The translations under genes were made by a program, and so were the position numbers. A stretch of 64,000 nucleotides of DNA, from positions 3,616,001 through 3,680,000 of the forward strand of contig OZ241917.1 in assembly GCA_965203805.1 (NCBI GenBank). The letters are read 5' to 3'. The stretch's first letter is position 1. The number at the start of each line of letters is the position of its first letter. Positions 1 through 64,000 of this stretch are shown here, one piece after another. The DNA comes from Candidatus Latescibacterota bacterium (GTDB lineage Bacteria > Latescibacterota > UBA2968 > GCA-2709665). A model generated the notes under the pieces. It searched no databases, was not told where the DNA came from, and worked only from the letters and a program-made list of their open reading frames with translations.

Positions 1-447
1 GAAGTCACCCACGTCGTCCGCGATGGCCCCGTAGATCAGAAATCGATACCGTCCCCCGTACTTTAAAAGGACGTCATCCAGTTCGTCCGCCAGCGCCGTC
101 TTGCAGTGGTAGCACCGGTCAGACTCGTTCTTCACATAGTCGGGATTCTCCATTTCCCGTGTATGGACCACTTCCATCGCGATGCCGATCCTGGCCGCGA
201 GAGCCCGCGCGTTCTCGAGTTCACCGGTCGCATAGCTGGCCGAAACCGCGGTCACCGCCAGCGCGTTCGATCCCAGCACCCTGTGTGCCGCCGCGGCCAG
301 AAACGTGCTGTCCACGCCGCCCGAGAACGCCACGACCACACTTCCCAACCCGTCGAGAAGGTCTTCCAGCCGCCGCAATTTTTCCTCGGCCTGCGAAATA
401 TCGACCCGCGCGTCTTCTCTCGTGCGGTGTTCAACAGGAGACGTCAC
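1..447 (-). CDS. larE: LarE-family PP-loop sulfur transferase, N-terminal part (runs off the window start)
   Basis: Not in the ORF track; translated by hand as VTSPVEH...SVVVAFSGGVDSTFLAAAAHRVLGSNALAVTAVS...NESDRCYHCK...YGAIADDVGDF. It has the PP-loop SGGVDS and the CYHC motif. Its GTG start overlaps the upstream TGA stop (GTGA). Confidence 0.85.
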   Translation of the reverse strand, partial: MTSPVEHRTREDARVDISQAEEKLRRLEDLLDGLGSVVVAFSGGVDSTFLAAAAHRVLGSNALAVTAVSASYATGELENARALAARIGIAMEVVHTREMENPDYVKNESDRCYHCKTALADELDDVLLKYGGRYRFLIYGAIADDVGDF

Positions 448-1892
448 TTGCGATCCTCCACTCCGCCAGGCATCACGACCGCATCGACCATCCCGTGCAG
501 TACTTTCTTATCCGGCGGACACACCGTGGCCTGCACGCCGGACAACACGGGCCGACCGTCCTGAATGAAGTAGTATGGCTGAATGCGCACCCGCCCTTTG
601 AGGCGCATGATGCGGTCCGTCGCGAAATCATAGTACGTCACCGGAAAGCGGGAACCCGTGTGGAACTCCTGCAGAATGTGCGGCGACCTGTCGAAATCGG
701 CAAGCGCGGACTCGATCGTCGTCCGCCAGTCCGTCTCTGACATATCGTGGCCGACCGATACGCCCCGGCTGCCCCAGGCCCGGTCCGAGAACCCTGACGG
801 TTTGATCACGAAATGGCGCTGTTTCTGCTTCAGGCTGCCGAGGGCGCGCCAATCTCCGAACGCCTGGCCGTCTACACTCAATCCCGGTATGACGCCGTAC
901 GGCGGCACGGGAACCGGGTCCAGAATCCATGTCTTCGGAAAGGTCTGCATCAGAAACGCCACGCCCTCTTCTCCCAGTTCGCGAATCCAGAACGATTGCA
1001 ACATGGGATGGTGGAAGAGCGCCATTAACATCTTTTCTTCCAGCTGAGCCTTCAGCGGCGGCGTTGCCTTTACCGTTCCCTTGCGAATGGCATACAGAAT
1101 CAGATCCATCTTCGGGATGTTTTTCAGGTCGAACAATTCAAAGAATCTATAAAGCACATCGATCTGCCGCCTTCCTCCCGCGCCGTTCACGAACAGCCCG
1201 GCTTCGCTGAAAAGCACCTCCTCAGGGCGCACCACGTAGGTTTCCAGTCCCGCACGATTCATGGACTCGCCCAACCAGGTCATTTCAGGACGGTACCCCG
1301 AAGATTCCTCCGAAACCACAACACCGAGAACCGGCTCTTTCAACCCGGCAATCGACCGCACCATCCCCATGAATCCGTTCAGCATACCGTCGGCGCCACC
1401 CACAATGTCGAATCCGAATCGGCCGTACCGCTCCGCCAGGCTGGCCGTAAACCCGATGCCGCCCGGCACCGAATCCAGTTCGGATGCGATCGTTCCATTG
1501 GGGGTCGGGATCAAATCCGGCCGGATTACCAGGGGCAGATGCTGTTTGAATCGGTTCATCCGGCCGTATCCGATGACGGTTTCCGGCTTTCCCTGATCCA
1601 GATATTCCGATACCCATGCGGGCTGAATATTGCGGACGCTCTGAGAATACAGAAGGTTGCATGCCTTGTAAAATTCGTACAGATGGACGCCCAGGCGTTT
1701 CAGATGATCGATCACCCGCGGCGGCATCCAGAACGGCTCGGGAGACACCCGCCACGGGCTGTTCGAATTCGGATGCACCGTGCGCTGCACGTCCGTATAC
1801 AGGCCGCCTGAGGGCGTCATCCTGTCGATTTGAAGGCTGCGGGCCTTCGCGTCCGTCAATTCAATCGGTTCTTGCTGCGCACAGATTCCCAT
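444..1892 (-). CDS. Glutathionylspermidine-synthase-like / circularly permuted ATP-grasp protein
   Basis: Motif order RPDLI, ELDSVPGG, FVIKP, WGSRGV, ILQEF resembles permuted ATP-grasp ligases. GAGG precedes the ATG at 1892. Confidence 0.6.
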   Translation of the reverse strand: MGICAQQEPIELTDAKARSLQIDRMTPSGGLYTDVQRTVHPNSNSPWRVSPEPFWMPPRVIDHLKRLGVHLYEFYKACNLLYSQSVRNIQPAWVSEYLDQGKPETVIGYGRMNRFKQHLPLVIRPDLIPTPNGTIASELDSVPGGIGFTASLAERYGRFGFDIVGGADGMLNGFMGMVRSIAGLKEPVLGVVVSEESSGYRPEMTWLGESMNRAGLETYVVRPEEVLFSEAGLFVNGAGGRRQIDVLYRFFELFDLKNIPKMDLILYAIRKGTVKATPPLKAQLEEKMLMALFHHPMLQSFWIRELGEEGVAFLMQTFPKTWILDPVPVPPYGVIPGLSVDGQAFGDWRALGSLKQKQRHFVIKPSGFSDRAWGSRGVSVGHDMSETDWRTTIESALADFDRSPHILQEFHTGSRFPVTYYDFATDRIMRLKGRVRIQPYYFIQDGRPVLSGVQATVCPPDKKVLHGMVDAVVMPGGVEDRK

Positions 1893-2036
1893 GCCTCGCA
1901 CCTGACCTGTTTCGGTGAAGGAGCAGCCCGTCTGCGGAAAATGCGGACCATCGCAGCGAATCTTCCGGGACAGAACGCTTGCTTCCGCCAGGAGACCCTG
2001 GCCGCGGCAATGCGACCCTCTTCGAACGGCGACCGC

Positions 2037-2486
2037 TTACGAACCGCTTCCCCCGTTCCGTTTCTGACGTCGTTTCGGCTTTCTGACTCTCTTCCAGACC
2101 ACCGTGGACCCGCCGATCTGCAGTCGCCGCCAGGGTTTGCCGACGTCGCCGGTCTCACCGCTCTGCTTGCCGGCCTCCGATCCGGCGTCCTGGCGATTTC
2201 GGGCCCGGGGTCGCGGTATCGGGGATTCGCCGGCCGGCAGGAGCGCCTGAACGGACGACAGCGTTTCCGAAACGGAAAGCCCATGCGCATCCGATTCATC
2301 CTGCAGGTTCAGGCGCGCGGCAGCGGCCTCGTATACCGCCTTCGCCGCCTCAACGCGCGCTTCGAGCAGGCCGAGCGTGCGTCTGAGTTCATCAACCTGA
2401 GAGGCGGAGGCCTCAATTTCGCGGCGGGCGTGCTCAAGCACCTGTTCGTAGAGGTCGTTCCGTTCACCCGTTGATTCTTCCATCAT
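2037..2486 (-). CDS. Hypothetical protein with N-terminal coiled coil and basic C-terminus
   Basis: Co-oriented directly after ctpA with a GGTGGAG RBS. Heptad-like N-half and KRVRKPKRRQKR tail. Confidence 0.6.
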   Translation of the reverse strand: MMEESTGERNDLYEQVLEHARREIEASASQVDELRRTLGLLEARVEAAKAVYEAAAARLNLQDESDAHGLSVSETLSSVQALLPAGESPIPRPRARNRQDAGSEAGKQSGETGDVGKPWRRLQIGGSTVVWKRVRKPKRRQKRNGGSGS

Positions 2487-2495
2487 CTCCACCAA

Positions 2496-4418
2496 TCAAT
2501 GCGTGTTCCCTTCGGCAAGCGCCAACTTCAACCTCTGTCTGTATCGTTGGGGATCCTTGAGAATCCGAACGGCCTCCTGAAACTGTTCATCGCCGCTCAG
2601 CCGCGCCAGAATTCGCCCTTTCTTGCCCCAGACCCGGTTTCCCAGTTCCCTCCCGATCTCCAGCCTGATAAACGGTTCGGCCTTTTCGAACTCCGCCTCC
2701 CGCTCCGTTTCAACGACTTTGCGCAGGACTTCCAGTGCCTTGTCCGCCTTCGCCTCGAGTCCTGCCGCCGTCAGTGCGCGATTCAGACTCTCCAGTTCGT
2801 TTTCTGACGGGGTACGGTATCGCTTGAAGTTTCCGATCTTTGACGTATCCGCGAGGAATGCCCGGAACGCGGCGATTTCGGCATCTCCCACCTCATACTC
2901 CTCCGGGCGCTTCGGAAACGCGTTCCGCGCGGCGTATTCAACGGCGAAATCGAAAAAGAGGCCGGCTCGGTACATTTCGAGAATAAGCCGCGGCCTGCGC
3001 TTTGGCTTCACAACCACGTCGGGGGTAATTCCGCCTCCGCCGTAGACCGTGCGTCCACCAGCGGTTTTGAATGCCCTGGCCGAGTCCGGAGCTTCGGAAG
3101 CAAGACCTTCCTCTCTCAACGCCTTCCCCAGCATCTGCCCCAGTTCCATCTCGAAAAGCTGCTCCGCCTGTTTTGAGGATTCCAGGTCGAACTGCTCGAA
3201 CAGCCGTGTGACCGCGTCCTCCCGCGTCTCTTCCCCGGCAATCGTCGCAACCGTCTGGTACAGCGGCACCTGCAACTTCCCGACGTTCAAGACAAGGTTG
3301 CCCAGCCTGCCGAACCGTCTGTTTTTGTGGATGCTGCGCCCGCTGGGGGTGTAGTAGAGCGCCGTTGTCCACTTAAGCGCTTTGTCGTCGCCAACCTGCT
3401 GGAAGGATTGCACAGATCCCTTTCCAAAGGTCGACACCCCAAGGATCAACCCGCGGTCCGAGTCCTGAATTGCGCCGGCTACAATCTCCGAGGCGCTCGC
3501 GCTGTGCGCGTTGACCAGTACCACAAGTGGGATATCTCTGACGCGGGACTTCTCCCGGGTACGATATTCCTTATTCTGGGATTCCACGCGCCCCCGGGTG
3601 GTGACCACCAGCAGATCGGGTCCAAGAAACACGTCGGCGACGGCGACGGCCTGCGTCAGCAGCCCGCCCGGATTCCCCCGCAAGTCCAGAATAATGCCCT
3701 CCACGTTCTTGGCTTTCAATTCGTCAACTGCCGCTGCCAATTCATCGGGCGTGGTTTCCGAGAACCGGCTGTTGATCAAGCCGGACATGGCAATATATCC
3801 GATGCCTTCTTCTATTCCGGCAATGCTCGCCACGCTCTTTACGCGAATGCGCGCCCGGATAACCTCCTGGTCGAACGGCTCCGACCGACCTGTCCGGTCG
3901 ATTGTAATCACAACCCGATTGCCCGGCGTCCCCCGCAGCACATCCACAACCTCCTCCAGCTTCCTGTCGAGCGTAGGGTCGCCATCCACCGCGACGATCC
4001 GATCGCCGACCACGAGTCCGGATGTGTCCGCGGGCGTACCCTCGATCACACTCAGAACGACGGGCACCTCGACACCGTTCCTCTTCATGGTGCTGATCGT
4101 GATGCCCAGGCCGCCGAATTTCCCCTGGGTATCGATCATAAGGTCTTCGAAGGTGCGCCGATTGAGGAATTGGGTATACGGGTCCAGTTCATCCAGCATG
4201 CCTTCTATCGCCGACGTCGTGAGCGAGTCGGATGCCAGCGGTTTAAAGTAGCTCGTGGTCAGTAGTTTCAGCGTTTCGGCGTATTCGTCTATGCTGCGAC
4301 CCACGGTGGCGTACGCGTCTTCTCCGTTGACGAGACGCGAGTCCAGGAACACGCAGGTTGCCAGAATGACGACCAGCGACGCCCCAACCCATATTCGTCT
4401 GCGATTACGTCCGATCAT
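2496..4418 (-). CDS. ctpA: S41 family carboxy-terminal processing protease with PDZ domain
   Basis: LDPYT, FGGLGI (PDZ), DLRGNPGG, SASASEIVAGA, TFGKGSVQ, YYTPSGRSI, GGGGITPD. N-terminal hydrophobic anchor. GGAGG RBS before ATG 4418. Confidence 0.93.
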   Translation of the reverse strand: MIGRNRRRIWVGASLVVILATCVFLDSRLVNGEDAYATVGRSIDEYAETLKLLTTSYFKPLASDSLTTSAIEGMLDELDPYTQFLNRRTFEDLMIDTQGKFGGLGITISTMKRNGVEVPVVLSVIEGTPADTSGLVVGDRIVAVDGDPTLDRKLEEVVDVLRGTPGNRVVITIDRTGRSEPFDQEVIRARIRVKSVASIAGIEEGIGYIAMSGLINSRFSETTPDELAAAVDELKAKNVEGIILDLRGNPGGLLTQAVAVADVFLGPDLLVVTTRGRVESQNKEYRTREKSRVRDIPLVVLVNAHSASASEIVAGAIQDSDRGLILGVSTFGKGSVQSFQQVGDDKALKWTTALYYTPSGRSIHKNRRFGRLGNLVLNVGKLQVPLYQTVATIAGEETREDAVTRLFEQFDLESSKQAEQLFEMELGQMLGKALREEGLASEAPDSARAFKTAGGRTVYGGGGITPDVVVKPKRRPRLILEMYRAGLFFDFAVEYAARNAFPKRPEEYEVGDAEIAAFRAFLADTSKIGNFKRYRTPSENELESLNRALTAAGLEAKADKALEVLRKVVETEREAEFEKAEPFIRLEIGRELGNRVWGKKGRILARLSGDEQFQEAVRILKDPQRYRQRLKLALAEGNTH

Positions 4419-4538
4419 ATTCCGCCTCCGCATTTTCCGGTCCCGCCAATCTGCGGCGCCGCCGGTGGTGCTCTGTCCGGTTGGGCTGTAAGTCCTCTGC
4501 CTCCGGGCGCTCGACCATGCGCCCGGATTCTCCTATTG

Positions 4539-5174
4539 TCATCCGCCGGGGCGATCCGCGACGGCCAGCCGCTCGTGTGTCTCGTTGTAGATCAGGCATT
4601 CCAGATCCTCGACGGACAACCGGCCGTCGACCCGAAAAACGCGCTCGGGTTCCTCCTGCCAGGTCCTCAGATACCCGCCTCGTACCCGCTCAAAAAAAGC
4701 ATCGCCGGCCGCTTCGAGCCTGTCGGCCTCTGCCAATGAGGACCGCTGTCCGGCGGTTTCGAGATCCATATCGATCCAGACGGTCAGGTCCGGCCTCAGC
4801 CCCCCGGTGGCCACCTCCTGCACGGTATGAATGCGGTCCGGTTCCAACCCGCGCCCATCGCCCTGATAGACGACCGTCGAATCGGCATAGCGGTCTGAAA
4901 CAACCACTTTGCCCTGCGACAATGCCGGCCGGATCAGCGTATTGACGTGCTGGGCCCGATCGGCCGCGAATAACAGCATCTCGGCGGCGGGGTGCACCTC
5001 CTCGCGACGCGCGAGCAAGAGACTGCGAACCTTTCGGCCCAGCCAGGTTCCCCCCGGCTCCCTGGTGAACACCACGTCGCGGCCCTCCGCGCGAAGCCTC
5101 TCGACCAGCCGCTCGGCCTGTGTGGTCTTCCCGCACCTGTCGATACCTTCAAACGTAATAAACAGTCCGGCCAC
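4539..5174 (-). CDS. tmk: Thymidylate (dTMP) kinase
   Basis: FITFEGIDRCGKTTQ P-loop, TREPGGT, DRAQH, SDRY. Start placed at GTG 5174 after GGAGG; the longer track ORF reads through a repeat. Confidence 0.95.
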   Translation of the reverse strand: MAGLFITFEGIDRCGKTTQAERLVERLRAEGRDVVFTREPGGTWLGRKVRSLLLARREEVHPAAEMLLFAADRAQHVNTLIRPALSQGKVVVSDRYADSTVVYQGDGRGLEPDRIHTVQEVATGGLRPDLTVWIDMDLETAGQRSSLAEADRLEAAGDAFFERVRGGYLRTWQEEPERVFRVDGRLSVEDLECLIYNETHERLAVADRPGG

Positions 5175-5207
5175 GCCGATGGAACCTCCCGTGCTCCATA
5201 TGGGTGG

Positions 5208-5270
5208 CCTGCCCGCGCAGCGTACTGCCTGCCTGTGCGTGTACGCACGCAGACAGGCGCTGCAGGCAGG
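5208..5270. repeat. Nested CCTGCC...GGCAGG palindromic repeat (near-identical inverted copy at 37926-37988)
   Basis: cctgcccgcgcagcgtactg-cctgcctgtgcgtgtacgcacgcagacagg-cgctgcaggcagg; one palindrome sits inside another. Confidence 0.85.
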
Positions 5271-5275
5271 CGCCG

Positions 5276-6184
5276 TTATCCGAGCAACTGCGTCAGGATC
5301 GCCTTTTGGACGTGCATCCTGTTTTCCGCCTGATCCACCGCCACGCACCTGGGGCTTGCCATCACTTCGGCCGTCAATTCGTACCCTTTGTGCGCGGGCA
5401 GGCAATGCATGACCAGTGCGCCGGTCTTGTCCAGGAGGTCCATAGTTATCTGATACGGAGCAAATGCCTCAACGCGCCTGTTTTTTTCGGCTACATATGC
5501 GGGATCTTCGAAAAACTCCATGTCGATCCAGGTATCCGTATAGAGAAAGTCTGCCTCGGCCGCTGCCGCCTCCAGATCGAGGGTTTCCTGAAAAAGGCCG
5601 GTCGTCCTTGCCTGATTGGTAAGTTCTTCGTCTTCGGAGGGTTTGTTTACCTCCGGCGTCACCGTCGTGATCCTCACTCCGGCCTTGGTACATCCGGCAA
5701 TCAGAGAATTGCACACATTGTTCCGAATGCCCACGTAAACCATGTGAGCGCCATCGAGTTTTCCCCGGATTTCGCGGACCGTCATCAGATCGCCAAGCGC
5801 CTGGCAGGGATGGTACCGGTTGCAGCACCCGTTAATCACAGGCACCTCGGCCCCGGCGGCAAGTTTCTTCAGGTCGCAATGATTCAACATCCGGGCCATA
5901 ATGACGTCAGAGTACCGGGAAAGCACCTGGGCCTCGTCTCCAAGGTCCGCGAGCTGGAAATTGGTGGCGCGCCAGTCCAGATTCATGGCATACCCGCCCA
6001 ATTGGTTCATGCCCGTCTCAAACGAACACCGGGTACGCGTCGACGGTTTCTGAAACAGCATCGCCAGCGTCCGTCCCTGCAGAGCGCCCGAAAATCGTTT
6101 CGGGTCTGCCTTCATCAACAGACCCGCTTCTACCGTTTCCAGGATATCCGCTTCCGACCATGTCTTGAGCGTAATCAGATCCAT
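5276..6184 (-). CDS. argF: Ornithine carbamoyltransferase
   Basis: FQKPSTRTR, HPCQ, YTDTW, MHCLP and QAENR motifs. Confidence 0.9.
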   Translation of the reverse strand: MDLITLKTWSEADILETVEAGLLMKADPKRFSGALQGRTLAMLFQKPSTRTRCSFETGMNQLGGYAMNLDWRATNFQLADLGDEAQVLSRYSDVIMARMLNHCDLKKLAAGAEVPVINGCCNRYHPCQALGDLMTVREIRGKLDGAHMVYVGIRNNVCNSLIAGCTKAGVRITTVTPEVNKPSEDEELTNQARTTGLFQETLDLEAAAAEADFLYTDTWIDMEFFEDPAYVAEKNRRVEAFAPYQITMDLLDKTGALVMHCLPAHKGYELTAEVMASPRCVAVDQAENRMHVQKAILTQLLG

Positions 6185-6266
6185 GGGCGAATCACGCTCC
6201 CTCTCACCCGTTCGCGCGATCGATTGCCGATCGCCGCCCGTTTCAGTTCAATTCGATCGCCGGAAA

Positions 6267-7226
6267 TCATTGCAGTTGCTTCCCTAATTCGTCCAGCAAC
6301 AACCGTTTCGCCTCGTCTATTCGCTTCTCAATCCTGCAGCCCGACGCCCGGGTGTGCCCGCCACCGCCAAACGCCGCGGCGACGCGGTTCACATCCACTG
6401 CGCCGCGGGAACGCAGGCTGACTCGGAACCGCCCCGGGGCCTCTTCCTTTAACAACAACGCCGCCTGAATGCCGTCGATCGCCATCGCGTGGTCCGCCGC
6501 GGGATCCAGGTCGCCGCCCTTGCGATATGTTTCGTGGTCCACAACCAGCGTACTCACTCGAGCGTCGAAGTGAAGTTCCAGGGTGCTTAAGGCGGCGGCC
6601 AACGTGACCATGGTCTGATAGCTCTCCCGGGCAAACAGCGCATCGGCGATCGCCTCCGGGTTGGCGCCGAAATCCGCCAGTTCGCCGCAGACCTTTAACG
6701 CCCGTTCCGGATGGGAAACCCTGAAGAGCTTGGTATCGAACGCAATTCCCGTGTATATCTGGGTGGCAACCGCCGGATTGATTGCCGTTCCGGCAGCCCG
6801 AAGCAGTCCATAAACCAGTTCGCTGGCGGAACTGGCCGAAGGGTCCACGATGCGGACGTCGCCCTCCGGTTTCCGGACAGCGTGATGATCGATGATCATC
6901 GTGCGTGCGTCGTCATGGAGAAGGCGCCTCACGTCGCCAACTCTTTGCGGGTCCAGCGTTGGCGTGTCCACGAATACCGCCCGGCTGAACGCCGGTGGAT
7001 CCACAAGCGACCTGTACAGTTCAATATGGTTAAATCCCGGCAGAAAAGCAAATTTCGGATTCAAAGTCTCATCGCTGACAACGAGCCGGCACGCCCGCTT
7101 CTTCCGGACGAGCATTTCCCTCATCGCCAGCATGCATCCAATCCCATCCCCGTCTGCATTGACGTGGGTTGAAACCAGATACGGTTCGTCGGGATCGAAA
7201 AAAGACAACGCTGCGGTATAGTCCAT
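6267..7226 (-). CDS. nrnA: DHH/DHHA1 phosphoesterase (nanoRNase/pAp phosphatase)
   Basis: HVNADGDG, IIDHH, VSLRS, GGGGH. Confidence 0.85.
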   Translation of the reverse strand: MDYTAALSFFDPDEPYLVSTHVNADGDGIGCMLAMREMLVRKKRACRLVVSDETLNPKFAFLPGFNHIELYRSLVDPPAFSRAVFVDTPTLDPQRVGDVRRLLHDDARTMIIDHHAVRKPEGDVRIVDPSASSASELVYGLLRAAGTAINPAVATQIYTGIAFDTKLFRVSHPERALKVCGELADFGANPEAIADALFARESYQTMVTLAAALSTLELHFDARVSTLVVDHETYRKGGDLDPAADHAMAIDGIQAALLLKEEAPGRFRVSLRSRGAVDVNRVAAAFGGGGHTRASGCRIEKRIDEAKRLLLDELGKQLQ

Positions 7227-7254
7227 AGTCCGGCTTCGAAACCCTCCTGTCAGT

Positions 7255-8073
7255 TCAACATCCGTCCGCTGCCTGCGAGCCGCACATTCCACGCCGCGCG
7301 GCCTCGCCCTTTTCGGTTTTCCGCAACACGAAATGGACCCGATCCGACCCCTCGTCGGGCGCGCGGAAGCCGAATCCGTCGTAAGCCCCTTCCATGGAAA
7401 ACGGAGACTGCTCCAGCGCGGCCTGCATATCCGGCAGCGCGTATATCCGTTGACGATGCACCTCTTCCACGGCTTCGTCGGTCCGCTCGAACCGGATCTT
7501 GAAACGGTTGAACTGAATCCCGTTCCTGTAAAAGCTCTCGCGGACGTACGCGAACCCGTCTCCGCGGTCTCTATCCGTCAACTTGCGAAAGTACCTCAGT
7601 GAATTCGCTTCGGTACATACGTCGAAAATAAAGAGACCGTGCGGCTGCAGAATGGTGTGGACTTCCTTCAAGGCCCGGGCGATGTCCTCGATCGTCATCA
7701 GATAATTCATGCTGTCGTACAGACACAGTGCAGCCTCGTATCGCGGCAACCCGGTCAGGTCAAGCAGGTTTCTGTGGAAGAACGCCGCGCTGTGCCCGGA
7801 CCTTCGCGCCTTGTCTTCCGCCACGTCCAGCATTTCCCGGCAACTGTCCGCCCCGGAGGCGAGATAGGCCCGTTTTCGCAATTCCAACGCCATGCTGCCA
7901 GTGCCGCATGCGAGATCCAGCACCCGTGACGGCGTGGCGTTGTGCCGCGCGAAGACAGCTTCTATATAGTCCGCCCACTGCACATAGTCCACGTGCCGCA
8001 TCACATAGTCATAGATCTCCGAAAGCCGGGTGTACGGCTGGGCCGTAGATGAATTTCTCTTTCGTCCGAGCAT
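7255..8073 (-). CDS. Class I SAM-dependent methyltransferase
   Basis: VLDLACGTG motif I, CLYDSMNY, GLFIFD. Confidence 0.88.
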   Translation of the reverse strand: MLGRKRNSSTAQPYTRLSEIYDYVMRHVDYVQWADYIEAVFARHNATPSRVLDLACGTGSMALELRKRAYLASGADSCREMLDVAEDKARRSGHSAAFFHRNLLDLTGLPRYEAALCLYDSMNYLMTIEDIARALKEVHTILQPHGLFIFDVCTEANSLRYFRKLTDRDRGDGFAYVRESFYRNGIQFNRFKIRFERTDEAVEEVHRQRIYALPDMQAALEQSPFSMEGAYDGFGFRAPDEGSDRVHFVLRKTEKGEAARRGMCGSQAADGC

Positions 8074-8147
8074 AAATCCAATATAAACAGGACACAGGGA
8101 AAGGGCAAACGCCAAGCCCGCGCACCGTCGGCTTCCGGTCCGCGCGC

Positions 8148-8173
8148 AAAAAAAAACCAGCCCCGGGGGCTGG
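8148..8173 (-). terminator. Rho-independent terminator
   Basis: Minus strand CCAGCCC-ccg-GGGCTGG followed by T9. Confidence 0.85.
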
Positions 8174-8305
8174 ACTCCTTCGACCTGTTCAGGAACCGGC
8201 TACGCCCTGGAGCCGTTCCATGAACACACGTCCACACGATCGGCGAAGCCATCGCGGCGAGACGGAATGATCACCGCCCGAATAGAGAGGTGTTTTTGGG
8301 GCAGG
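8148..8305 (-). ncRNA. Candidate structured RNA or attenuator, family not identified
   Basis: Three consecutive hairpins followed by a terminator fill the intergenic gap; no recognised family motif. Confidence 0.3.
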
Positions 8306-8578
8306 CTAAAAGTCAGTCGCTTCACGGGATTCGTCGCGCAGCACGTGGTAATACGATCTGGCAACCGCACGGGAGACGTTTCCCGCGGGCAACTTCAGAA
8401 TCTCCAGTTCCAGGTACCGATCCAGAAACGAGATGCTCACGCGTCTGCCTGGCCGGACGGCCTGTCCCGGCTTCGCCCGCCGCCCGTCAAGCATCACGAT
8501 TCCGTTCTCGCAGGCGCGTTTTGCCTCGGACCGCCGCCGCGTCAGACAACATCGTTTCAGGTATAGATCCAGCCGCAT
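8306..8578 (-). CDS. S4-domain RNA-binding protein (Hsp15/YabO-like)
   Basis: MRLDLYL...RRRSEAKRACENG...AKPG. Confidence 0.88.
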   Translation of the reverse strand: MRLDLYLKRCCLTRRRSEAKRACENGIVMLDGRRAKPGQAVRPGRRVSISFLDRYLELEILKLPAGNVSRAVARSYYHVLRDESREATDF

Positions 8579-8627
8579 GTTGAATTGAACGCCCGTTGTC
8601 GACTCTGATCCGGGGCGCGCCGCGAAC

Positions 8628-9929
8628 TCACTGCTGCGGCCGGCTTCCGTACCCCAGATCGTAGGGACGAACTTCCACGTAGAGGCGCGCCCGTGTTTCC
8701 GCGATTACCTCGTCAAACCGCTCTTGAAGGCGTACCTGTTGGATGATTCCCTCTATGGCTTCCTGGTCGTCGTTCACCTTTACGACGTGCCATCCGTACT
8801 CCGTCTGTATCGGGGCGCTCACTTCGCCCATGCGCATGGTTTTCACGACGGCCGAGAATTCTGATGGTAAATTTTCTGTCGTGAACGGTCCGGGAAGCCG
8901 CCCGCCCTTCCTGGCGGTCTCCTCGTGCACGGAGTGTTTTCTGGCCAATTCCGCGAAATCCGCTCCAGCCTGAACCTTTTTTGCCAGCTCGAGCGCCTTG
9001 TCGTAGGCGGTCTTCACGTCCCGCGTCGAGGGTTGCAGCGGGATGAGTATGTGCCGCGCCCTTACCTGGTCGCCGGCCGTCGCCTCAACCTTGATGATAT
9101 GGTAACCGAACTTCGTCTTGACCGGCGCGCTGACCTCCCCGGGCCGCAGCGCAAAGGCAGCCTCCTCGAACGCCGGAACCATGCGTCCTCGCGGGAAATA
9201 CCCCAGGTCGCCGCCTTCCTCCCTGCTGCCGACGTCGCTGGAATTCTGCCGGGCCAGCGCCGCGAAGTCCTCGCCCTCTTTCAAGCGGTCGATGATCGCG
9301 TTCGCCTGCGCCCTGACTTCCGCGTCGCGATCGTCGGAGGCTTCGATCGCCAGCAGAATGTGGCTGATACTCAACAGCGGTGGCAGTTCGTCCTTATATC
9401 GGGCCTTATAGTCCTGAACGTCCTTGAATGACACTTCGACCTGTTCGCTCAGGCGCGTGTACATCTGGTGGCGCAGGAAATCCTTTCGCGTCTTCTGACG
9501 ATACTGGTCGCGCAGATCCCGTTCCGTCACACCCCCTTCGGCAAGCTGGCTTGCAAACTCCTCTTCGCCATGTTCGGCCTTGAGTTCCCGGATCTGGGAC
9601 CGCACCGCGCGTTCGATGACCTCCTCGTCTACCTCGATGCTGTCCTCTTCCGCCCTGGCCAGCAGCAGTTTTTCCTGGATCATGTTCTCCAGTATAACCA
9701 CAAACAATTCGCTCACTCTGTCCGGTGTGAGATCATCCCTGCTCATCCCCTGCTGCATGGCAACCAGGGCCATGTTCGACATCACGTCGGATCGCAGGAC
9801 GATCTGATCGTCCACGACCGCCACAATCTGGTCGAGCAGCTGCGGCTTTGCCGCGGCCCTCGCCGCGAACATCGTTGCCAGAGCCGCCGCCGCGATGACA
9901 CGCACGCCCATTGAAAGAGCTTTCGTCAT
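8628..9929 (-). CDS. surA: SurA-like periplasmic chaperone with two parvulin PPIase domains
   Basis: Signal peptide, LDQIVAVVDD, SHILL, GGDLG, FGYHIIKV, RHILI, YGWHVVKV. Confidence 0.88.
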   Translation of the reverse strand: MTKALSMGVRVIAAAALATMFAARAAAKPQLLDQIVAVVDDQIVLRSDVMSNMALVAMQQGMSRDDLTPDRVSELFVVILENMIQEKLLLARAEEDSIEVDEEVIERAVRSQIRELKAEHGEEEFASQLAEGGVTERDLRDQYRQKTRKDFLRHQMYTRLSEQVEVSFKDVQDYKARYKDELPPLLSISHILLAIEASDDRDAEVRAQANAIIDRLKEGEDFAALARQNSSDVGSREEGGDLGYFPRGRMVPAFEEAAFALRPGEVSAPVKTKFGYHIIKVEATAGDQVRARHILIPLQPSTRDVKTAYDKALELAKKVQAGADFAELARKHSVHEETARKGGRLPGPFTTENLPSEFSAVVKTMRMGEVSAPIQTEYGWHVVKVNDDQEAIEGIIQQVRLQERFDEVIAETRARLYVEVRPYDLGYGSRPQQ

Positions 9930-10086
9930 AGTTCCTTGTCTCCGAATGTCGGACAAGCCCCCGCCGCCCTGCAGGGTATGCCCGGTCATGATCCGGTCGC
10001 CCCATTAGTTGACGGCCCGCGCATCGTATGGTTCCAAATGAACCGCCGTAAAAAGGCTGCCGGAATTCGGCCGGGAATATATGCGC

Positions 10087-13000
10087 TCAAACGAGGCTCT
10101 GCAACACCTTTTTGGCATTTGCAAGGCGTTCGCCGGGGCTCTGGCCATCCAACTCGGCCTCGATAAGCACCTGTTCGCCGAGGGAAAAATGCAGCGGTAC
10201 GGGCGCGGCCGCCACCCAGTCCTCCACCTGCTTCCGCGTCAGCGTGCGGTCCTTCGGAAACGTGACTGCCAACATTCGACCCGTCCGCACCGTGTGCGCG
10301 CGAAGCTGCCGAGCCAGCAGCCGCACGGTTATTTTGTCAAGCAGCGCCGCAACGGGCGCCGGCAACTGGCCGAACCGGTCCGCCATCTCCTCTTCCAGCG
10401 CCAGGACCTCCACCGTCTGCCGGCACTCGCCCAGCCGCTGGTAAAACTGCATCTTCAGATCTTCGTCAGAAATATACGCTTCCGGAATATAGGCGGAGAC
10501 GGCCACCTGCACCTCCGGCTCGGCCGCAGGTTCGGCCTGATTGCCGTGAACCTGATCGATGGCTTCATCCAGCAGCCGGCAGTAGAGCTCGAATCCGACC
10601 GCCGCGATATGCCCATGCTGCTGCGCTCCCAGCAGATTGCCCGTCCCCCGGATCTCCATGTCCCGCATTGAAATATTGAAGCCGGATCCCAGATCCGCGA
10701 ATTCCTCGATGGCGCGCAGACGACGGACTGCGGGCTTTTTCAGTGATTTCCACGAAGGTATCAGAAGATATGCATACGCCTGCCGCGCGGAACGTCCCAC
10801 GCGGCCGCGAAGCTGGTAGAGTTGAGCGAGTCCCATCCGGTCGGCGCGGTTCACAATCAGCGTATTCACACTCGGAATATCAAGCCCCGACTCGATAATC
10901 ATTGTCGAAACCAGACAGTCGTACCGGCCTTCGAGAAAATCCATCATCACCTTTTCAAGTTGTCTTTCCGGCATCTGACCATGGGCCACCCCGAACCGCA
11001 CCTGCGGGACGAGCTGCTCGAGAAAATTCACGATGGCCGGCATCGACTGCACCCTGTTGTGGACGAAATACACCTGCCCGCCCCGGTCTATCTCCCGCAA
11101 GATGGCCTCCGCAACCCTCTCTTCGTCAAACGGGAGGACTTCGGTCGTAATCGGCAGGCGGTCTTTCGGAGGCGTACGGATAATCGACATGTCCCGGGCC
11201 CCCATAAGGGACATATGGAGCGTCCTGGGAATCGGAGTCGCCGTCAGCGTCAGGACATCCACCTGCCGTCGTATCTGCTTCAGCCGCTCCTTATGGCGGA
11301 CGCCGAACCGGTGCTCTTCGTCAATCACGAGCAATCCCAGGTCCCTGAACTGAACGTCCTGCGACAACAGGCGGTGCGTGCCCACCGCAACGTCCACCCG
11401 CCCGGCTGTCAGGCCTTCGAGCGCCGTCCGCTGCTCCCGCGGCGTACGGAACCGGCTCAGCACGTCGACGGTAACCGGCAGGCCGTCCATCCGTTCCAGG
11501 AACGTCCGGAAGTGCTGCTGCGCCAGAATGGTGGTTGGCGCCAGCACCGCAACCTGCTTTCCATCGGCCACGGCCTTGAATGCGGCGCGCACCGCCACTT
11601 CGGTCTTCCCGTATCCCACGTCGCCGCACACCAGGCGGTCCATCGGCGCCGACTGTTCCATGTCCTTCTTGACTTCGTGAATCGTCTGGAGTTGATCCCG
11701 GGTCTCCTGGAACGGAAACGAGGCTTCGAGCGCACCCTGGAGTGACGTGTCGTCCGAAAACGTGATGCCGGGCGTCGCCTTCCGCTCCGCGTAGAGAGAC
11801 AGCAACTCCGCCGCCATTTTGAAGACCTCCTTCCTGGCCTTCTCCTTTATGCGTTCCCAGGTTCCCGTCCCCAGTTTACTCAGTGCCGGGACGACACTGT
11901 CCTGTCCCGCATACTTCTGTACGCGGTCCATCTGGTCCACCGGCACGAACACCCGGTCGCCGCCGCGATAGAACATGGTCAGACAGTCCTGCCGGACGCC
12001 GTCGACCGTAAGGTGCTCGATCCCTTCGTAACGCCCGATGCCGTGGTCCACATGGACGACGAAATCTCCCGCTCTGAGGCTCGAAATGCTGCGGATCGGC
12101 GTCGCGTCCTTGAACCGCCGATAGCGGCGGCGACGGCGCGCGCGGGTATAAATCTCGTGGTCGTTCAGCACGAGCACCCGCGCCCCCGGAGACGGGTAGG
12201 CGAAGCCGCTGCGCAGGGTGCCCACGGTTATCGAGATCAGGTGCTCCTCGTCTTCCAGCAGTTCTTCAAACCGGGCTTTCTGGCCCTGGCTCTCGCACAA
12301 CAGCACCACCTCGTAATCCGCCTGCCAGTGGCTCCTCAGATCCTCTCTCAGCGTCTCCAGATGCCCCTCATACCGCCGTCCGCCGACGCCCGAAAAGTGG
12401 ACGCCATCCTCCGAACGTCCGCCCAGCGGCCAGTTCAGGACGCTGCGCATACCGGCCAGCCGCTTCAGAATCGCCTCGGGACGCCGGGCCACGGCGTCCG
12501 CCGGAAGCGGCTCCGGCTCTCCGCGCCTCTTCTTCTGGCGCCGGGCCGCCACCTCCACCCGCGCCCACGCGTCCGCCGCGGCCGTTTCGACGGCGGCGGG
12601 GTCGTCCACCACGACATAACCATCCGAAACATGGTCCAGAAGACAGGTCTTCTCTCTGTACAGAACACCCAGGTAATGCTCAAGTCCGTCGAATGCGCCC
12701 TGGCTCTCCATCAGTTCACGCAGGCCTTCAAGGTTCATCCCAAGCCGCTGTTCGGCTTCGGCCAGGTGCGCCGCGAAGACGTCGTCCAGCGTCTCTACCA
12801 GGACGGCCTCGCGGCACGGCAGCACCCGCACCGTCTCGTGCGTGTCCACCGACCGCTGCGTACCCAGATCGAACGCTCGAATGGATTCCACCTCATCGCC
12901 GAAGAACTCGATTCGGACCGGATGGGCGCCGCCGAACGAGCACACGTCCAGAATACCGCCCCGCACGCTGAACTGCCCCACCCCGCCCACCAGCGTCACA

Positions 13001-13497
13001 CGCTCATAGCCGATATCCACCAGATGTTCAGCCAGAGCGTCCGGCGCGACTTCTTCCCCGATCCGTATTTCCCGAATCGCCAGATCATACAGGTCCGGAG
13101 GCAGCGTGTGGCTCATCAGGGCCTCCACGGGAACGACCACGACCCCGTTCTGTGCCCCCTGCAGTTGATCCAGCGCCTCGAGTCGAAGTCCCATCACGTC
13201 GAGATGGGGAGACCGATGGTCGTAAGGCGACCCGCCCCAGGCGGGGAAAATCCCAACGCGGCTCGGACCCAGCACGCGCTCCAGATCGTCGCGCACTTCT
13301 TCCGCTCGATCCTCGGAAGCGCACACCACCAGAACCGGACCCGTCGCGTTCTCCTCCACCCACGCAATGCCGAACGCCGTAAGCGAACCCGGCAGCCCGC
13401 GCACTGGAATCGAAGGCGCGCGGGACTCGATCAGACGCGCCAGTTCCTCGAATGGCTGCGACTTGACCATCCTGTCGTATATCCGCCTGATCGACAT
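10087..13497 (-). CDS. mfd: Transcription-repair coupling factor
   Basis: VVHVDHGIGRY, CGDVGYGKTEVA, IDEEHRFG, TATPIPRT, QLRGRVGR, TRCF C-terminus. Confidence 0.98.
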   Translation of the reverse strand: MSIRRIYDRMVKSQPFEELARLIESRAPSIPVRGLPGSLTAFGIAWVEENATGPVLVVCASEDRAEEVRDDLERVLGPSRVGIFPAWGGSPYDHRSPHLDVMGLRLEALDQLQGAQNGVVVVPVEALMSHTLPPDLYDLAIREIRIGEEVAPDALAEHLVDIGYERVTLVGGVGQFSVRGGILDVCSFGGAHPVRIEFFGDEVESIRAFDLGTQRSVDTHETVRVLPCREAVLVETLDDVFAAHLAEAEQRLGMNLEGLRELMESQGAFDGLEHYLGVLYREKTCLLDHVSDGYVVVDDPAAVETAAADAWARVEVAARRQKKRRGEPEPLPADAVARRPEAILKRLAGMRSVLNWPLGGRSEDGVHFSGVGGRRYEGHLETLREDLRSHWQADYEVVLLCESQGQKARFEELLEDEEHLISITVGTLRSGFAYPSPGARVLVLNDHEIYTRARRRRRYRRFKDATPIRSISSLRAGDFVVHVDHGIGRYEGIEHLTVDGVRQDCLTMFYRGGDRVFVPVDQMDRVQKYAGQDSVVPALSKLGTGTWERIKEKARKEVFKMAAELLSLYAERKATPGITFSDDTSLQGALEASFPFQETRDQLQTIHEVKKDMEQSAPMDRLVCGDVGYGKTEVAVRAAFKAVADGKQVAVLAPTTILAQQHFRTFLERMDGLPVTVDVLSRFRTPREQRTALEGLTAGRVDVAVGTHRLLSQDVQFRDLGLLVIDEEHRFGVRHKERLKQIRRQVDVLTLTATPIPRTLHMSLMGARDMSIIRTPPKDRLPITTEVLPFDEERVAEAILREIDRGGQVYFVHNRVQSMPAIVNFLEQLVPQVRFGVAHGQMPERQLEKVMMDFLEGRYDCLVSTMIIESGLDIPSVNTLIVNRADRMGLAQLYQLRGRVGRSARQAYAYLLIPSWKSLKKPAVRRLRAIEEFADLGSGFNISMRDMEIRGTGNLLGAQQHGHIAAVGFELYCRLLDEAIDQVHGNQAEPAAEPEVQVAVSAYIPEAYISDEDLKMQFYQRLGECRQTVEVLALEEEMADRFGQLPAPVAALLDKITVRLLARQLRAHTVRTGRMLAVTFPKDRTLTRKQVEDWVAAAPVPLHFSLGEQVLIEAELDGQSPGERLANAKKVLQSLV

Positions 13498-13611
13498 TCA
13501 AACCCCCTCAAGTGTCCCGTCCCGTCCGACGCCACCCGTGCGCACGATAAAGAAGCCGACGGCGAAAATAAAAATCACGCAACGCCGCTTTCGGGGACCA
13601 GCCGAAACGCC

Positions 13612-13640
13612 AAAAAGCCCGACCCTGGATTGAGTCGGGC
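13612..13640 (-). terminator. Second terminator downstream of tRNA-Asp
   Basis: Minus strand GCCCGACTC-aatcca-GGGTCGGGC-TTTTT. Confidence 0.7.
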
Positions 13641-13657
13641 ATCTCCGGTACAAACAC

Positions 13658-13686
13658 AAAAAACCACCCGATCCGCATCGGGTGAT
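13658..13686 (-). terminator. First terminator downstream of tRNA-Asp
   Basis: Minus strand CACCCGAT-gcgg-ATCGGGTG-GTTTTTT. Confidence 0.75.
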
Positions 13687-13762
13687 GCGGCGGGCGTTCG
13701 CAATGCGCCGAACTTCGGAGCGCGTTCCCCGGAGGCCTTCCGACGGCCGTCCTTTGTTTAAA

Positions 13763-13841
13763 TGGCGGGGTAGACGGGACTCGAACCCGCGACCTCAGGC
13801 TTGACAGGCCTGCACTCTCACCAATGCTGAGCTACTACCCC
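13763..13841 (-). tRNA. tRNA-Asp(GTC)
   Basis: GGGGTAG acceptor stem, anticodon arm CAGGC-CT-GTC-AA-GCCTG, GGTTCGAGTCC T-arm, encoded CCA. Confidence 0.97.
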
Positions 13842-13881
13842 GCATCACCGGCACAAATCAACTGTCATTTGAGCGGGCGTA

Positions 13882-13910
13882 AAGATAACATAGCCCCCTG
13901 AAGCTGTCAA
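13882..13910 (-). promoter_or_regulatory. sigma70-type promoter of tRNA-Asp
   Basis: TTGACA-17 bp-TATCTT with extended TG. Confidence 0.75.
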
Positions 13911-14083
13911 GCCCTTTCAGGCAAATTCCGCTGCTTCGCGGGGTGTCCCTCCTTGCCTCGCTCTCCCCTTTGTCTTATATTGATCCCTTGCTTCCGTTCC
14001 GTCCATCTTCCAGGGTCATTTCCGCGGCGGATACGACCTTCAGGAATACGCGGCCAATAAATCTCCAGACCGTGGAATCCAGC

Positions 14084-15391
14084 ATGTCCAATCACCGATC
14101 CGTCGGTATCGGTCTTATCGGCATGGGCGTCGTCGGCGCCGGCGTCGTCCGCATACTCAGAGAACGTGCCGGCTATTTCAGGTCCATACGTGGCGTGCCG
14201 CTAGACCTGAGGCGCATCGCCGTGAGGGATATCTCCAAGACGCGCGATCCGGATCTGCCCGCGGATATCCTCACCGGCAGCGCCCGTGAGGTCGTTGAAG
14301 ATCCGGACATCCAGATTGTCGTTGAAGTGATGGGTGGGCTGGATCCCGCCCGGGAATACTGCCTTGAGGTGCTGGAGAACGGAAAAGACCTGGCAACCGC
14401 GAATAAAGCCCTGCTCGCGGAACAGGGTGACGACCTTTTCAGCGCCGCCGCGCGAAACGGCGCAAACATCGGCTTCGAAGCCAGCGTCTGCGGCGGCATA
14501 CCCATCATCCGATCGCTGACGGATGGTCTGGCGGCGAACCGAATCCAGTCCATTTACGGTATTCTCAATGGCACCACCAACTACATTCTCACCCGAATGA
14601 CCGACGATGGCGGAGACTTTCAGGCCATGCTGCGCCGGGCGCAGGAAAAGGGTTTCGCCGAGGCGGATCCGACCATGGACGTCGACGGTACGGACGTCGC
14701 GCAGAAACTCGCCCTTCTGTGCCGCATCGCCTTCCGTGTCGGCCTGGATCCCGCACATATTCTCAAAGAGGGCATCTCGCACGTTTCTCCGCTGGATATC
14801 GACTTTGCGGGAGAACTCGGGTATACCATCAAGCTCCTGGCCATCGCGAAGGCGATCGGAACCCGCATTGAAGCCCGCGTCCACCCGTGCCTTGTGCCCT
14901 CCGGCGCACTGCTGGCAAATATCAAGGACGAATTCAACGCCGTGGAGATCGTGGGCAATGCCGCCGGTCCTCAGGTCCTGTACGGCCGCGGCGCCGGGCA
15001 GATGCCCACGGCCGGTGCCGTCGTCTCCGATCTGCTCGACCTGGCGGAACGCCGGCTGACGGGCCGGGCCTCGGGTCGCGCGGCTCTTGCGGGCCTGCCC
15101 CGTGCCGACGCCATTCCTCCGGAAGAAATCGAAACCAGCTTCTACTGCCGCTTTACGGTATTTGACCGGCCCGGCGTCCTCGCCAGGATCGCCCGTATCT
15201 TTTCAGAGCAGGACATCAGCATCGCGACCGTGATTCAGCACGGCCGGTCTGAAACCGAACTGGGCACCGTTCCGCTCATTATGACGACCCACGAAGCCCG
15301 CGAAGCCAGCATGTGCACGGCGGTTCAGCAGATCGACCGACTTTCCGTAATCACCGAGCCCTCGCAGATCCTCCGCATCGAAGCGCTTTAG
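14084..15391 (+). CDS. hom: Homoserine dehydrogenase with C-terminal ACT domain
   Basis: GLIGMGVVG, TANKA, FEASVCGGIP, GILNGTTNYIL, GRGAG, DRPGVLA. Confidence 0.96.
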   Translation: MSNHRSVGIGLIGMGVVGAGVVRILRERAGYFRSIRGVPLDLRRIAVRDISKTRDPDLPADILTGSAREVVEDPDIQIVVEVMGGLDPAREYCLEVLENGKDLATANKALLAEQGDDLFSAAARNGANIGFEASVCGGIPIIRSLTDGLAANRIQSIYGILNGTTNYILTRMTDDGGDFQAMLRRAQEKGFAEADPTMDVDGTDVAQKLALLCRIAFRVGLDPAHILKEGISHVSPLDIDFAGELGYTIKLLAIAKAIGTRIEARVHPCLVPSGALLANIKDEFNAVEIVGNAAGPQVLYGRGAGQMPTAGAVVSDLLDLAERRLTGRASGRAALAGLPRADAIPPEEIETSFYCRFTVFDRPGVLARIARIFSEQDISIATVIQHGRSETELGTVPLIMTTHEAREASMCTAVQQIDRLSVITEPSQILRIEAL

Positions 15392-15421
15392 AAGTACCCG
15401 CGGGGGCCACGGCCTGAACGC

Positions 15422-17908
15422 TTATTTCGAGTCTCCGTTCGGACCGGAATCCGGCGGAAGGCCCTCCGATCCGTCCCCGTTATTCTGGGAAACCACGCGG
15501 GCAACGTCCATCACCTCGTCGTCCTCGTCGAGATTGATGAGACGCACGCCCTGTGTATTCCTGCCGATCGAACTGATTTCACCGATCGGCTGCCGGATCA
15601 GAATGCCGTTCAGGGTCACGATTATCAGTTCATCTTCATCCACCACGCCTCTCACAGCCACCACCTTGCCGTTGCGCTCGGAGGTCCTGATATTGATCAC
15701 CCCCTTGCCGCCGCGGCGAGTCAGCCTGTAATCCGAGACCCCTGTCCGTTTGCCGTATCCCTTTGCCGAGACCGTCAGCAGGGTGCTTTCGGCGTCCTGA
15801 ACCACCACCATGCACACCACTTCGTCGCCTTCGTCAAGGGAGATGCCCCGCACTCCCCGGGTCCCCCGGCCCATGTCGCGCACTTCCTGTTCGTGAAACC
15901 GGACGGCCTGGCCATTTCGGGTTGCCAGCACAATTTCCTGTGACCCGCTGGTAACTTCGGCGCCGATCAACCGGTCGTCATCCATGATGTTCATCGCTAT
16001 GATACCGCCGCGCCGCGGCCGGCTGTACGCGGGCAGGACCGTCTTTTTGACCAGCCCGTTTCGCGTCACTTTCATCAGATATCGCCCGTCTTCAAATGCC
16101 TTTACAGGGACGATCGCGGCCACCTTGTGACTCTCGCCGATCTCGATCAGGTTGACCACCGGCCGCCCGCGCGAAACACGCCCGCCTTCGGGAATTTCGT
16201 GGACCTTCAACCAGTGGCAGTGACCCCTATCCGTCAGAAACAGAATGTAGCTGTGGGTGGACGCGATGAACAGATGCTCCACGAAATCCTCTTTCTTGGT
16301 CCGCATACCCGTCACCCCTCGCCCGCCCCTGCGCTGTTGCCGATAGGCGTCCACCGGAATTCGTTTGATATATCCCTGGTGGGAAATGGTGATGACCATA
16401 TCCTCGTCGGCGATCAGGTCTTCGATGTTGAATTCCGATGCCGATAAAACGATGTCGGTCCGTCGGTCATCTCCGTACTTCGCCTCGACCTCCAGCAGTT
16501 CCGACCTTACAAGCTCCATCCGCTCCGGCCTGCTGTTCAGAATCGACTTGAGCCGTTCGATCTCTTTGACCAGGGCTTCGTACTCCTCTTCGATCTTCCT
16601 GTGTTCGAGTCCCGTCAGCCGCTGTATGGTCATCGTCAGAACCGCCTGCGCCTGTCTTTCGGACAGGGAAAGCCGTTCCATCAGGATCGTCCGGGCGGAT
16701 TCCGGATCCTCGGCTCTCCGGACGATTTGAATCACCTCTTCAATCGCATCCAGCGCAATTCGCAATCCTTCCAGGATATGCGCGCGGTCTTCGGCGACCT
16801 GAAGCTCGTAGGAGGTCCGCCTCACCACCACGGCGTGCCGGTGATCGATATAGTGTTGAAGCAGCTGTTTCAGGTTCAGTTGCCTGGGCTGCCTGTCGAC
16901 CAGTGCGATCATATTGGCGCCGAACGTGCTTTCCAGCTGGGTATGTCTGTAGAGCTGGTTCAGGACCACCTCGCTGTAGGCATCCTGTTTCAGCTCCACC
17001 ACCACCCGCATCCCCTTGCGGTCGGACTCATCCCGGATATTCGAAATCCCTTCGATGCGCTTCTCCCGAACCAGATCGGCCATCTTCTCCAGCAACGCGG
17101 CCTTGGCGACCATATAGGGGATTTCGGTAATGACGATGTTTTCGCGTCCGTTCTTCAAGGACTCCACCGTGGCGGTCGCCCGCACCCGGATCAGCCCCCG
17201 GCCGGTACGGTAGGCGTCCAGCACGCCGCTCATCCCGTAAATCACACCGCCGGTGGGAAAGTCAGGACACTTAATGTATTCCATGAGATCCATGACATCC
17301 AGGTCGGGGTTGTCGATCAGCGCCACCAGACCGGCGACCACTTCGCGAAGGTTGTGCGGGGGAATCGCCGTGGCCATGGTCACGGCAATACCAACGGCTC
17401 CGTTGCAGAGCATATTCGGAAAGCGGGAGGGCAGGACGGCGGGTTCCTCGAGCCGTTCGTCGTAATTCGGGTGGAAATCCACCGTATCCTTGTCGAGATC
17501 CTGTAACATCTCGCTGCCCGCGCCGGCCATTCTCGCCTCGGTATACCGCATCGCCGCGGGGGGATATCCGTCAATTGAGCCGAAATTGCCCTGTCCGTCA
17601 ACGAGCGGATAGCGCAGCTTGAAGTCCTGCGCCAGATTGACCAGCGTCGGGTAGACGATTTCCTCGCCGTGAGGATGGTAGTTGCCGGATGTATGCCCGG
17701 CAATGTTGGCGCACTTCCTGTGCTGCCTGGCGGGACCCAGGCCCAGGTCGTTCATGGCGATGAGGATGCGCCGTTGCGAGGGCTTAAGCCCGTCGCGCAC
17801 ATCCGGCAACGCACGATTCACCAGCGTGCTCATGGAATAGTCCAGCATGGACTTCTTCAGTTCGTCGCCGATGTCCATCGGGACAATCCGCTGCCGCTCG
17901 CTCATCAT
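15422..17908 (-). CDS. gyrA: DNA gyrase subunit A
   Basis: [24 protein letters not shown] (catalytic Tyr), GyrA box QRRGGRG, beta-pinwheel repeats. Confidence 0.98.
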
Positions 17909-17979
17909 GCTCCGTATCTCCCGTGTTTGTCAGTTAACCGCCCGATCCTGCGAGGCGGCAGGACAGGCTGGATACGCCA

Positions 17980-19944
<1,965 letters not shown>

Positions 19945-20044
19945 TCAACTCCTTGTTCGGATCGTTGTGTATCCCGGCTGTTACAGACAAACCGTTACCG
20001 CTGCGGGTTCGTGGCGGTACCGCGTATGCCGCCGCGGCCGCCGT

Positions 20045-20392
20045 TCATCTGCCGAAGCGAATCGAGGTTACGACGTCGCGTCCCAGGGCATCGTTTAACT
20101 TTGCCTGTATCCGAAGACGTTCCAATAACAACAGGTGGCGCATCGCGTCGTGCCTGATCCAGATGACAAGCTCGCCCCGGTGAATCTCGGCCGGACGCGC
20201 CATTGCATCCGGCAGACCGGTGATTTCGTCGATCACCTCCGGCAACAGCATCAGCGCACGCTGCTCCATGAGCTTGGCGTCGATGCCGAGGCCCCGTATG
20301 GCGGCCCTCAGGGCCTCTCCCAGGGCAACGGCGCCTGCGCCAGTGCGACCGGACAGACGCGGCCGGCTTCCGGTTTCCTTGACGTGTCGCAA
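20045..20392 (-). CDS. DUF721/DciA-family protein
   Basis: Sits in the canonical position between recF and gyrB. Pattern LGEAL...LGIDAKL...GELVI...KLNDALG..VVTSIRF. Confidence 0.75.
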   Translation of the reverse strand: MRHVKETGSRPRLSGRTGAGAVALGEALRAAIRGLGIDAKLMEQRALMLLPEVIDEITGLPDAMARPAEIHRGELVIWIRHDAMRHLLLLERLRIQAKLNDALGRDVVTSIRFGR

Positions 20393-20419
20393 TTCTCACT
20401 CCCGGCTGCGCCATCCCGA

Positions 20420-21502
20420 TTACAGCGACAACAGTTGGAATCCCCGGTCCTTGAAATTCACATCCGGTTCGCGCGCGGACGTTATGAGGACCTGCCCGAA
20501 CGACGCGACAAGATCGATGGCCGCCTCTGCCCTGTGTTGATCCAGTTCCGCGAAAATGTCGTCCATCAGCAGCACCGGCGGACGGCCGGTGTGCGACGCA
20601 AGAAAGACTGCTTCGGCGAGTTTCCAGGACAGCAGAATGCTCTTGTGCTGGCCTTTCGAGGCAAACTTGTGCGCGCTTCGGCCATCCAGGGTGAAAACCA
20701 GATTGTCCCTGTGCGGGCCGACCAGCGTATAACCCAGACCCGCTTCGTCTACCCGCCGACGCTTGAGTTCCGCCTCCAGTATCTCCTGACCGCGTTCTCG
20801 TTCGTCGGCCTTTACGGGACTTCGGTAGACGGATGCGATCTGCTCTTTGCTGCGCGAAATCTGTCGGTAATACGCATCGATTGTGGGCCGCATCGCGTCC
20901 AGCGCGTCCATCCTGGCTCGAATTATCCGCGCGCCGAGTTCCGCCAGCTGTACGTCCCATGGGGCCAGCTGCCGTACATCCAGCGCATACTCCCGACCTT
21001 CTTTCAGCAACCGGTTCCTCTGAGCCAGCACACGTCGGTACTGATCCAGATCGGACAGATAGGAGGTCTGGCACTGAGAAACAAGGATGTCCAGGAGACG
21101 ACGGCGCTGGGGGGGATCCCGCAAGACAAGGTCTACATCTTCCGGGAAGAACAGAACTGCGTTAAAGGTGCCGATCAGGCTCGAAAGTCGGGGGAGTGGG
21201 GATGCATCCAGAAGCGCTCTTTTTTTGCCGACGCGCCGGTCGAAGGCGATTCGAATCGATCTCGTGCGGTCTTCGAAGGCAAACGACGCATCGATGCTGA
21301 AGTATTCCGTCCCCCACCGAACGACGTCCCTGTCTCTCGACCCGCGCCCGGACCGGGCTATGGCAAGGAAATATATGGCTTCCAGCAGATTCGACTTGCC
21401 CGCGCCGTTTTCCGCGCAAACCGCGGTCTTCCGGCCCGGAAACTCAAAATCGGCGGCATCGAAATTTCGATAGTTGACAAGCTTGAGCGCCGTAAGGTAC
21501 AA
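20420..21502 (-). CDS. recF: DNA replication and repair protein RecF
   Basis: NYRN, ENGAGKSNLLEAI, GPHRD, SKGQ, LLMDDIFAELD. Confidence 0.96.
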   Translation of the reverse strand: MYLTALKLVNYRNFDAADFEFPGRKTAVCAENGAGKSNLLEAIYFLAIARSGRGSRDRDVVRWGTEYFSIDASFAFEDRTRSIRIAFDRRVGKKRALLDASPLPRLSSLIGTFNAVLFFPEDVDLVLRDPPQRRRLLDILVSQCQTSYLSDLDQYRRVLAQRNRLLKEGREYALDVRQLAPWDVQLAELGARIIRARMDALDAMRPTIDAYYRQISRSKEQIASVYRSPVKADERERGQEILEAELKRRRVDEAGLGYTLVGPHRDNLVFTLDGRSAHKFASKGQHKSILLSWKLAEAVFLASHTGRPPVLLMDDIFAELDQHRAEAAIDLVASFGQVLITSAREPDVNFKDRGFQLLSL

Positions 21503-21515
21503 AACCTGTTGCCCA

Positions 21516-22715
21516 TCAGTCGTTTATCCGAAGCGGCATCAGCAGACACAGGTAGTCTTCGCCCTCCGGCTGCTCCGCCGGACGAATGATCCCCGCAGCC
21601 ATAGGACCGTCCAGTTCGAACAATACTTCCTCCGAGTCGATACGTCTGAGAATATCCAGGAGATAGTTCGAATTGTAGCCGACCACCATTTCGTCGCCGC
21701 CGTATTCGGCTTCGAGCTCCTCGCGGGCCTCGCCGCCGATTTCCTGGCTCGAGGCCGAGAGTACGACGCGGTTGTCGTTCATTTCCAGGCGAACCTGGTG
21801 GGTCTGTGCGCTTGAAAGAATGGAAACCCGTCGGACAGCCGGCATAAATTGGCCGTTGGCCACCTTCATTGTTGTGCCGTTGTCCTGTGGGATTACCTGC
21901 TCGTAGTCGACATAGGGGCCCTCCACCAGGCGGGAAAACAGGCGGATGGAACCGCGGGCGCTTGTTTCGGCGCCGTTGGCCGCCTGCAGATCGAACACCA
22001 GGTGGTTCTGACCGAACTGCACGCGGCCCAGGCTGCTGCCGCCGGAAGCGAGCTTGACCACGTGGTTCAGCGCCCGGGTAGGAACGATGGCCTCCGTTGA
22101 GACGTCATGGTCCTCCGACCGGGAATGTGTCCTGGAGTATCTGACCAGTCTTGCTCCGTCCGTAGCGACCATCGTCATCCGGCCGCCGCCAACCTTCCAG
22201 AACACGCCGTTCAGGACGGGCCTGGTCTCATCTCTGGACACGGCGAATGTCGTCTTCAGAATCATCTCCCGCATCATCCGGCCCTCGCCGCCGCCTTCAG
22301 TGGACTCGTCCCCGGACTCGAAGACCATCTCGGGACCGTCGACTTCCGCGGGCAACTCGGGAAAGTCTTCCGCAGGCGCCGCCATAAGCGCATACGTTCC
22401 TTCCAGACCCGACTCGCACCGGATTGTCACCCGCCCTGAATCTTCGGTCAGAACAACGGGGCCTTCGGGCAGTTCCCGCACGATCTCGGCGAATTTCCGG
22501 GCCGGGACCGTGGTTGACCCGGGCGCCTCCACCGTGCCGGTAAGCATACAGTTGATGGAAATATCGAGATCGGTGGCGGTCAGACACACTTCCCCGCTCT
22601 CGTTGGTTCCGACGAGTATATTCGACAGCACTGGCAAGGCTGTCTTCGACGGTACGATATCCAGCACCGAATTGATGCCCCAGATGAGCAGATCCTGCTC
22701 GATAACCACCTTCAT
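21516..22715 (-). CDS. dnaN: DNA polymerase III beta clamp
   Basis: LPVLSNIL, ATDLD, DETRPVLNGV, VATDG, C-terminal LLMPLR. Start at ATG 22715. Confidence 0.96.
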   Translation of the reverse strand: MKVVIEQDLLIWGINSVLDIVPSKTALPVLSNILVGTNESGEVCLTATDLDISINCMLTGTVEAPGSTTVPARKFAEIVRELPEGPVVLTEDSGRVTIRCESGLEGTYALMAAPAEDFPELPAEVDGPEMVFESGDESTEGGGEGRMMREMILKTTFAVSRDETRPVLNGVFWKVGGGRMTMVATDGARLVRYSRTHSRSEDHDVSTEAIVPTRALNHVVKLASGGSSLGRVQFGQNHLVFDLQAANGAETSARGSIRLFSRLVEGPYVDYEQVIPQDNGTTMKVANGQFMPAVRRVSILSSAQTHQVRLEMNDNRVVLSASSQEIGGEAREELEAEYGGDEMVVGYNSNYLLDILRRIDSEEVLFELDGPMAAGIIRPAEQPEGEDYLCLLMPLRIND

Positions 22716-22832
22716 TTCACTGTCTCCCGGGAACACGTGTTTCAACGACGTCGTTCCACCAGATTCCGGTTGAAATTTCGGGATCGTATTCGTCAAAAAA
22801 GCGGCCTGTTCGGCCGTTGTAGACCATGACGT

Positions 22833-22861
22833 AATATACTGATTTTTATCGAATTTGTCAA
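22833..22861 (-). promoter_or_regulatory. sigma70-type promoter of dnaN
   Basis: TTGACA-17 bp-TATATT. Confidence 0.75.
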
Positions 22862-23092
22862 CGGCTATTGTCTCGTTCCCGGTCCTGCGGGAGACCCCTC
22901 CGGAAGCGCCGTTTACGGGTTCCCGGAAACGGCGGATTCAACGGCCTCGATCACACCTTCTCCGCACCACGAAGAGCGACCGGTGTTTTCGACAATTATC
23001 GGAAGCGCTCACGGTCGCCTCGACATCGAATTCCCCCGGCTCGGACGCTCGCGACGGGCGTGTTTCGGACGCGGATGACATCCAACGCCTAA

Positions 23093-23283
23093 CCTTGATT
23101 CGTCATTATGCGAGGACGTTAATTCGAATACGTGAAAGTGAATAAAGGTGATTTAACTCCTGATTTCCATGATCCTTCAGGTCACTGGTCGCAAACGGAA
23201 GAAATGTCCTTCCGGACGACCCTTTCGGCCCGTTTCGGAAGGATTCGTCGCAGTGACCCGTGGCAGTTTTTGTCGAATGAAGG
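23093..23283 (+). mobile_element. 191-bp MITE-like element, copy 1
   Basis: TIRs CCTTGATTCGTCA and TGTCGAATGAAGG, flanked by a CTAA direct repeat (23089-92, 23284-87). An ungapped homolog lies at 32503-32693. Confidence 0.85.
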
Positions 23284-23339
23284 CTAATGTCCGCGATATC
23301 CGTGATCCTGCCCGCGGGCGGCGGGATCTCTCAACATTC

Positions 23340-23720
23340 CCAATTGTGAACAACTTCTGCCCGATTCACCGCCGATTTCGTGCGAATTACGCTGATAAAA
23401 TACTATTTATATGACAGATGTGACGGCCTTCGGTGCTTGAGTTCCGGATAGGCGGCTTTGTGGATTATTTTCCGGAAAATATGTGGATAAAGATTGGCGT
23501 GCGTTATCCTGCCCGGGCAAGGGTGAATAAGCCTTCGGTTACACACAGGTTTTCCAGAGCAAAACGACAATTCCAGGCTACCGTTTTCGCTTCCGGTTAG
23601 CGGGCAACTGCCGTTTTTCCACCTTTCCACCGGGCTTATTGTTATTGTTTTTTAATTAATCATTCCTGAAGAAATGCATAATAAATAATGCCGGGGGCAC
23701 TTCCTGTGGATAAGTTCCAT
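23340..23720. other. oriC: Replication origin oriC between dnaA and dnaN
   Basis: Perfect TGTGGATAA at 23482 and 23705; degenerate boxes at 23345, 23459, 23522, 23539, 23615 and 23623; AT-rich tract 23636-23690; gene orientation flips nearby. Confidence 0.85.
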
Positions 23721-23840
23721 ACGTCAATATAAACGACCGATTCAAGAAGTTGAACCGGTCGTCCCGCGGTAAAACACATTGACAGGAGTCGTATTCAGCC
23801 GGCCTTGTCTGACTTCACGGAAACACCGCCGAAGAAGGGT

Positions 23841-25250
23841 TCAGGCCGACGAGACCTGCTGGACCGTGTTCTGGATGCGGCTCACAAGAGCCTCGAAATC
23901 GGGGTCGGCAGAAAGCCTGGTGGCGATATTTTTGCAGGCATGAATAACCGTTGTATGATCACGATTTCCGAATTCAGTGCCGATTGACTTGAGGGGCGCT
24001 TCCGTAAGCCGTCTGCAAAGGTACATACAGATGTGCCGAGCCGTGGCGATATCCTGCTTCCGGGTGGAACCGGTCAGCATGGTCACGGGGATATTAAAGA
24101 AGCCAGCCGTACCCTTCTGGATCTCCTCGATGCTGATTGCGGGTGACGTGATGGCACTGGCGCGGCCAAGACTCTTTATGGTATGCCTGGCGATATCGAG
24201 GGAAACTGGAGCGCTTTTATATACCGAAAAAGTAATGAGATGGGTCACGGCGCCTTCCAGTTCCCGGATATTCGAATCTACCTGTTCGGCCATGAAACGA
24301 GCGACATCGGGGGGTATCCTGACGCCGTGGTTTCCCGCCTTCTGATTGACAATTGCCATTCGGGTTTCCAGGTCCGGTCGGTCGATATCCGAAACAAGAC
24401 CCCACTGAAACCTAGAAATCAGCCTGTCTTCAAATCCTTTCAGGGTTGACGGCGGCCGGTCGGAGCTCAGGACGATCTGTTTGTTGAGTTGATACAATGC
24501 GTTGAAGGTGTGAATGAGCTGGCGCTGGCAGGCTTCGGTCGTTGCGTGGAACTGAATATCGTCGATGAGAAGAATGTCGGCGTTTCGATAAATTTCGGTA
24601 AATGCGGATGAATCCCTTTTTTGGATGGCTTTCAAATAGTCGGTAAAGAACCTTTCGCCCGTCGTATACACAACGCGCCTGGCCGTGTTGTTGCGAACGC
24701 AATGGTCGGCGACTGCCTGGAGCAAATGCGTTTTCCCGAGGCCCACGCCGCTATAGATGAACAGCGGGTTATAGGATGTCGCGCCGGGCGACTCCGCGAC
24801 GGCTTTCGCCGCGGTGTATGAGAACTGATTGCTCTCACCGACAACGAAATTTTCAAACCGATATCTGGGATTCAGCGGAAAAACGGCTTCGGATACAACG
24901 GCTGGAACGGGGTCTTCTCCGTTTGGCCGGGGATTCGGCGGAGGCGGGGAATCGTCGGCCAGGGTGAAGTCGGGTGGCGACCCCGATGCAGACCGGACGT
25001 CTTTCTTGATGGCAAACCGAATTTCCGGCGTCCAGGAAGTGATTTCTTCTATTACAGACTTGATTAAATCGAGCCAATGCTCTTCAAGCCAGTCTCCGAA
25101 AAAGGAAGTTGGCACCTCAATAGTCGCGAACTCCGCGTCCAGTCGTGGTGACAACGTCTCGGCGAACCATGTACTGTAGGCATCCGCCTCGATTTTCCCC
25201 TCGATTTTCCGCAGACACCTGCCCCAGAGGACGGAAGGATTTTCAACCAT
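23841..25250 (-). CDS. dnaA: Chromosomal replication initiator DnaA
   Basis: LNPRYRFENFVVG, YNPLFIYSGVGLGKTHL, LLIDDIQF, RLISRF, NIRELEGA, RDHTTVIHA. Alternative start at 25268. Confidence 0.98.
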   Translation of the reverse strand: MVENPSVLWGRCLRKIEGKIEADAYSTWFAETLSPRLDAEFATIEVPTSFFGDWLEEHWLDLIKSVIEEITSWTPEIRFAIKKDVRSASGSPPDFTLADDSPPPPNPRPNGEDPVPAVVSEAVFPLNPRYRFENFVVGESNQFSYTAAKAVAESPGATSYNPLFIYSGVGLGKTHLLQAVADHCVRNNTARRVVYTTGERFFTDYLKAIQKRDSSAFTEIYRNADILLIDDIQFHATTEACQRQLIHTFNALYQLNKQIVLSSDRPPSTLKGFEDRLISRFQWGLVSDIDRPDLETRMAIVNQKAGNHGVRIPPDVARFMAEQVDSNIRELEGAVTHLITFSVYKSAPVSLDIARHTIKSLGRASAITSPAISIEEIQKGTAGFFNIPVTMLTGSTRKQDIATARHICMYLCRRLTEAPLKSIGTEFGNRDHTTVIHACKNIATRLSADPDFEALVSRIQNTVQQVSSA

Positions 25251-25567
25251 AAAGACAAAACCACCCATACATTAGCGAGGGACATGCGCCGTCGCTAAGC
25301 TCTATTTACAATACAAAAGAGAGTTGGCGGGGAAGAATGCCGACGCCCAGCCAGAAGCCAGAAGATCATCTATGGAGGGAGTATTGCAGAAGATATTCTG
25401 GGGGGATGGAATTCACGGCAGAGAAAGAGGTGAATTCCTTGCAAACGGACAATACGAAGGCCTGCCGGTTGCAGACAGGTCTCTTGGAAAAAGAGGGAAT
25501 AATAAAAGTAATGATCAAGATGCAGGGGAGTCGCCGAAGGAACTGGCTCGGCAAAAATGACGGCGCC

Positions 25568-25596
25568 AAACTAAAGAAGAGATCTGCAAAAGTCAA
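25568..25596 (-). promoter_or_regulatory. Candidate dnaA promoter
   Basis: TTGACT-17 bp-TAGTTT. Confidence 0.55.
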
Positions 25597-25734
25597 GCCC
25601 TTTCTGGAAGAAAAATCTCTTTATTTTTCGACAATCATCTTCCGACATCGATATACCAGATAATGTATATTTGATCCAATAAACACACCATGTAGTAGAG
25701 ATTTTCGTGATCTCATGGAGACCTATGAAATCCC

Positions 25735-25763
25735 TTGACAAAGATTCCTTCCCCATCTATATT
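25735..25763 (+). promoter_or_regulatory. sigma70-type promoter of the rpmH operon
   Basis: TTGACA-17 bp-TATATT. Confidence 0.8.
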
Positions 25764-25830
25764 CATAAGTTGCTACAATTCATTTAGATACAACAACGGC
25801 TGTTCTCTGCGCAACGCACGGACAAGGGTA

Positions 25831-25965
25831 ATGAAGCGGACGTTCCAGCCCAGCAACCGGAAACGAAAAAACAAGCACGGCTTTCGCCACCGCATGCGAA
25901 CCCCGGGCGGGCGTCAGATATTCTCCAGGCGCCGGCGCAAGGGCCGCGTACGGATCTCGCTCTAA
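25831..25965 (+). CDS. rpmH: 50S ribosomal protein L34
   Basis: [22 protein letters not shown]...RRRRKGR. Confidence 0.98.
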
Positions 25966-25969
25966 AACG

Positions 25970-26329
25970 ATGAGGCCGGGCGCCGGATTGCGGAGCGAGG
26001 TTCACAATCTCCGGCGGACCGGATCGTTGTTCAGGGGTCGCTGGTTGCATGTCCGTGCAGGCAATTCCTCAGAAGATCGCATTATCATCTCCGTGCGCAA
26101 GCGGTTTGGCAAGGCCGTCGCGCGAAATCGCGCACGGCGGCGAATTCGCGCCATCTGCAGGGAAATGGCTCCGCACCGCGGCACGGGTCATCTGGTCATC
26201 ATATCCGTTGGCGACGGATCGGCCGCTGCAGGGTTCCGGGATCTGCGCAGAGACTTGATCGCTGCGTTTGGTAAACTGGGTCTTCTCCACGGGTCGGCCA
26301 TCCCGCCGATGGGATTGCGTCCTCGTTGA
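25970..26329 (+). CDS. rnpA: Ribonuclease P protein component
   Basis: SVRKRFGKAVARNRARRRIR (RNR motif); follows rpmH. Confidence 0.92.
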   Translation: MRPGAGLRSEVHNLRRTGSLFRGRWLHVRAGNSSEDRIIISVRKRFGKAVARNRARRRIRAICREMAPHRGTGHLVIISVGDGSAAAGFRDLRRDLIAAFGKLGLLHGSAIPPMGLRPR

Positions 26330-26513
26330 ATCGCCCTCCGCTTTTTCTTCGGATGCGTGTTGCCCCCCGTACCATGCCCCCGTCAGTGTTCTGATCCGGT
26401 AACAGATTGCCGAAATCCGGTCGATGAGTCGCCCGGCTGCGATAGCGGGGCACTTCCACGGGCTCACGTTCCTGTCTGAAACTTGCAGATCCGCGACATC
26501 ACAGGTCTGACGA

Positions 26514-28211
26514 ATGGACAAGCGTACAATTCTCGCCTTTATCCTGATCGGTCTGATCATCATTCTCTATCCCCATTACATGGAGTGGATCATGGGCGAT
26601 CCGCCACCGGTCCCACCCCCGGAACGGATCCCCTCCGAAAGGCTTGGAACGCCGCCTTCCCCACCGCCGGAATCACCCGTCCGACAACGCGAGATCCGGC
26701 AACCCGAGATCGCGCGGGAGGCCTCCGGCGACATCTCGTCCGGACAGCGGCGCGGCCGGATCTCTCCGGGAGAATTCATTCCGCAAGACGTCGTTGTAGA
26801 GACCGATCTCTTTACCGCCACGTTCAGTACGCGGGGCGGGGTGTTAACCCGGCTTCGGCTGAAGGCGTATGAACATCCGGACGGCGGGGAACTGGATCTG
26901 ATCGCACCCGGGAGCGCCGCGCTGGGCCTCTCTCTGGCCGGCGAATCGCTGGATGCATACGAGTTTTCCACGGACACGCCACGGCTCACGCTGGTCGGAG
27001 CGGAGCAGGCCGAGTTGATCTTCAGGGGTCAGCTGGGAACGCGCACGATTGAAAAGCGGGTCCGGTTTCAGGGCAACCGGTACCGGGCGGATTTGGCAGT
27101 GGCCGTTTCCAGATTGGATCCGCAGGAGAAGCTGGGCGTGGCATGGTCGGGCAGTCTGGCCGATACGGAGAACAACCCTGAAGAGAACGCATTCTATATG
27201 TCGGTTGTCACACGCGCGGGCGGCGAAGTCGAGACCTGGGACGTGGAGGACCTCGGACCCGACGGCGACCCCCCGCCCGGCGGCCGAATCTCGTGGGTCG
27301 GGATACGGAACAAATATTTCCTGGTTGCGCTGATTCCGCCGGAAGGCAGCTATGGCCTGAACCTCGGCGGCGAACCGCGCGATTTCGCCGAATGGTACGA
27401 CGTCGAAATCCAGGCAAAGGACGTCGATCCGGGGCAACGGTACGGTGTATATTTCGGTCCGATCTCCTACGATCGGCTCCGGCAGCAGAATCAGGATCTT
27501 TCGGGCAATTACCGGGAATTGGAGATGGAGGAGTTCATGGAGTATGGCTTCGCCATATTCCGGCCGATCATCAAGCCCATCACCAATCTGAATCTCCGTG
27601 CGTTCCTGGCGCTTCATCCGCTGATCCCGAACTACGGCCTGGTGATCATCGTATTCTCCGTTCTGATCAAAATCGTGGTGTTTCCACTGACGCACAAGAG
27701 TCTCGAGGCTGCCGCGAAGATGCAGCAGTTTCAGCCCAGGATCGCCGCGCTGCGCGAGAAGTACCCGGACGACCAGCAAAAAGTCCAGCGGGAGATGATG
27801 AAGCTCTACAAGGAGGAGGGGGTGAACCCGCTGGGCGGCTGCCTTCCGATGGTCGTCCAGATGCCCATCCTCTTTTCGCTCTTCAATGTCTTCCGCGGCG
27901 CGATCGAACTCCGGCAGTCCGAGTTCGTGTTCTGGATTACGGACCTTTCCCAGCCGGACCGGCTGTTCTTCGGGGGATTTGAAATCCACCTCCTGCCGCT
28001 GCTGATGGCGGTCTCCACGTTCGTGCAGTCGAAAATGACCATGAAAGATCCCAAGCAGGCGTTCATGGTCTATATTATGCCCGTTTTCATGATCTGGATA
28101 TTCTGGAGCATGTCCTCCGGCCTGGTGCTTTACTGGACGATGTTCAACGTACTCACCATTTTGCAGCAGCAAGTCATGGAACGCGTGAAACGCGTGCTGG
28201 GCACGCGCTGA
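26514..28211 (+). CDS. yidC: Membrane protein insertase YidC
   Basis: MDKRTILAF, NYGLVII, NPLGGCLP..VQMP, WITDLSQPD, SGLVLYW. Confidence 0.97.
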   Translation: MDKRTILAFILIGLIIILYPHYMEWIMGDPPPVPPPERIPSERLGTPPSPPPESPVRQREIRQPEIAREASGDISSGQRRGRISPGEFIPQDVVVETDLFTATFSTRGGVLTRLRLKAYEHPDGGELDLIAPGSAALGLSLAGESLDAYEFSTDTPRLTLVGAEQAELIFRGQLGTRTIEKRVRFQGNRYRADLAVAVSRLDPQEKLGVAWSGSLADTENNPEENAFYMSVVTRAGGEVETWDVEDLGPDGDPPPGGRISWVGIRNKYFLVALIPPEGSYGLNLGGEPRDFAEWYDVEIQAKDVDPGQRYGVYFGPISYDRLRQQNQDLSGNYRELEMEEFMEYGFAIFRPIIKPITNLNLRAFLALHPLIPNYGLVIIVFSVLIKIVVFPLTHKSLEAAAKMQQFQPRIAALREKYPDDQQKVQREMMKLYKEEGVNPLGGCLPMVVQMPILFSLFNVFRGAIELRQSEFVFWITDLSQPDRLFFGGFEIHLLPLLMAVSTFVQSKMTMKDPKQAFMVYIMPVFMIWIFWSMSSGLVLYWTMFNVLTILQQQVMERVKRVLGTR

Positions 28212-28223
28212 GGATTTGTCCCG

Positions 28224-29579
28224 ATGAGACCATCGGACCGCGATACCATTGTCGCAATCGCCACCGGTCCCGGCGAGGCAGCGATAGGCATCGTGCGGCT
28301 TACGGGGCCGGAGGCGGTAGGAATCGCCTCCGGTTTTTTTTGTGGCGCCCGTGAATTGCGCCGTATGGAGGACCGCCGCCTGATGTATGGAAGGTTTGTG
28401 GTTGGAGACCAGGACCTGGACGAGGTGCTGGTCTCTGTCATGAGGGGTTCCAGGTCGTTTACGGGCGAAGACACGGTCGAATTCAACTGCCACGGCGGCC
28501 CTCTTCTTCTGCGGCGCGCGATGGAAGCGCTGATCTCGGCGGGCGCACGCCCCGCCGAGCCGGGCGAATTCACCCGGCGGGCATTTCTCAACGGCCGAAT
28601 CGATCTCACCCAGGCCGAAGCAATTTCGGATATGATCACCGCCCGGGCCGACCGGAGTCTTCGGTCCGCCTATTTCCAGTTGCGCGGCGGTTTGAGGGCC
28701 CGGTTCGAAGATCTGGCGGAAGCCCTGCGGGATTTGCTGACATTGATCGAGGCGGGACTGGATTTTTACGAAGACGCCGGTGTCGAACAGGACGCCATAC
28801 GTCCGTCGATCGTGCGGGCGGAAGGGGAAATAAAGCGGCTGGTCGCATCCTATCAACACGGCAAAATCATACGAGAGGGCGCCCTGGTGGCCCTCGCCGG
28901 CCCGCCGAACGCCGGCAAATCGAGCCTGCTCAACCGGCTGCTCGAGGAGGACCGCGCCATCGTTTCGCCGGTTTCCGGCACCACGCGGGATACGATTGAA
29001 GAGTCGATCACTCTGGACGGCATTCGCGTCACGCTGGTCGACACTGCCGGAATTGCGAAGCCGCGTGACGATATTGAGCGGGAAGGCGCGCGACGGTCCC
29101 GAGACGCGATTGCGCGGGCCGGCCTTGTGCTGCTGATCGTGGATGCATCCGTCCCCGCGGCCGGCGGGCTGGAGGCGATGGTAGAGGGCGTGACTCCCGG
29201 TAACGTGCTTCTCGTCAGGAACAAGAAGGATCTCGGCCTCCACGCCGACTGGCGGACGGGCAGCCCGTTTCAGGGTCTCTCCACCTCCGCCCTCACGGGG
29301 GAGGGCCTCGACAGACTCAGAGAGTGTGTCCTCGGGCGCGTGATGGCGGAATCCGATCCCGAATCCGGCGTCGTAACGCACGCGCGGCACGTGGAGGCGT
29401 TGCGACGGGCGGGAGACGCGCTCGGCCGGGCAACCGGAGCGCTTGACGAGGAACTTCCCGGTGAGGTGGTGGCGGTGGAGCTGCGGGAGGCGACCGACGC
29501 GCTGGCCGAGATTGTCGGCGAGACCACGTCGGAGGACATCCTGGACCGGATTTTCAGTACGTTTTGTATAGGCAAATAG
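28224..29579 (+). CDS. mnmE: tRNA modification GTPase MnmE
   Basis: DTIVAIAT, GEFTRRAFLNG, GPPNAGKSS, GTTRD, DTAG, NKKD, C-terminal FCIGK. Confidence 0.97.
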   Translation: MRPSDRDTIVAIATGPGEAAIGIVRLTGPEAVGIASGFFCGARELRRMEDRRLMYGRFVVGDQDLDEVLVSVMRGSRSFTGEDTVEFNCHGGPLLLRRAMEALISAGARPAEPGEFTRRAFLNGRIDLTQAEAISDMITARADRSLRSAYFQLRGGLRARFEDLAEALRDLLTLIEAGLDFYEDAGVEQDAIRPSIVRAEGEIKRLVASYQHGKIIREGALVALAGPPNAGKSSLLNRLLEEDRAIVSPVSGTTRDTIEESITLDGIRVTLVDTAGIAKPRDDIEREGARRSRDAIARAGLVLLIVDASVPAAGGLEAMVEGVTPGNVLLVRNKKDLGLHADWRTGSPFQGLSTSALTGEGLDRLRECVLGRVMAESDPESGVVTHARHVEALRRAGDALGRATGALDEELPGEVVAVELREATDALAEIVGETTSEDILDRIFSTFCIGK

Positions 29580-29590
29580 CCAAAAAGCGG

Positions 29591-29715
29591 TAAGACGTGA
29601 GACGGTAGACGGTAGATGACATCCTTGTCCGATTGGTTATTCCCTTATGCCTCCGGCAAGAAATGAAACCGAACAGGCAATGATATCCTCTCACGTCTTA
29701 CGTCTCACGTCTCAC
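29591..29715 (+). repeat. Dispersed ~120-bp element bounded by inverted heptamer arrays (GTGAGAC...GTCTCAC), copy 1
   Basis: Core aligns by eye with 37671-37786. Confidence 0.8.
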
Positions 29716-29725
29716 CCGTTTGTAA

Positions 29726-29741
29726 TGTTCCACGTGAAACA
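29726..29741. promoter_or_regulatory. parS: parS centromere site
   Basis: TGTTCCACGTGAAACA, an exact match to the TGTTNCACGTGAAACA consensus. Confidence 0.92.
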
Positions 29742-29798
29742 TGGCATCCAATACAGGGAATTGTCGCGTTGCTTCCGGCGGACGCGTGTGGAGGAACG

Positions 29799-30443
29799 GT
29801 GACGGATCAGGAGTTTCTGACGGCCGCCGAAGCGCTGTCCGTCCCTCTGTCTGAAGAACAGGCCTCGCGGTTTCTTCGATATGAGGCGCTGCTCCGGTCG
29901 TGGGCGGAACGGGTGAGACTGGTGTCCCGGGGAGACCGGGACAGAATCAGGGAGCGCCACTTTATCGAGAGTCTGCGGGTGGTTCGCTTTCTTCCGGAAG
30001 GGCGGATTTCGCTCCTGGATCTGGGATCGGGCGCGGGTTTTCCGGGTGTTCCGGTCAAAATCGCCCGGCCGGATGCCGATGTCGTGCTTCTGGAGTCGGC
30101 AAGAATGAAGGCGCTCTTTCTGAAACGCCTGGTCGTTGAACTGGAAATGGAAGGGCTGTCCGTTTTGCCCGAGCGGGCGGAGGTTGCCTGCAAACGGGAG
30201 GAACATCGGGGGAGATTCGATATTGTAACGGCGCGGGCAGTGGGCTCGCTGCCGGTCCTGTGGCGCCTGTCGTCAGGATTCCTCAGGAAGGGTGGCGAGC
30301 TGTTCGCGCTCAAGGGGCCCGGCGCAGGCCGGGAGGCGGAGGAATTCGGCTCGGACGGCCCGGTTGTGACCATAGAGCGCGGTGCGCCCGAGGTCCGGCG
30401 AAGGGACACGGTTCTCGTCAGGGCTACCGCGCGTTTGGAATGA
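29799..30443 (+). CDS. rsmG: 16S rRNA m7G527 methyltransferase
   Basis: RHFIESL, LDLGSGAGFPG, VTARAV, LKG. GGAGG RBS before the GTG. Confidence 0.95.
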   Translation: MTDQEFLTAAEALSVPLSEEQASRFLRYEALLRSWAERVRLVSRGDRDRIRERHFIESLRVVRFLPEGRISLLDLGSGAGFPGVPVKIARPDADVVLLESARMKALFLKRLVVELEMEGLSVLPERAEVACKREEHRGRFDIVTARAVGSLPVLWRLSSGFLRKGGELFALKGPGAGREAEEFGSDGPVVTIERGAPEVRRRDTVLVRATARLE

Positions 30444-30842
30444 TCACTCGGCCTGAACGAGTTCGATCAGGACGCCCGATGCGCTCCGGGGATGGACGAA
30501 AGCCACCCGCCGGCCGAGCGCGCCCGTGCGGATTCCGCCGGCGATCGCGAGCCCCCGGTCCTTGCATGCTGAGACGGCGGCATCGATATCCGGTACCCGC
30601 ATGGCGATATGGTGCAGACCCTGCCCCTTTCTGGAAAGGAACCGTGCCAGAGAACTCCCTTCGTGCGTCGGTTCCAGGAGTTCGAGCCGGGTCAGGCCGG
30701 ATCCGCCCAGAAATACCACACGGACGCCTTCCGCTTCCACGGTTTCTTCGTCCGTTGTTTCAAACCCGAGCATCGCATAGACGGCCAGTGCCCGGTCGAT
30801 CCCCTCCACCGCGATGCCCACATGATCCACGTGTCCGTCCAC
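30444..30842 (-). CDS. mce: Methylmalonyl-CoA epimerase (VOC fold)
   Basis: DHVGIAV, LELLEP, GLHHIA, FVHP..ASGVLIELVQ. Confidence 0.93.
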   Translation of the reverse strand: MDGHVDHVGIAVEGIDRALAVYAMLGFETTDEETVEAEGVRVVFLGGSGLTRLELLEPTHEGSSLARFLSRKGQGLHHIAMRVPDIDAAVSACKDRGLAIAGGIRTGALGRRVAFVHPRSASGVLIELVQAE

Positions 30843-30883
30843 GGTTATCCTCCCGGTCTGTAGGATCCAAAAGCGGAACGCAG
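30833..30883. repeat. 51-bp exact direct repeat with 35666-35716 (mcm 3' end, RBS and mce start)
   Basis: gtccgtccacggttatcctcccggtctgtaggatccaaaagcggaacgcag occurs at both sites; similarity then decays over about 60 more bp. Confidence 0.95.
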
Positions 30884-30961
30884 TCTGTCCGATATTTCGC
30901 CCATGGTCGCGCCGGCTGAACAGGCTGCCACGGACTGCCGGTCCATCCAGTGTCCTGTCCC
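30845..30961 (-). pseudogene. Orphan 3' fragment of a methylmalonyl-CoA mutase gene
   Basis: Translates ...VAACSAGATMGEISDRLRSAFGSYRPGG*, versus ...VAAGLAGATVGEISDRLRSAFGSYRPGG* in the intact gene. Confidence 0.88.
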
Positions 30962-30996
30962 AAAAGTACCTCCGACTGCGCCCCCCGTAGTATGGT

Positions 30997-32469
30997 CTAG
31001 TTGAAGGGAGAAGCGTTGTGCTGCACGAGCACCCGGTTCATGTCTACCTCAATCGTGACCATCGTCTGGAGCAGGCGCGCTTCGGGGCCTTCGCCGTCGT
31101 ACAGGTTGACCGGCGCGTAGATATCCATTGCGTAGCGCGGCGCCAGCGGAACGAACCCGGGGACGACAGGCAGGGTGCCTGGCCCGCCTTCGCTGATGTT
31201 GGGATTCTGGTCGATTTCCCGCAGCATCATCGGCAGCTTGATTCCGAGGTCGGCGAGTCTCCTGCCTTCCAGGAAGAGGATCTCCTGCCGCGCGAGCCAC
31301 AGCGAATGCCACAAGTCGGATGCTTCCGTCAGGGCCGTGACGCTGTCGGCGTCGAGTGATGTTCCGGAAATGTTGGGGATCGCGAGTCCGTCGCCCGGAC
31401 GCTCGAGTACCAGGCCGGCCCGGTAGGGGCTGTCGGAATCGGACCGCACGAGGATCTCGGCGTCGCGCGGACGCAAACTCAGGTCGGCGTTGCGGCGCTC
31501 GTCGATATCGTCGAAGGAGACGGTGCCACGGGTTCCGGCAAGGCGTATGGCGCTGGCCAGTTGGCGCTTCGCCCCCGCGAGATCCCCCGATGCCAGCGCG
31601 ACCTCAGCCAGGATCAGGTGCATTTCCTCGGCCTTGGCGACGGGTATTGCCGACGCGCGATCCGTGTACTTGGGGTCCAGGAAGTCGAGCCGGGGCAACG
31701 GCTGCATCTCCTGCAACGCCCTCAGCACCAGGAAATCCACCGGCCTGTTGGTGATCGAACTCCCGTCGTATGGAGGCGCGAAGAGGAACTCCGAGTCGGC
31801 GGAAAGCACAGCGTTGGCTGCTGCCGTCGCTCCTCCCCTGTCACCCTGCAAACGGTAGGCGCGCGCAAGCGCCGCGTTTGCCTGCGGTCCGAACCCCACC
31901 GCCGCCTGCAGGTCGGTCACGGCCCGGCCAAGCGCAACGTCGGAGGGTTGCGGAGTACCGTCCTTCTCAAGCGGCACGAAGGAGAAGATCTCGCCCATGG
32001 TCAGGTAGGCCATTCCCCGGTAGTAGCGGGCCTCGGCCACCAGTTCCGCCGGCGCCCCTGCTTCGTTCGGCGCGATCTCGTCGATTACGAAATCGGCCAG
32101 CGCCCGTAGCTCCTGGACGTTCCAGTACACCCCGGTGGCGCTCGTCCCCGTCGAGTTCATTATGTCCGGGGTGATCTCGTTGGGGGCGTCCAGGGTCTGG
32201 ATGAGCCCCGTGCCATGGATCGAATAGTTGTCGGTCACGACCTCGGCGACGACGTAAGCGTTGACGAGGCGGGCGAACTGCGCCCTGAGCCCGGGCAGGA
32301 GCGCCTCGGTCGTGTTGGTGGCCTGCGCCAGGTCCTCGTGGGTGGTGGTCGGATTATTCACCCGGGTGGGATTTATGGCGTCACAGCCACCGGCCACAAG
32401 GACGCCGAGAAGCATCACGGCCATGGTCGGCAGTCCCCGTCTCAGGATCGAAACGTTCATGTTCATCAT
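30997..32469 (-). CDS. SusD/RagB-like outer-membrane lipoprotein
   Basis: Lipobox VAGG-C; EARYYRGMAY, AEEMHLILAEV, RQEILFLEGRRL.D; lies downstream of susC. Confidence 0.85.
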   Translation of the reverse strand: MMNMNVSILRRGLPTMAVMLLGVLVAGGCDAINPTRVNNPTTTHEDLAQATNTTEALLPGLRAQFARLVNAYVVAEVVTDNYSIHGTGLIQTLDAPNEITPDIMNSTGTSATGVYWNVQELRALADFVIDEIAPNEAGAPAELVAEARYYRGMAYLTMGEIFSFVPLEKDGTPQPSDVALGRAVTDLQAAVGFGPQANAALARAYRLQGDRGGATAAANAVLSADSEFLFAPPYDGSSITNRPVDFLVLRALQEMQPLPRLDFLDPKYTDRASAIPVAKAEEMHLILAEVALASGDLAGAKRQLASAIRLAGTRGTVSFDDIDERRNADLSLRPRDAEILVRSDSDSPYRAGLVLERPGDGLAIPNISGTSLDADSVTALTEASDLWHSLWLARQEILFLEGRRLADLGIKLPMMLREIDQNPNISEGGPGTLPVVPGFVPLAPRYAMDIYAPVNLYDGEGPEARLLQTMVTIEVDMNRVLVQHNASPFN

Positions 32470-32502
32470 GCTGTCTGTTCTCCGTTGGACGCAGGCCATC
32501 AG

Positions 32503-32693
32503 CCTTAATGCGACAGATTCAGCAACGCGGCGTCGCGACAAGACCCTTCGAATTGGGCCGAAAAGGTCTTCCGGAAGGACAATTTTTCCGTTCACGTCCA
32601 GTGACCTGAAGGATCATAGAAATCAGCAGTTAAATCGCCTTTATTCACTTGCACATTTTCGAATTAACGTCCCCGAATAATGACGAATCAAGG
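32503..32693 (-). mobile_element. 191-bp MITE-like element, copy 2
   Basis: Reverse complement matches 23093-23283 without gaps (157/191 by hand count). Flanks are CTAA and CTGA; the TAA is the susC stop. Confidence 0.85.
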
Positions 32694-35675
32694 TTAGAAG
32701 ACCACCTCGACACCGAGCTTGAACTGCCGGTTCGGCGAGAGTGTCGTACTGGTCTCGCCTCCCAGCTGCAGTCCGCCGCCGGAAAGCCCGTTGAGTTCGC
32801 CGTCGACGATCCCGTTGCGGGACCATATCCACAGGTTGCGGCCACTCGCGAGCAGCGAAGCACGGCCGGCGCTGATGCTCCCGGCAACTGCCTCCGGCAG
32901 CGCATACCGCACCGCGACCTCCCTGAGCTTGAAGAAGTCACCGTCGTAGAGGAAGGCGCTCCGCGCGGCGTTCTGGCTGTACTTGCCCATCGCGGAGCCG
33001 TTCTCGTCGTACCGGATCGGGAAGGCGTATTCGCAGCCGTCGTCGGCGCCCTCTTCCATCCCGCAGCGTACGCGCTCACGACGGTAGATGCCGTTGAAAG
33101 TTGCCCAGACCGAACCCCAGTCGAACACCTGATGACCACCGGCCCAGTCGGCCAACGCACTGATCGTCAGATTGTTGCCGATCGCGATCGTGCTGTTGAA
33201 GCTTCCGCTCTTGTCCGGAACCGGAAATCCGCCGGTGAACCGGCGCTCGGAGCCGTCCGGCAAGCCGTCGCCATTGGTGTCTACCGGCATGGTCACCCAC
33301 CATGCGCCGACTGGACCTCCGCGGCAATCCCCGTCTACCATCCTCCAGCAGCCGGTCACACGTTTCTGGGAACCGTCCGCGCCGAAGTCCGCCACGCCGC
33401 CCATGTCGGTGACTTCATTGTGAGTGTAGCGGAACGTTCCACCCAGGCGCCAGGCCAGTTGCCTGGTGTTCAGAATGTCCACGTTGGCGCTTAGTTCAAC
33501 CCCGCGGTTCAGGATCTCACCCACGTTCTCCTGCTGGGTGCCCTGCCCGGTAACCGGCTGGCGGGGCACCTGGAACAGCGCGTCGGTGGTGCGGGCGTCG
33601 TATACCGTCAGGTCGATCCCGACCCGGTTGTTCCAGAGTGCGGCGTCGATTCCGGCCTCGATCGTGGAAGTCTTCTCCGGGCGAAGTTCAGCGTTGCCCG
33701 GGTTGGCAAACCTCGGGGCCGACTCCCCGCGGAAGGAGATGGCCGAGAAGGTCCGGTCCTTCAGAAAGGCACCCGGGAACCGGCCGGTCTGCCCGTAGGC
33801 GGTCCGGAGCTTGAGTTCGTCCACGAAAGGAAGGCTGACGTCGTCCGAGAGGATGTACGACCCGGTGGCCTTGGGATAGAGTTCCGTGTCGATATTGTCT
33901 CCGAAGCTGGAGCCGGCGTCGATGCGGAACCCGCCTCCGAGGTAGAGCTTGTTCCAGAAGCTGAGTTGTTCGTCCACGTACAACCCGCCGTTGAACACCT
34001 CGATGTTGATCTCGAAGGCGGTAATCTCGGCCGCCGCGTCGAAGTCGAAGGAACCTGGGAGGGCGAAGCCCAGCCCGTTGCCGTTGATGATACTCTCGTC
34101 TTTGCGAAAGCCCTGCACGCCCACGGTGAGCGAGGACCCGATGCTCCCGCCCGGGTTCTCCCACGCGTAGGTCGCGCCCGCGTCGAGCGACACCGAGGTG
34201 AAGGAGCGGTCCCGCCGGTTGAGTTGTCCGGTGGGTTCGCCCGGCGTGAAGCCGATCGGTTGGTAGATCCGCTGCTGGTTGCTCCGGTTGTCGCTGCCCA
34301 CCGTAAGCCTGGCGGTCAGGTCGTCGCGGATGTTCCAGCGGGCGCCAACGGAGAAAATGAACCTGTCGACCCATTCGTCGATGTCGGGCATCAGGAAGAT
34401 TTCGTGCGCCTCCTGGAGGGTGGCGGCTCTGGAAAAGAAGAGGGCGTCGCCGACCTCGAAGGTGGTGATGGGATCCGCGATGGAGGAACCGTTGTAGAGC
34501 CGCTGAAAGTTGTGGCGGACGTAGCTGCCCGAGAACTCCAGGGTGAAATCCTCGCGGACGGACGCCTGCAGGCCGCCCCGCAGGTTGTAGTTGGTGCTGG
34601 CATCCTTGGGCTGGCTGCCGGTGCGGTCCGCGAGGCGGCCGCTGACGCTGTACGTCACGTTGGCGGTGCCTCCGTTGACGCCGAGGTAGTAGCTCTGGGT
34701 CCGACCGTTCCTGAAGTGCTGATCTTCCAGGAAGGTGGCCGTGACCTCCCCGGACTCGACCCGGTCCGGGAAGATCACGCCGGTATCGAAGATGTACTTG
34801 AGTTCCGGCACCTCGATGCCCTGCTCTACGCGGGCCGTAATGCGCGGCGCCCCGGGGGTGCCCTTCCTGGTGAAGATCTGGATTACCCCGGTTGCGGCGT
34901 CGGAACCGTACAGAGTGGAGGCGGCGCCGCCCTTGGTGATCTCGATGCGATCGATGTCGCTGGTGAGCAGGTCGGCGAGCGCGGAGGACTGCTCGCCCCC
35001 GGTGCCCGCGGCGGTCGACTGGTCGTTGTCGACGCGCACCCCGTCCACGTAAATGATCGGGGTCTGGGCGCCGAACACCGAGGAAATTCCCCGGAAGTTG
35101 ATCAGCGAGCCGGTGCCCGGCTGCGCCGAGGTGGCGTTGACGGTCGCGCCCGCGACGCGGCCTTGAATCAGCTGGTCGACGGACTGGACTGGCGCCAACG
35201 CGATGTCTTCGGTTGAAAGTACATCGACCGACGCGCCCAGGGCGCGCCGCGCGGTTTCGGCCCCCACACCGGTCACGACGATTACGTCGAGCGCGATCGC
35301 CGTTGGCGACATCTCGAATTCGATGTTGTGTGTCTCCCCGCCACCGACGGTCACGGTCTGATAGGCTTCACTGTACCCAATATACGTCGCGCGCACGGCC
35401 TGTTCGCCGACGGGAACATTGAGAAGCGTGAAACGGCCTGCTGCGTTGGTGAGTTGGCCGATTCCGGTACCCGTTATGAGGACCCGTGCATCGGCGAGGG
35501 GACGCCCGGATGAGGCGTCCAGGATCTGGCCCGTGATTACGCCGGTCCGACTTTCGGCCGTCGCCGGGGCCCAGCCTGCGATCGCCACCAGCACGGTCAA
35601 GGCGGCAATCGCAACACCCCTGAGTAGCGACTGACTGTGGATGATTCCCCCTTTGCGGCGCGCTCGTCCGTCCAC
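32694..35675 (-). CDS. SusC/RagA-like TonB-dependent receptor
   Basis: Signal peptide, carboxypeptidase-regulatory-like N-domain, plug motif IDRIEITKGGAASTLYGSDAATGVIQIFTRKG, LRPEKT, C-terminal Phe. Confidence 0.93.
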   Translation of the reverse strand: MDGRARRKGGIIHSQSLLRGVAIAALTVLVAIAGWAPATAESRTGVITGQILDASSGRPLADARVLITGTGIGQLTNAAGRFTLLNVPVGEQAVRATYIGYSEAYQTVTVGGGETHNIEFEMSPTAIALDVIVVTGVGAETARRALGASVDVLSTEDIALAPVQSVDQLIQGRVAGATVNATSAQPGTGSLINFRGISSVFGAQTPIIYVDGVRVDNDQSTAAGTGGEQSSALADLLTSDIDRIEITKGGAASTLYGSDAATGVIQIFTRKGTPGAPRITARVEQGIEVPELKYIFDTGVIFPDRVESGEVTATFLEDQHFRNGRTQSYYLGVNGGTANVTYSVSGRLADRTGSQPKDASTNYNLRGGLQASVREDFTLEFSGSYVRHNFQRLYNGSSIADPITTFEVGDALFFSRAATLQEAHEIFLMPDIDEWVDRFIFSVGARWNIRDDLTARLTVGSDNRSNQQRIYQPIGFTPGEPTGQLNRRDRSFTSVSLDAGATYAWENPGGSIGSSLTVGVQGFRKDESIINGNGLGFALPGSFDFDAAAEITAFEINIEVFNGGLYVDEQLSFWNKLYLGGGFRIDAGSSFGDNIDTELYPKATGSYILSDDVSLPFVDELKLRTAYGQTGRFPGAFLKDRTFSAISFRGESAPRFANPGNAELRPEKTSTIEAGIDAALWNNRVGIDLTVYDARTTDALFQVPRQPVTGQGTQQENVGEILNRGVELSANVDILNTRQLAWRLGGTFRYTHNEVTDMGGVADFGADGSQKRVTGCWRMVDGDCRGGPVGAWWVTMPVDTNGDGLPDGSERRFTGGFPVPDKSGSFNSTIAIGNNLTISALADWAGGHQVFDWGSVWATFNGIYRRERVRCGMEEGADDGCEYAFPIRYDENGSAMGKYSQNAARSAFLYDGDFFKLREVAVRYALPEAVAGSISAGRASLLASGRNLWIWSRNGIVDGELNGLSGGGLQLGGETSTTLSPNRQFKLGVEVVF

Positions 35676-35677
35676 GG

Positions 35678-37534
35678 TTATCCTCCCGGTCTGTAGGATC
35701 CAAAAGCGGAACGCAGCCTGTCCGATATCTCGCCGACCGTCGCACCGGCCAACCCTGCCGCCACGACCGCTTCCGTAATCGACCCCGCGCCCCGCGCCCG
35801 CCGTTCGATTTTGTCCAGCGCAGCCTGCGCGGCGTCGGAATCCCGCAGGCCCCGCGACCGCCTCAGGTCAAGCTTCTGCCTGTGTTCCGAGTCCTGTGTG
35901 GGCTGGAACGTCGAAACCGGCGTTTCCGGGTCTCCCTGAAACCGGTTCACCCCCACCACGACGGTCTCGCCGGACTCGATCTTCTTTTGCGCATCGTATG
36001 CCGAGTCCGCGATACAGGCCGCCGTAAAGCCGTTTGCGGCCGCCTCCCCGGCTCCCCCCTCCCGATCGACCGCTTCCAGTACGGCCAGGGCTTCCTCCTC
36101 CAGCGCATCGGTCATTTTTTCAACCGCGTACGACCCTCCCATGGGATCTACGGTATCCGGGATGCCGCTTTCGTAGGCCAGGATCTGCTGGGTACGTACC
36201 GCCAGCTGCGCCCCCGTGTCCGACGGCAGGCCCAACGCTTCATCGTACGCGTTGACGTGCAATGACTGGGCGCCGCCCAGAACGGCGGCCAGCGCCTGCA
36301 GCGTGGTCCGTGCGCAGTTGTTCATCGGCTGCTGGGCCGTGAGGGTCGAGCCCGCGGTCTGGGCATGGAATCTCAGGCGCCTGCAGCGCGGGTCATTCAC
36401 GCCAAGGCGTTCCCGGACGAGGCGGCTCCAGAGTCGCCGCGCGGCGCGGAATTTGGCGATTTCCTCCAGAAAATTGTTGTGAACGCCGTAAAAGAAGGAA
36501 AATTTCGGGAGGAACCGCTCCGGCTCGAGGCCTGCCGCGGTGGCGGCGTCGGCATACGACAGGGCGTGGGCGACCGTAAAGCCAAGCTCCTGTGCGGCGG
36601 TTGCGCCGGCCTCCCGCATGTGGTAACCGCTGACGCTGATTGGGTTCCACTTTGGCGCCTCCCTGAGACAATAGTCCATCAGATCCACCACCAGGCGCAT
36701 CGAGTCGGCAATCGGGAAGACATATGTTCCACGTGAAACATATTCCTTGAGAATATCATTCTGGACCGTGCCGGTAAGCGCCCGCGAAGGCAGTCCGCGT
36801 TTCTTTCCGAGGCCCGCGTAGAACGCGAACAGGATGCAGGCTGTCGCGTTGATCGTCATGGATGTGCTGATGCGGTCCAGCGGGATTCCATCGAACAGGG
36901 TATCCAGGTCCCAGAGCCCGTCTACCGCCACGCCCACCCTGCCAACCTCGCCGCCCGCGTTTGGATGGTCCGAGTCGTACCCCATCTGTGTGGGCAGGTC
37001 GAACGCCACGCTCAAGCCGGTCTGGCCCCGGGCAAGCAGATCGCGAAACCGGGCATTGGTCTCCGCGGGAGTGGAAAATCCCGCGTACTGGCGGAAGGTC
37101 CAGAGGCGGCCGCGATACATGGAGGGATAGGCGCCGCGGGTGAACGGGGGTTCGCCCGGGCGTCCGATCCGGTCCGGAGCGTCGCGGCCGCCTCCGTCTC
37201 CGCTGCCCCGTGCCCCCGTGGGATTTCCTTCGCTATCGACGCCGCCGTCGCACCTCGCCGCGCTTTCGGCGGGGTCGGCAAGCACTCCTGCCATCCGGTC
37301 GAACAGGCGCCTGGCCTCTGCCGAGGCGGCGCGCTGCCTGTAGGCCTGTAACAGCAGGGTTCCGGAGTCCAGGCCAAGGGCGGCCGCCAGGTCCAGGCAT
37401 CGCTTGTCTGAAGGAATTCGCTTTCCGCTCTCGATCTGTCCGATATAGGTGCCCCAGACGCCGATCCTTTCACCCAGCCCCTGCTGGCTGAACCGGCCCT
37501 GGCGAGCCTTCCTGATCAAATCGCCGAAAACCAT
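35678..37534 (-). CDS. Methylmalonyl-CoA mutase substrate-binding subunit fused to an N-terminal XRE-type HTH
   Basis: Mutase motifs PFTRG.YPSMY, RQYAGF, GLSVAFDLPT, GTVQNDILKEY, SGYHMREAG, GGAQSLH. N-terminus FGDLIRKAR...SQQGLGERIGV...YIGQIESGKRIPS. No DxHxxG B12-binding domain. GGAGG RBS before ATG 37534. Confidence 0.9.
   Translation of the reverse strand: MVFGDLIRKARQGRFSQQGLGERIGVWGTYIGQIESGKRIPSDKRCLDLAAALGLDSGTLLLQAYRQRAASAEARRLFDRMAGVLADPAESAARCDGGVDSEGNPTGARGSGDGGGRDAPDRIGRPGEPPFTRGAYPSMYRGRLWTFRQYAGFSTPAETNARFRDLLARGQTGLSVAFDLPTQMGYDSDHPNAGGEVGRVGVAVDGLWDLDTLFDGIPLDRISTSMTINATACILFAFYAGLGKKRGLPSRALTGTVQNDILKEYVSRGTYVFPIADSMRLVVDLMDYCLREAPKWNPISVSGYHMREAGATAAQELGFTVAHALSYADAATAAGLEPERFLPKFSFFYGVHNNFLEEIAKFRAARRLWSRLVRERLGVNDPRCRRLRFHAQTAGSTLTAQQPMNNCARTTLQALAAVLGGAQSLHVNAYDEALGLPSDTGAQLAVRTQQILAYESGIPDTVDPMGGSYAVEKMTDALEEEALAVLEAVDREGGAGEAAANGFTAACIADSAYDAQKKIESGETVVVGVNRFQGDPETPVSTFQPTQDSEHRQKLDLRRSRGLRDSDAAQAALDKIERRARGAGSITEAVVAAGLAGATVGEISDRLRSAFGSYRPGG
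36725..36740. promoter_or_regulatory. parS: parS site inside the mutase coding sequence
   Basis: TGTTCCACGTGAAACA, with the palindrome extended by ATA...TAT. Confidence 0.88.
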
Positions 37535-37670
37535 CGCCGAAGCCTCCATTCGGGAATCGCGGCACCGGATAATGCGAACGCGACGCCGGGACCGGGTAAA
37601 CACACGCTTGTGTGTGTGCAGATCAAGTATAAAATACTGTTTTTAAATACGTTTATAAAACCTGAAACCG

Positions 37671-38105
37671 GTGAGACGTGAGACGCAAGACGGTAGATGA
37701 CGTCCTTGCACGATTGGTCATTGCTCTATGCCGCTGGTATGAAATGAAACCGCACAGGGCAGGCAATCTCTCACGTCTTACGTCTCCCCGCTCTTCAGGC
37801 ACTCACAGTATCTCACGTCTCACGTCTACCCTCTCACCGCCCTTAGGGAATTTGAGGAGATGTGGACGTTGAGTTTTATTCTTGGTTTTGATTCTAACTG
37901 ACGGCTGAATTCTGGTTTGTTGGGGCCTGCCTGCAGCGCCTGTCTGCGTGCGTACACGCACAGGCAGGCAGTACGCTACGCAGGCAGGCAACCCTTGTGG
38001 TTGCCCGCCTTTCGCGTGTTTCCGGGTTTCCTTTGTGTCTTTGTGTCTCCGTGTGAGCAGATTTTCGCTTCAAGCCGACTGCTGAACGCCGATGGCTGAA
38101 AGCTG
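37671..38105. repeat. Compound repeat region: heptamer-bounded element copy 2, GGGAATTTG unit, nested CCTGCCTG palindrome, CTTTGTGT short repeats, GCTGA heptamers
   Basis: Each unit recurs elsewhere in the window (29591, 39731, 5208, 39908, 44920). Confidence 0.8.
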
Positions 38106-38109
38106 CCTT

Positions 38110-38967
38110 TCAACCCGAAACGACCGTATTCTCGAGCCGGCCGATGCCGTCGACTTCGCACACGACGCTGTCGCCAGCCTTGAGCCAGAGTTGCGGCTCC
38201 CGGGCCATTCCGACGCCCGGCGGCGTGCCCGTAAATATCAGGTCTCCCGGCTGGAGGGTGACAACCCGGGACAGGTAGGCGATCAGCTGGTCGACCTTGA
38301 AAATCAGTTGCGCGGTATTCGAGTCCTGTACGGTCTCGCCGTTCAGAATACAGCGAATATCCAGGTTATGGGGATCGCCCGCCTCGTCGGGGGTGACAAG
38401 TTCCGGGCCCAGCGGCGCGAAGGTCTCGAAGGTTTTGCCCAGCAGCCATTGGCCGCCGGGTTTTTCCAACTGAAAGTCCCGCGCGCTCACGTCGTGGCCC
38501 ACCGTATAGCCCGCGACGTGGCGCATCGCATCGGATTCGGGGATATCCTTTCCCGCCGTTCCGATGACAACAACCAGTTCGACCTCATAGTCGATGGAAC
38601 TGCTGATCGACGGCAGGCGGATCGCGTCGCCGGGTCCGATGATGGTGGAAGAGAACTTGGAAAACACCACGGGCTCGGATGGAATGGGCATATTGCTTTC
38701 CGCAGCATGGTCCGCGTAGTTCAGGCCGATGCAGAGGATCTTTTCCGGGTTCTGGATGGGCGCCACCACGCGGACGGCGCCGGTGTCGATGCCCTCGCCC
38801 CGCGCTGCCGCCGCTCCCGCCGCGGCCAGAGCGGCCGGCCCCGCCTCCAGCAGACCGACCATGTCCGACGGAATGCCGGGATCGACGCGGCTCACGTCCA
38901 CGATCGTGTCTCCCGACCGGACGCCCACGCGTCGCGATCCCTGGTGTTCGAAAGTGAGCAATCTCAT
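38110..38967 (-). CDS. Fumarylacetoacetate hydrolase family protein
   Basis: KILCIGLNYADH, IDYEVEL, HDVSARD, GKTFETFAPLGP, TGTPPGVG. Confidence 0.95.
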   Translation of the reverse strand: MRLLTFEHQGSRRVGVRSGDTIVDVSRVDPGIPSDMVGLLEAGPAALAAAGAAAARGEGIDTGAVRVVAPIQNPEKILCIGLNYADHAAESNMPIPSEPVVFSKFSSTIIGPGDAIRLPSISSSIDYEVELVVVIGTAGKDIPESDAMRHVAGYTVGHDVSARDFQLEKPGGQWLLGKTFETFAPLGPELVTPDEAGDPHNLDIRCILNGETVQDSNTAQLIFKVDQLIAYLSRVVTLQPGDLIFTGTPPGVGMAREPQLWLKAGDSVVCEVDGIGRLENTVVSG

Positions 38968-39021
38968 ATGAAGGTTACCTTTCCTGAACGGGATGACGTT
39001 GTCCTGCGGAACAGGGCGCGA

Positions 39022-39050
39022 AGGATAACATGCGGGCCGAAACCTGTCAA
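39022..39050 (-). promoter_or_regulatory. sigma70-type promoter of the FAH gene
   Basis: TTGACA-17 bp-TATCCT with extended TG. Confidence 0.7.
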
Positions 39051-39130
39051 GGGATAACCGTCCGTTGGTAAAGTCCATGCGGGCTGACAGGCACGATGAG
39101 ACGGGCCGCATGCGGGTTCCGAACGATGAG

Positions 39131-39280
39131 TAATCCACGATGTTGAAAACTCGATCAAAATCGATGTGGAGAATTTAGCTATTGTTTTTATGTTGGTTAA
39201 ATGAAGCAATCCACAGAATTCCACCACCAATGGCTGAAGTCTGTGGAAAACATGTGGAAGAGTCCGGAGGCACTTCCACA
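39131..39280. promoter_or_regulatory. Cluster of DnaA-box-like 9-mers outside oriC
   Basis: taatccacg, tgttgaaaa, tgtggagaa, caatccaca, aattccacc, tgtggaaaa, tgtggaaga and acttccaca within 150 bp. Confidence 0.6.
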
Positions 39281-39289
39281 TGCGGTAAG

Positions 39290-39995
39290 AGGGTAGGCGT
39301 GAGACGGTAGAGGATAACGTTACCACAGTGTTTTCACGCTAACCGTGCCTGTTTCTCTACCGTTATCGTAACGACAAGAAAATCCATCGTGCACTCATAT
39401 CGTCTCCCGTCTCCCCGCCTTTAGGGACCTACCCCCTAACCCCCTTCCTGAGAGGAAGGGGGAACGGTGACGGATCGATGGACTAGGCATGCAAATGTGC
39501 CGGGTGGCGATTCGCTGTCAATCAGAGTATCTATAGATGACCGGCCCGCGGCGCCTGGTCTTACTCCCCCTCTCCCCGCGGGAGAGGGGGCCTGCCTGCC
39601 GGTGGTTTTTCGGCAGGCAGGGGGGAGAGGTCTGCGCGCCGATCGCCGGAAGATTTCGTCCGGCCATATCAGTGCCCCGTGGCCGCAGGTTATCATCTCC
39701 CGTCTACCGTCTCCCCTCTCACCGCCTTCAGGGAATTTGGGGAAAAGGGGATTTTGAATTAGGTTTTCGCTTTTGCTTCAAGCTGACGGCTGAATGCTGA
39801 CCGCTGATTGCTGCTTTTCGACGGCAGGGAATTTGGGGAGACGTGGAAGTTGAAGTTGATTTTCGGCTTTGATCCTTACTGACAGCTGTCGGTTGACTGC
39901 TCTGTTTCTCTTTGTGTCTTGGTGTCTTTGTGTGAGCTGATTGCCGTTTTTGATCTTTGCTGACGGCTGACTGCTGACTGCTGAGAGCTGGTTTC
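39290..39995. repeat. Compound repeat region: REP-like doublet, heptamer arrays, two GGGAATTTGGGGA units
   Basis: Units are shared with 37671-38105 and 44400-45035. Confidence 0.75.
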
Positions 39996-40177
39996 TTCTG
40001 CTTCCCCACCGGCCCGTAAACCCTGTCATCCCGCGTCAACCGCTCCGTCCGCGCCGGTTCCGCGACCCAAATTTTCCCTTGCTCCCCTCCGGCGATTATT
40101 CTATATTTCCGCAAATCTGCGATGGGCGTTATCGCGCCCTGAAATGCGATAATCCGGGCAATGGAGAATGCTGGCTC

Positions 40178-40759
40178 GTGATTGAAAAGGTAAAGGACGA
40201 CGTCGCCGAACTGCTCGAACCCTCCACGCAGTTTCTGGTGAAAAAGCGGTTCCGGCCGAATGCGCTGACCCTGGTCGGGTTTCTCCTGAACCTGGTCGCG
40301 GCGCTGCTCTTCGGATTCGATTACATCCGGTGGGCCGGTCTTGTCGTGCTGCTCGCCGGCGTGTTCGATTTTCTGGATGGACAGGTGGCCCGCGTGGGGC
40401 GGAGCGAAACCACGTTCGGCGCGCTTCTGGACTCTACTGTAGACCGTTATTCAGAGATTTTCATCTGGTTCGGCATGGCGGTCAGCTTCATCAGGTCTGA
40501 CTCGCTGTGGACCACGTCCGCCGTGTTTTTCGCGCTTGCCGGCTCGTTGATGGTGAGCTATATCCGGGCGCGCGTCGAGGGTCTGGGCGAAGAATGCAAG
40601 GTCGGTTTCATGCAACGGCCGGAAAGGGTTATCGCCATTGGCGTGGGGGCGCTGGTGGGCGAAATCGGGCTTACGGTAGCGATCTGGGCCATTGCGTTTC
40701 TGGCCAACTATACCGCGTTGCACAGGGTTTTGTATTTCCGCAAGCGGTCCCGGGATTGA
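40178..40759 (+). CDS. CDP-alcohol phosphatidyltransferase
   Basis: PNALT, DFLDGQVAR...FGALLDSTVDR signature, VSYIRAR.EGLG...VG...RPER. Confidence 0.92.
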   Translation: MIEKVKDDVAELLEPSTQFLVKKRFRPNALTLVGFLLNLVAALLFGFDYIRWAGLVVLLAGVFDFLDGQVARVGRSETTFGALLDSTVDRYSEIFIWFGMAVSFIRSDSLWTTSAVFFALAGSLMVSYIRARVEGLGEECKVGFMQRPERVIAIGVGALVGEIGLTVAIWAIAFLANYTALHRVLYFRKRSRD

Positions 40760-40817
40760 ACCGGTGGCGGGCAGGACTCGCCTGAACTGAAAGCAAGCCG
40801 GAGGAGCAGCAGGGAAG

Positions 40818-40843
40818 AAGGCGCACAAGGGTGCGCCTTTTTT
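40818..40843 (+). terminator. Rho-independent terminator
   Basis: AAGGCGCAC-aagg-GTGCGCCTT-TTTT. Confidence 0.85.
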
Positions 40844-41053
40844 GTACGTATCTGCCAGCAGGAATCCGGAAGCGAATCGGTTATGTGTTATCTTCCGGAT
40901 TTTTTATATTCCCGCAGAACGGCGACGCGCCGAAACGGGTCGCCGGGGCGGGCGCCACAAAAAGCACAACGGCCGGACGCCTGTCTGCCGGGCAGGCAGG
41001 CCGGCCGGCCGGATGGGCTTTCTCAACGGGCTGTTTGGGGATGGAGGCACGGG

Positions 41054-41917
41054 TTGGAGCCGCTGGACGAACAAACGAACCTCGCATTCTTTACGGACCT
41101 GGACGGGACGCTGCTGCAAAGCGATCGAAGGGCAAGCGCCAGGAGCCTTGATGCGCTGAAAACGCTGGGGAGAAAGAAAATCTGCAGGGTGGTGGTCACC
41201 GGCCGGTCGCATATGTCCGCAAGCACCGTCTTGCCCGATACCTTTCCGATCGATTATCTGATTACCTCGTCGGGCGTCGGCATATTCGATTTCCGGGATC
41301 AGACGCTGGTGGAATCCCACTCCCTTTCGAACGGCGTTGTGTGCCGCGTTACGGGATATCTCATCGACAGGGGATTCGACTTCATGGTTCACGCGCCGGT
41401 TCCGGAGAACCATACGTTCGAGTACTGGGAACAGAACGAAGACAATCCCGATTTCTTGCGACGGCGTCAAAACAACGCTGAACACTGTCGCCCCTTGAAT
41501 CCCGGCCGCCCGGTAAACGGCCGGGCCTCTCAATTTCTGGTGGTCTGTCCCGTAGAAGCGGACCCCTGGCGCACGCATAACGGGCTCTGTAACGACCTGA
41601 AAGACCTGTCGGTGATCCGGACCACGTCGCCTTCGGACCACCGGTCCACGTGGTTCGAGATTTTTCCGCGACAGGTATCCAAGGCCCGGTCCGCCGCGCG
41701 GTTGTGCGAGCGGCTGGGTGCGGATGCGCGGCGTTCCGCGGCTGTGGGCAACGACTACAACGACCTGGACATGTTACAGTGGTGCGGTTTTCCGTATGTC
41801 GTCCGGAACGCGCCGGAGCCCTTGAGAAAACGGTTCCCAGTGGTTTCCAACCACAACGCGGACGGGTTTTCCGAGGCGGTCCGGCGGTGGCTCGACGAGA
41901 TTGAGACGACCGCATAG
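41054..41917 (+). CDS. Cof-type HAD hydrolase
   Basis: DLDGTLL, VTGR, SK, GNDYNDLDML. TTG start after GGAGG. Confidence 0.9.
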   Translation: MEPLDEQTNLAFFTDLDGTLLQSDRRASARSLDALKTLGRKKICRVVVTGRSHMSASTVLPDTFPIDYLITSSGVGIFDFRDQTLVESHSLSNGVVCRVTGYLIDRGFDFMVHAPVPENHTFEYWEQNEDNPDFLRRRQNNAEHCRPLNPGRPVNGRASQFLVVCPVEADPWRTHNGLCNDLKDLSVIRTTSPSDHRSTWFEIFPRQVSKARSAARLCERLGADARRSAAVGNDYNDLDMLQWCGFPYVVRNAPEPLRKRFPVVSNHNADGFSEAVRRWLDEIETTA

Positions 41918-41930
41918 AAGAGGACAAACC

Positions 41931-44264
41931 ATGCCTGCAGGACTTACCGAAGCCGACCTGGCCGCCGCATTGCCGGATGTGACCGCCACGCTGCGCCTGC
42001 CCGGCCTGATCGACAGCGCCGCCATCTATCGCGACCGGTGGGGCATCCCCCACATCCGGGCGGAGAACGAGCACGATCTCTTCTTCGCCCAGGGTTTCGC
42101 CACGGCCCAGGACCGGCTCTGGCATATGGACTATGACCGGCGCCGGGCGCTGGGGCGTTGGGCGGAAATCGCCGGCCCGGACGGCGTGGATCAGGACCGG
42201 CTGTTGCGAACAGCGGGAATGGGACGCACGGCGCGGCTGGATTACGAGGCGGCCGGTGCGGAGGCGAGGGCGATGGTGGATGCGTATACGGCCGGCGTGA
42301 ACGCGTTCATGGAAACGACGCCGGCGTACCCGGTCGAATATAAGCTTCTGGACGGTACGCCCGAATCCTGGGAGAACTGGCACTGCATTGCCGTCTACAA
42401 GATGCGCAATACGCTGCTGGGGACGTTCGAGCCGAAACTCTTCCGAACGCGTCTGGCGCTCACCATCGGCCCCGAGAACGCGGCGCGTCTGATCAAGGGG
42501 TATCCCGGCGGCCACCTGCTCACCGTGCCCCCCGGCGAGGTCTACCAGGGGCCTGGTGTCGACGGCCTGGAGGAACTCAGCGGGGCCCTGGAGGACGTCA
42601 ACTGGCTGAAAGAGACGGATGCCGGATCCAATGCCTGGTCGATCTCCGGCGAGCTGACCCGGTCCGGATTGCCGCTGATGGGAGGAGACTCGCACCGTGC
42701 TCTGGACACGCCCAGCGTCTACTATCAGGCCCATCTCTCCTGTCCCGACCTTTCGATTGTCGGCTCCTCGGTACCCGGGATGCCCGGGATCCTGCACTTC
42801 TGTCACAACGCGCACGTGGGCTGGGGGATGACCTACGGCAACGCCGACACCCAGGACCTGTTCGTGGAGCGGTTCCGGGAGCGGGACGGCGGGCGGGAGT
42901 ATCAATTCAGGGAGACGTGGAGGCAGGCCGAAGTCCTGCACGAGACCATCGCGGTCCGGAACGCGGCGCCGGTGGAGATCGAAGTGACCCTCACGCATCA
43001 CGGCCCTGTCATCGCGGGAGATCCCGCGGCGGGTTACGGCATTGCAATCAGCGATCCCGGCCTGATACAGGGCACGCCATGGCTGGATGCCGCACGCGAA
43101 GCGATGCGCGCGACCACCGTCCATGAACTGCACGATGCATTCAGGAACTGGACGGACCGGGTCAACAACTACGCGGTCGTGGACGTCCGGGGCAATTTCG
43201 GATATCTGCACGAGGGAAAGATCCCCATTCGCACGGAGGCCAACGGCTGGCGGGCCGTGCCGGGGTGGACCGGGGAATACGAGTGGCAGGGGTATATCCC
43301 TCACGACGACCTGCCGCGGGCGATCTGTCCGCGGGCCGGGTACGCCGTGACGTGCAACCAGCGCGTAGCCGGATATGACTACCCGTACTACGTGGGTCTG
43401 AATTTCAGCCCGGAATATCGCGCCAGGCGGCTTCAACTGAATATACTGGACCTGAATCCGGGGGGGGCGGTGGTGGACGATATGGCGCGGATGCACGCCG
43501 ACCGGACCTCCATTCCGGCCGAAATCTTCACCGAGGCGCTCCTTGGGATACAGCCTCGGGACACGGCGTCCGAGCGGGCGCTGGCGCTCCTGCGCGAGTG
43601 GGATTATCGCATGGACCGGGACCTCGCGCAGCCGACGATTTACAGCCAGACCCGCCTGTGCGCCACCCGGGTGCTGGCGGAGCATCTCCTGGGCGACATA
43701 GCGGCTCCGGCGCTCGAGGGGGCTTCAGGAGCGGAAGCGCATATCCGTCTGATCGTTCTGGAGATGACCCTGGGGATCGAGAACGGCGACGAATCGATGT
43801 TACCGGACGGGCGCACCTGGGGCGATCTGTTGGCGGAGAGCCTGAAGCAGGCGGTCGCGGACCTCGAGGACCGGCTTGGTGAGGACATGACGGATTGGCG
43901 GTGGGGCCGCGTCCACCATACCCGGCCGAGACACCCGCTCTCAACGGTTTTTCCGGAATGCGCAAGGCTTCTGGATCCGCCCGGCCTGCCAACGCACGGA
44001 GACGGAGACGTGCCGCTTGCCGGCGGCTATGACGTGAGTGAACCCTTTGTTGCGACGGGGTTGTCGGTCAACCGGTACATTCACGATCCGTCGGACTGGA
44101 ACAACTCCCGGTGGATCGTGCCGCTTGGGGCCTCGGGGCATCCCGGCAGCGCTCATTATGCGGACCAGGCGCAACTCTGGGCCGACGTGGGGTATATCCC
44201 GCAACTGTGGGACTGGGATACGATTGTCTCCGAGGCGGAAACACGACAGGAATTGAATCCGTAG
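41931..44264 (+). CDS. Penicillin acylase (S45 Ntn-hydrolase) family protein
   Basis: RDRWGIPHI, AQDRLW, GSNAW (N-terminal nucleophile Ser), HHGPVI, GASGHPGS.HY.DQ. Confidence 0.93.
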   Translation: MPAGLTEADLAAALPDVTATLRLPGLIDSAAIYRDRWGIPHIRAENEHDLFFAQGFATAQDRLWHMDYDRRRALGRWAEIAGPDGVDQDRLLRTAGMGRTARLDYEAAGAEARAMVDAYTAGVNAFMETTPAYPVEYKLLDGTPESWENWHCIAVYKMRNTLLGTFEPKLFRTRLALTIGPENAARLIKGYPGGHLLTVPPGEVYQGPGVDGLEELSGALEDVNWLKETDAGSNAWSISGELTRSGLPLMGGDSHRALDTPSVYYQAHLSCPDLSIVGSSVPGMPGILHFCHNAHVGWGMTYGNADTQDLFVERFRERDGGREYQFRETWRQAEVLHETIAVRNAAPVEIEVTLTHHGPVIAGDPAAGYGIAISDPGLIQGTPWLDAAREAMRATTVHELHDAFRNWTDRVNNYAVVDVRGNFGYLHEGKIPIRTEANGWRAVPGWTGEYEWQGYIPHDDLPRAICPRAGYAVTCNQRVAGYDYPYYVGLNFSPEYRARRLQLNILDLNPGGAVVDDMARMHADRTSIPAEIFTEALLGIQPRDTASERALALLREWDYRMDRDLAQPTIYSQTRLCATRVLAEHLLGDIAAPALEGASGAEAHIRLIVLEMTLGIENGDESMLPDGRTWGDLLAESLKQAVADLEDRLGEDMTDWRWGRVHHTRPRHPLSTVFPECARLLDPPGLPTHGDGDVPLAGGYDVSEPFVATGLSVNRYIHDPSDWNNSRWIVPLGASGHPGSAHYADQAQLWADVGYIPQLWDWDTIVSEAETRQELNP

Positions 44265-44399
44265 TCGGCCGGCGTCACCAACATCCGGGGGATCCCGCTT
44301 ACGGCTCGAGGATGTCCGCTAAGCGCCTGGTAGCGCGCGTATATTGCACATCGACGCCTGACTGCTGGTAGTCGTTTCCTGACTAAGTGCCTATTTTTT

Positions 44400-45035
44400 C
44401 TTTTTTTATGTCCTTTTTCTTGTACGCCCAAGAAAAAGGACCAAAAAGAACGGCGCCTGCCTGCCAAAGCGTCACTGGCAGGCGCAGGCAGGCCGCTCGG
44501 CGCCTGTCTGCGTGCGTGAGACAGCACGCACAGGCAGGCGGGGCCGGTTTTTCCGTGAACCACCTCAGCGGCGCAATTGGAATCTGGGTGCCCTGTCACC
44601 GAAACAGCCCCGACCGAACTACGTTGCTGGACGGATTGGCACGGAAAAACCCCCAGCCACACCACAGTACGCTTGATGGGGCCTCACAAAAAACCGTACG
44701 CGGATGTTCCTGCGCGATGAAGCGTTTACAGACCCCCCAACACCGCCACCAACCTACTGCCTATCCCCTTCCCGAAGGAAGGGGGAAGTGTGATCGCGTG
44801 AAGACATTTCTTACTGCTCCCCCTCTCCCTTTGGGAGAGGGGGCCGGGGGGAGAGGTTTGGGTTTCATCGGTTGCCGCCACGTGACGGCGCTGACGTCAA
44901 CGGGTTTGGCTTTTGTTTCAAGCTGATTGCTGAGAGCTGATCGCTGAATGCTGCTTCCCGCCGGAGGCAAGGAATTTGGGGAAAAGGGGTTTTTGGATTT
45001 GATTTTCGTCCATTGCCTTTAGCTGTCAGCTGTCA
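44400..45035. repeat. Compound repeat region: CCTG(C/T)CTG palindromes, REP-like doublet, GCTGA heptamers, GGAATTTGGGGA unit
   Basis: Units are shared with the 37.7 kb and 39.3 kb regions. Confidence 0.75.
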
Positions 45036-45068
45036 TTGCCGACAACTACCCGCGAGAGGAGATTCGAA

Positions 45069-45404
45069 ATGGTACAAATCGTAAAACCGGACCAGAGGGA
45101 CATGAAGCTGTACGACGCGCCGGGGGCCAGGGTACAGGTGTCCGACCCCATTCTGGGAAAGGACGACTGTCTCGCGGCGGGATTCACGGAATATCTGGAA
45201 CCGAGCCGTCTGGAGTGGACATTCGACTACAATGAGGTCTTCTTCATGCTGGAAGGCGCGCTGGAAGTTCACGCGGAGGGGCAGGAGCCGGTGTCTTTCG
45301 AGGTTGGCGATCTGGGCTATATCGAAAAGGACACGACCACCGTAATCACGGTACCGGAGGGCGCGCTGCTGCTGCACGTTACCCAGCCGGCGTGGCGGGA
45401 ATGA
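45069..45404 (+). CDS. EutQ-like cupin protein
   Basis: LAAGF...EWTFDYNEVFFMLEGAL...GDLGYIEKD...VTQPAW. GAGGAG RBS. Confidence 0.8.
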   Translation: MVQIVKPDQRDMKLYDAPGARVQVSDPILGKDDCLAAGFTEYLEPSRLEWTFDYNEVFFMLEGALEVHAEGQEPVSFEVGDLGYIEKDTTTVITVPEGALLLHVTQPAWRE

Positions 45405-45429
45405 AGCAGGACGGGAGGCTGCCGGAAGT

Positions 45430-46491
45430 TCAATTGAACGCGGGCGCGACGTGTTCCGAGAACATGCGCAGAGACTTGCAGACCAGGTCGGGATGCAGGT
45501 CGCCGATGCGGGTCCACCCCATAAAGTTCTGCAGTCCCGTGTGTTTCCGGATCCAGCTGATTTTGTCGGCGGCAAAATCGGGATCCCCCACGATGGCGTG
45601 TTCCGCCAGGATTTCGTCGAAGCTGATGTTGGAAAACTTCTGTTTCAGCTCCTGGTAGAATTCCATCTGTCCGGGTGGCGCGATTTCGGGCGGGGGCGCG
45701 ATCACCTCGGCCAGCAGGGTGCGGAAGTACCACATCAGTTGATCGTGACATTCCTCGCGGGCCTTTTCGGTGGTTTCGGCAACGTACAGGAACCTCGCCA
45801 GGGGGAAGTCCAGTTTGCCCGACATCCCGCACGCATCGGCCGTCTTGTGGTACGCCTCGTAGAGTTCGAACACCTGCTCGTAGGGATGCAGGAACGAAGT
45901 CAGGACGTTATAGCCGTTCTTGATGACCCATTCGTAAGTTGAAGGACTCACCGCCGCCACGTAAACCGGCGGGTGCGGCTGTTGTACGGGTTTCGGGATC
46001 ACGTTGACCTTCCGGACCTTGTGGAACCTGCCGTCGTATTCCACGGGACCCGTCCAGGCCTTCAGGATGATCTCCAGTTCTTCCTGAAAGCGGTCGCGGC
46101 TTTCCTCCAGGTCGATTCCCCAGTTGTGAAACTCCTCGAGCTGATAGCCGCGTCCCACGCCGAAGAGGAGCCTTCCCCTGGACATGATATCCACGGTGGC
46201 GAAGTCTTCCGCCACGATGACCGGGTTGTGGAAGGGCAGCACGACAACCGCGGTGCCGATTTTGATGCGTTCGGTAATGGCCGAGGCGTACGCGGCCATG
46301 GTATGGATGGACGGGGTGATCGAGTAATAATTCGCGCCTGGCGCTTTGTGGTCGAAGTGGTGTTCGGCCAGCCAGATGGCGTCCCAGCCGGTCTCGTCCA
46401 TGAGCTTGAACTGTTCGAATGCTTCGTGGTAGACTTGCGCGTGATCTTTGCCGGGCGGGGTTTCCAGCAGATAGAACTGGCCGAATTGCAT
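45430..46491 (-). CDS. Luciferase-like (LLM class) flavin-dependent oxidoreductase
   Basis: WLAEHHF, IKIGTAVVVLPFHNP..VAED, GVGRGY, PKPVQQPHPP. Confidence 0.93.
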   Translation of the reverse strand: MQFGQFYLLETPPGKDHAQVYHEAFEQFKLMDETGWDAIWLAEHHFDHKAPGANYYSITPSIHTMAAYASAITERIKIGTAVVVLPFHNPVIVAEDFATVDIMSRGRLLFGVGRGYQLEEFHNWGIDLEESRDRFQEELEIILKAWTGPVEYDGRFHKVRKVNVIPKPVQQPHPPVYVAAVSPSTYEWVIKNGYNVLTSFLHPYEQVFELYEAYHKTADACGMSGKLDFPLARFLYVAETTEKAREECHDQLMWYFRTLLAEVIAPPPEIAPPGQMEFYQELKQKFSNISFDEILAEHAIVGDPDFAADKISWIRKHTGLQNFMGWTRIGDLHPDLVCKSLRMFSEHVAPAFN

Positions 46492-46677
46492 TTCAGATCT
46501 CCTGAGTGAATGGAACGACGTGCCGGTTTCCGGCGATTAAGTTATGGATCGTACTAATGATGTCAAGCGGTTTTGCGGGTCGATGCCGCGGGAGGATTCG
46601 CCATTGGCGGAGGCGCCGGCGGCTCCGCGTCCGCCGGTTGTGGAGCGGTTCCGCACTGGACCAGGGAGGATCGGGAA

Positions 46678-49600
46678 ATGACGCCCAATCGAATTGAATG
46701 CTGCCTGCTCTTGCTGACGGGCATTCTCATGACGGGTTGCGCTTCGAAACGCAACGAGACCGAGACGATTACTTATTCGCGGGAAACGGCCAGGCTGGTC
46801 AGCCACGCGACATCCGACATGATCCGCGCCGGCGACGACATTCGCGTACGGTTCGTGTCGCCCGTCGTTTCCGGAAACCGGGTCGGACATGGGCTCGAAG
46901 AGACCGTATTCGCTTTCGTGCCGCACATCGACGGAAACGCCCGCTGGGCGGACAGGCGCACCCTCCTCTTCAAGCCGGACGAGCCGCTCCCGTTCAGGCA
47001 GCGCTACAGGGGAACCCTGGATCTCGCCGCCCTGTTTCCGCGGCGACCAGATCTGCGGCCGCTGGAATTCGCGTTTCACGTCGCCGGCCGGGAGATTGTT
47101 TCGTTGAACGCGGATTTTGAGGTGATCGAGAAGGACGATCCGCGACGGGTGGTCTATAAAGGCCGTGTCGTGTTCAGCGAGAAGACCCCGCTCGAACAGG
47201 TGCGGCAGGCTGCCCGGTTGTCGATGTATTCTGGCCGGAAATCGCTTTCTCTTGCCTGGACGGCGGACGCGGAGGGGAAGGTCTTCTCATTTGTATCCGA
47301 ACCGATCGAACGAAGCAAAACAACGAGAGTGCTCCGTTTCAACCTCGAAAAGGAGGCGCTGGCGATTTCGCGGGACTACGTGGAAAAGAGGAGGCTGACG
47401 CCCATAACGGAAATGAAAATTGTCAAAGTCGAAGGTCGGGGGGAGGGACGGCAGCCCGGCCTCGCGGTCGAATTGACGGACGAACCGGACCCCCACCAGG
47501 ATCTCCAGGGGCTGATTGCCGTGGACCCGCCGATGGACGTCCGGATCAGGGCGGCGGGAAGAAAAATCCACGTGAGCGGCGAGTTTGAGCACGGCAGGCA
47601 CTATACCCTCACCGTCCATCCGGGCATTCGCAGCCGATGGGGGGCGGCGACGGCCTCGGAACGCACCGAAACCATCCAGATACCCGATCTGAAACCCCGG
47701 ATTCGATTCTCCGAAGACGGGATGATTCTGCCGACGATCAACCGGCAGCGCGTGCGGTTCCGGACGGTGAACGTGAGCCGCGTGAGGCTGGAGATCAAAC
47801 AGGTTTTCGACTCGAATCTGGGGCAGTTCCTGCAGACGCAGAGCCTGAAGAGCGACGGCGACCGCCGGCGGAGTTTCTCCTCCTGGCAGGTCAACCGCGT
47901 CGGCGTGGGGCTGGTGGATACGGTCCTGGAGATCGGTGCGGTCCGCAACCGGTGGCTGCAGCACGAACTGGATCTGAACGAGTTGCTCGATCCGACCGAA
48001 AAAGGGCCGCTTCTGATCAGTCTCAGCTTTAAACACATCGATATGCTTTACGGCGCGCCCGGCGAGGCCGAGGAAGCGCGAAAGCAGCGGCGGCGGAACC
48101 GTGGAAATTACGACTTCCGCAACCATCCCTTCTCGCCCGAATACGTCCACCGCTTCGGAAGGGCATTCAAGCCGGTAATCGTCAGCGATATCGGGCTGAC
48201 GTACAAGAAGGCGCACCGCCGGCACTTCGTTTATGCGCGAAATGTCAGCAACGCGGCGCCCATGGCCGGGGTGGCGGTCACATTGCGCACCTTCCAGAAC
48301 CAGGTGGCCGGACGGGGCGTGACCGACAGGTACGGCGAGGCGGCGATTTCTGGTGGAAGGCGGGACATCTTTTACGTCGAAGCCGAAAAAGACGGTCAGA
48401 AGAGCATCATCAAGTGCAACGAAATGGCTTGGAACCTGTCCACGTTCGATACGGGGGGCGCCGCTGCGCCGCCGGACGGCGTCCGGGCGTTTATCTACAC
48501 CGAACGGGGCGTTTATCGACCCGGCGACGAGATCCATCTTTCGCTGATCGCGCGCAATTCCGAGCAGACCTTCCCAGAGAACCACCCTGTTACGCTGAAG
48601 CTCTATAACCCGAGAAATCAGCTGGTGCTGGAGCGGACTGCCCGTGATGGAAAGGATGGATTCTACGTTTTCAGCTTCAAGACAGAGCCCCACGATCCAA
48701 CGGGAAACTGGCGGGCGCGTTTGGCAGTGGGAAGCCGCACGTTCGAACATACGGTGAAAGTCGAGACGGTGGCCCCCTATCGGTTGAGGGTCTGGATCGA
48801 GCCCGAAAAGCAGAATTTGACGGCTGAGGACAACGAACTTCGACTCGGGCTCCTGAGTACCTATCTGTTTGGCAATCCGGCCGTCGGGCTGGATGCCGAG
48901 GTCACGGCCGAACTCCGGCATTCAGCGAAACAGTTTTCCGGCTATCCGGAGTTCAGCTTCACCAACGAAGGTGTGACCCATAGGCCGGTGCGCACCAGCA
49001 TCTTCAAGGGCAGACTCGACACGCTGGGGCGGGCGCGCGTGCGCTGGCGATTGCCTCAGCTTGACGGGACGCCGTCTGCGATCCAGGTCGTGATCAATGC
49101 CACGGTGCTGGAAAGAGGCGGCCGTCCCAACCGCAGCCGCGAAACCCTGGCGCTGGATCCGTACGACCGCTACGTGGGGGTGCGAAAGCCGCGGTTCGAC
49201 TACGGATACGCCCGGATGGGGTCCGCGGTGGAGATTCCGATCGTGCTCGTAACCCCTGAAGGGGAGGCAGCGGCGGGTTTGCCGCTTGAGTATCGCATTT
49301 TCAGAAGCACGGCACACTGGTGGTGGGAGTACGAGTCCCGCGATCAGTTCCGCCTCAGGTTCAAAAAGGACCAGAATACGGAACAGATCGACAGCGGTTC
49401 GCTGTTCTCGAAGACAACCCCCGTGCCGTTGGTATTTACGCCCGACCAGCGGGGAGAGTATCTGATAGAAGTCCAGGATGCCGCGGGACATACCGCCGCA
49501 TTCTTCATACGCGCCTATCCGTGGGGCGAAGCGCAGGCCGATCCCAAAACAGCTGGCATGCTGGCGCTCAGGACCGACAGGAAGTCCTATGCCCCCGGCG

Positions 49601-52209
49601 ATTCCGCGATTGTGACGTTTCCCGCGCCGCGACAGGGCGCGATTCTGGTCTCGGTGGAACAGGACAGCCGCGTACTGCAGACCCGATGGCACGATCCGGA
49701 CGGTCTACGGGACGAGTTCCGGGTTTCGGTGCCCATCTCGCGGGATATGGCGCCCACCGCGTACGTCGGCGTCTCGGTCCTGCAGCCGTACAGCCAGACG
49801 ATGAACGATCGACCAATCCGCCTGTACGGCGTCGTTCCGCTCAATGTAAGCGATCCGCATACCCGCCAGGAAATCTCCGTTCGCATGCCGGACGAACTGA
49901 GGCCCGAGTCCCCGTTTCAGGTTCAGGTCGAGACGGACGACGGAGAGCCGGCGCAGTTCACACTGGCTGTGGTGGACGAGGGATTGCTGGCGCTCACGGG
50001 GTATTCCACGCCGGACGCCTGGAAGTCGTTTTACAGGAAACGCCGCCTGGGCGTGGTGACCCACGACGTGTATTCCCACGTCATCGGCGCCAACAAGGGC
50101 GACGTCTTCAAGACCTTTGCCGTTGGAGGCGGCTTCGCGAAGGCTTACAGGACTTCCCAGCTGGATGCGAAGGGCAGGAAGCGATTCAAGGCGGTATCGC
50201 TGTTCAAGGGACCGATTGAAACCGACGCGCGGGGACGGGCCGCCGTTGATTTCGATATGCCGGACTACACGGGTTCGGTGCGTGTGATGGTCGTTTCCGC
50301 CGGCAGGGGGCGATACGGCCGGGCAGAGACATCCGTGCCGGTGAAGTCCGACCTGATGGTGATGCCCACGCTGCCGCGCGTGCTTGGGCCGGAGGACCGA
50401 ATCACCGTTCCCGTGACCGTTTTCGCGATGGCCGACAGTATCGGTCCGACCGTCGTTTCGATGCGGACCGAAGGCCCCGTTTCCATTGTCGGACCTGCGC
50501 GGCAGGAGCTGGCCTTCTCCGCGGCGGGCGAAAAGGACCTCACGTTCGCTCTACAGGCGTCGGCGGCCGTGGGACAGGCACGGGTTGTCGTGACCGCGGA
50601 GGCGCAGGGGCTTGCGGCGGACCATGAGACCGATCTGAAGGTGCGCGCCTCGGCAGCCAGGATCTATTCGACGGAGGAGCAGAGTGTCCGGCCGGGCGAG
50701 AGGGTCCGGTTTGCGGTACCGGACAGAGGACTGCCCGGTACCAATCGCGCCATCGTGGCCTTACGCCGCCGCCCCGACCTGGGGATGACCCATCGGCTGC
50801 TCGGGCTGATACGCTACCCGTACGGTTGTATCGAGCAGACGGTGTCAGCCGCGTTCCCGCTGCTCTATCTGGGAACGCTGCTGGAAGGCGTAACGTTTGC
50901 CGGCCCCGCAACGAGCGATATCGACCGGTATATCAATCTGGCGATCCGCAAGTTGAGGAACTTCAAACTTGCGTCCGGAGGGTTCACGTACTGGCCCGGC
51001 GCATCGTCGGTCTCGACCTGGGGCTCCCTGTACACGGGGCATTTTTTAATCGAAGCAGGGAAACTGGGATACCACGTTCCTCAGGACCTGATGGCCAACT
51101 GGCTGCGTTACGAGAAGTCGCGTGCACTGACCGCTAAAGACGACCTGATGGAACGGGTTTATCGGGTCTATCTCCTGGCGCTTGCCGGCGAATACCGGAT
51201 CGGCCCGATGAATCTGCTGAAAGAGACCGGCATCAAGGACATGAACGACACCCAGAAGTGGATGCTGGCCGCGGCCTATCACCTTGCCGGCGTGGAGCGG
51301 ACAGCCGCGCAGATCCTCATCCCGGCGGGAAAGCGGGTGGAAGATTACCGCGAATCGGGCGGCACCTACGGCTCGAGCCTGCGGGATATGGCGATCATTC
51401 TGAATACGCTGGTTATGTTCGAACGCTGGTCGGAGGCGGACGAGATCGCCAATCAGTTAGGAAAAGCGCTCGCGTCGCAGGAATGGTACAACACCCAGAC
51501 CACCGGGTTCATGCTTCTGGCCATGGGGAAGTATCTTCGTTCTCTTTCCGGGGAAGACGATCGCCCGCCCGTGCTCGCTGGCACCCTTTACCTTGCGGAT
51601 GGGAAGGAAGTGCCGTTTGAGACGGATCGATCCGTCTATCAACTGGAAATCGAAGACGGCTTCGGCCGGGAAATCGAGGTATTTCTGGATTCAACGTCGA
51701 CCGTCAACAGGGCGTTCGCAACCCTGGATTGGGACGGCGTTCCGCTTACCGACGACCTGGGAGACACGTCCAGCAAGCTGAGTCTCGAGGTGGCCTGGCT
51801 CAATGAGGCAGGCCTGCCGGTCGAGCCCGCCGAACGCTCCCAAGGCGAGAACTTCTGGGGTCATTTCCGCGTGCGCAATCTGTCGGCCGTTCGAAAAATC
51901 GAAGAGGTGGCGCTGGTTCAGGTCCTTCCTGCCGGTTGGGAGATCGACAACCCGCGACTGTCCGCCCGGACCGCTCCGGGATGGACGACCCGCCTGGATC
52001 TGAACCTGGAGGAGTATCTGGACGTGCGCGACGACCGCGTGATGTGGTTCTTCGACATCGGCAGGCGCACCAAATTGGACTTCGTGGTCCGATTGAACGC
52101 GGTTACGGTCGGGTCATTCAGGCTGCCCGCAACGGTTGCCGAAGCGATGTACGATCGGACCTACAGGGCGACGGCGGCAGGAAGACCGGTCGAGGTCAGG
52201 CATAGATAG
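46678..52209 (+). CDS. Bacterial alpha-2-macroglobulin (lipoprotein)
   Basis: Lipobox MTG-C, TERGVYRPG, AVVDEG, intact thioester motif YPYGCIEQ, AEAMYD; followed by pbpC. Confidence 0.95.
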   Translation: MTPNRIECCLLLLTGILMTGCASKRNETETITYSRETARLVSHATSDMIRAGDDIRVRFVSPVVSGNRVGHGLEETVFAFVPHIDGNARWADRRTLLFKPDEPLPFRQRYRGTLDLAALFPRRPDLRPLEFAFHVAGREIVSLNADFEVIEKDDPRRVVYKGRVVFSEKTPLEQVRQAARLSMYSGRKSLSLAWTADAEGKVFSFVSEPIERSKTTRVLRFNLEKEALAISRDYVEKRRLTPITEMKIVKVEGRGEGRQPGLAVELTDEPDPHQDLQGLIAVDPPMDVRIRAAGRKIHVSGEFEHGRHYTLTVHPGIRSRWGAATASERTETIQIPDLKPRIRFSEDGMILPTINRQRVRFRTVNVSRVRLEIKQVFDSNLGQFLQTQSLKSDGDRRRSFSSWQVNRVGVGLVDTVLEIGAVRNRWLQHELDLNELLDPTEKGPLLISLSFKHIDMLYGAPGEAEEARKQRRRNRGNYDFRNHPFSPEYVHRFGRAFKPVIVSDIGLTYKKAHRRHFVYARNVSNAAPMAGVAVTLRTFQNQVAGRGVTDRYGEAAISGGRRDIFYVEAEKDGQKSIIKCNEMAWNLSTFDTGGAAAPPDGVRAFIYTERGVYRPGDEIHLSLIARNSEQTFPENHPVTLKLYNPRNQLVLERTARDGKDGFYVFSFKTEPHDPTGNWRARLAVGSRTFEHTVKVETVAPYRLRVWIEPEKQNLTAEDNELRLGLLSTYLFGNPAVGLDAEVTAELRHSAKQFSGYPEFSFTNEGVTHRPVRTSIFKGRLDTLGRARVRWRLPQLDGTPSAIQVVINATVLERGGRPNRSRETLALDPYDRYVGVRKPRFDYGYARMGSAVEIPIVLVTPEGEAAAGLPLEYRIFRSTAHWWWEYESRDQFRLRFKKDQNTEQIDSGSLFSKTTPVPLVFTPDQRGEYLIEVQDAAGHTAAFFIRAYPWGEAQADPKTAGMLALRTDRKSYAPGDSAIVTFPAPRQGAILVSVEQDSRVLQTRWHDPDGLRDEFRVSVPISRDMAPTAYVGVSVLQPYSQTMNDRPIRLYGVVPLNVSDPHTRQEISVRMPDELRPESPFQVQVETDDGEPAQFTLAVVDEGLLALTGYSTPDAWKSFYRKRRLGVVTHDVYSHVIGANKGDVFKTFAVGGGFAKAYRTSQLDAKGRKRFKAVSLFKGPIETDARGRAAVDFDMPDYTGSVRVMVVSAGRGRYGRAETSVPVKSDLMVMPTLPRVLGPEDRITVPVTVFAMADSIGPTVVSMRTEGPVSIVGPARQELAFSAAGEKDLTFALQASAAVGQARVVVTAEAQGLAADHETDLKVRASAARIYSTEEQSVRPGERVRFAVPDRGLPGTNRAIVALRRRPDLGMTHRLLGLIRYPYGCIEQTVSAAFPLLYLGTLLEGVTFAGPATSDIDRYINLAIRKLRNFKLASGGFTYWPGASSVSTWGSLYTGHFLIEAGKLGYHVPQDLMANWLRYEKSRALTAKDDLMERVYRVYLLALAGEYRIGPMNLLKETGIKDMNDTQKWMLAAAYHLAGVERTAAQILIPAGKRVEDYRESGGTYGSSLRDMAIILNTLVMFERWSEADEIANQLGKALASQEWYNTQTTGFMLLAMGKYLRSLSGEDDRPPVLAGTLYLADGKEVPFETDRSVYQLEIEDGFGREIEVFLDSTSTVNRAFATLDWDGVPLTDDLGDTSSKLSLEVAWLNEAGLPVEPAERSQGENFWGHFRVRNLSAVRKIEEVALVQVLPAGWEIDNPRLSARTAPGWTTRLDLNLEEYLDVRDDRVMWFFDIGRRTKLDFVVRLNAVTVGSFRLPATVAEAMYDRTYRATAAGRPVEVRHR

Positions 52210-52296
52210 AACGCCACCGGGCCGTCGTCTTTCCGGCCGCCGGCAGCGACGGCGGGGCGATTCGGGGAACGACGGTCTGTTGCAGAGGCTGAGATT

Positions 52297-54678
52297 ATGG
52301 TTTCACTGAGAAAGCGGACGGTGAAGGTAGGATGGCGCCGCGTGGCCCTTCGTGCACTTGGAAGACGCGGGAGGGCGGGGCTCCTTCTTACACTCCTTCT
52401 CTTCCCCGTGGCGATTTACGTATCGACTCCCCTGCCGGATCCGCTATTCGATCCCGACTACAGTACGGTTGTGCTGGACGAACGGGGACGGATCCTGCGG
52501 ATGTTCCTGAATGGCGATGAGCAGTGGCGTTTCCCCCACCGGGCGAATGCCGATGTTCCTCACGCGCTCGAAGCCGCGGTTCTCTGTTTCGAGGACCGCC
52601 GCTTTTACAGGCATCCCGGCGTGGACCCGCTGGCGCTGCTTCGCGCCGTTTATCAGAATTTCCGTGCCGGAGAGGTCGTTAGCGGCGCGAGCACGCTGAC
52701 GATGCAGGTTGCCCGGATGACCTCGCCGAAGAAGAGGACCTATATCAATAAAGCTATGGAGATGCTCCAGGCATTGAAAATGGAACTTCATTACGACAAG
52801 AAGCGGATCCTGAACCTCTACCTGGACCACGCGCCATACGGCGGAAATGTCGTGGGCTACCGTGCGGCAGCGCACCGGTATTTCGGCAAGTCTGCTGAAC
52901 GGCTGACCTGGGGAGAGGCCGCCACGCTGGCGGTCCTTCCGAATGCGCCCGGGCTGATATCGCCTCTTGCGGACCCGGACAAACTGCGGGTCAGGCGAGA
53001 CCGGCTTCTGAGCCGGCTGCGGAACGAAGGGGCGATAGACGTCGAGACCTTTGACCTGGCGAGGCTGGAAGCGGTTCCGGAGGGCGCCCTGCCGTTGCCG
53101 ATGGACGCGCCGCATCTGTCGCGGCGGCTGGCGTCGCGGCACCGGAGTACGTATTTGAGGACCACGCTAAGACGGGACATTCAGAAACAGAGCGCGAAAC
53201 TCGTCAATCGACACGCTGCCTTCATGCGGCGCCTGGGGGTCCGGAACGGCGCGGCCCTGGTGGTCGAAACACGAACGGGAGAGGTGCGCGCGTACGTCGG
53301 ATCCCAGGGCTTTTTCGACGCCCGGAACCAGGGCCAGGTGGACGGCGTTGCGGCCGCACGGTCCTCCGGATCTCTTCTCAAACCGTTTCTGTTCGCCCTG
53401 GGCGTCGACGAGGGCCTCCTGCTGCCCCGGACGCAGGTCCGGGACCTGCCCACGCACTACGGCGCTTTCTCCCCGGGGAACGCGGATGGGACCTATGCCG
53501 GTCTGGTTGCGGCCAAAGAAGCGCTGGTTCGTTCCCTGAACGTGCCCGCGGTCCGTCTGCTGGATGCGTACGGGATGGACCCGTTCCACCGGTTTTTGAA
53601 AGCCGCCGGCCTGACGACGCTCTTCCGGTCTTCCGTTGATTACGGGCTGCCGATGATTCTCGGAGGCGTCGAAGTCAGCCTGTGGGACATGGCGCAATGC
53701 TACCGCGCGCTGGCCAACGGCGGGCGCTTCGATCCCCTCAAGGTCATGGCAGGAGCGCCCGGCGCGGAAGGTCCCTCGCTTATCAGTCCCGGCGCCTGTT
53801 ATCTGACACTCGACGTGCTTCGGGATCTCAAGCGCCCCGGCGTGGAATATTACTGGCATCAGTTCCAGAACCAGTGGCCGATCGCCTGGAAGACGGGTAC
53901 CAGCTACGGGAAGCGGGATGCCTGGGCCGTCGGCGTCAGCCCGGAGTGGACGGTGGCGGTCTGGATCGGCAACTTCGGGGGTCGAGGGAATGCGGACCTC
54001 ACGGGCGCGAGTTCGGCCGCGCCCCTCCTGTTCGACCTGTTCAACATGCTGCCGAAGCGACGGGAGCACGCCTTGTTCGAAACGCCGGATTCCAGCCTGC
54101 GTCCGCTTCAGCTTTGCGCGGATACCGGATTCCGGGCGGGTCCGGACTGCGAGCGTCCGGTACCCGTTCAGGCGCCCCGGCATATGAAACCCCTCCGAAC
54201 CTGTCCCTACCACCGGACCTTCCAGGTGACGATGGACCAAAGCCATCGCGTGTGTTCGCTCTGCTGGCAACCCGGGGCGCGTCGTTCTGTAAAGCGGCTG
54301 GTCTTTCCGGCGGATGTCGCGCAAGTCTTGCGTGAACGGGGGCATGTTCCTGGCACGGTTCCGCCGCACAATCCGGAATGCCCGGCCGCGACCGAGTCCC
54401 TTCCGTTGAAAATCACCTACCCGCAACAGAACGCCAGGCTGTGGCTTCCCAGGGATTTCGGCGGCGCGCTGCAGAAGATCGCGATGCGGGTGGCTCACCG
54501 GGAGACGAATCGCATTCTGTACTGGTACCTGGACGACCGGTATCTGGGGAGCAGCCGCGGACGGCACGTCAAAGCCGCGGAACTTTCGAAGGGATGGCAC
54601 ACGCTGGACGTGGTGGACGAGATGGGCAACCGGGATCGAAAGCGCTTCTTCGTCGACATGAGACACAACGGCGGATGA
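52297..54678 (+). CDS. pbpC: Penicillin-binding protein 1C
   Basis: EDRRF..HPGVD, SGASTLTMQ, SLLK, SLN, KTG; C-terminal YWYLD domain; adjacent to A2M. Confidence 0.95.
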   Translation: MVSLRKRTVKVGWRRVALRALGRRGRAGLLLTLLLFPVAIYVSTPLPDPLFDPDYSTVVLDERGRILRMFLNGDEQWRFPHRANADVPHALEAAVLCFEDRRFYRHPGVDPLALLRAVYQNFRAGEVVSGASTLTMQVARMTSPKKRTYINKAMEMLQALKMELHYDKKRILNLYLDHAPYGGNVVGYRAAAHRYFGKSAERLTWGEAATLAVLPNAPGLISPLADPDKLRVRRDRLLSRLRNEGAIDVETFDLARLEAVPEGALPLPMDAPHLSRRLASRHRSTYLRTTLRRDIQKQSAKLVNRHAAFMRRLGVRNGAALVVETRTGEVRAYVGSQGFFDARNQGQVDGVAAARSSGSLLKPFLFALGVDEGLLLPRTQVRDLPTHYGAFSPGNADGTYAGLVAAKEALVRSLNVPAVRLLDAYGMDPFHRFLKAAGLTTLFRSSVDYGLPMILGGVEVSLWDMAQCYRALANGGRFDPLKVMAGAPGAEGPSLISPGACYLTLDVLRDLKRPGVEYYWHQFQNQWPIAWKTGTSYGKRDAWAVGVSPEWTVAVWIGNFGGRGNADLTGASSAAPLLFDLFNMLPKRREHALFETPDSSLRPLQLCADTGFRAGPDCERPVPVQAPRHMKPLRTCPYHRTFQVTMDQSHRVCSLCWQPGARRSVKRLVFPADVAQVLRERGHVPGTVPPHNPECPAATESLPLKITYPQQNARLWLPRDFGGALQKIAMRVAHRETNRILYWYLDDRYLGSSRGRHVKAAELSKGWHTLDVVDEMGNRDRKRFFVDMRHNGG

Positions 54679-54904
54679 CGAAACTGCGTTTCAGTGACAC
54701 GTCCCGGCATGTACGTTTCTCCGTACCGCGTGAAATTGCGACACGGGACTTGAAAACCGGGTCCGTCTTTGCTATCTTGGGACACGGCGAGATGGAAATC
54801 GTCAGCCGTCAGGAACGGAGGCGGCGCCCTGCCCCGGACCTGTCGATTCTCGCCCGGGGCGAAGAGAGAGGACAACCGCTGGCCGCCGATCGCCGGTTTA
54901 AATT

Positions 54905-55885
54905 ATGGAAATCAAGAGCGACCCACCGGCCGGACCCGGCACACCGACGCGCGGAACGGTTGATGTTTCCATCGTGATTCCGCTATTGAACGAAGCGGAC
55001 AGCCTTCGACCGCTGATGGAACAGATCCGGACGACCCTGGCTGCAACCGGGCTTCGTTTCGAAGTGATTTTCATAGACGATGGCAGTACTGACGGATCAA
55101 TCGCGATTCTGGAGGAGCTCCACGGCGTCCACGACGAAGTCCGGGTCATTCAGTTCCGCCGCAACTTCGGCAAAGCCGCGGCGTACGCCGCGGGATTCGA
55201 CGTGGCGGCGGGGCGGACGATCATCACCATGGATGCCGACCTCCAGGACGATCCGGCGGAAATCCCTCATCTGATCGAAGAAATCGACAGCGGTCTCGAC
55301 CTGGTTTCCGGGTGGAAGAAGAAGCGCTTCGATCCCCTCAGCAAGACCATCCCGTCCAGGTTCTTCAACTGGGTAACCGGCCGGATTTCCGGCATTCCGA
55401 TACACGATTTCAATTGCGGTCTTAAGGCGTTCCGCCGCGAGGTCGTGGGCGACATCAAGATATACGGCGAACTGCATCGGTACATTCCAGTCCTTGCCCA
55501 CATGGAAGGCTACCGCATCGGAGAAATCGTCGTACAGCACCGCCCCCGCCGCTTCGGCGTCACCAAATACGGGTGGACGCGTCTGCTGAAGGGCTTCTTC
55601 GATCTGCTTACCGTCATGTACCTGGGTCGGTACATCGGACGTCCGTTACACCTGTTCGGCACGATAGGCGTCATGCTGAGCGCGTTGGGCGTTGCGATCA
55701 ACGCCTTTATCGCATTTCTATGGTTCAGCACGGGGACCATTCAGAACCGCCACCCGCTACTTTTCCTTGGAATCCTGCTGTCGGTGCTGGGGGTTCAGTT
55801 CGTGTGCACCGGCCTCCTGGCCGATATGATCACGCGGCAGACGCTTCTCCACGAGAAATACAACATCCGAAGAATCCTCAAGTAG
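54905..55885 (+). CDS. GT2 polyprenol-phosphate glycosyltransferase (ArnC/GtrB-like)
   Basis: SIVIPLLNE, IDDGSTD, RRNFGK, MDADLQD, two C-terminal transmembrane helices. Confidence 0.92.
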   Translation: MEIKSDPPAGPGTPTRGTVDVSIVIPLLNEADSLRPLMEQIRTTLAATGLRFEVIFIDDGSTDGSIAILEELHGVHDEVRVIQFRRNFGKAAAYAAGFDVAAGRTIITMDADLQDDPAEIPHLIEEIDSGLDLVSGWKKKRFDPLSKTIPSRFFNWVTGRISGIPIHDFNCGLKAFRREVVGDIKIYGELHRYIPVLAHMEGYRIGEIVVQHRPRRFGVTKYGWTRLLKGFFDLLTVMYLGRYIGRPLHLFGTIGVMLSALGVAINAFIAFLWFSTGTIQNRHPLLFLGILLSVLGVQFVCTGLLADMITRQTLLHEKYNIRRILK

Positions 55886-55929
55886 CGCCTCCGTTCGCGC
55901 CCGGAACCCCGAGACATGGAGACAGGCAC

Positions 55930-55964
55930 AAAAAAACGACAGACCATAGGACATGGTCTGTCGT
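55930..55964 (-). terminator. Terminator for a minus-strand transcript
   Basis: Minus strand ACGACAGACCAT-gtcct-ATGGTCTGTCGT followed by a T-tract. Confidence 0.85.
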
Positions 55965-56022
55965 ATACGACGAACTGCCGGCACAAACGAAGTCGTTACG
56001 TCGCGGGTGTTGCAGCCGTGGC

Positions 56023-56193
56023 TCAAAAGGCCATCGGCATTCCGTGGACCTGCGGGCGGCCCAACACCGCCTGATCGTGCCGGCGTACCACGCGCCTGAG
56101 CTGTTCGGAGCGCCTATCGTTTCCCTTGATCGCGTAATAAAGCGCCAGAAAGGCCAGGCGGTCGCGCGGATTCAGTGCTGTCTTGAGATCCAT
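56023..56193 (-). CDS. Small hypothetical protein, 56 aa (below the ORF-track cutoff)
   Basis: MDLKTALNPRDRLAFLALYYAIKGNDRRSEQLRRVVRRHDQAVLGRPQVHGMPMAF*. GAGG RBS; flanked by a sigma54-like promoter and a terminator. Confidence 0.6.
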   Translation of the reverse strand: MDLKTALNPRDRLAFLALYYAIKGNDRRSEQLRRVVRRHDQAVLGRPQVHGMPMAF

Positions 56194-56259
56194 TTCAGGG
56201 CCTCGAACGTTAAGGGTGACAGAAAGAAATTAACACTGATGAACACACTCTGAAAATAT

Positions 56260-56276
56260 AGCGAATATCGTGCCAA
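56260..56276 (-). promoter_or_regulatory. sigma54 (-24/-12) promoter candidate
   Basis: TTGGCACGATATTCGCT with correct GG-N10-GC spacing. Confidence 0.65.
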
Positions 56277-56522
56277 CAATTCGGACCAGGCGTGTTGTTT
56301 TCCATTTATTCAGCATTTGCGGGCATTTTTCGGGCACAAGTTGAACGTTTGACGCGGTCACGCGTAGCACAATGTGTTCAATTGCACCACACAGTGTGAA
56401 AAATCCGGTGAAATTCGCCCACTCGCCGGACGGGGCCAGGTGAACCCTGACCAACCGTTCCGGCGGCACGATCTCACCGGACCCACGCCGTTGCCTTATT
56501 AAGGGCGGGAGGCGGTATCCAT

Positions 56523-57809
56523 ATGCTGGATCTGAACCGGATTCGGGAGGATCCCGATGGCGTCAGGCAGGCGCTGTTGAAGCGGCTGGACGGGGTGGAT
56601 TTTGCGGACTTGCTCCAGTGGGACCGGGACCGGAGAGCCCTTATCGCCAGAATAGGGGGCCTGCGCGAACGTCGAAACAAGGTCTCCGCGCAGATCCCGC
56701 AGATGAAGCGTGCGGGCAGGGACACGACCGATATCCAGAGTGAAATGAAGGCGGTTTCCGGGAACATCAGGACCCTTGAGACGGAGCTCTCGGAATTTGA
56801 ACGCCGTATCCGGAGCTTTCTGGAGGAACTGCCCAATATTCCGGCAAACGACGTTCCCCCGGGAGGGAAGGAGAACAACGAGGTCATTCGAACCTGGGGC
56901 GAAATGCCGGAATTGGCGGAAGGGGCCAAAGACCACGTCGACCTTGTAACCTCGCTGGGGCTGATCGACTACGAGCGCGGCGTGAAGATGGGCGGCGCCG
57001 GGTTCTGGCTCTATCGGGGCGACGGCGCCCGCCTGGAATGGGCGCTCCTGAACTACTTCGTCGAAGCGCACCTCCGGGACGGCTACGAATTTGTACTGCC
57101 GCCGCACCTGCTCACGTATGACTGCGGTTACACGGCCGGGCAGTTTCCCAAGTTCGCTGACGACGTGTTTCATCTGAAGTGGGAAAGCGAAAAGGAGTCG
57201 CGGTTCCTCCTGCCAACGTCCGAGACCGCCCTGATCAACTTCCATCGGGACGAAATTCTGCCGGAAGCGGACCTGCCCAGGAGATATTTTTCCTATACGC
57301 CATGCTACCGGAGAGAGGCCGGCAGCTATCGGGCCCAGGAACGCGGCATGATTCGAGGACACCAGTTCAACAAGGTCGAGATTTTCCAGTTCACGCGCCC
57401 CGAAGACTCCGATCTCGCCCTGGAAGAGCTGATTGCCAAGGCCGAAGGCCTGGTTCAGGGTCTGGAGTTGCACCACCGCGTTTCCAAACTGGCCGCCCAG
57501 GATGCCAGCGCGGCGATGGCCAAGACCTACGACATCGAGATTTGGATTCCGAGCATGGGAGAGTACAAGGAGGTCAGTTCGGCATCCAACGCGAGCGACT
57601 ACCAGGCCCGGCGCGGCCGCATCCGGTTCAAACGCGCCGAGACGGGGCGGAATGAATTCGTGCATACGCTCAACGCCTCAGGCCTGGCGACCAGCCGCCT
57701 GATTCCAGCCATTGTCGAGCAGACTCAGCGACCCGACGGCTCGGCTGTCATTCCGAGAGTCCTTCGGCCGTATATGGGCGGGCAGGAAGTCCTGGAACCC
57801 GCGGCGTGA
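56523..57809 (+). CDS. serS: Seryl-tRNA synthetase
   Basis: MLDLNRIR, LPNIP, LLPTSE, CYRREAGS, RGHQFNKVE, EVSSASN, HTLNASGLA. Confidence 0.97.
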   Translation: MLDLNRIREDPDGVRQALLKRLDGVDFADLLQWDRDRRALIARIGGLRERRNKVSAQIPQMKRAGRDTTDIQSEMKAVSGNIRTLETELSEFERRIRSFLEELPNIPANDVPPGGKENNEVIRTWGEMPELAEGAKDHVDLVTSLGLIDYERGVKMGGAGFWLYRGDGARLEWALLNYFVEAHLRDGYEFVLPPHLLTYDCGYTAGQFPKFADDVFHLKWESEKESRFLLPTSETALINFHRDEILPEADLPRRYFSYTPCYRREAGSYRAQERGMIRGHQFNKVEIFQFTRPEDSDLALEELIAKAEGLVQGLELHHRVSKLAAQDASAAMAKTYDIEIWIPSMGEYKEVSSASNASDYQARRGRIRFKRAETGRNEFVHTLNASGLATSRLIPAIVEQTQRPDGSAVIPRVLRPYMGGQEVLEPAA

Positions 57810-57828
57810 AACGCGAATCCGCCGGGCG

Positions 57829-59223
57829 CTACAGACCCAGAATGCGGTTTGCGGTCTCTATCGCCTGTCTGACGCAGTCGGGCACGGAGGAGCCCCGGTA
57901 TGCGCTGCCGGTGAGGTACAGGCCCGGTTGTTCCGCCAGGAGCGATTCCAATTTCCCAACCCGGTCCAGGTGTCCCACGTCGAACTGGGGCCTTCCCTTC
58001 CGCCAGCGGTGAATCCGGGAAAACAACGGCTCCGCGGTCAGGCCCATCACGCGCGCAAGGTCTTCCCTGACGGCACGCACGAGCATTTCGTCGGACATCT
58101 CAATCACGTCTTCCTGAGTGTCCCTGCCGACAAATCCCCTTAGCAACACCCCGTCGTCCGGCGCCCGGTGGTCCAGCTTGGACGACACCCAGGTGCATCC
58201 CGTGGTTCGGAGACCCTCCGATCGCGGAACCAGGAATCCGAACCCGTCAAGGTTGTGCTGGTCGAGAACGTCGGCCTTCCGGTACGCCAGCGCCACGGTC
58301 CCGGAGGAGACGTACCGGACCTGCCGGAGCCGGGCCGACAGCGATGGCGCGAACCCGTCCAGCAGACCGGCCGCTGCATACGCCGGCGCGGCCAGTACCA
58401 CGGCATCGGTTTGCAGAGAATCCCCGCCAAGCGACACGTCAAATCCACGCTTGCGTCTCGCCAGGCCCGTTACCCGGGAGTTTGTGCGCAGGTCGCCGCG
58501 GAGCCGGTCCACAATCGCCTCGACGAGTTCTCCGAGACCGCCGATCAGGGTCTGGAACATCGGTTGCGACGGCACGCCGTCGCCCGAAGACGAATGGTGT
58601 TTCCGCGCGGCGCGAACGGCCCTGATCAGGCTGCCGTATTTGCGCTCCATTTCCGCAAACTGTGGAAAGGTTGCCAGCAGGCTCAGCTTTTCCGGATCCG
58701 CCCCGTGGATGCCCGCAAGCATCGGTCCCCCGATCTTATCGAGGGCCTCCTGCCCCAGGCGCCGCCGGACAAACGACGCCAGGCTCTCGTCGTCCGCGTC
58801 CTTTCGGGGGGGTAGATAACGCTCCAGACCGATCCGCAGCTTGCCGCGAATGGAGAAGAGCGGGGAGCGGGCGATCGGCAGGAACCGCGACGGCACCAGG
58901 GTGAAGTCTTCGGGAAACGGCGCCAATTCACCCGCCTGTACCAGGTAGGTCTTCCGCCGTTCCTCGTTCGGCGCAATCAGCCGGTCCTCGAGCCCCAGGT
59001 CCAGACAGAGCCCGACGCCCCATGGCTTCCGAGTCAAAAGCAAATCGGGTCCACCCTCGATGGTGAACCCGTTGATCCGCTCGGTCAGGATTTCCCCGCC
59101 CCATCGCCCCGTGGCCTCAACCAGCGTGTAATCGACCTCCCTGCCGTGGGCTTCGGCCTTTTCCTGGAGATAATAGGCCGTTGCCAGCCCGGCGATTCCT
59201 CCGCCAGCGATGGTCACATGCAT
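57829..59223 (-). CDS. hemY: HemY-type (copro/proto)porphyrinogen oxidase
   Basis: [20 protein letters not shown]-terminal G..VPDCVRQA. Confidence 0.93.
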
Positions 59224-59278
59224 TTCGGCACCTCAACACGGCATCGGGAATCGGTACGCGGACCGGAGGCGTCCGGAT

Positions 59279-60211
59279 TCAGGGGCAGGATGTTTCAATC
59301 AGCTTCTCGTCAACCGCATCGGCCACGGCTTCGATGAACGTGGGATCGCTATTCATGGACGCAATACGCCTCACGTCGACCCCCCGCGGTCTCGCGATCT
59401 CCTGAAGGCCGATATCGATATCGTACAGAATCTCCACGTGGTCGCATACGAATCCGATGGGCGCCACGAGCACCTGCCGGTATCCCTGATCGGCAAGGTC
59501 CGGGATCACGTCCTCGATCTGAGGGCCCAGCCACGGTTCTCCCGTATGAGCGGCGCTCTGATAGGAAAACATCCAGTCCACGCCTCCAAGGCGTTCCGCC
59601 ACCGCGTTCGCATTTCCCATCAGTTCGTCGTCGTAGGGATCGCCCATCTTCAGCAGGCGCGCCGGGAGGCTGTGCGCCGTAAAAACGACCTTCACCGCAT
59701 TCAGCTGCGTCCCGGAGAACGACGCCAGGCCCGCGCGAACGTGTGCGACCTGGGCATCCAGCAACGCCGGTTGCTTCCACCAGGAATTCACGAACGAGAA
59801 CCGTATCCGGCTACCCGCCGTCTTCGCGGCCGCATCGACCGCCTCCCGGTACCGTCCGATGCTCAGGCGGGAGTAGTGCGGGGCCATGACAATGGCCACC
59901 CCCTCCTCCACGCCATCCTCACTCATCCGGCGCACCGTGTCCCCAATCCGGGGGGACCAGTGCCGCATGCCCACGTAAACGCGCACATCACGCCCGCGAG
60001 CACCCAACGTCCGCTCGGCGCACGCCGCCTGTTCAAAGGTGTTTTCGTTGAGCGGCGACCTGCCGCCGATCTGCGCGTACCGACGCCTGAATTCCTCCAC
60101 GAATTCGCGGGACATCGGCCGCCCGCCCCGGATATCGTCCAGGTAAGCCTCCATGTCGTCCAGGGAATCCGGACTGCCGTAGGCGAGCATCAGCACCGCT
60201 TTTTTTGCCAT
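59279..60211 (-). CDS. hemH: Ferrochelatase (coproporphyrin-type-like)
   Basis: LMLAYGSP, GGRSPL, FTAHSLP, WLGP, GFVCDHVEILYDID. Confidence 0.95.
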   Translation of the reverse strand: MAKKAVLMLAYGSPDSLDDMEAYLDDIRGGRPMSREFVEEFRRRYAQIGGRSPLNENTFEQAACAERTLGARGRDVRVYVGMRHWSPRIGDTVRRMSEDGVEEGVAIVMAPHYSRLSIGRYREAVDAAAKTAGSRIRFSFVNSWWKQPALLDAQVAHVRAGLASFSGTQLNAVKVVFTAHSLPARLLKMGDPYDDELMGNANAVAERLGGVDWMFSYQSAAHTGEPWLGPQIEDVIPDLADQGYRQVLVAPIGFVCDHVEILYDIDIGLQEIARPRGVDVRRIASMNSDPTFIEAVADAVDEKLIETSCP

Positions 60212-60217
60212 TGTCAG

Positions 60218-61249
60218 CTATCCGTACGCGTGCACGAAGTCGACCAGCGCGGCCACGTGCTCGACCGGCGTGTGTTGCAGGATGCCGTGGCCGAGGTTGA
60301 AAATATGACCAGGCCGCCCCCGGACGCTGTCCAGGATCCGGGCGGCCTGCATCTCGATCACCGGGACCGGCGCGAACAGCACCGCCGGATCCAGATTCCC
60401 CTGCACGGCCACGTCCTCTCCCAACCGGTCCCATGCTTCGTTCAGTTCAATGCGCCAGTCCACCCCGATTACGTCGCCGCCCGCGCGCTTCAGGAGCGGC
60501 AGCATACCAGATGTTCCCGTTCCGAAATGGATCACCGGCACGTCGCACGTGTCGGCGACCGTCTGTATCGCCCGCCGTGTGTGCGGCAGAACGTATTCCG
60601 CGTAATCCGCGGGGCTCAACGCGCCCGCCCAACTGTCGAACAGTTGCAGCGCCTGCGCCCCGGCCGCGGCCTGAACCCGAAGATAGTCTCCAACGGCGGC
60701 GGACATCTTTTCCATCAGGCGCCGCCATGTCTCCGGGTGCTCGTACATGAGGGCCTTTGCAATCCGGTAGTCGCGCGAAGCGCCGCCTTCCACCGCGTAA
60801 CAGACGAGCGTGAACGGCGCGCCGGAAAACCCGATCAGCGGAACCCTTTCGTCCAGCGCGCGGCGCACCTCGCGAATGGCCGCCGCGGCGAAGTCCATGG
60901 TGTCTGCCGCGGGACGAACGGTGAGGGCTTCCACGTCCGCAGCCGTCCGGACCGGGTTGTGGATCACGGGACCCGCCCCCCCGATGTACTCCAGTTCCAG
61001 GCCCATCGGCTCCAGGAGCGGCAGAATATCCTGGAAGATAATGGCCGCGTCCACGTTAAACGCATTCACGGGCTGCAACGTGATCTTGGTGGCGATTTCA
61101 GGCGTCTTCACCATCTCAAGAAAGGCGTGCCGTTCCTTCAACTTCCGGTATTCGGGCATGTAGCGGCCGGCCTGGCGCATCAGCCAGACGGGCGTCGCGT
61201 CCACCGCCTCGCGGCGGCATGCTTTCAGGAAACGGTCGGCTCGGGACAT
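60218..61249 (-). CDS. hemE: Uroporphyrinogen decarboxylase
   Basis: [39 protein letters not shown]. Confidence 0.97.
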
Positions 61250-61405
61250 AGGCAGGGGATCGCGTCAGGATTCGTTTTGCAGCCCGACAGCGGACAATTG
61301 TAGCGAGACAAGGACAACAGTGGCGAGGGATTCCTGATTGCGCGGTTGAAAAGGGGTCGCGGTCCTCTTGCCGCTCCCGTCTCCCCGTTTCCGGATTCAA
61401 ACAAA

Positions 61406-61433
61406 GCAGGGGCACGACGTTCCGTGCCCCTGC
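61406..61433. repeat. REP-like palindrome downstream of clpP
   Basis: GCAGGGGCACG-acgttc-CGTGCCCCTGC. Confidence 0.65.
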
Positions 61434-61457
61434 CGAATCGCAAAGCCCAGCCCGCTG

Positions 61458-62075
61458 CTACGCATCAAGGTCGTTGAAGTGTGTAACCACCTTGCTGATC
61501 AGACCGTATTTTACCGCTTCCTGTGCGGACATCCAGTAGTCCCGGTCCGTATCTTCCACGACTTTGTCCAGCGGCTGGCCGGTCTCCTGTGCATACAGTT
61601 CGTTGATCCGCTCGCGAAGGATGAGAATCTGTTCCGCCGTGCGTTTGACGTCTTCCGCGGTGCCCACCATCCGCATGGAGGGCTGATGGATCATGATTCG
61701 CGCGTTCGGCAGGGCGAACCGGTTCCCTTTTTCCGCGGCCAGCATGATCACCGTGGCCGCGCTGGCGGACAACCCCACGCTGACGATTCTCACCGGCGGG
61801 CGAATGAAGCGAATCAGGTCGTATATGGCGAAGCCGTCGTCCGCGCTGCCCCCCGGCGAGTTGATCAGAATCGTAATCGGTTTTTCCGGATCGTCGCTGT
61901 CCATCAGCAACAACTGGGCGATCACCCGCGTTGTCAGCTTGTGGTCGATCGGATCGGATATCAGAATGGTGCGCGCCTTGATCAGGCTCCTGACGACGAA
62001 CTCGCCCTGACCCCCGGGCTGCGCTTCCTCTTCTTCTTCCTCCGCCGGATCTTCGTTCAACAGGTACTCGTGCAT
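61458..62075 (-). CDS. clpP: ATP-dependent Clp protease proteolytic subunit
   Basis: INSPGG, GLSASAA (Ser), IMIHQP (His), DRDYWM (Asp). GAGG RBS before ATG 62075. Confidence 0.95.
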   Translation of the reverse strand: MHEYLLNEDPAEEEEEEAQPGGQGEFVVRSLIKARTILISDPIDHKLTTRVIAQLLLMDSDDPEKPITILINSPGGSADDGFAIYDLIRFIRPPVRIVSVGLSASAATVIMLAAEKGNRFALPNARIMIHQPSMRMVGTAEDVKRTAEQILILRERINELYAQETGQPLDKVVEDTDRDYWMSAQEAVKYGLISKVVTHFNDLDA

Positions 62076-62100
62076 CGCAACCTCTTCTTCCCACAAATCA

Positions 62101-62144
62101 TCATGATTCGTCGTTTTTCGGGTACCTTAATTCGAATATACGCA
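62101..62144 (+). mobile_element. Left-end remnant of the 191-bp MITE
   Basis: 35/44 ungapped identity by hand to the element's 5' end (TGATTCGTC...TTAATTCGAA). Confidence 0.6.
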
Positions 62145-62172
62145 CCGGTTTGCCCACCATTCAGGCCCGCTC

Positions 62173-62201
62173 AATTTATCCTATCACCCCGGCATTGTCA
62201 A
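62173..62201 (-). promoter_or_regulatory. sigma70-type promoter of clpP
   Basis: TTGACA-17 bp-TAAATT. Confidence 0.7.
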
Positions 62202-62267
62202 GGCCATTCCCCTGAATTGAACGCCTGCGCGAATGGCGCGCGAGAACGCGGGCGCTTCCCCCGGAGC

Positions 62268-63527
62268 TCAGCTTTCCGACATCGCCGCGCTGAGAATCCG
62301 TGAGGTGCCGGGCCGCATGATGCGCGGGTCCACCGCCTCCCCCTTCAGCAGCATCTCCCGCACCTGTTTTCCTGAGATGAACACGGGCTGCTCGTCCGGA
62401 TGGCTTTCCATCAGGTCCACCCGTCCCAGCGATTCGTAGAACGCGGCGAAACCCACGTTCAGGGGGCGGATCTCCAGGTTTCCGTTCAGGCGGTCGAACA
62501 CCTCCTGCGCGTCGAAATCTCCCCAGATGGGGCTGCCGTCGTGATAGGGCGCATCGGCGTGTTTGCGACCGATGATGATGTCGGTGAAGCCGAAGTTCTG
62601 GCGGTAGATCGCGTGCATCACCGCCTCTTTCGGGCCTGCGTAGAACATCTTGATATCCAGGCCGATGAGAATCACCCGGTCGGGCACGGCCTCGCCCCTG
62701 GGTTCCCACAATCCGGCATCGCTGTCCCCCTCCCCCAGACCGCGGGACTCGATCAGCGCCTCGTAGGTCCGCATCCGGATTTCCGCGTTGACGTCGTCGG
62801 ATTTGGTTTCTCCCACCAAGGGGTTCAGACATGCCCCGGCGTCGATCCCTTTCCGAATCAGGGTTTCCAGTCCGTGGACCAGGGCGTACTCGTGAGCCCG
62901 GTGCAGCGGGTTGCGGGTCTGAAACGCGACCACCCGACGCCAGCCCGTTTCGGAGAGGAGACGACGGACCTCCGCCGGCGTGTGCATATATCGCCCGAAC
63001 GCGGGATGCTTCGGTTGCGGCAAACCCCTGATCGTGCCGCCCAGAAGGTGGGTCTTGTCCGCATCTCCGTTCAGAACCATATCCGCGCCGGGATGGTCGG
63101 TCCGTTCCGTGAGGTAGACGCTTTTCAGATACGCGTGCTTGTCCCAGGGGAAGACGTCGCTGATCTCGAGAGTACCCGCAAGCTCGCCGTCCGGCCGCTC
63201 AAGGGCAACCGTCTGCCCCGCCTCCAGCTGACCGGCCAGGTCGCTCGAAACCGGAAGCGCCAGGGGAATGGTCCACGCGTACAGCTTCCCGCCGGAATCG
63301 ATGACACATTCGTCGAGCACTCTGTGATACGTCTCCGCGTCCATCGGACCGGTGAGCGGACTCAGCCCGCCGTCTCCGAAACGGTAGACCGTGGACAGAT
63401 CGGCCTCGCTGACCGGAACGCGTGTCAGCTTCGACGCGTTCTCGCGAAAATCGTCCTGCTCGTCGTCCGGAACCATGCGGCAAACCGGCGCCGGCAGCCC
63501 CCCATGCGGCGGTATCAGATCGGACAT
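62268..63527 (-). CDS. sat: Sulfate adenylyltransferase (ATP sulfurylase)
   Basis: [43 protein letters not shown]. Confidence 0.94.
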
Positions 63528-63640
63528 AGGCGAGACAATCCTCCAAATGGCAAAAGTTCCAGGTTCATCATTCAGCCCCGGCGTTCACGGCAATGTGCGG
63601 TCATACGTGCGCACACACTCTAAGGAAGGCAATATGAAGA

Positions 63641-63855
63641 TGGGGCGGACATTCCTGTCTGCCGTCTCACCAACCTTCTGCAGGAAGGGAGACGACAGTA
63701 ACGCTTCCGTCGCGAAATCATCCAGCAAATGCGTGCGCCACTCGCGTGCTTGGACCCTCGGAAAGCCGGTTTGAGGGTGGGGCAGACATTCCTGTCTGCC
63801 AGCCTTTCCCAGCACCGCTCCCTGAGCCTGCGGTGCCCTGAGCTTGTCGAAGGGT
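63641..63855. repeat. REP-like repeats: two direct copies of TGGGGC(G/A)GACATTCCTGTCTGCC plus CCCTGAGCTTGTCGAAGGG
   Basis: Copies at 63641-63663 and 63778-63800. Confidence 0.75.
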
Positions 63856-64000
63856 CGGTGCGGGACCCACCGAATCAGAAAGCGGTAAATATACCGTAAA
63901 ACCCATCGCAGGGCAAAAAAGATGCGCCGAAAATGGGCGAGAGAAAGCTGTTTGCCGAGCGGTTTCTATCGATATCTGTGCATCGGAAGGTACAATTTAA

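Follow-up and report, generated by a model that had tools for sequence, protein, structure and literature searches.

An XRE-type helix-turn-helix fused to a methylmalonyl-CoA mutase large subunit in a genus of marine Latescibacterota: a candidate enzyme-regulator

Several metabolic enzymes, PutA, BirA and NadR among them, carry their own DNA-binding domain in the same polypeptide, and the CarH/LitR proteins join a MerR-type helix-turn-helix (HTH) to a B12-binding domain that serves as a light sensor. Many ligand-sensing regulators are thought to have arisen from enzyme-regulator fusions. The archaeal protein RbkR is described as a trigger enzyme with its own DNA-binding domain (PMC5397151). 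BzdR of Azoarcus and the synthetic chimera Q1 are described as consisting of an XRE-type head (residues 1–90), a linker and an enzyme domain, and as binding DNA as head-mediated dimers (PMC3602430). By the same account the head of BzdR is released when benzoyl-CoA binds the C-terminal domain, a signal that is not relayed without the linker, and Q1, in which the XRE head and linker are joined to an active E. coli shikimate kinase, is enzyme and regulator both; the intermediate stage, an active enzyme with a DNA-binding head, is usually met as a laboratory reconstruction such as Q1 (PMC3602430). We read the gene described here as a novel instance within this theme; it occurs in a genus of uncultured marine Latescibacterota and places an XRE-type HTH on the large subunit of a split methylmalonyl-CoA mutase.

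The fused gene (HTH head, linker and mutase large subunit) lies in the 64,000-nucleotide stretch of DNA that was analysed (the window, to which the feature coordinates below refer), where it occupies 35678..37534 on the minus strand, with an ATG start and 618 codons plus stop. A Shine-Dalgarno sequence, GGAGG, can be read at 37543..37547 (minus strand), 8 nt before the ATG at 37534. The first-pass annotation had described an uninterrupted ORF with a ribosome-binding site at the HTH start and had listed the motifs FGDLIRKAR, YIGQIESGKRIPS, RQYAGF and GYHMREAG; ORF and site are as it described them, and all four motifs are found in the 618-aa protein. A longer ORF that begins with a GTG at 37603 was rejected in favour of the ATG at 37534, because the latter has the ribosome-binding site and is the start of all homologues. 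When upstream regions were compared, 14 of the 15 congeneric genomes had an ATG in the same place with GGAGG or GGAGA before it, and in the remaining one, G053, a different ATG farther upstream is seen instead, owing to a frameshift (below). We found nothing to suggest that a mutase lacking the head is made from an internal start; the linker contains no conserved ribosome-binding site, and Met81 is not conserved, being Ile or Val in two species of the congeneric alignment.

This is a genuine in-frame fusion that is fixed across the genus, and not an assembly artefact. Among 168 genomes of the phylum that were searched, all 15 species genomes of the genus (g1) have the fused gene in a single open frame, and residues 1–125, as the query of a word-seeded search among 5.8 billion proteins, retrieved eleven protein clusters, from other assemblies, every one of which has the PF01381 plus PF01642 architecture. 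An independent 2094-nt metagenome contig covers 35696–37700 with 23 substitutions and no gaps, and the HTH head, linker and barrel are also covered by independent assemblies and RNA-library contigs. These findings remove two doubts entered at the first annotation, that the fusion might be confined to one assembly and that its linker might conceal a stop or frameshift. In G053 a 7-nt deletion shifts the frame in helix 1 and an upstream ATG restores it; this deletion may be an assembly error.

The dN/dS ratios within the fused gene (NG86, 91 pairs from 14 species, G053 dropped) are 0.170 for the HTH, 0.843 for the linker and 0.126 for the mutase. The head and the enzyme are thus both under purifying selection, the head, for which the first-pass annotation had suggested this test, standing well apart from the linker, and the linker evolves freely, almost neutrally. 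Were the head a functionless remnant, or the gene the product of an assembly or frameshift error, all 15 species would hardly hold the frame through a linker rich in in-frame indels, nor would the HTH be so much more constrained than the linker or the independent contigs be gap-free. The helix-1 frameshift in one species and a sister genus that lost the regulator without visible harm (below) are the points in favour of such an explanation, which we find scarcely credible; distribution, dN/dS and contigs leave it close to refuted.

Residues 121–618 (35681..37174, minus strand) are the substrate-binding barrel of a split methylmalonyl-CoA mutase, as matched by Pfam MM_CoA_mutase PF01642 (647.9 bits, cut-off 22.1; residues 125–612, profile positions 27–512) and NCBIfam TIGR00641 (647.1 bits, cut-off 303.8). 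The closest solved chains, HcmA 4r3u and human MCM 2xij, match residues 121–615 end to end with 498 and 465 bits, respectively. In the alignment human MCM shares Tyr150, Arg268 and Tyr304-His305, and we take these to be the methylmalonyl-type specificity and catalytic signature; the Tyr of RQYAGF and the Arg of YVSRGTY are Ile and Gln in the 2-hydroxyisobutyryl-CoA mutase HcmA (4r3u). The Tyr is present, as the earlier assignment to the methylmalonyl type had it, and a Pfam scan of the 618-aa ORF agrees with that annotation also in finding no B12-binding domain in cis. The N-terminal arm, the ~55–70 aa before PGxxPFTRG that unfused relatives retain, is missing from the fused mutase; profile positions 1–26 of PF01642 are absent and the PDB matches begin at chain residues 64–80. 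In solved mutases this arm contributes to subunit contacts, and since it is lost here, normal assembly and activity of the mutase are assumptions on our part.

The fused gene is the sole PF01642 gene of its single-contig 5.87-Mb genome (G000, scored 99.8% complete). The small-subunit gene that the first-pass annotation expected elsewhere was located at 2.635 Mb, 1 Mb from the fused gene, where a 130-aa B12-binding protein (PF02310, 96.6 bits) adjoins MeaB (259.8 bits), and the genome also encodes a carboxyltransferase of propionyl-CoA carboxylase type. From the sole gene copy, the intact partner genes and the dN/dS of 0.126 we infer that the mutase is catalytically active. The mutase body could instead have become a ligand-sensing domain and ceased to be an enzyme, the end-state of BzdR, which shows that enzyme domains can turn into sensors (PMC3602430), and the loss of the arm would fit such a change. 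It is, however, difficult to reconcile with a genome that has no other PF01642 gene and keeps the genes for the B12 subunit, MeaB and the epimerase intact, or with a body that retains the substrate and catalytic signature residues, a dN/dS as low as expected for an enzyme and a 648-bit HMM score that is full-length except for the arm; we regard it as improbable.

The head proper, residues 1–68 (37331..37534, minus strand), is an XRE-type HTH, as the first-pass annotation had proposed. Pfam HTH_3 PF01381 scores 33.3 bits over residues 7–56 (cut-off 23), and the AF2 model has the five-helix XRE fold, with helices at residues 3–11, 17–24, 28–35, 43–53 and 57–68 and pLDDT 80–88. The regulator alignment adds a sixth helix, residues 69–90 (37265..37330, minus strand; helix 72–86 in the model), which ends at LLADP. 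In an alignment of nine free-standing and four fused proteins this helix is the final portion that the two share; their homology stops at LLADP, at about residue 90, which marks the fusion junction on the regulator side. Residues 91–120 (37175..37264, minus strand) are a variable Gly/Asp-rich linker, noted earlier as Gly-rich, whose length between the conserved blocks ranges within the genus from ~10 to ~36 residues, in frame throughout. Residues 89–153 have pLDDT below 50 and are predicted to be disordered, and in the AF2 model the head does not touch the barrel.

All of 14 fused sequences have the same recognition-helix stretch, GVWGTYIGQIE, which is almost unchanged in 22 free-standing ones, and on this conservation we infer that the head binds DNA sequence-specifically. 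The head's sequence matches to DNA-binding XRE structures (8tac, C.BclI, C.AhdI and P22 C2) are weak. A complex prediction for self-association of the head, with two copies of residues 1–95, scored 0.28 against a mark of 0.42 and is weighed neither way here. Since selection has retained the head, the enzyme probably doubles as a regulator. Which surface of the head is constrained cannot be read from purifying selection alone, and the head might be retained for some role other than binding DNA, serving in dimerisation or in the docking of a partner in place of the mutase arm, ~55–70 aa found in unfused relatives and solved mutases, that the fusion removed. Such a replacement would not lead one to expect the same invariant pattern as in the free-standing regulator, GVWGTYIGQIE.G.R.PS included, nor a disordered linker and a model without head-barrel contact, and we consider it distinctly unlikely.

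The donor of the head is recognisable among the relatives. Free-standing homologues of residues 1–88..106 alone occur in 32 genomes of other genera, with 50–65% identity and open frames of 173–456 aa; PF01381 scores 30.5–51.8 bits in free-standing homologues. The free-standing regulator of other Latescibacterota genera is 165–167 aa long and lies at the chromosomal position of the fused gene, between an FAA-hydrolase-family gene and rsmG; the shared order is FAA hydrolase, then regulator, fused gene or unfused mutase, then (where present) the epimerase, and then rsmG, mnmE and yidC. Both genomes of the sister genus (g4) have an unfused mutase that matches query residues 119/121–614 with 64% identity, and the regulator is absent from them. 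In genus g11 the dN/dS of the free-standing regulator is 0.123 for the HTH and 0.114 for the C-terminal domain (15 species, 105 pairs), and an ESM Atlas look-up of this regulator returned generic HTH_3 clusters only, with no clue to the C-terminal domain. In its ancestral setting it stood beside a divergent structured leader and a coiled-coil gene, a context unrelated to the mutase pathway, and a tblastn search of the whole G000 genome turned up no further copy of the regulator, its C-terminal domain or the divergent coiled-coil gene.

By homology and position, residues 1–90 are the DNA-binding head of this neighbouring regulator. The HTH thus did not evolve as a mutase regulator, having been the head of a pre-existing one next door. 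Because the head derives from a pre-existing regulator in a context unrelated to the pathway, accidental fusion by deletion is the likeliest origin. In the common ancestor of the genus and its sister genus the mutase-epimerase pair would have stood just downstream of the regulator gene, and a deletion would then have fused the two genes at codon ~90 of the regulator and codon ~55 of the mutase, at the cost of the regulator's C-terminal domain and the mutase's N-terminal arm.

The upstream neighbour of the fused gene is the FAA-hydrolase-family gene (38110..38967, minus strand; 285 aa, PF01557, 260 bits), a syntenic anchor that neighbours all related loci compared. Downstream, a Glyoxalase_4-family gene of 132 aa (30444..30842, minus strand; PF13669, 85 bits) likely encodes methylmalonyl-CoA epimerase and belongs to the operon; it directly follows the mutase gene in G058, G055, G057, G050 and G049 and in the sister genus. 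In the window the two are separated by an inserted pair of genes, a TonB-dependent receptor of 993 aa (32694..35675, minus strand) with Plug, barrel and CarbopepD_reg_2 domains, and a 532-aa ORF that has no Pfam match (30997..32595, minus strand). The insertion is present in G000, G054, G047 and G053 and missing from five other genomes examined, and it is flanked by 100-nt direct repeats that are 88% identical, one at 30833..30932 (mutase 3' end and epimerase start) and the other at 35666..35765.

The first-pass annotation had pointed to 37535–37670 as the operator region, and here its proposal fared less well. The one conserved palindrome there, ACACAC-GCTT-GTGTGTGTGC (37600..37619), is a candidate cis element that looks like a hairpin. 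In 14 of the 15 genomes of the genus it precedes the fused gene, at 0.6–1.1 kb from the start codon in eight of these 14, and its (GT)n length differs among strains in metagenome contigs. Its flanks are species-specific yet complementary (perfect stems of 5–14 bp), and it therefore fits an RNA hairpin better than a protein site. In its behaviour the (AC)n/(GT)n palindrome resembles such a hairpin more than an operator, and it is what remains of hairpin 2 in the ancestral divergent leader. The 5.87-Mb genome has four such sites (0.8 ± 1.1 expected from 20 Markov simulations), of which the other three are placed as follows: one within a stretch of repetitive ORFs, one flanked by an EamA transporter gene and a NIF3-family gene, and one downstream of genes for a phosphoesterase and a transglycosylase. 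None of the three is beside mutase-pathway genes. The palindrome was rejected as a regulon marker, as none of the four sites is at the small-subunit/MeaB or carboxyltransferase loci.

Beside the palindrome is an AT-rich block (37620..37664) that is conserved in the genus in a by-eye alignment of 14 congeneric regions, and between this block and the upstream gene contig depth indicates one or more multi-copy repeat elements (approximately 37665..38060). Over the latter interval the depth of metagenome contigs goes up 10- to 40-fold, with loose ends at 37665/37670, and related GAGACGTAAGACG-type repeats are found in other congeneric upstream regions. A sigma-70 consensus scan of 37400–38200 found no promoter-like site, and an Rfam scan of five loci, our own and three free-standing-regulator loci among them, found no family at the conserved intergenic element; the matches in these loci were chance miRNA or leader matches below the gathering score. 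RNA-library contigs (X18) end at 37572, before the palindrome; contigs cannot define where a transcript ends, the library may hold DNA, and this end was not used as start-site evidence.

The explanation that we favour, and judge slightly more probable than its negation, combines three elements: a fusion born of a deletion, a working mutase alpha subunit and a head that binds DNA as a regulator. The fused protein would be the cell's working alpha subunit, partnered by the small B12-binding subunit and the chaperone MeaB, and its head would retain DNA binding with the ancestral specificity, its own locus being the probable target, so that the enzyme would do the regulator's job too. The mutase body would take the place of the C-terminal domain that the regulator lost, presumably the part that served it for dimerisation or sensing. 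Against this explanation stand a sister genus that has no regulator, an ancestry of the regulator outside mutase control, the disappearance of its old neighbours from G000, the hairpin-like nature, distance and other copies of the palindrome (above), the helix-1 frameshift in G053 and the loss of the mutase arm.

The first-pass annotation went further and proposed what would be a special case of our explanation, a true trigger enzyme in which the state of the mutase body (methylmalonyl-/succinyl-CoA, docking of the B12 subunit, or MeaB) switches DNA binding by the head. The flexible linker, XRE head and acyl-CoA-binding body do repeat the geometry of BzdR, head and mutase are both under selection, and, as the required B12 subunit is encoded separately, the enzyme has a state of assembly that is open to sensing. 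The near-neutral linker (dN/dS 0.84) of variable length (~10 to ~36 residues) is, on the other hand, a mild argument against tight, precise allosteric coupling, and neither an origin by accidental deletion beside an unrelated regulator nor the lack of a palindrome or shared motif near the small-subunit/MeaB or carboxylase loci favours such switching, so we hold it to be a serious but unlikely candidate.

All stages of this history are found in living relatives, the regulator alone in many genera, the mutase alone in the sister genus and the fusion in one genus, and the head donor and both breakpoints are identifiable. If the DNA binding of our favoured explanation is true, the locus would be a natural system for the study of how a new allosteric link arises after fusion, and B12-dependent mutases would join the enzymes that double as regulators. 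If the head does not bind DNA, an HTH fold would have been re-used as a structural stand-in for a lost enzyme arm. Should the trigger-enzyme proposal prove true, transcription would be coupled directly to propionate or B12 status, and the protein would be a natural "missing link" and the first DNA-binding acyl-CoA mutase, an enzyme-regulator born in a single deletion whose unfused sister state is still visible.

Compared with the split mutase large subunits of the TIGR00641 type, the fused protein is alike in that the B12 subunit and MeaB are encoded in trans, and differs in having an HTH and linker in place of the N-terminal arm and a gene that is 1 Mb from those of its partners. That a mutase barrel tolerates N-terminal fusions is also seen in IcmF and in epimerase-mutase and B12-domain-mutase fusions, whose partners are nearly all pathway or cofactor domains and none DNA-binding. 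Among the best 150 of 21,309 representatives, 17 N-terminally extended mutases were checked and none has an HTH; their extensions include Glyoxalase_4 (2), a B12-binding domain before the barrel (3), FBPase_C (1) and Biotin_lipoyl (1). No HTH-mutase fusion was found in print, which accords with the earlier remark that acyl-CoA mutases were not known to be fused to regulators. CarH/LitR likewise link an HTH to B12 biochemistry, but here the HTH is of XRE type and sits on the barrel subunit, with no B12 domain in cis. PutA, BirA, NadR and RbkR share with the fused mutase the arrangement of enzyme and DNA-binding domain on one chain; as described, they regulate genes in their own pathway and the coupling is experimental, whereas the head of the fused mutase comes from an unrelated neighbouring regulator. 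The BzdR subfamily is distinguished by a shikimate-kinase-like effector domain, in whose place the present protein has PF01642. By description it is nevertheless like BzdR and Q1 in its N-terminal XRE HTH of ~90 residues, its linker (~40 residues in BzdR) and its acyl-CoA-binding C-terminal domain with an enzyme fold, and while the C-terminal domain of BzdR is described as a catalytically dead relic of shikimate kinase, that of the fused protein is the sole, full-scoring mutase barrel of its genome.

The fused gene (35678-37534, minus strand) is, as the first-pass annotation had it, a single uninterrupted ORF of 618 codons with a ribosome binding site where the helix-turn-helix (HTH) domain begins, GGAGG being located 8 nt upstream of its ATG. 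The N-terminal domain scores as an XRE HTH (Pfam HTH_3, residues 7-56, 33.3 bits against a cut-off of 23), and MM_CoA_mutase matches residues 125-612 at 647.9 bits (profile positions 27-512), with 647 bits for NCBIfam TIGR00641 against a cut-off of 303.8. Pfam found no B12-binding domain in the protein, in agreement with the earlier description of the mutase barrel. In an AlphaFold2 model built on a 19-row alignment the head is a confident five-helix XRE fold (helices 3-11, 17-24, 28-35, 43-53 and 57-68; pLDDT 80-88), followed by a sixth helix at 72-86 and disordered residues 89-153; with so shallow an alignment, the barrel is modelled with moderate confidence only.

The fusion is not an artefact, and it is fixed in one genus. 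A six-frame search of 168 species genomes of the phylum found head and barrel within one open frame in all 15 genomes of the window's genus: the window's own genome (G000, a single contig of 5.87 Mb) aligns in full, 12 others align from query residue 1-3 to 618, a very short linker splits the match in G058 into two pieces of the same 630-aa frame, and that in G053 starts at query residue 11. When residues 1-125 were used in a word-seeded search against 5.8 billion proteins, 1919 candidates yielded 11 clusters, every one with PF01381 plus PF01642 and 601-692 aa long. Contigs of public sequencing runs, compared over 35600-38200, speak against the concerns that the fusion might be confined to this assembly or its linker broken by a stop or frameshift: a DNA contig from another study (run X4, 2094 nt) spans 35696-37700 with 23 substitutions and zero gaps, and one from run X6 (1733 nt) spans 36164-37907 with indels confined to the region upstream of the ORF. 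RNA-library contigs of run X18 cover 36745-37059, 37138-37334 (linker) and 37400-37572 (head), which is compatible with expression but short of proof. Sponge, coral and marine metagenomes (runs X4, X6 and X7) contain sequence of this genus of Latescibacterota, to which the fusion, as far as seen, is restricted.

A further 32 of the 168 genomes, belonging without exception to other genera and families, match residues 1-88 to 1-106 only; identity is 50-65%, and the open frames span 173-456 aa, most of them 173-204 aa. The 22 that were extracted encode free-standing regulators of 165-167 aa. Their alignment to the fused head covers the first ~90 residues and stops at the motif LLADP; beyond it lies a helical domain of ~70 aa that has no Pfam match and is absent from the fused protein. 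Regulator and fused gene share one locus, between an FAA-hydrolase-family gene and rsmG-mnmE-yidC, near dnaA. The origin-of-replication neighbourhood (dnaN, dnaA, yidC, mnmE, rsmG) lies at 21516-30443; G+C there falls to 52-55%, and the cumulative GC skew minimum is at 22-26 kb. At the same locus both genomes of the sister genus carry an unfused mutase (558-563 aa) followed by a Glyoxalase_4 gene, likely the epimerase, and no regulator. The N-terminal arm that unfused relatives retain (…EEWREGL…TYLDKIGFPG…) is missing from the fused protein, whose linker leads directly into RIGRPGEPPFTRG, and PDB alignments start at chain residues 64-80. By tblastn G000 has no second copy of the regulator (the next best match, E = 6e-5 to 0.05, is an unrelated XRE) and no homologue of its C-domain. 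These comparisons establish the source of the fused head and its breakpoints. In the simplest history, the ancestor of the two genera would have had a mutase-epimerase pair downstream of the regulator gene; in the window's genus a deletion would then have taken the 3' half of the regulator and the first ~55 mutase codons, and in the sister genus the regulator would have been lost.

Selection was gauged by Nei-Gojobori dN/dS, as medians over species pairs, for the fused gene in 14 species of the window's genus (91 pairs; G053 excluded because of its odd N-terminus) and for the free-standing regulator in 15 species of another genus (105 pairs). The HTH, for which the first-pass annotation had looked to this measure, gave 0.170 (residues 2-84), the linker (85-120) 0.843 and the barrel 0.126; the free-standing regulator gave 0.123 for its head and 0.114 for its C-domain. 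Both folded parts are under purifying selection and the linker evolves near-neutrally, the stretch between conserved blocks varying from about 10 to about 36 residues and staying in frame throughout. Fused head and free-standing regulator have identical invariant positions, including the recognition-helix stretch GVWGTYIGQIE.G.R.PS; with the low head dN/dS, the head is therefore maintained in the same manner as when it was a regulator. That it serves as a structural substitute for the lost mutase arm would suit the missing arm, and is unlikely beside a preserved recognition helix. In the assembly of G053, 7 nt are deleted from a G-rich run at codon ~12 of the fused gene (locus L042, about 7990-8010), so that helix 1 is read in the wrong frame until an ATG further upstream brings the gene back in frame; either the assembly is in error here or the head is beginning to decay in this one species. 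Against the constraint elsewhere in the genus, a passenger role for the head, or an artefact, is scarcely credible.

The fused gene is the sole PF01642 match in G000, a genome scored 99.8% complete. The B12-binding small subunit gene, which had been left to be located, was found in trans at 2.635 Mb, ~1 Mb from the fused gene, where it encodes 130 aa (96.6 bits) and adjoins MeaB (259.8 bits); G000 holds a single copy each of mutase and regulator head, with the mutase partner genes in trans. A second B12-binding domain, in a 256-aa protein between other ORFs (locus L002, about 5.038 Mb), is unrelated to the mutase, and the genome has one cobalamin riboswitch (3,524,628-3,524,799). The operon of the fused gene includes a Glyoxalase_4 gene, and G000 encodes a carboxyltransferase of propionyl-CoA carboxylase type. 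The best solved match is the 2-hydroxyisobutyryl-CoA mutase large subunit 4r3u (498 bits), followed by human MCM 2xij (465 bits); at two positions that we take to determine substrate specificity the fused protein agrees with human MCM in carrying Tyr (RQYAGF) and Arg (YVSRGTY), 4r3u having Ile and Gln, and the GYH motif is retained. From these features we infer that the barrel continues to function as a split-type methylmalonyl-CoA mutase subunit, and it is very probably catalytically active. A barrel that is now a sensor only is very unlikely in view of the retained residues. Between the mutase and epimerase genes lies an insertion (30997-35675) with a TonB-dependent receptor gene and a 532-aa ORF lacking a Pfam match, flanked by 100-nt direct repeats (30833-30932 and 35666-35765, 88% identical) made of the duplicated mutase 3' end and epimerase start. 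It is present in G000, G054, G047 and G053 and absent from G050 (fused protein 92% identical), G055, G057, G049 and G058, a pattern that, with the repeats, suggests gain, or loss through recombination between them.

A palindrome, ACACACGCTTGTGTGTGTGC, lies at 37600-37619, 65 nt upstream of the fused gene start. The pattern ACACAC-N2-8-GTGTGT has 4 sites in G000 (0.8 +/- 1.1 expected; none of 20 first-order Markov simulations reached 4), and no pathway genes lie near the other three. Allowing <=1 mismatch, 14 of 15 genomes of the genus carry the palindrome upstream of the fused gene (six at -82 to -85, eight at -592 to -1103), the fifteenth locus offering 410 nt of upstream sequence only; of 9 free-standing loci, 7 have it, at about -180 to -210. 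In most genomes examined in the window's genus it stands about 145-170 nt past the FAA-hydrolase stop, the distance being about 245 nt in one; G000 and G050 have repeat elements inserted between the two. One or more multi-copy elements with GAGACGTAAGACG-like units occupy about 37665-38060, where metagenome-contig depth climbs from about 19-34 to at least several hundred and many loose ends fall at 37665/37670, and related repeats fill upstream regions of several genomes of the genus. ORF translations from both strands of 39400-40114 contain repeated peptide-like units (…SAVS.KQK…, …SPLSPPSGNLGKRGF…), the latter recurring at 37678-37872; this is probably more intergenic repeat DNA.

In free-standing loci the palindrome is hairpin 2 of a structured element that is conserved over about 250 nt and has a GGGGAGGGUAA/UUAUCCUCCCC stem, more than one further hairpin, and loops rich in C/U (CUCCCCAC, UUCCCCUUUCUCCCC). 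It starts just downstream of a near-perfect TTGACA-N17-TATATT promoter facing away from the regulator gene and, where traced (L022, L023), ends at a divergent coiled-coil protein gene (129-146 aa). The element is intergenic and divergent from the regulator gene at L020-L023, L053-L065 and L068-L070 (alignment A3). Of 50 pairs predicted by RNAalifold, 18 show compensatory changes, Rfam has no match, and the element may represent a leader or small RNA not yet described. Both the coiled-coil gene (tblastn) and the promoter are lost from G000; the sister genus retains decaying copies of the promoter block and the palindrome. In the window's genus the flanks of the (AC)n core vary by species yet are complementary (TCCACACAC/GTGTGTGGA, TCAACTTACACACA/TGTGTGTAAGTTGA, ATACACACAC/GTGTGTGTAT), perfect stems are 5 to 14 bp, and the (GT)n arm differs among strains in dinucleotide steps. 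Within 37608-37632, run X6 has a TG added to this arm and run X7 lacks 2 nt of it; X6 also has a 13-nt deletion in the AT-rich block. Such a pattern has the look of a hairpin selected for pairing and is untypical of a protein operator, so the palindrome, the only cis element nameable upstream of the fused gene, is a candidate and is not to be called an operator.

Judged from sequence, a regulatory function of the fused protein is plausible, and on balance the head probably still binds DNA with its ancestral specificity and controls transcription, most likely of its own locus. The first-pass annotation went further, proposing a trigger enzyme in which the state of the barrel modulates DNA binding by the head; its observations held, as did the fusion, the selection on the head and the B12 subunit in trans, and this last step of its interpretation is rather doubtful, the linker between head and barrel being near-neutral and variable in length.

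The best 150 of 21,309 representatives matching the query in a library of 1.84 billion proteins include none that aligns to residues 1-66; the alignment of one, P0112, starts at residue 67, and its N-terminal domain is FBPase_C, with no HTH. Among these 150, 17 N-terminally extended ones were scanned, and none has an HTH: Pfam finds Glyoxalase_4 in 2, B12-binding before the barrel in 3, FBPase_C in 1 and Biotin_lipoyl in 1, and no extra N-terminal domain in the remainder. Open-access full texts (supplements aside) yielded no relevant report of an HTH or DNA-binding acyl-CoA mutase, and open-access literature nothing relevant on Latescibacteria and methylmalonyl-CoA; within that literature the HTH-mutase fusion is undescribed. 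PutA, BirA and NadR are working enzyme-regulators that control their own pathways. RbkR is reported to be another (PMC5397151). The closest parallel in layout is BzdR, in which residues 1-90 form an XRE head that a linker connects to a benzoyl-CoA-binding domain resembling shikimate kinase (131-298) (PMC3602430); the body of the fused protein is instead a mutase. The laboratory chimera Q1, made by attaching the head of BzdR to active shikimate kinase from E. coli, works as an enzyme and as a regulator and forms dimers via the head (PMC3602430). By analogy, the fused protein would match the Q1 stage, arising in nature, and it adds to the theme of enzyme-regulator fusions a novel variation whose origin is unusually legible.
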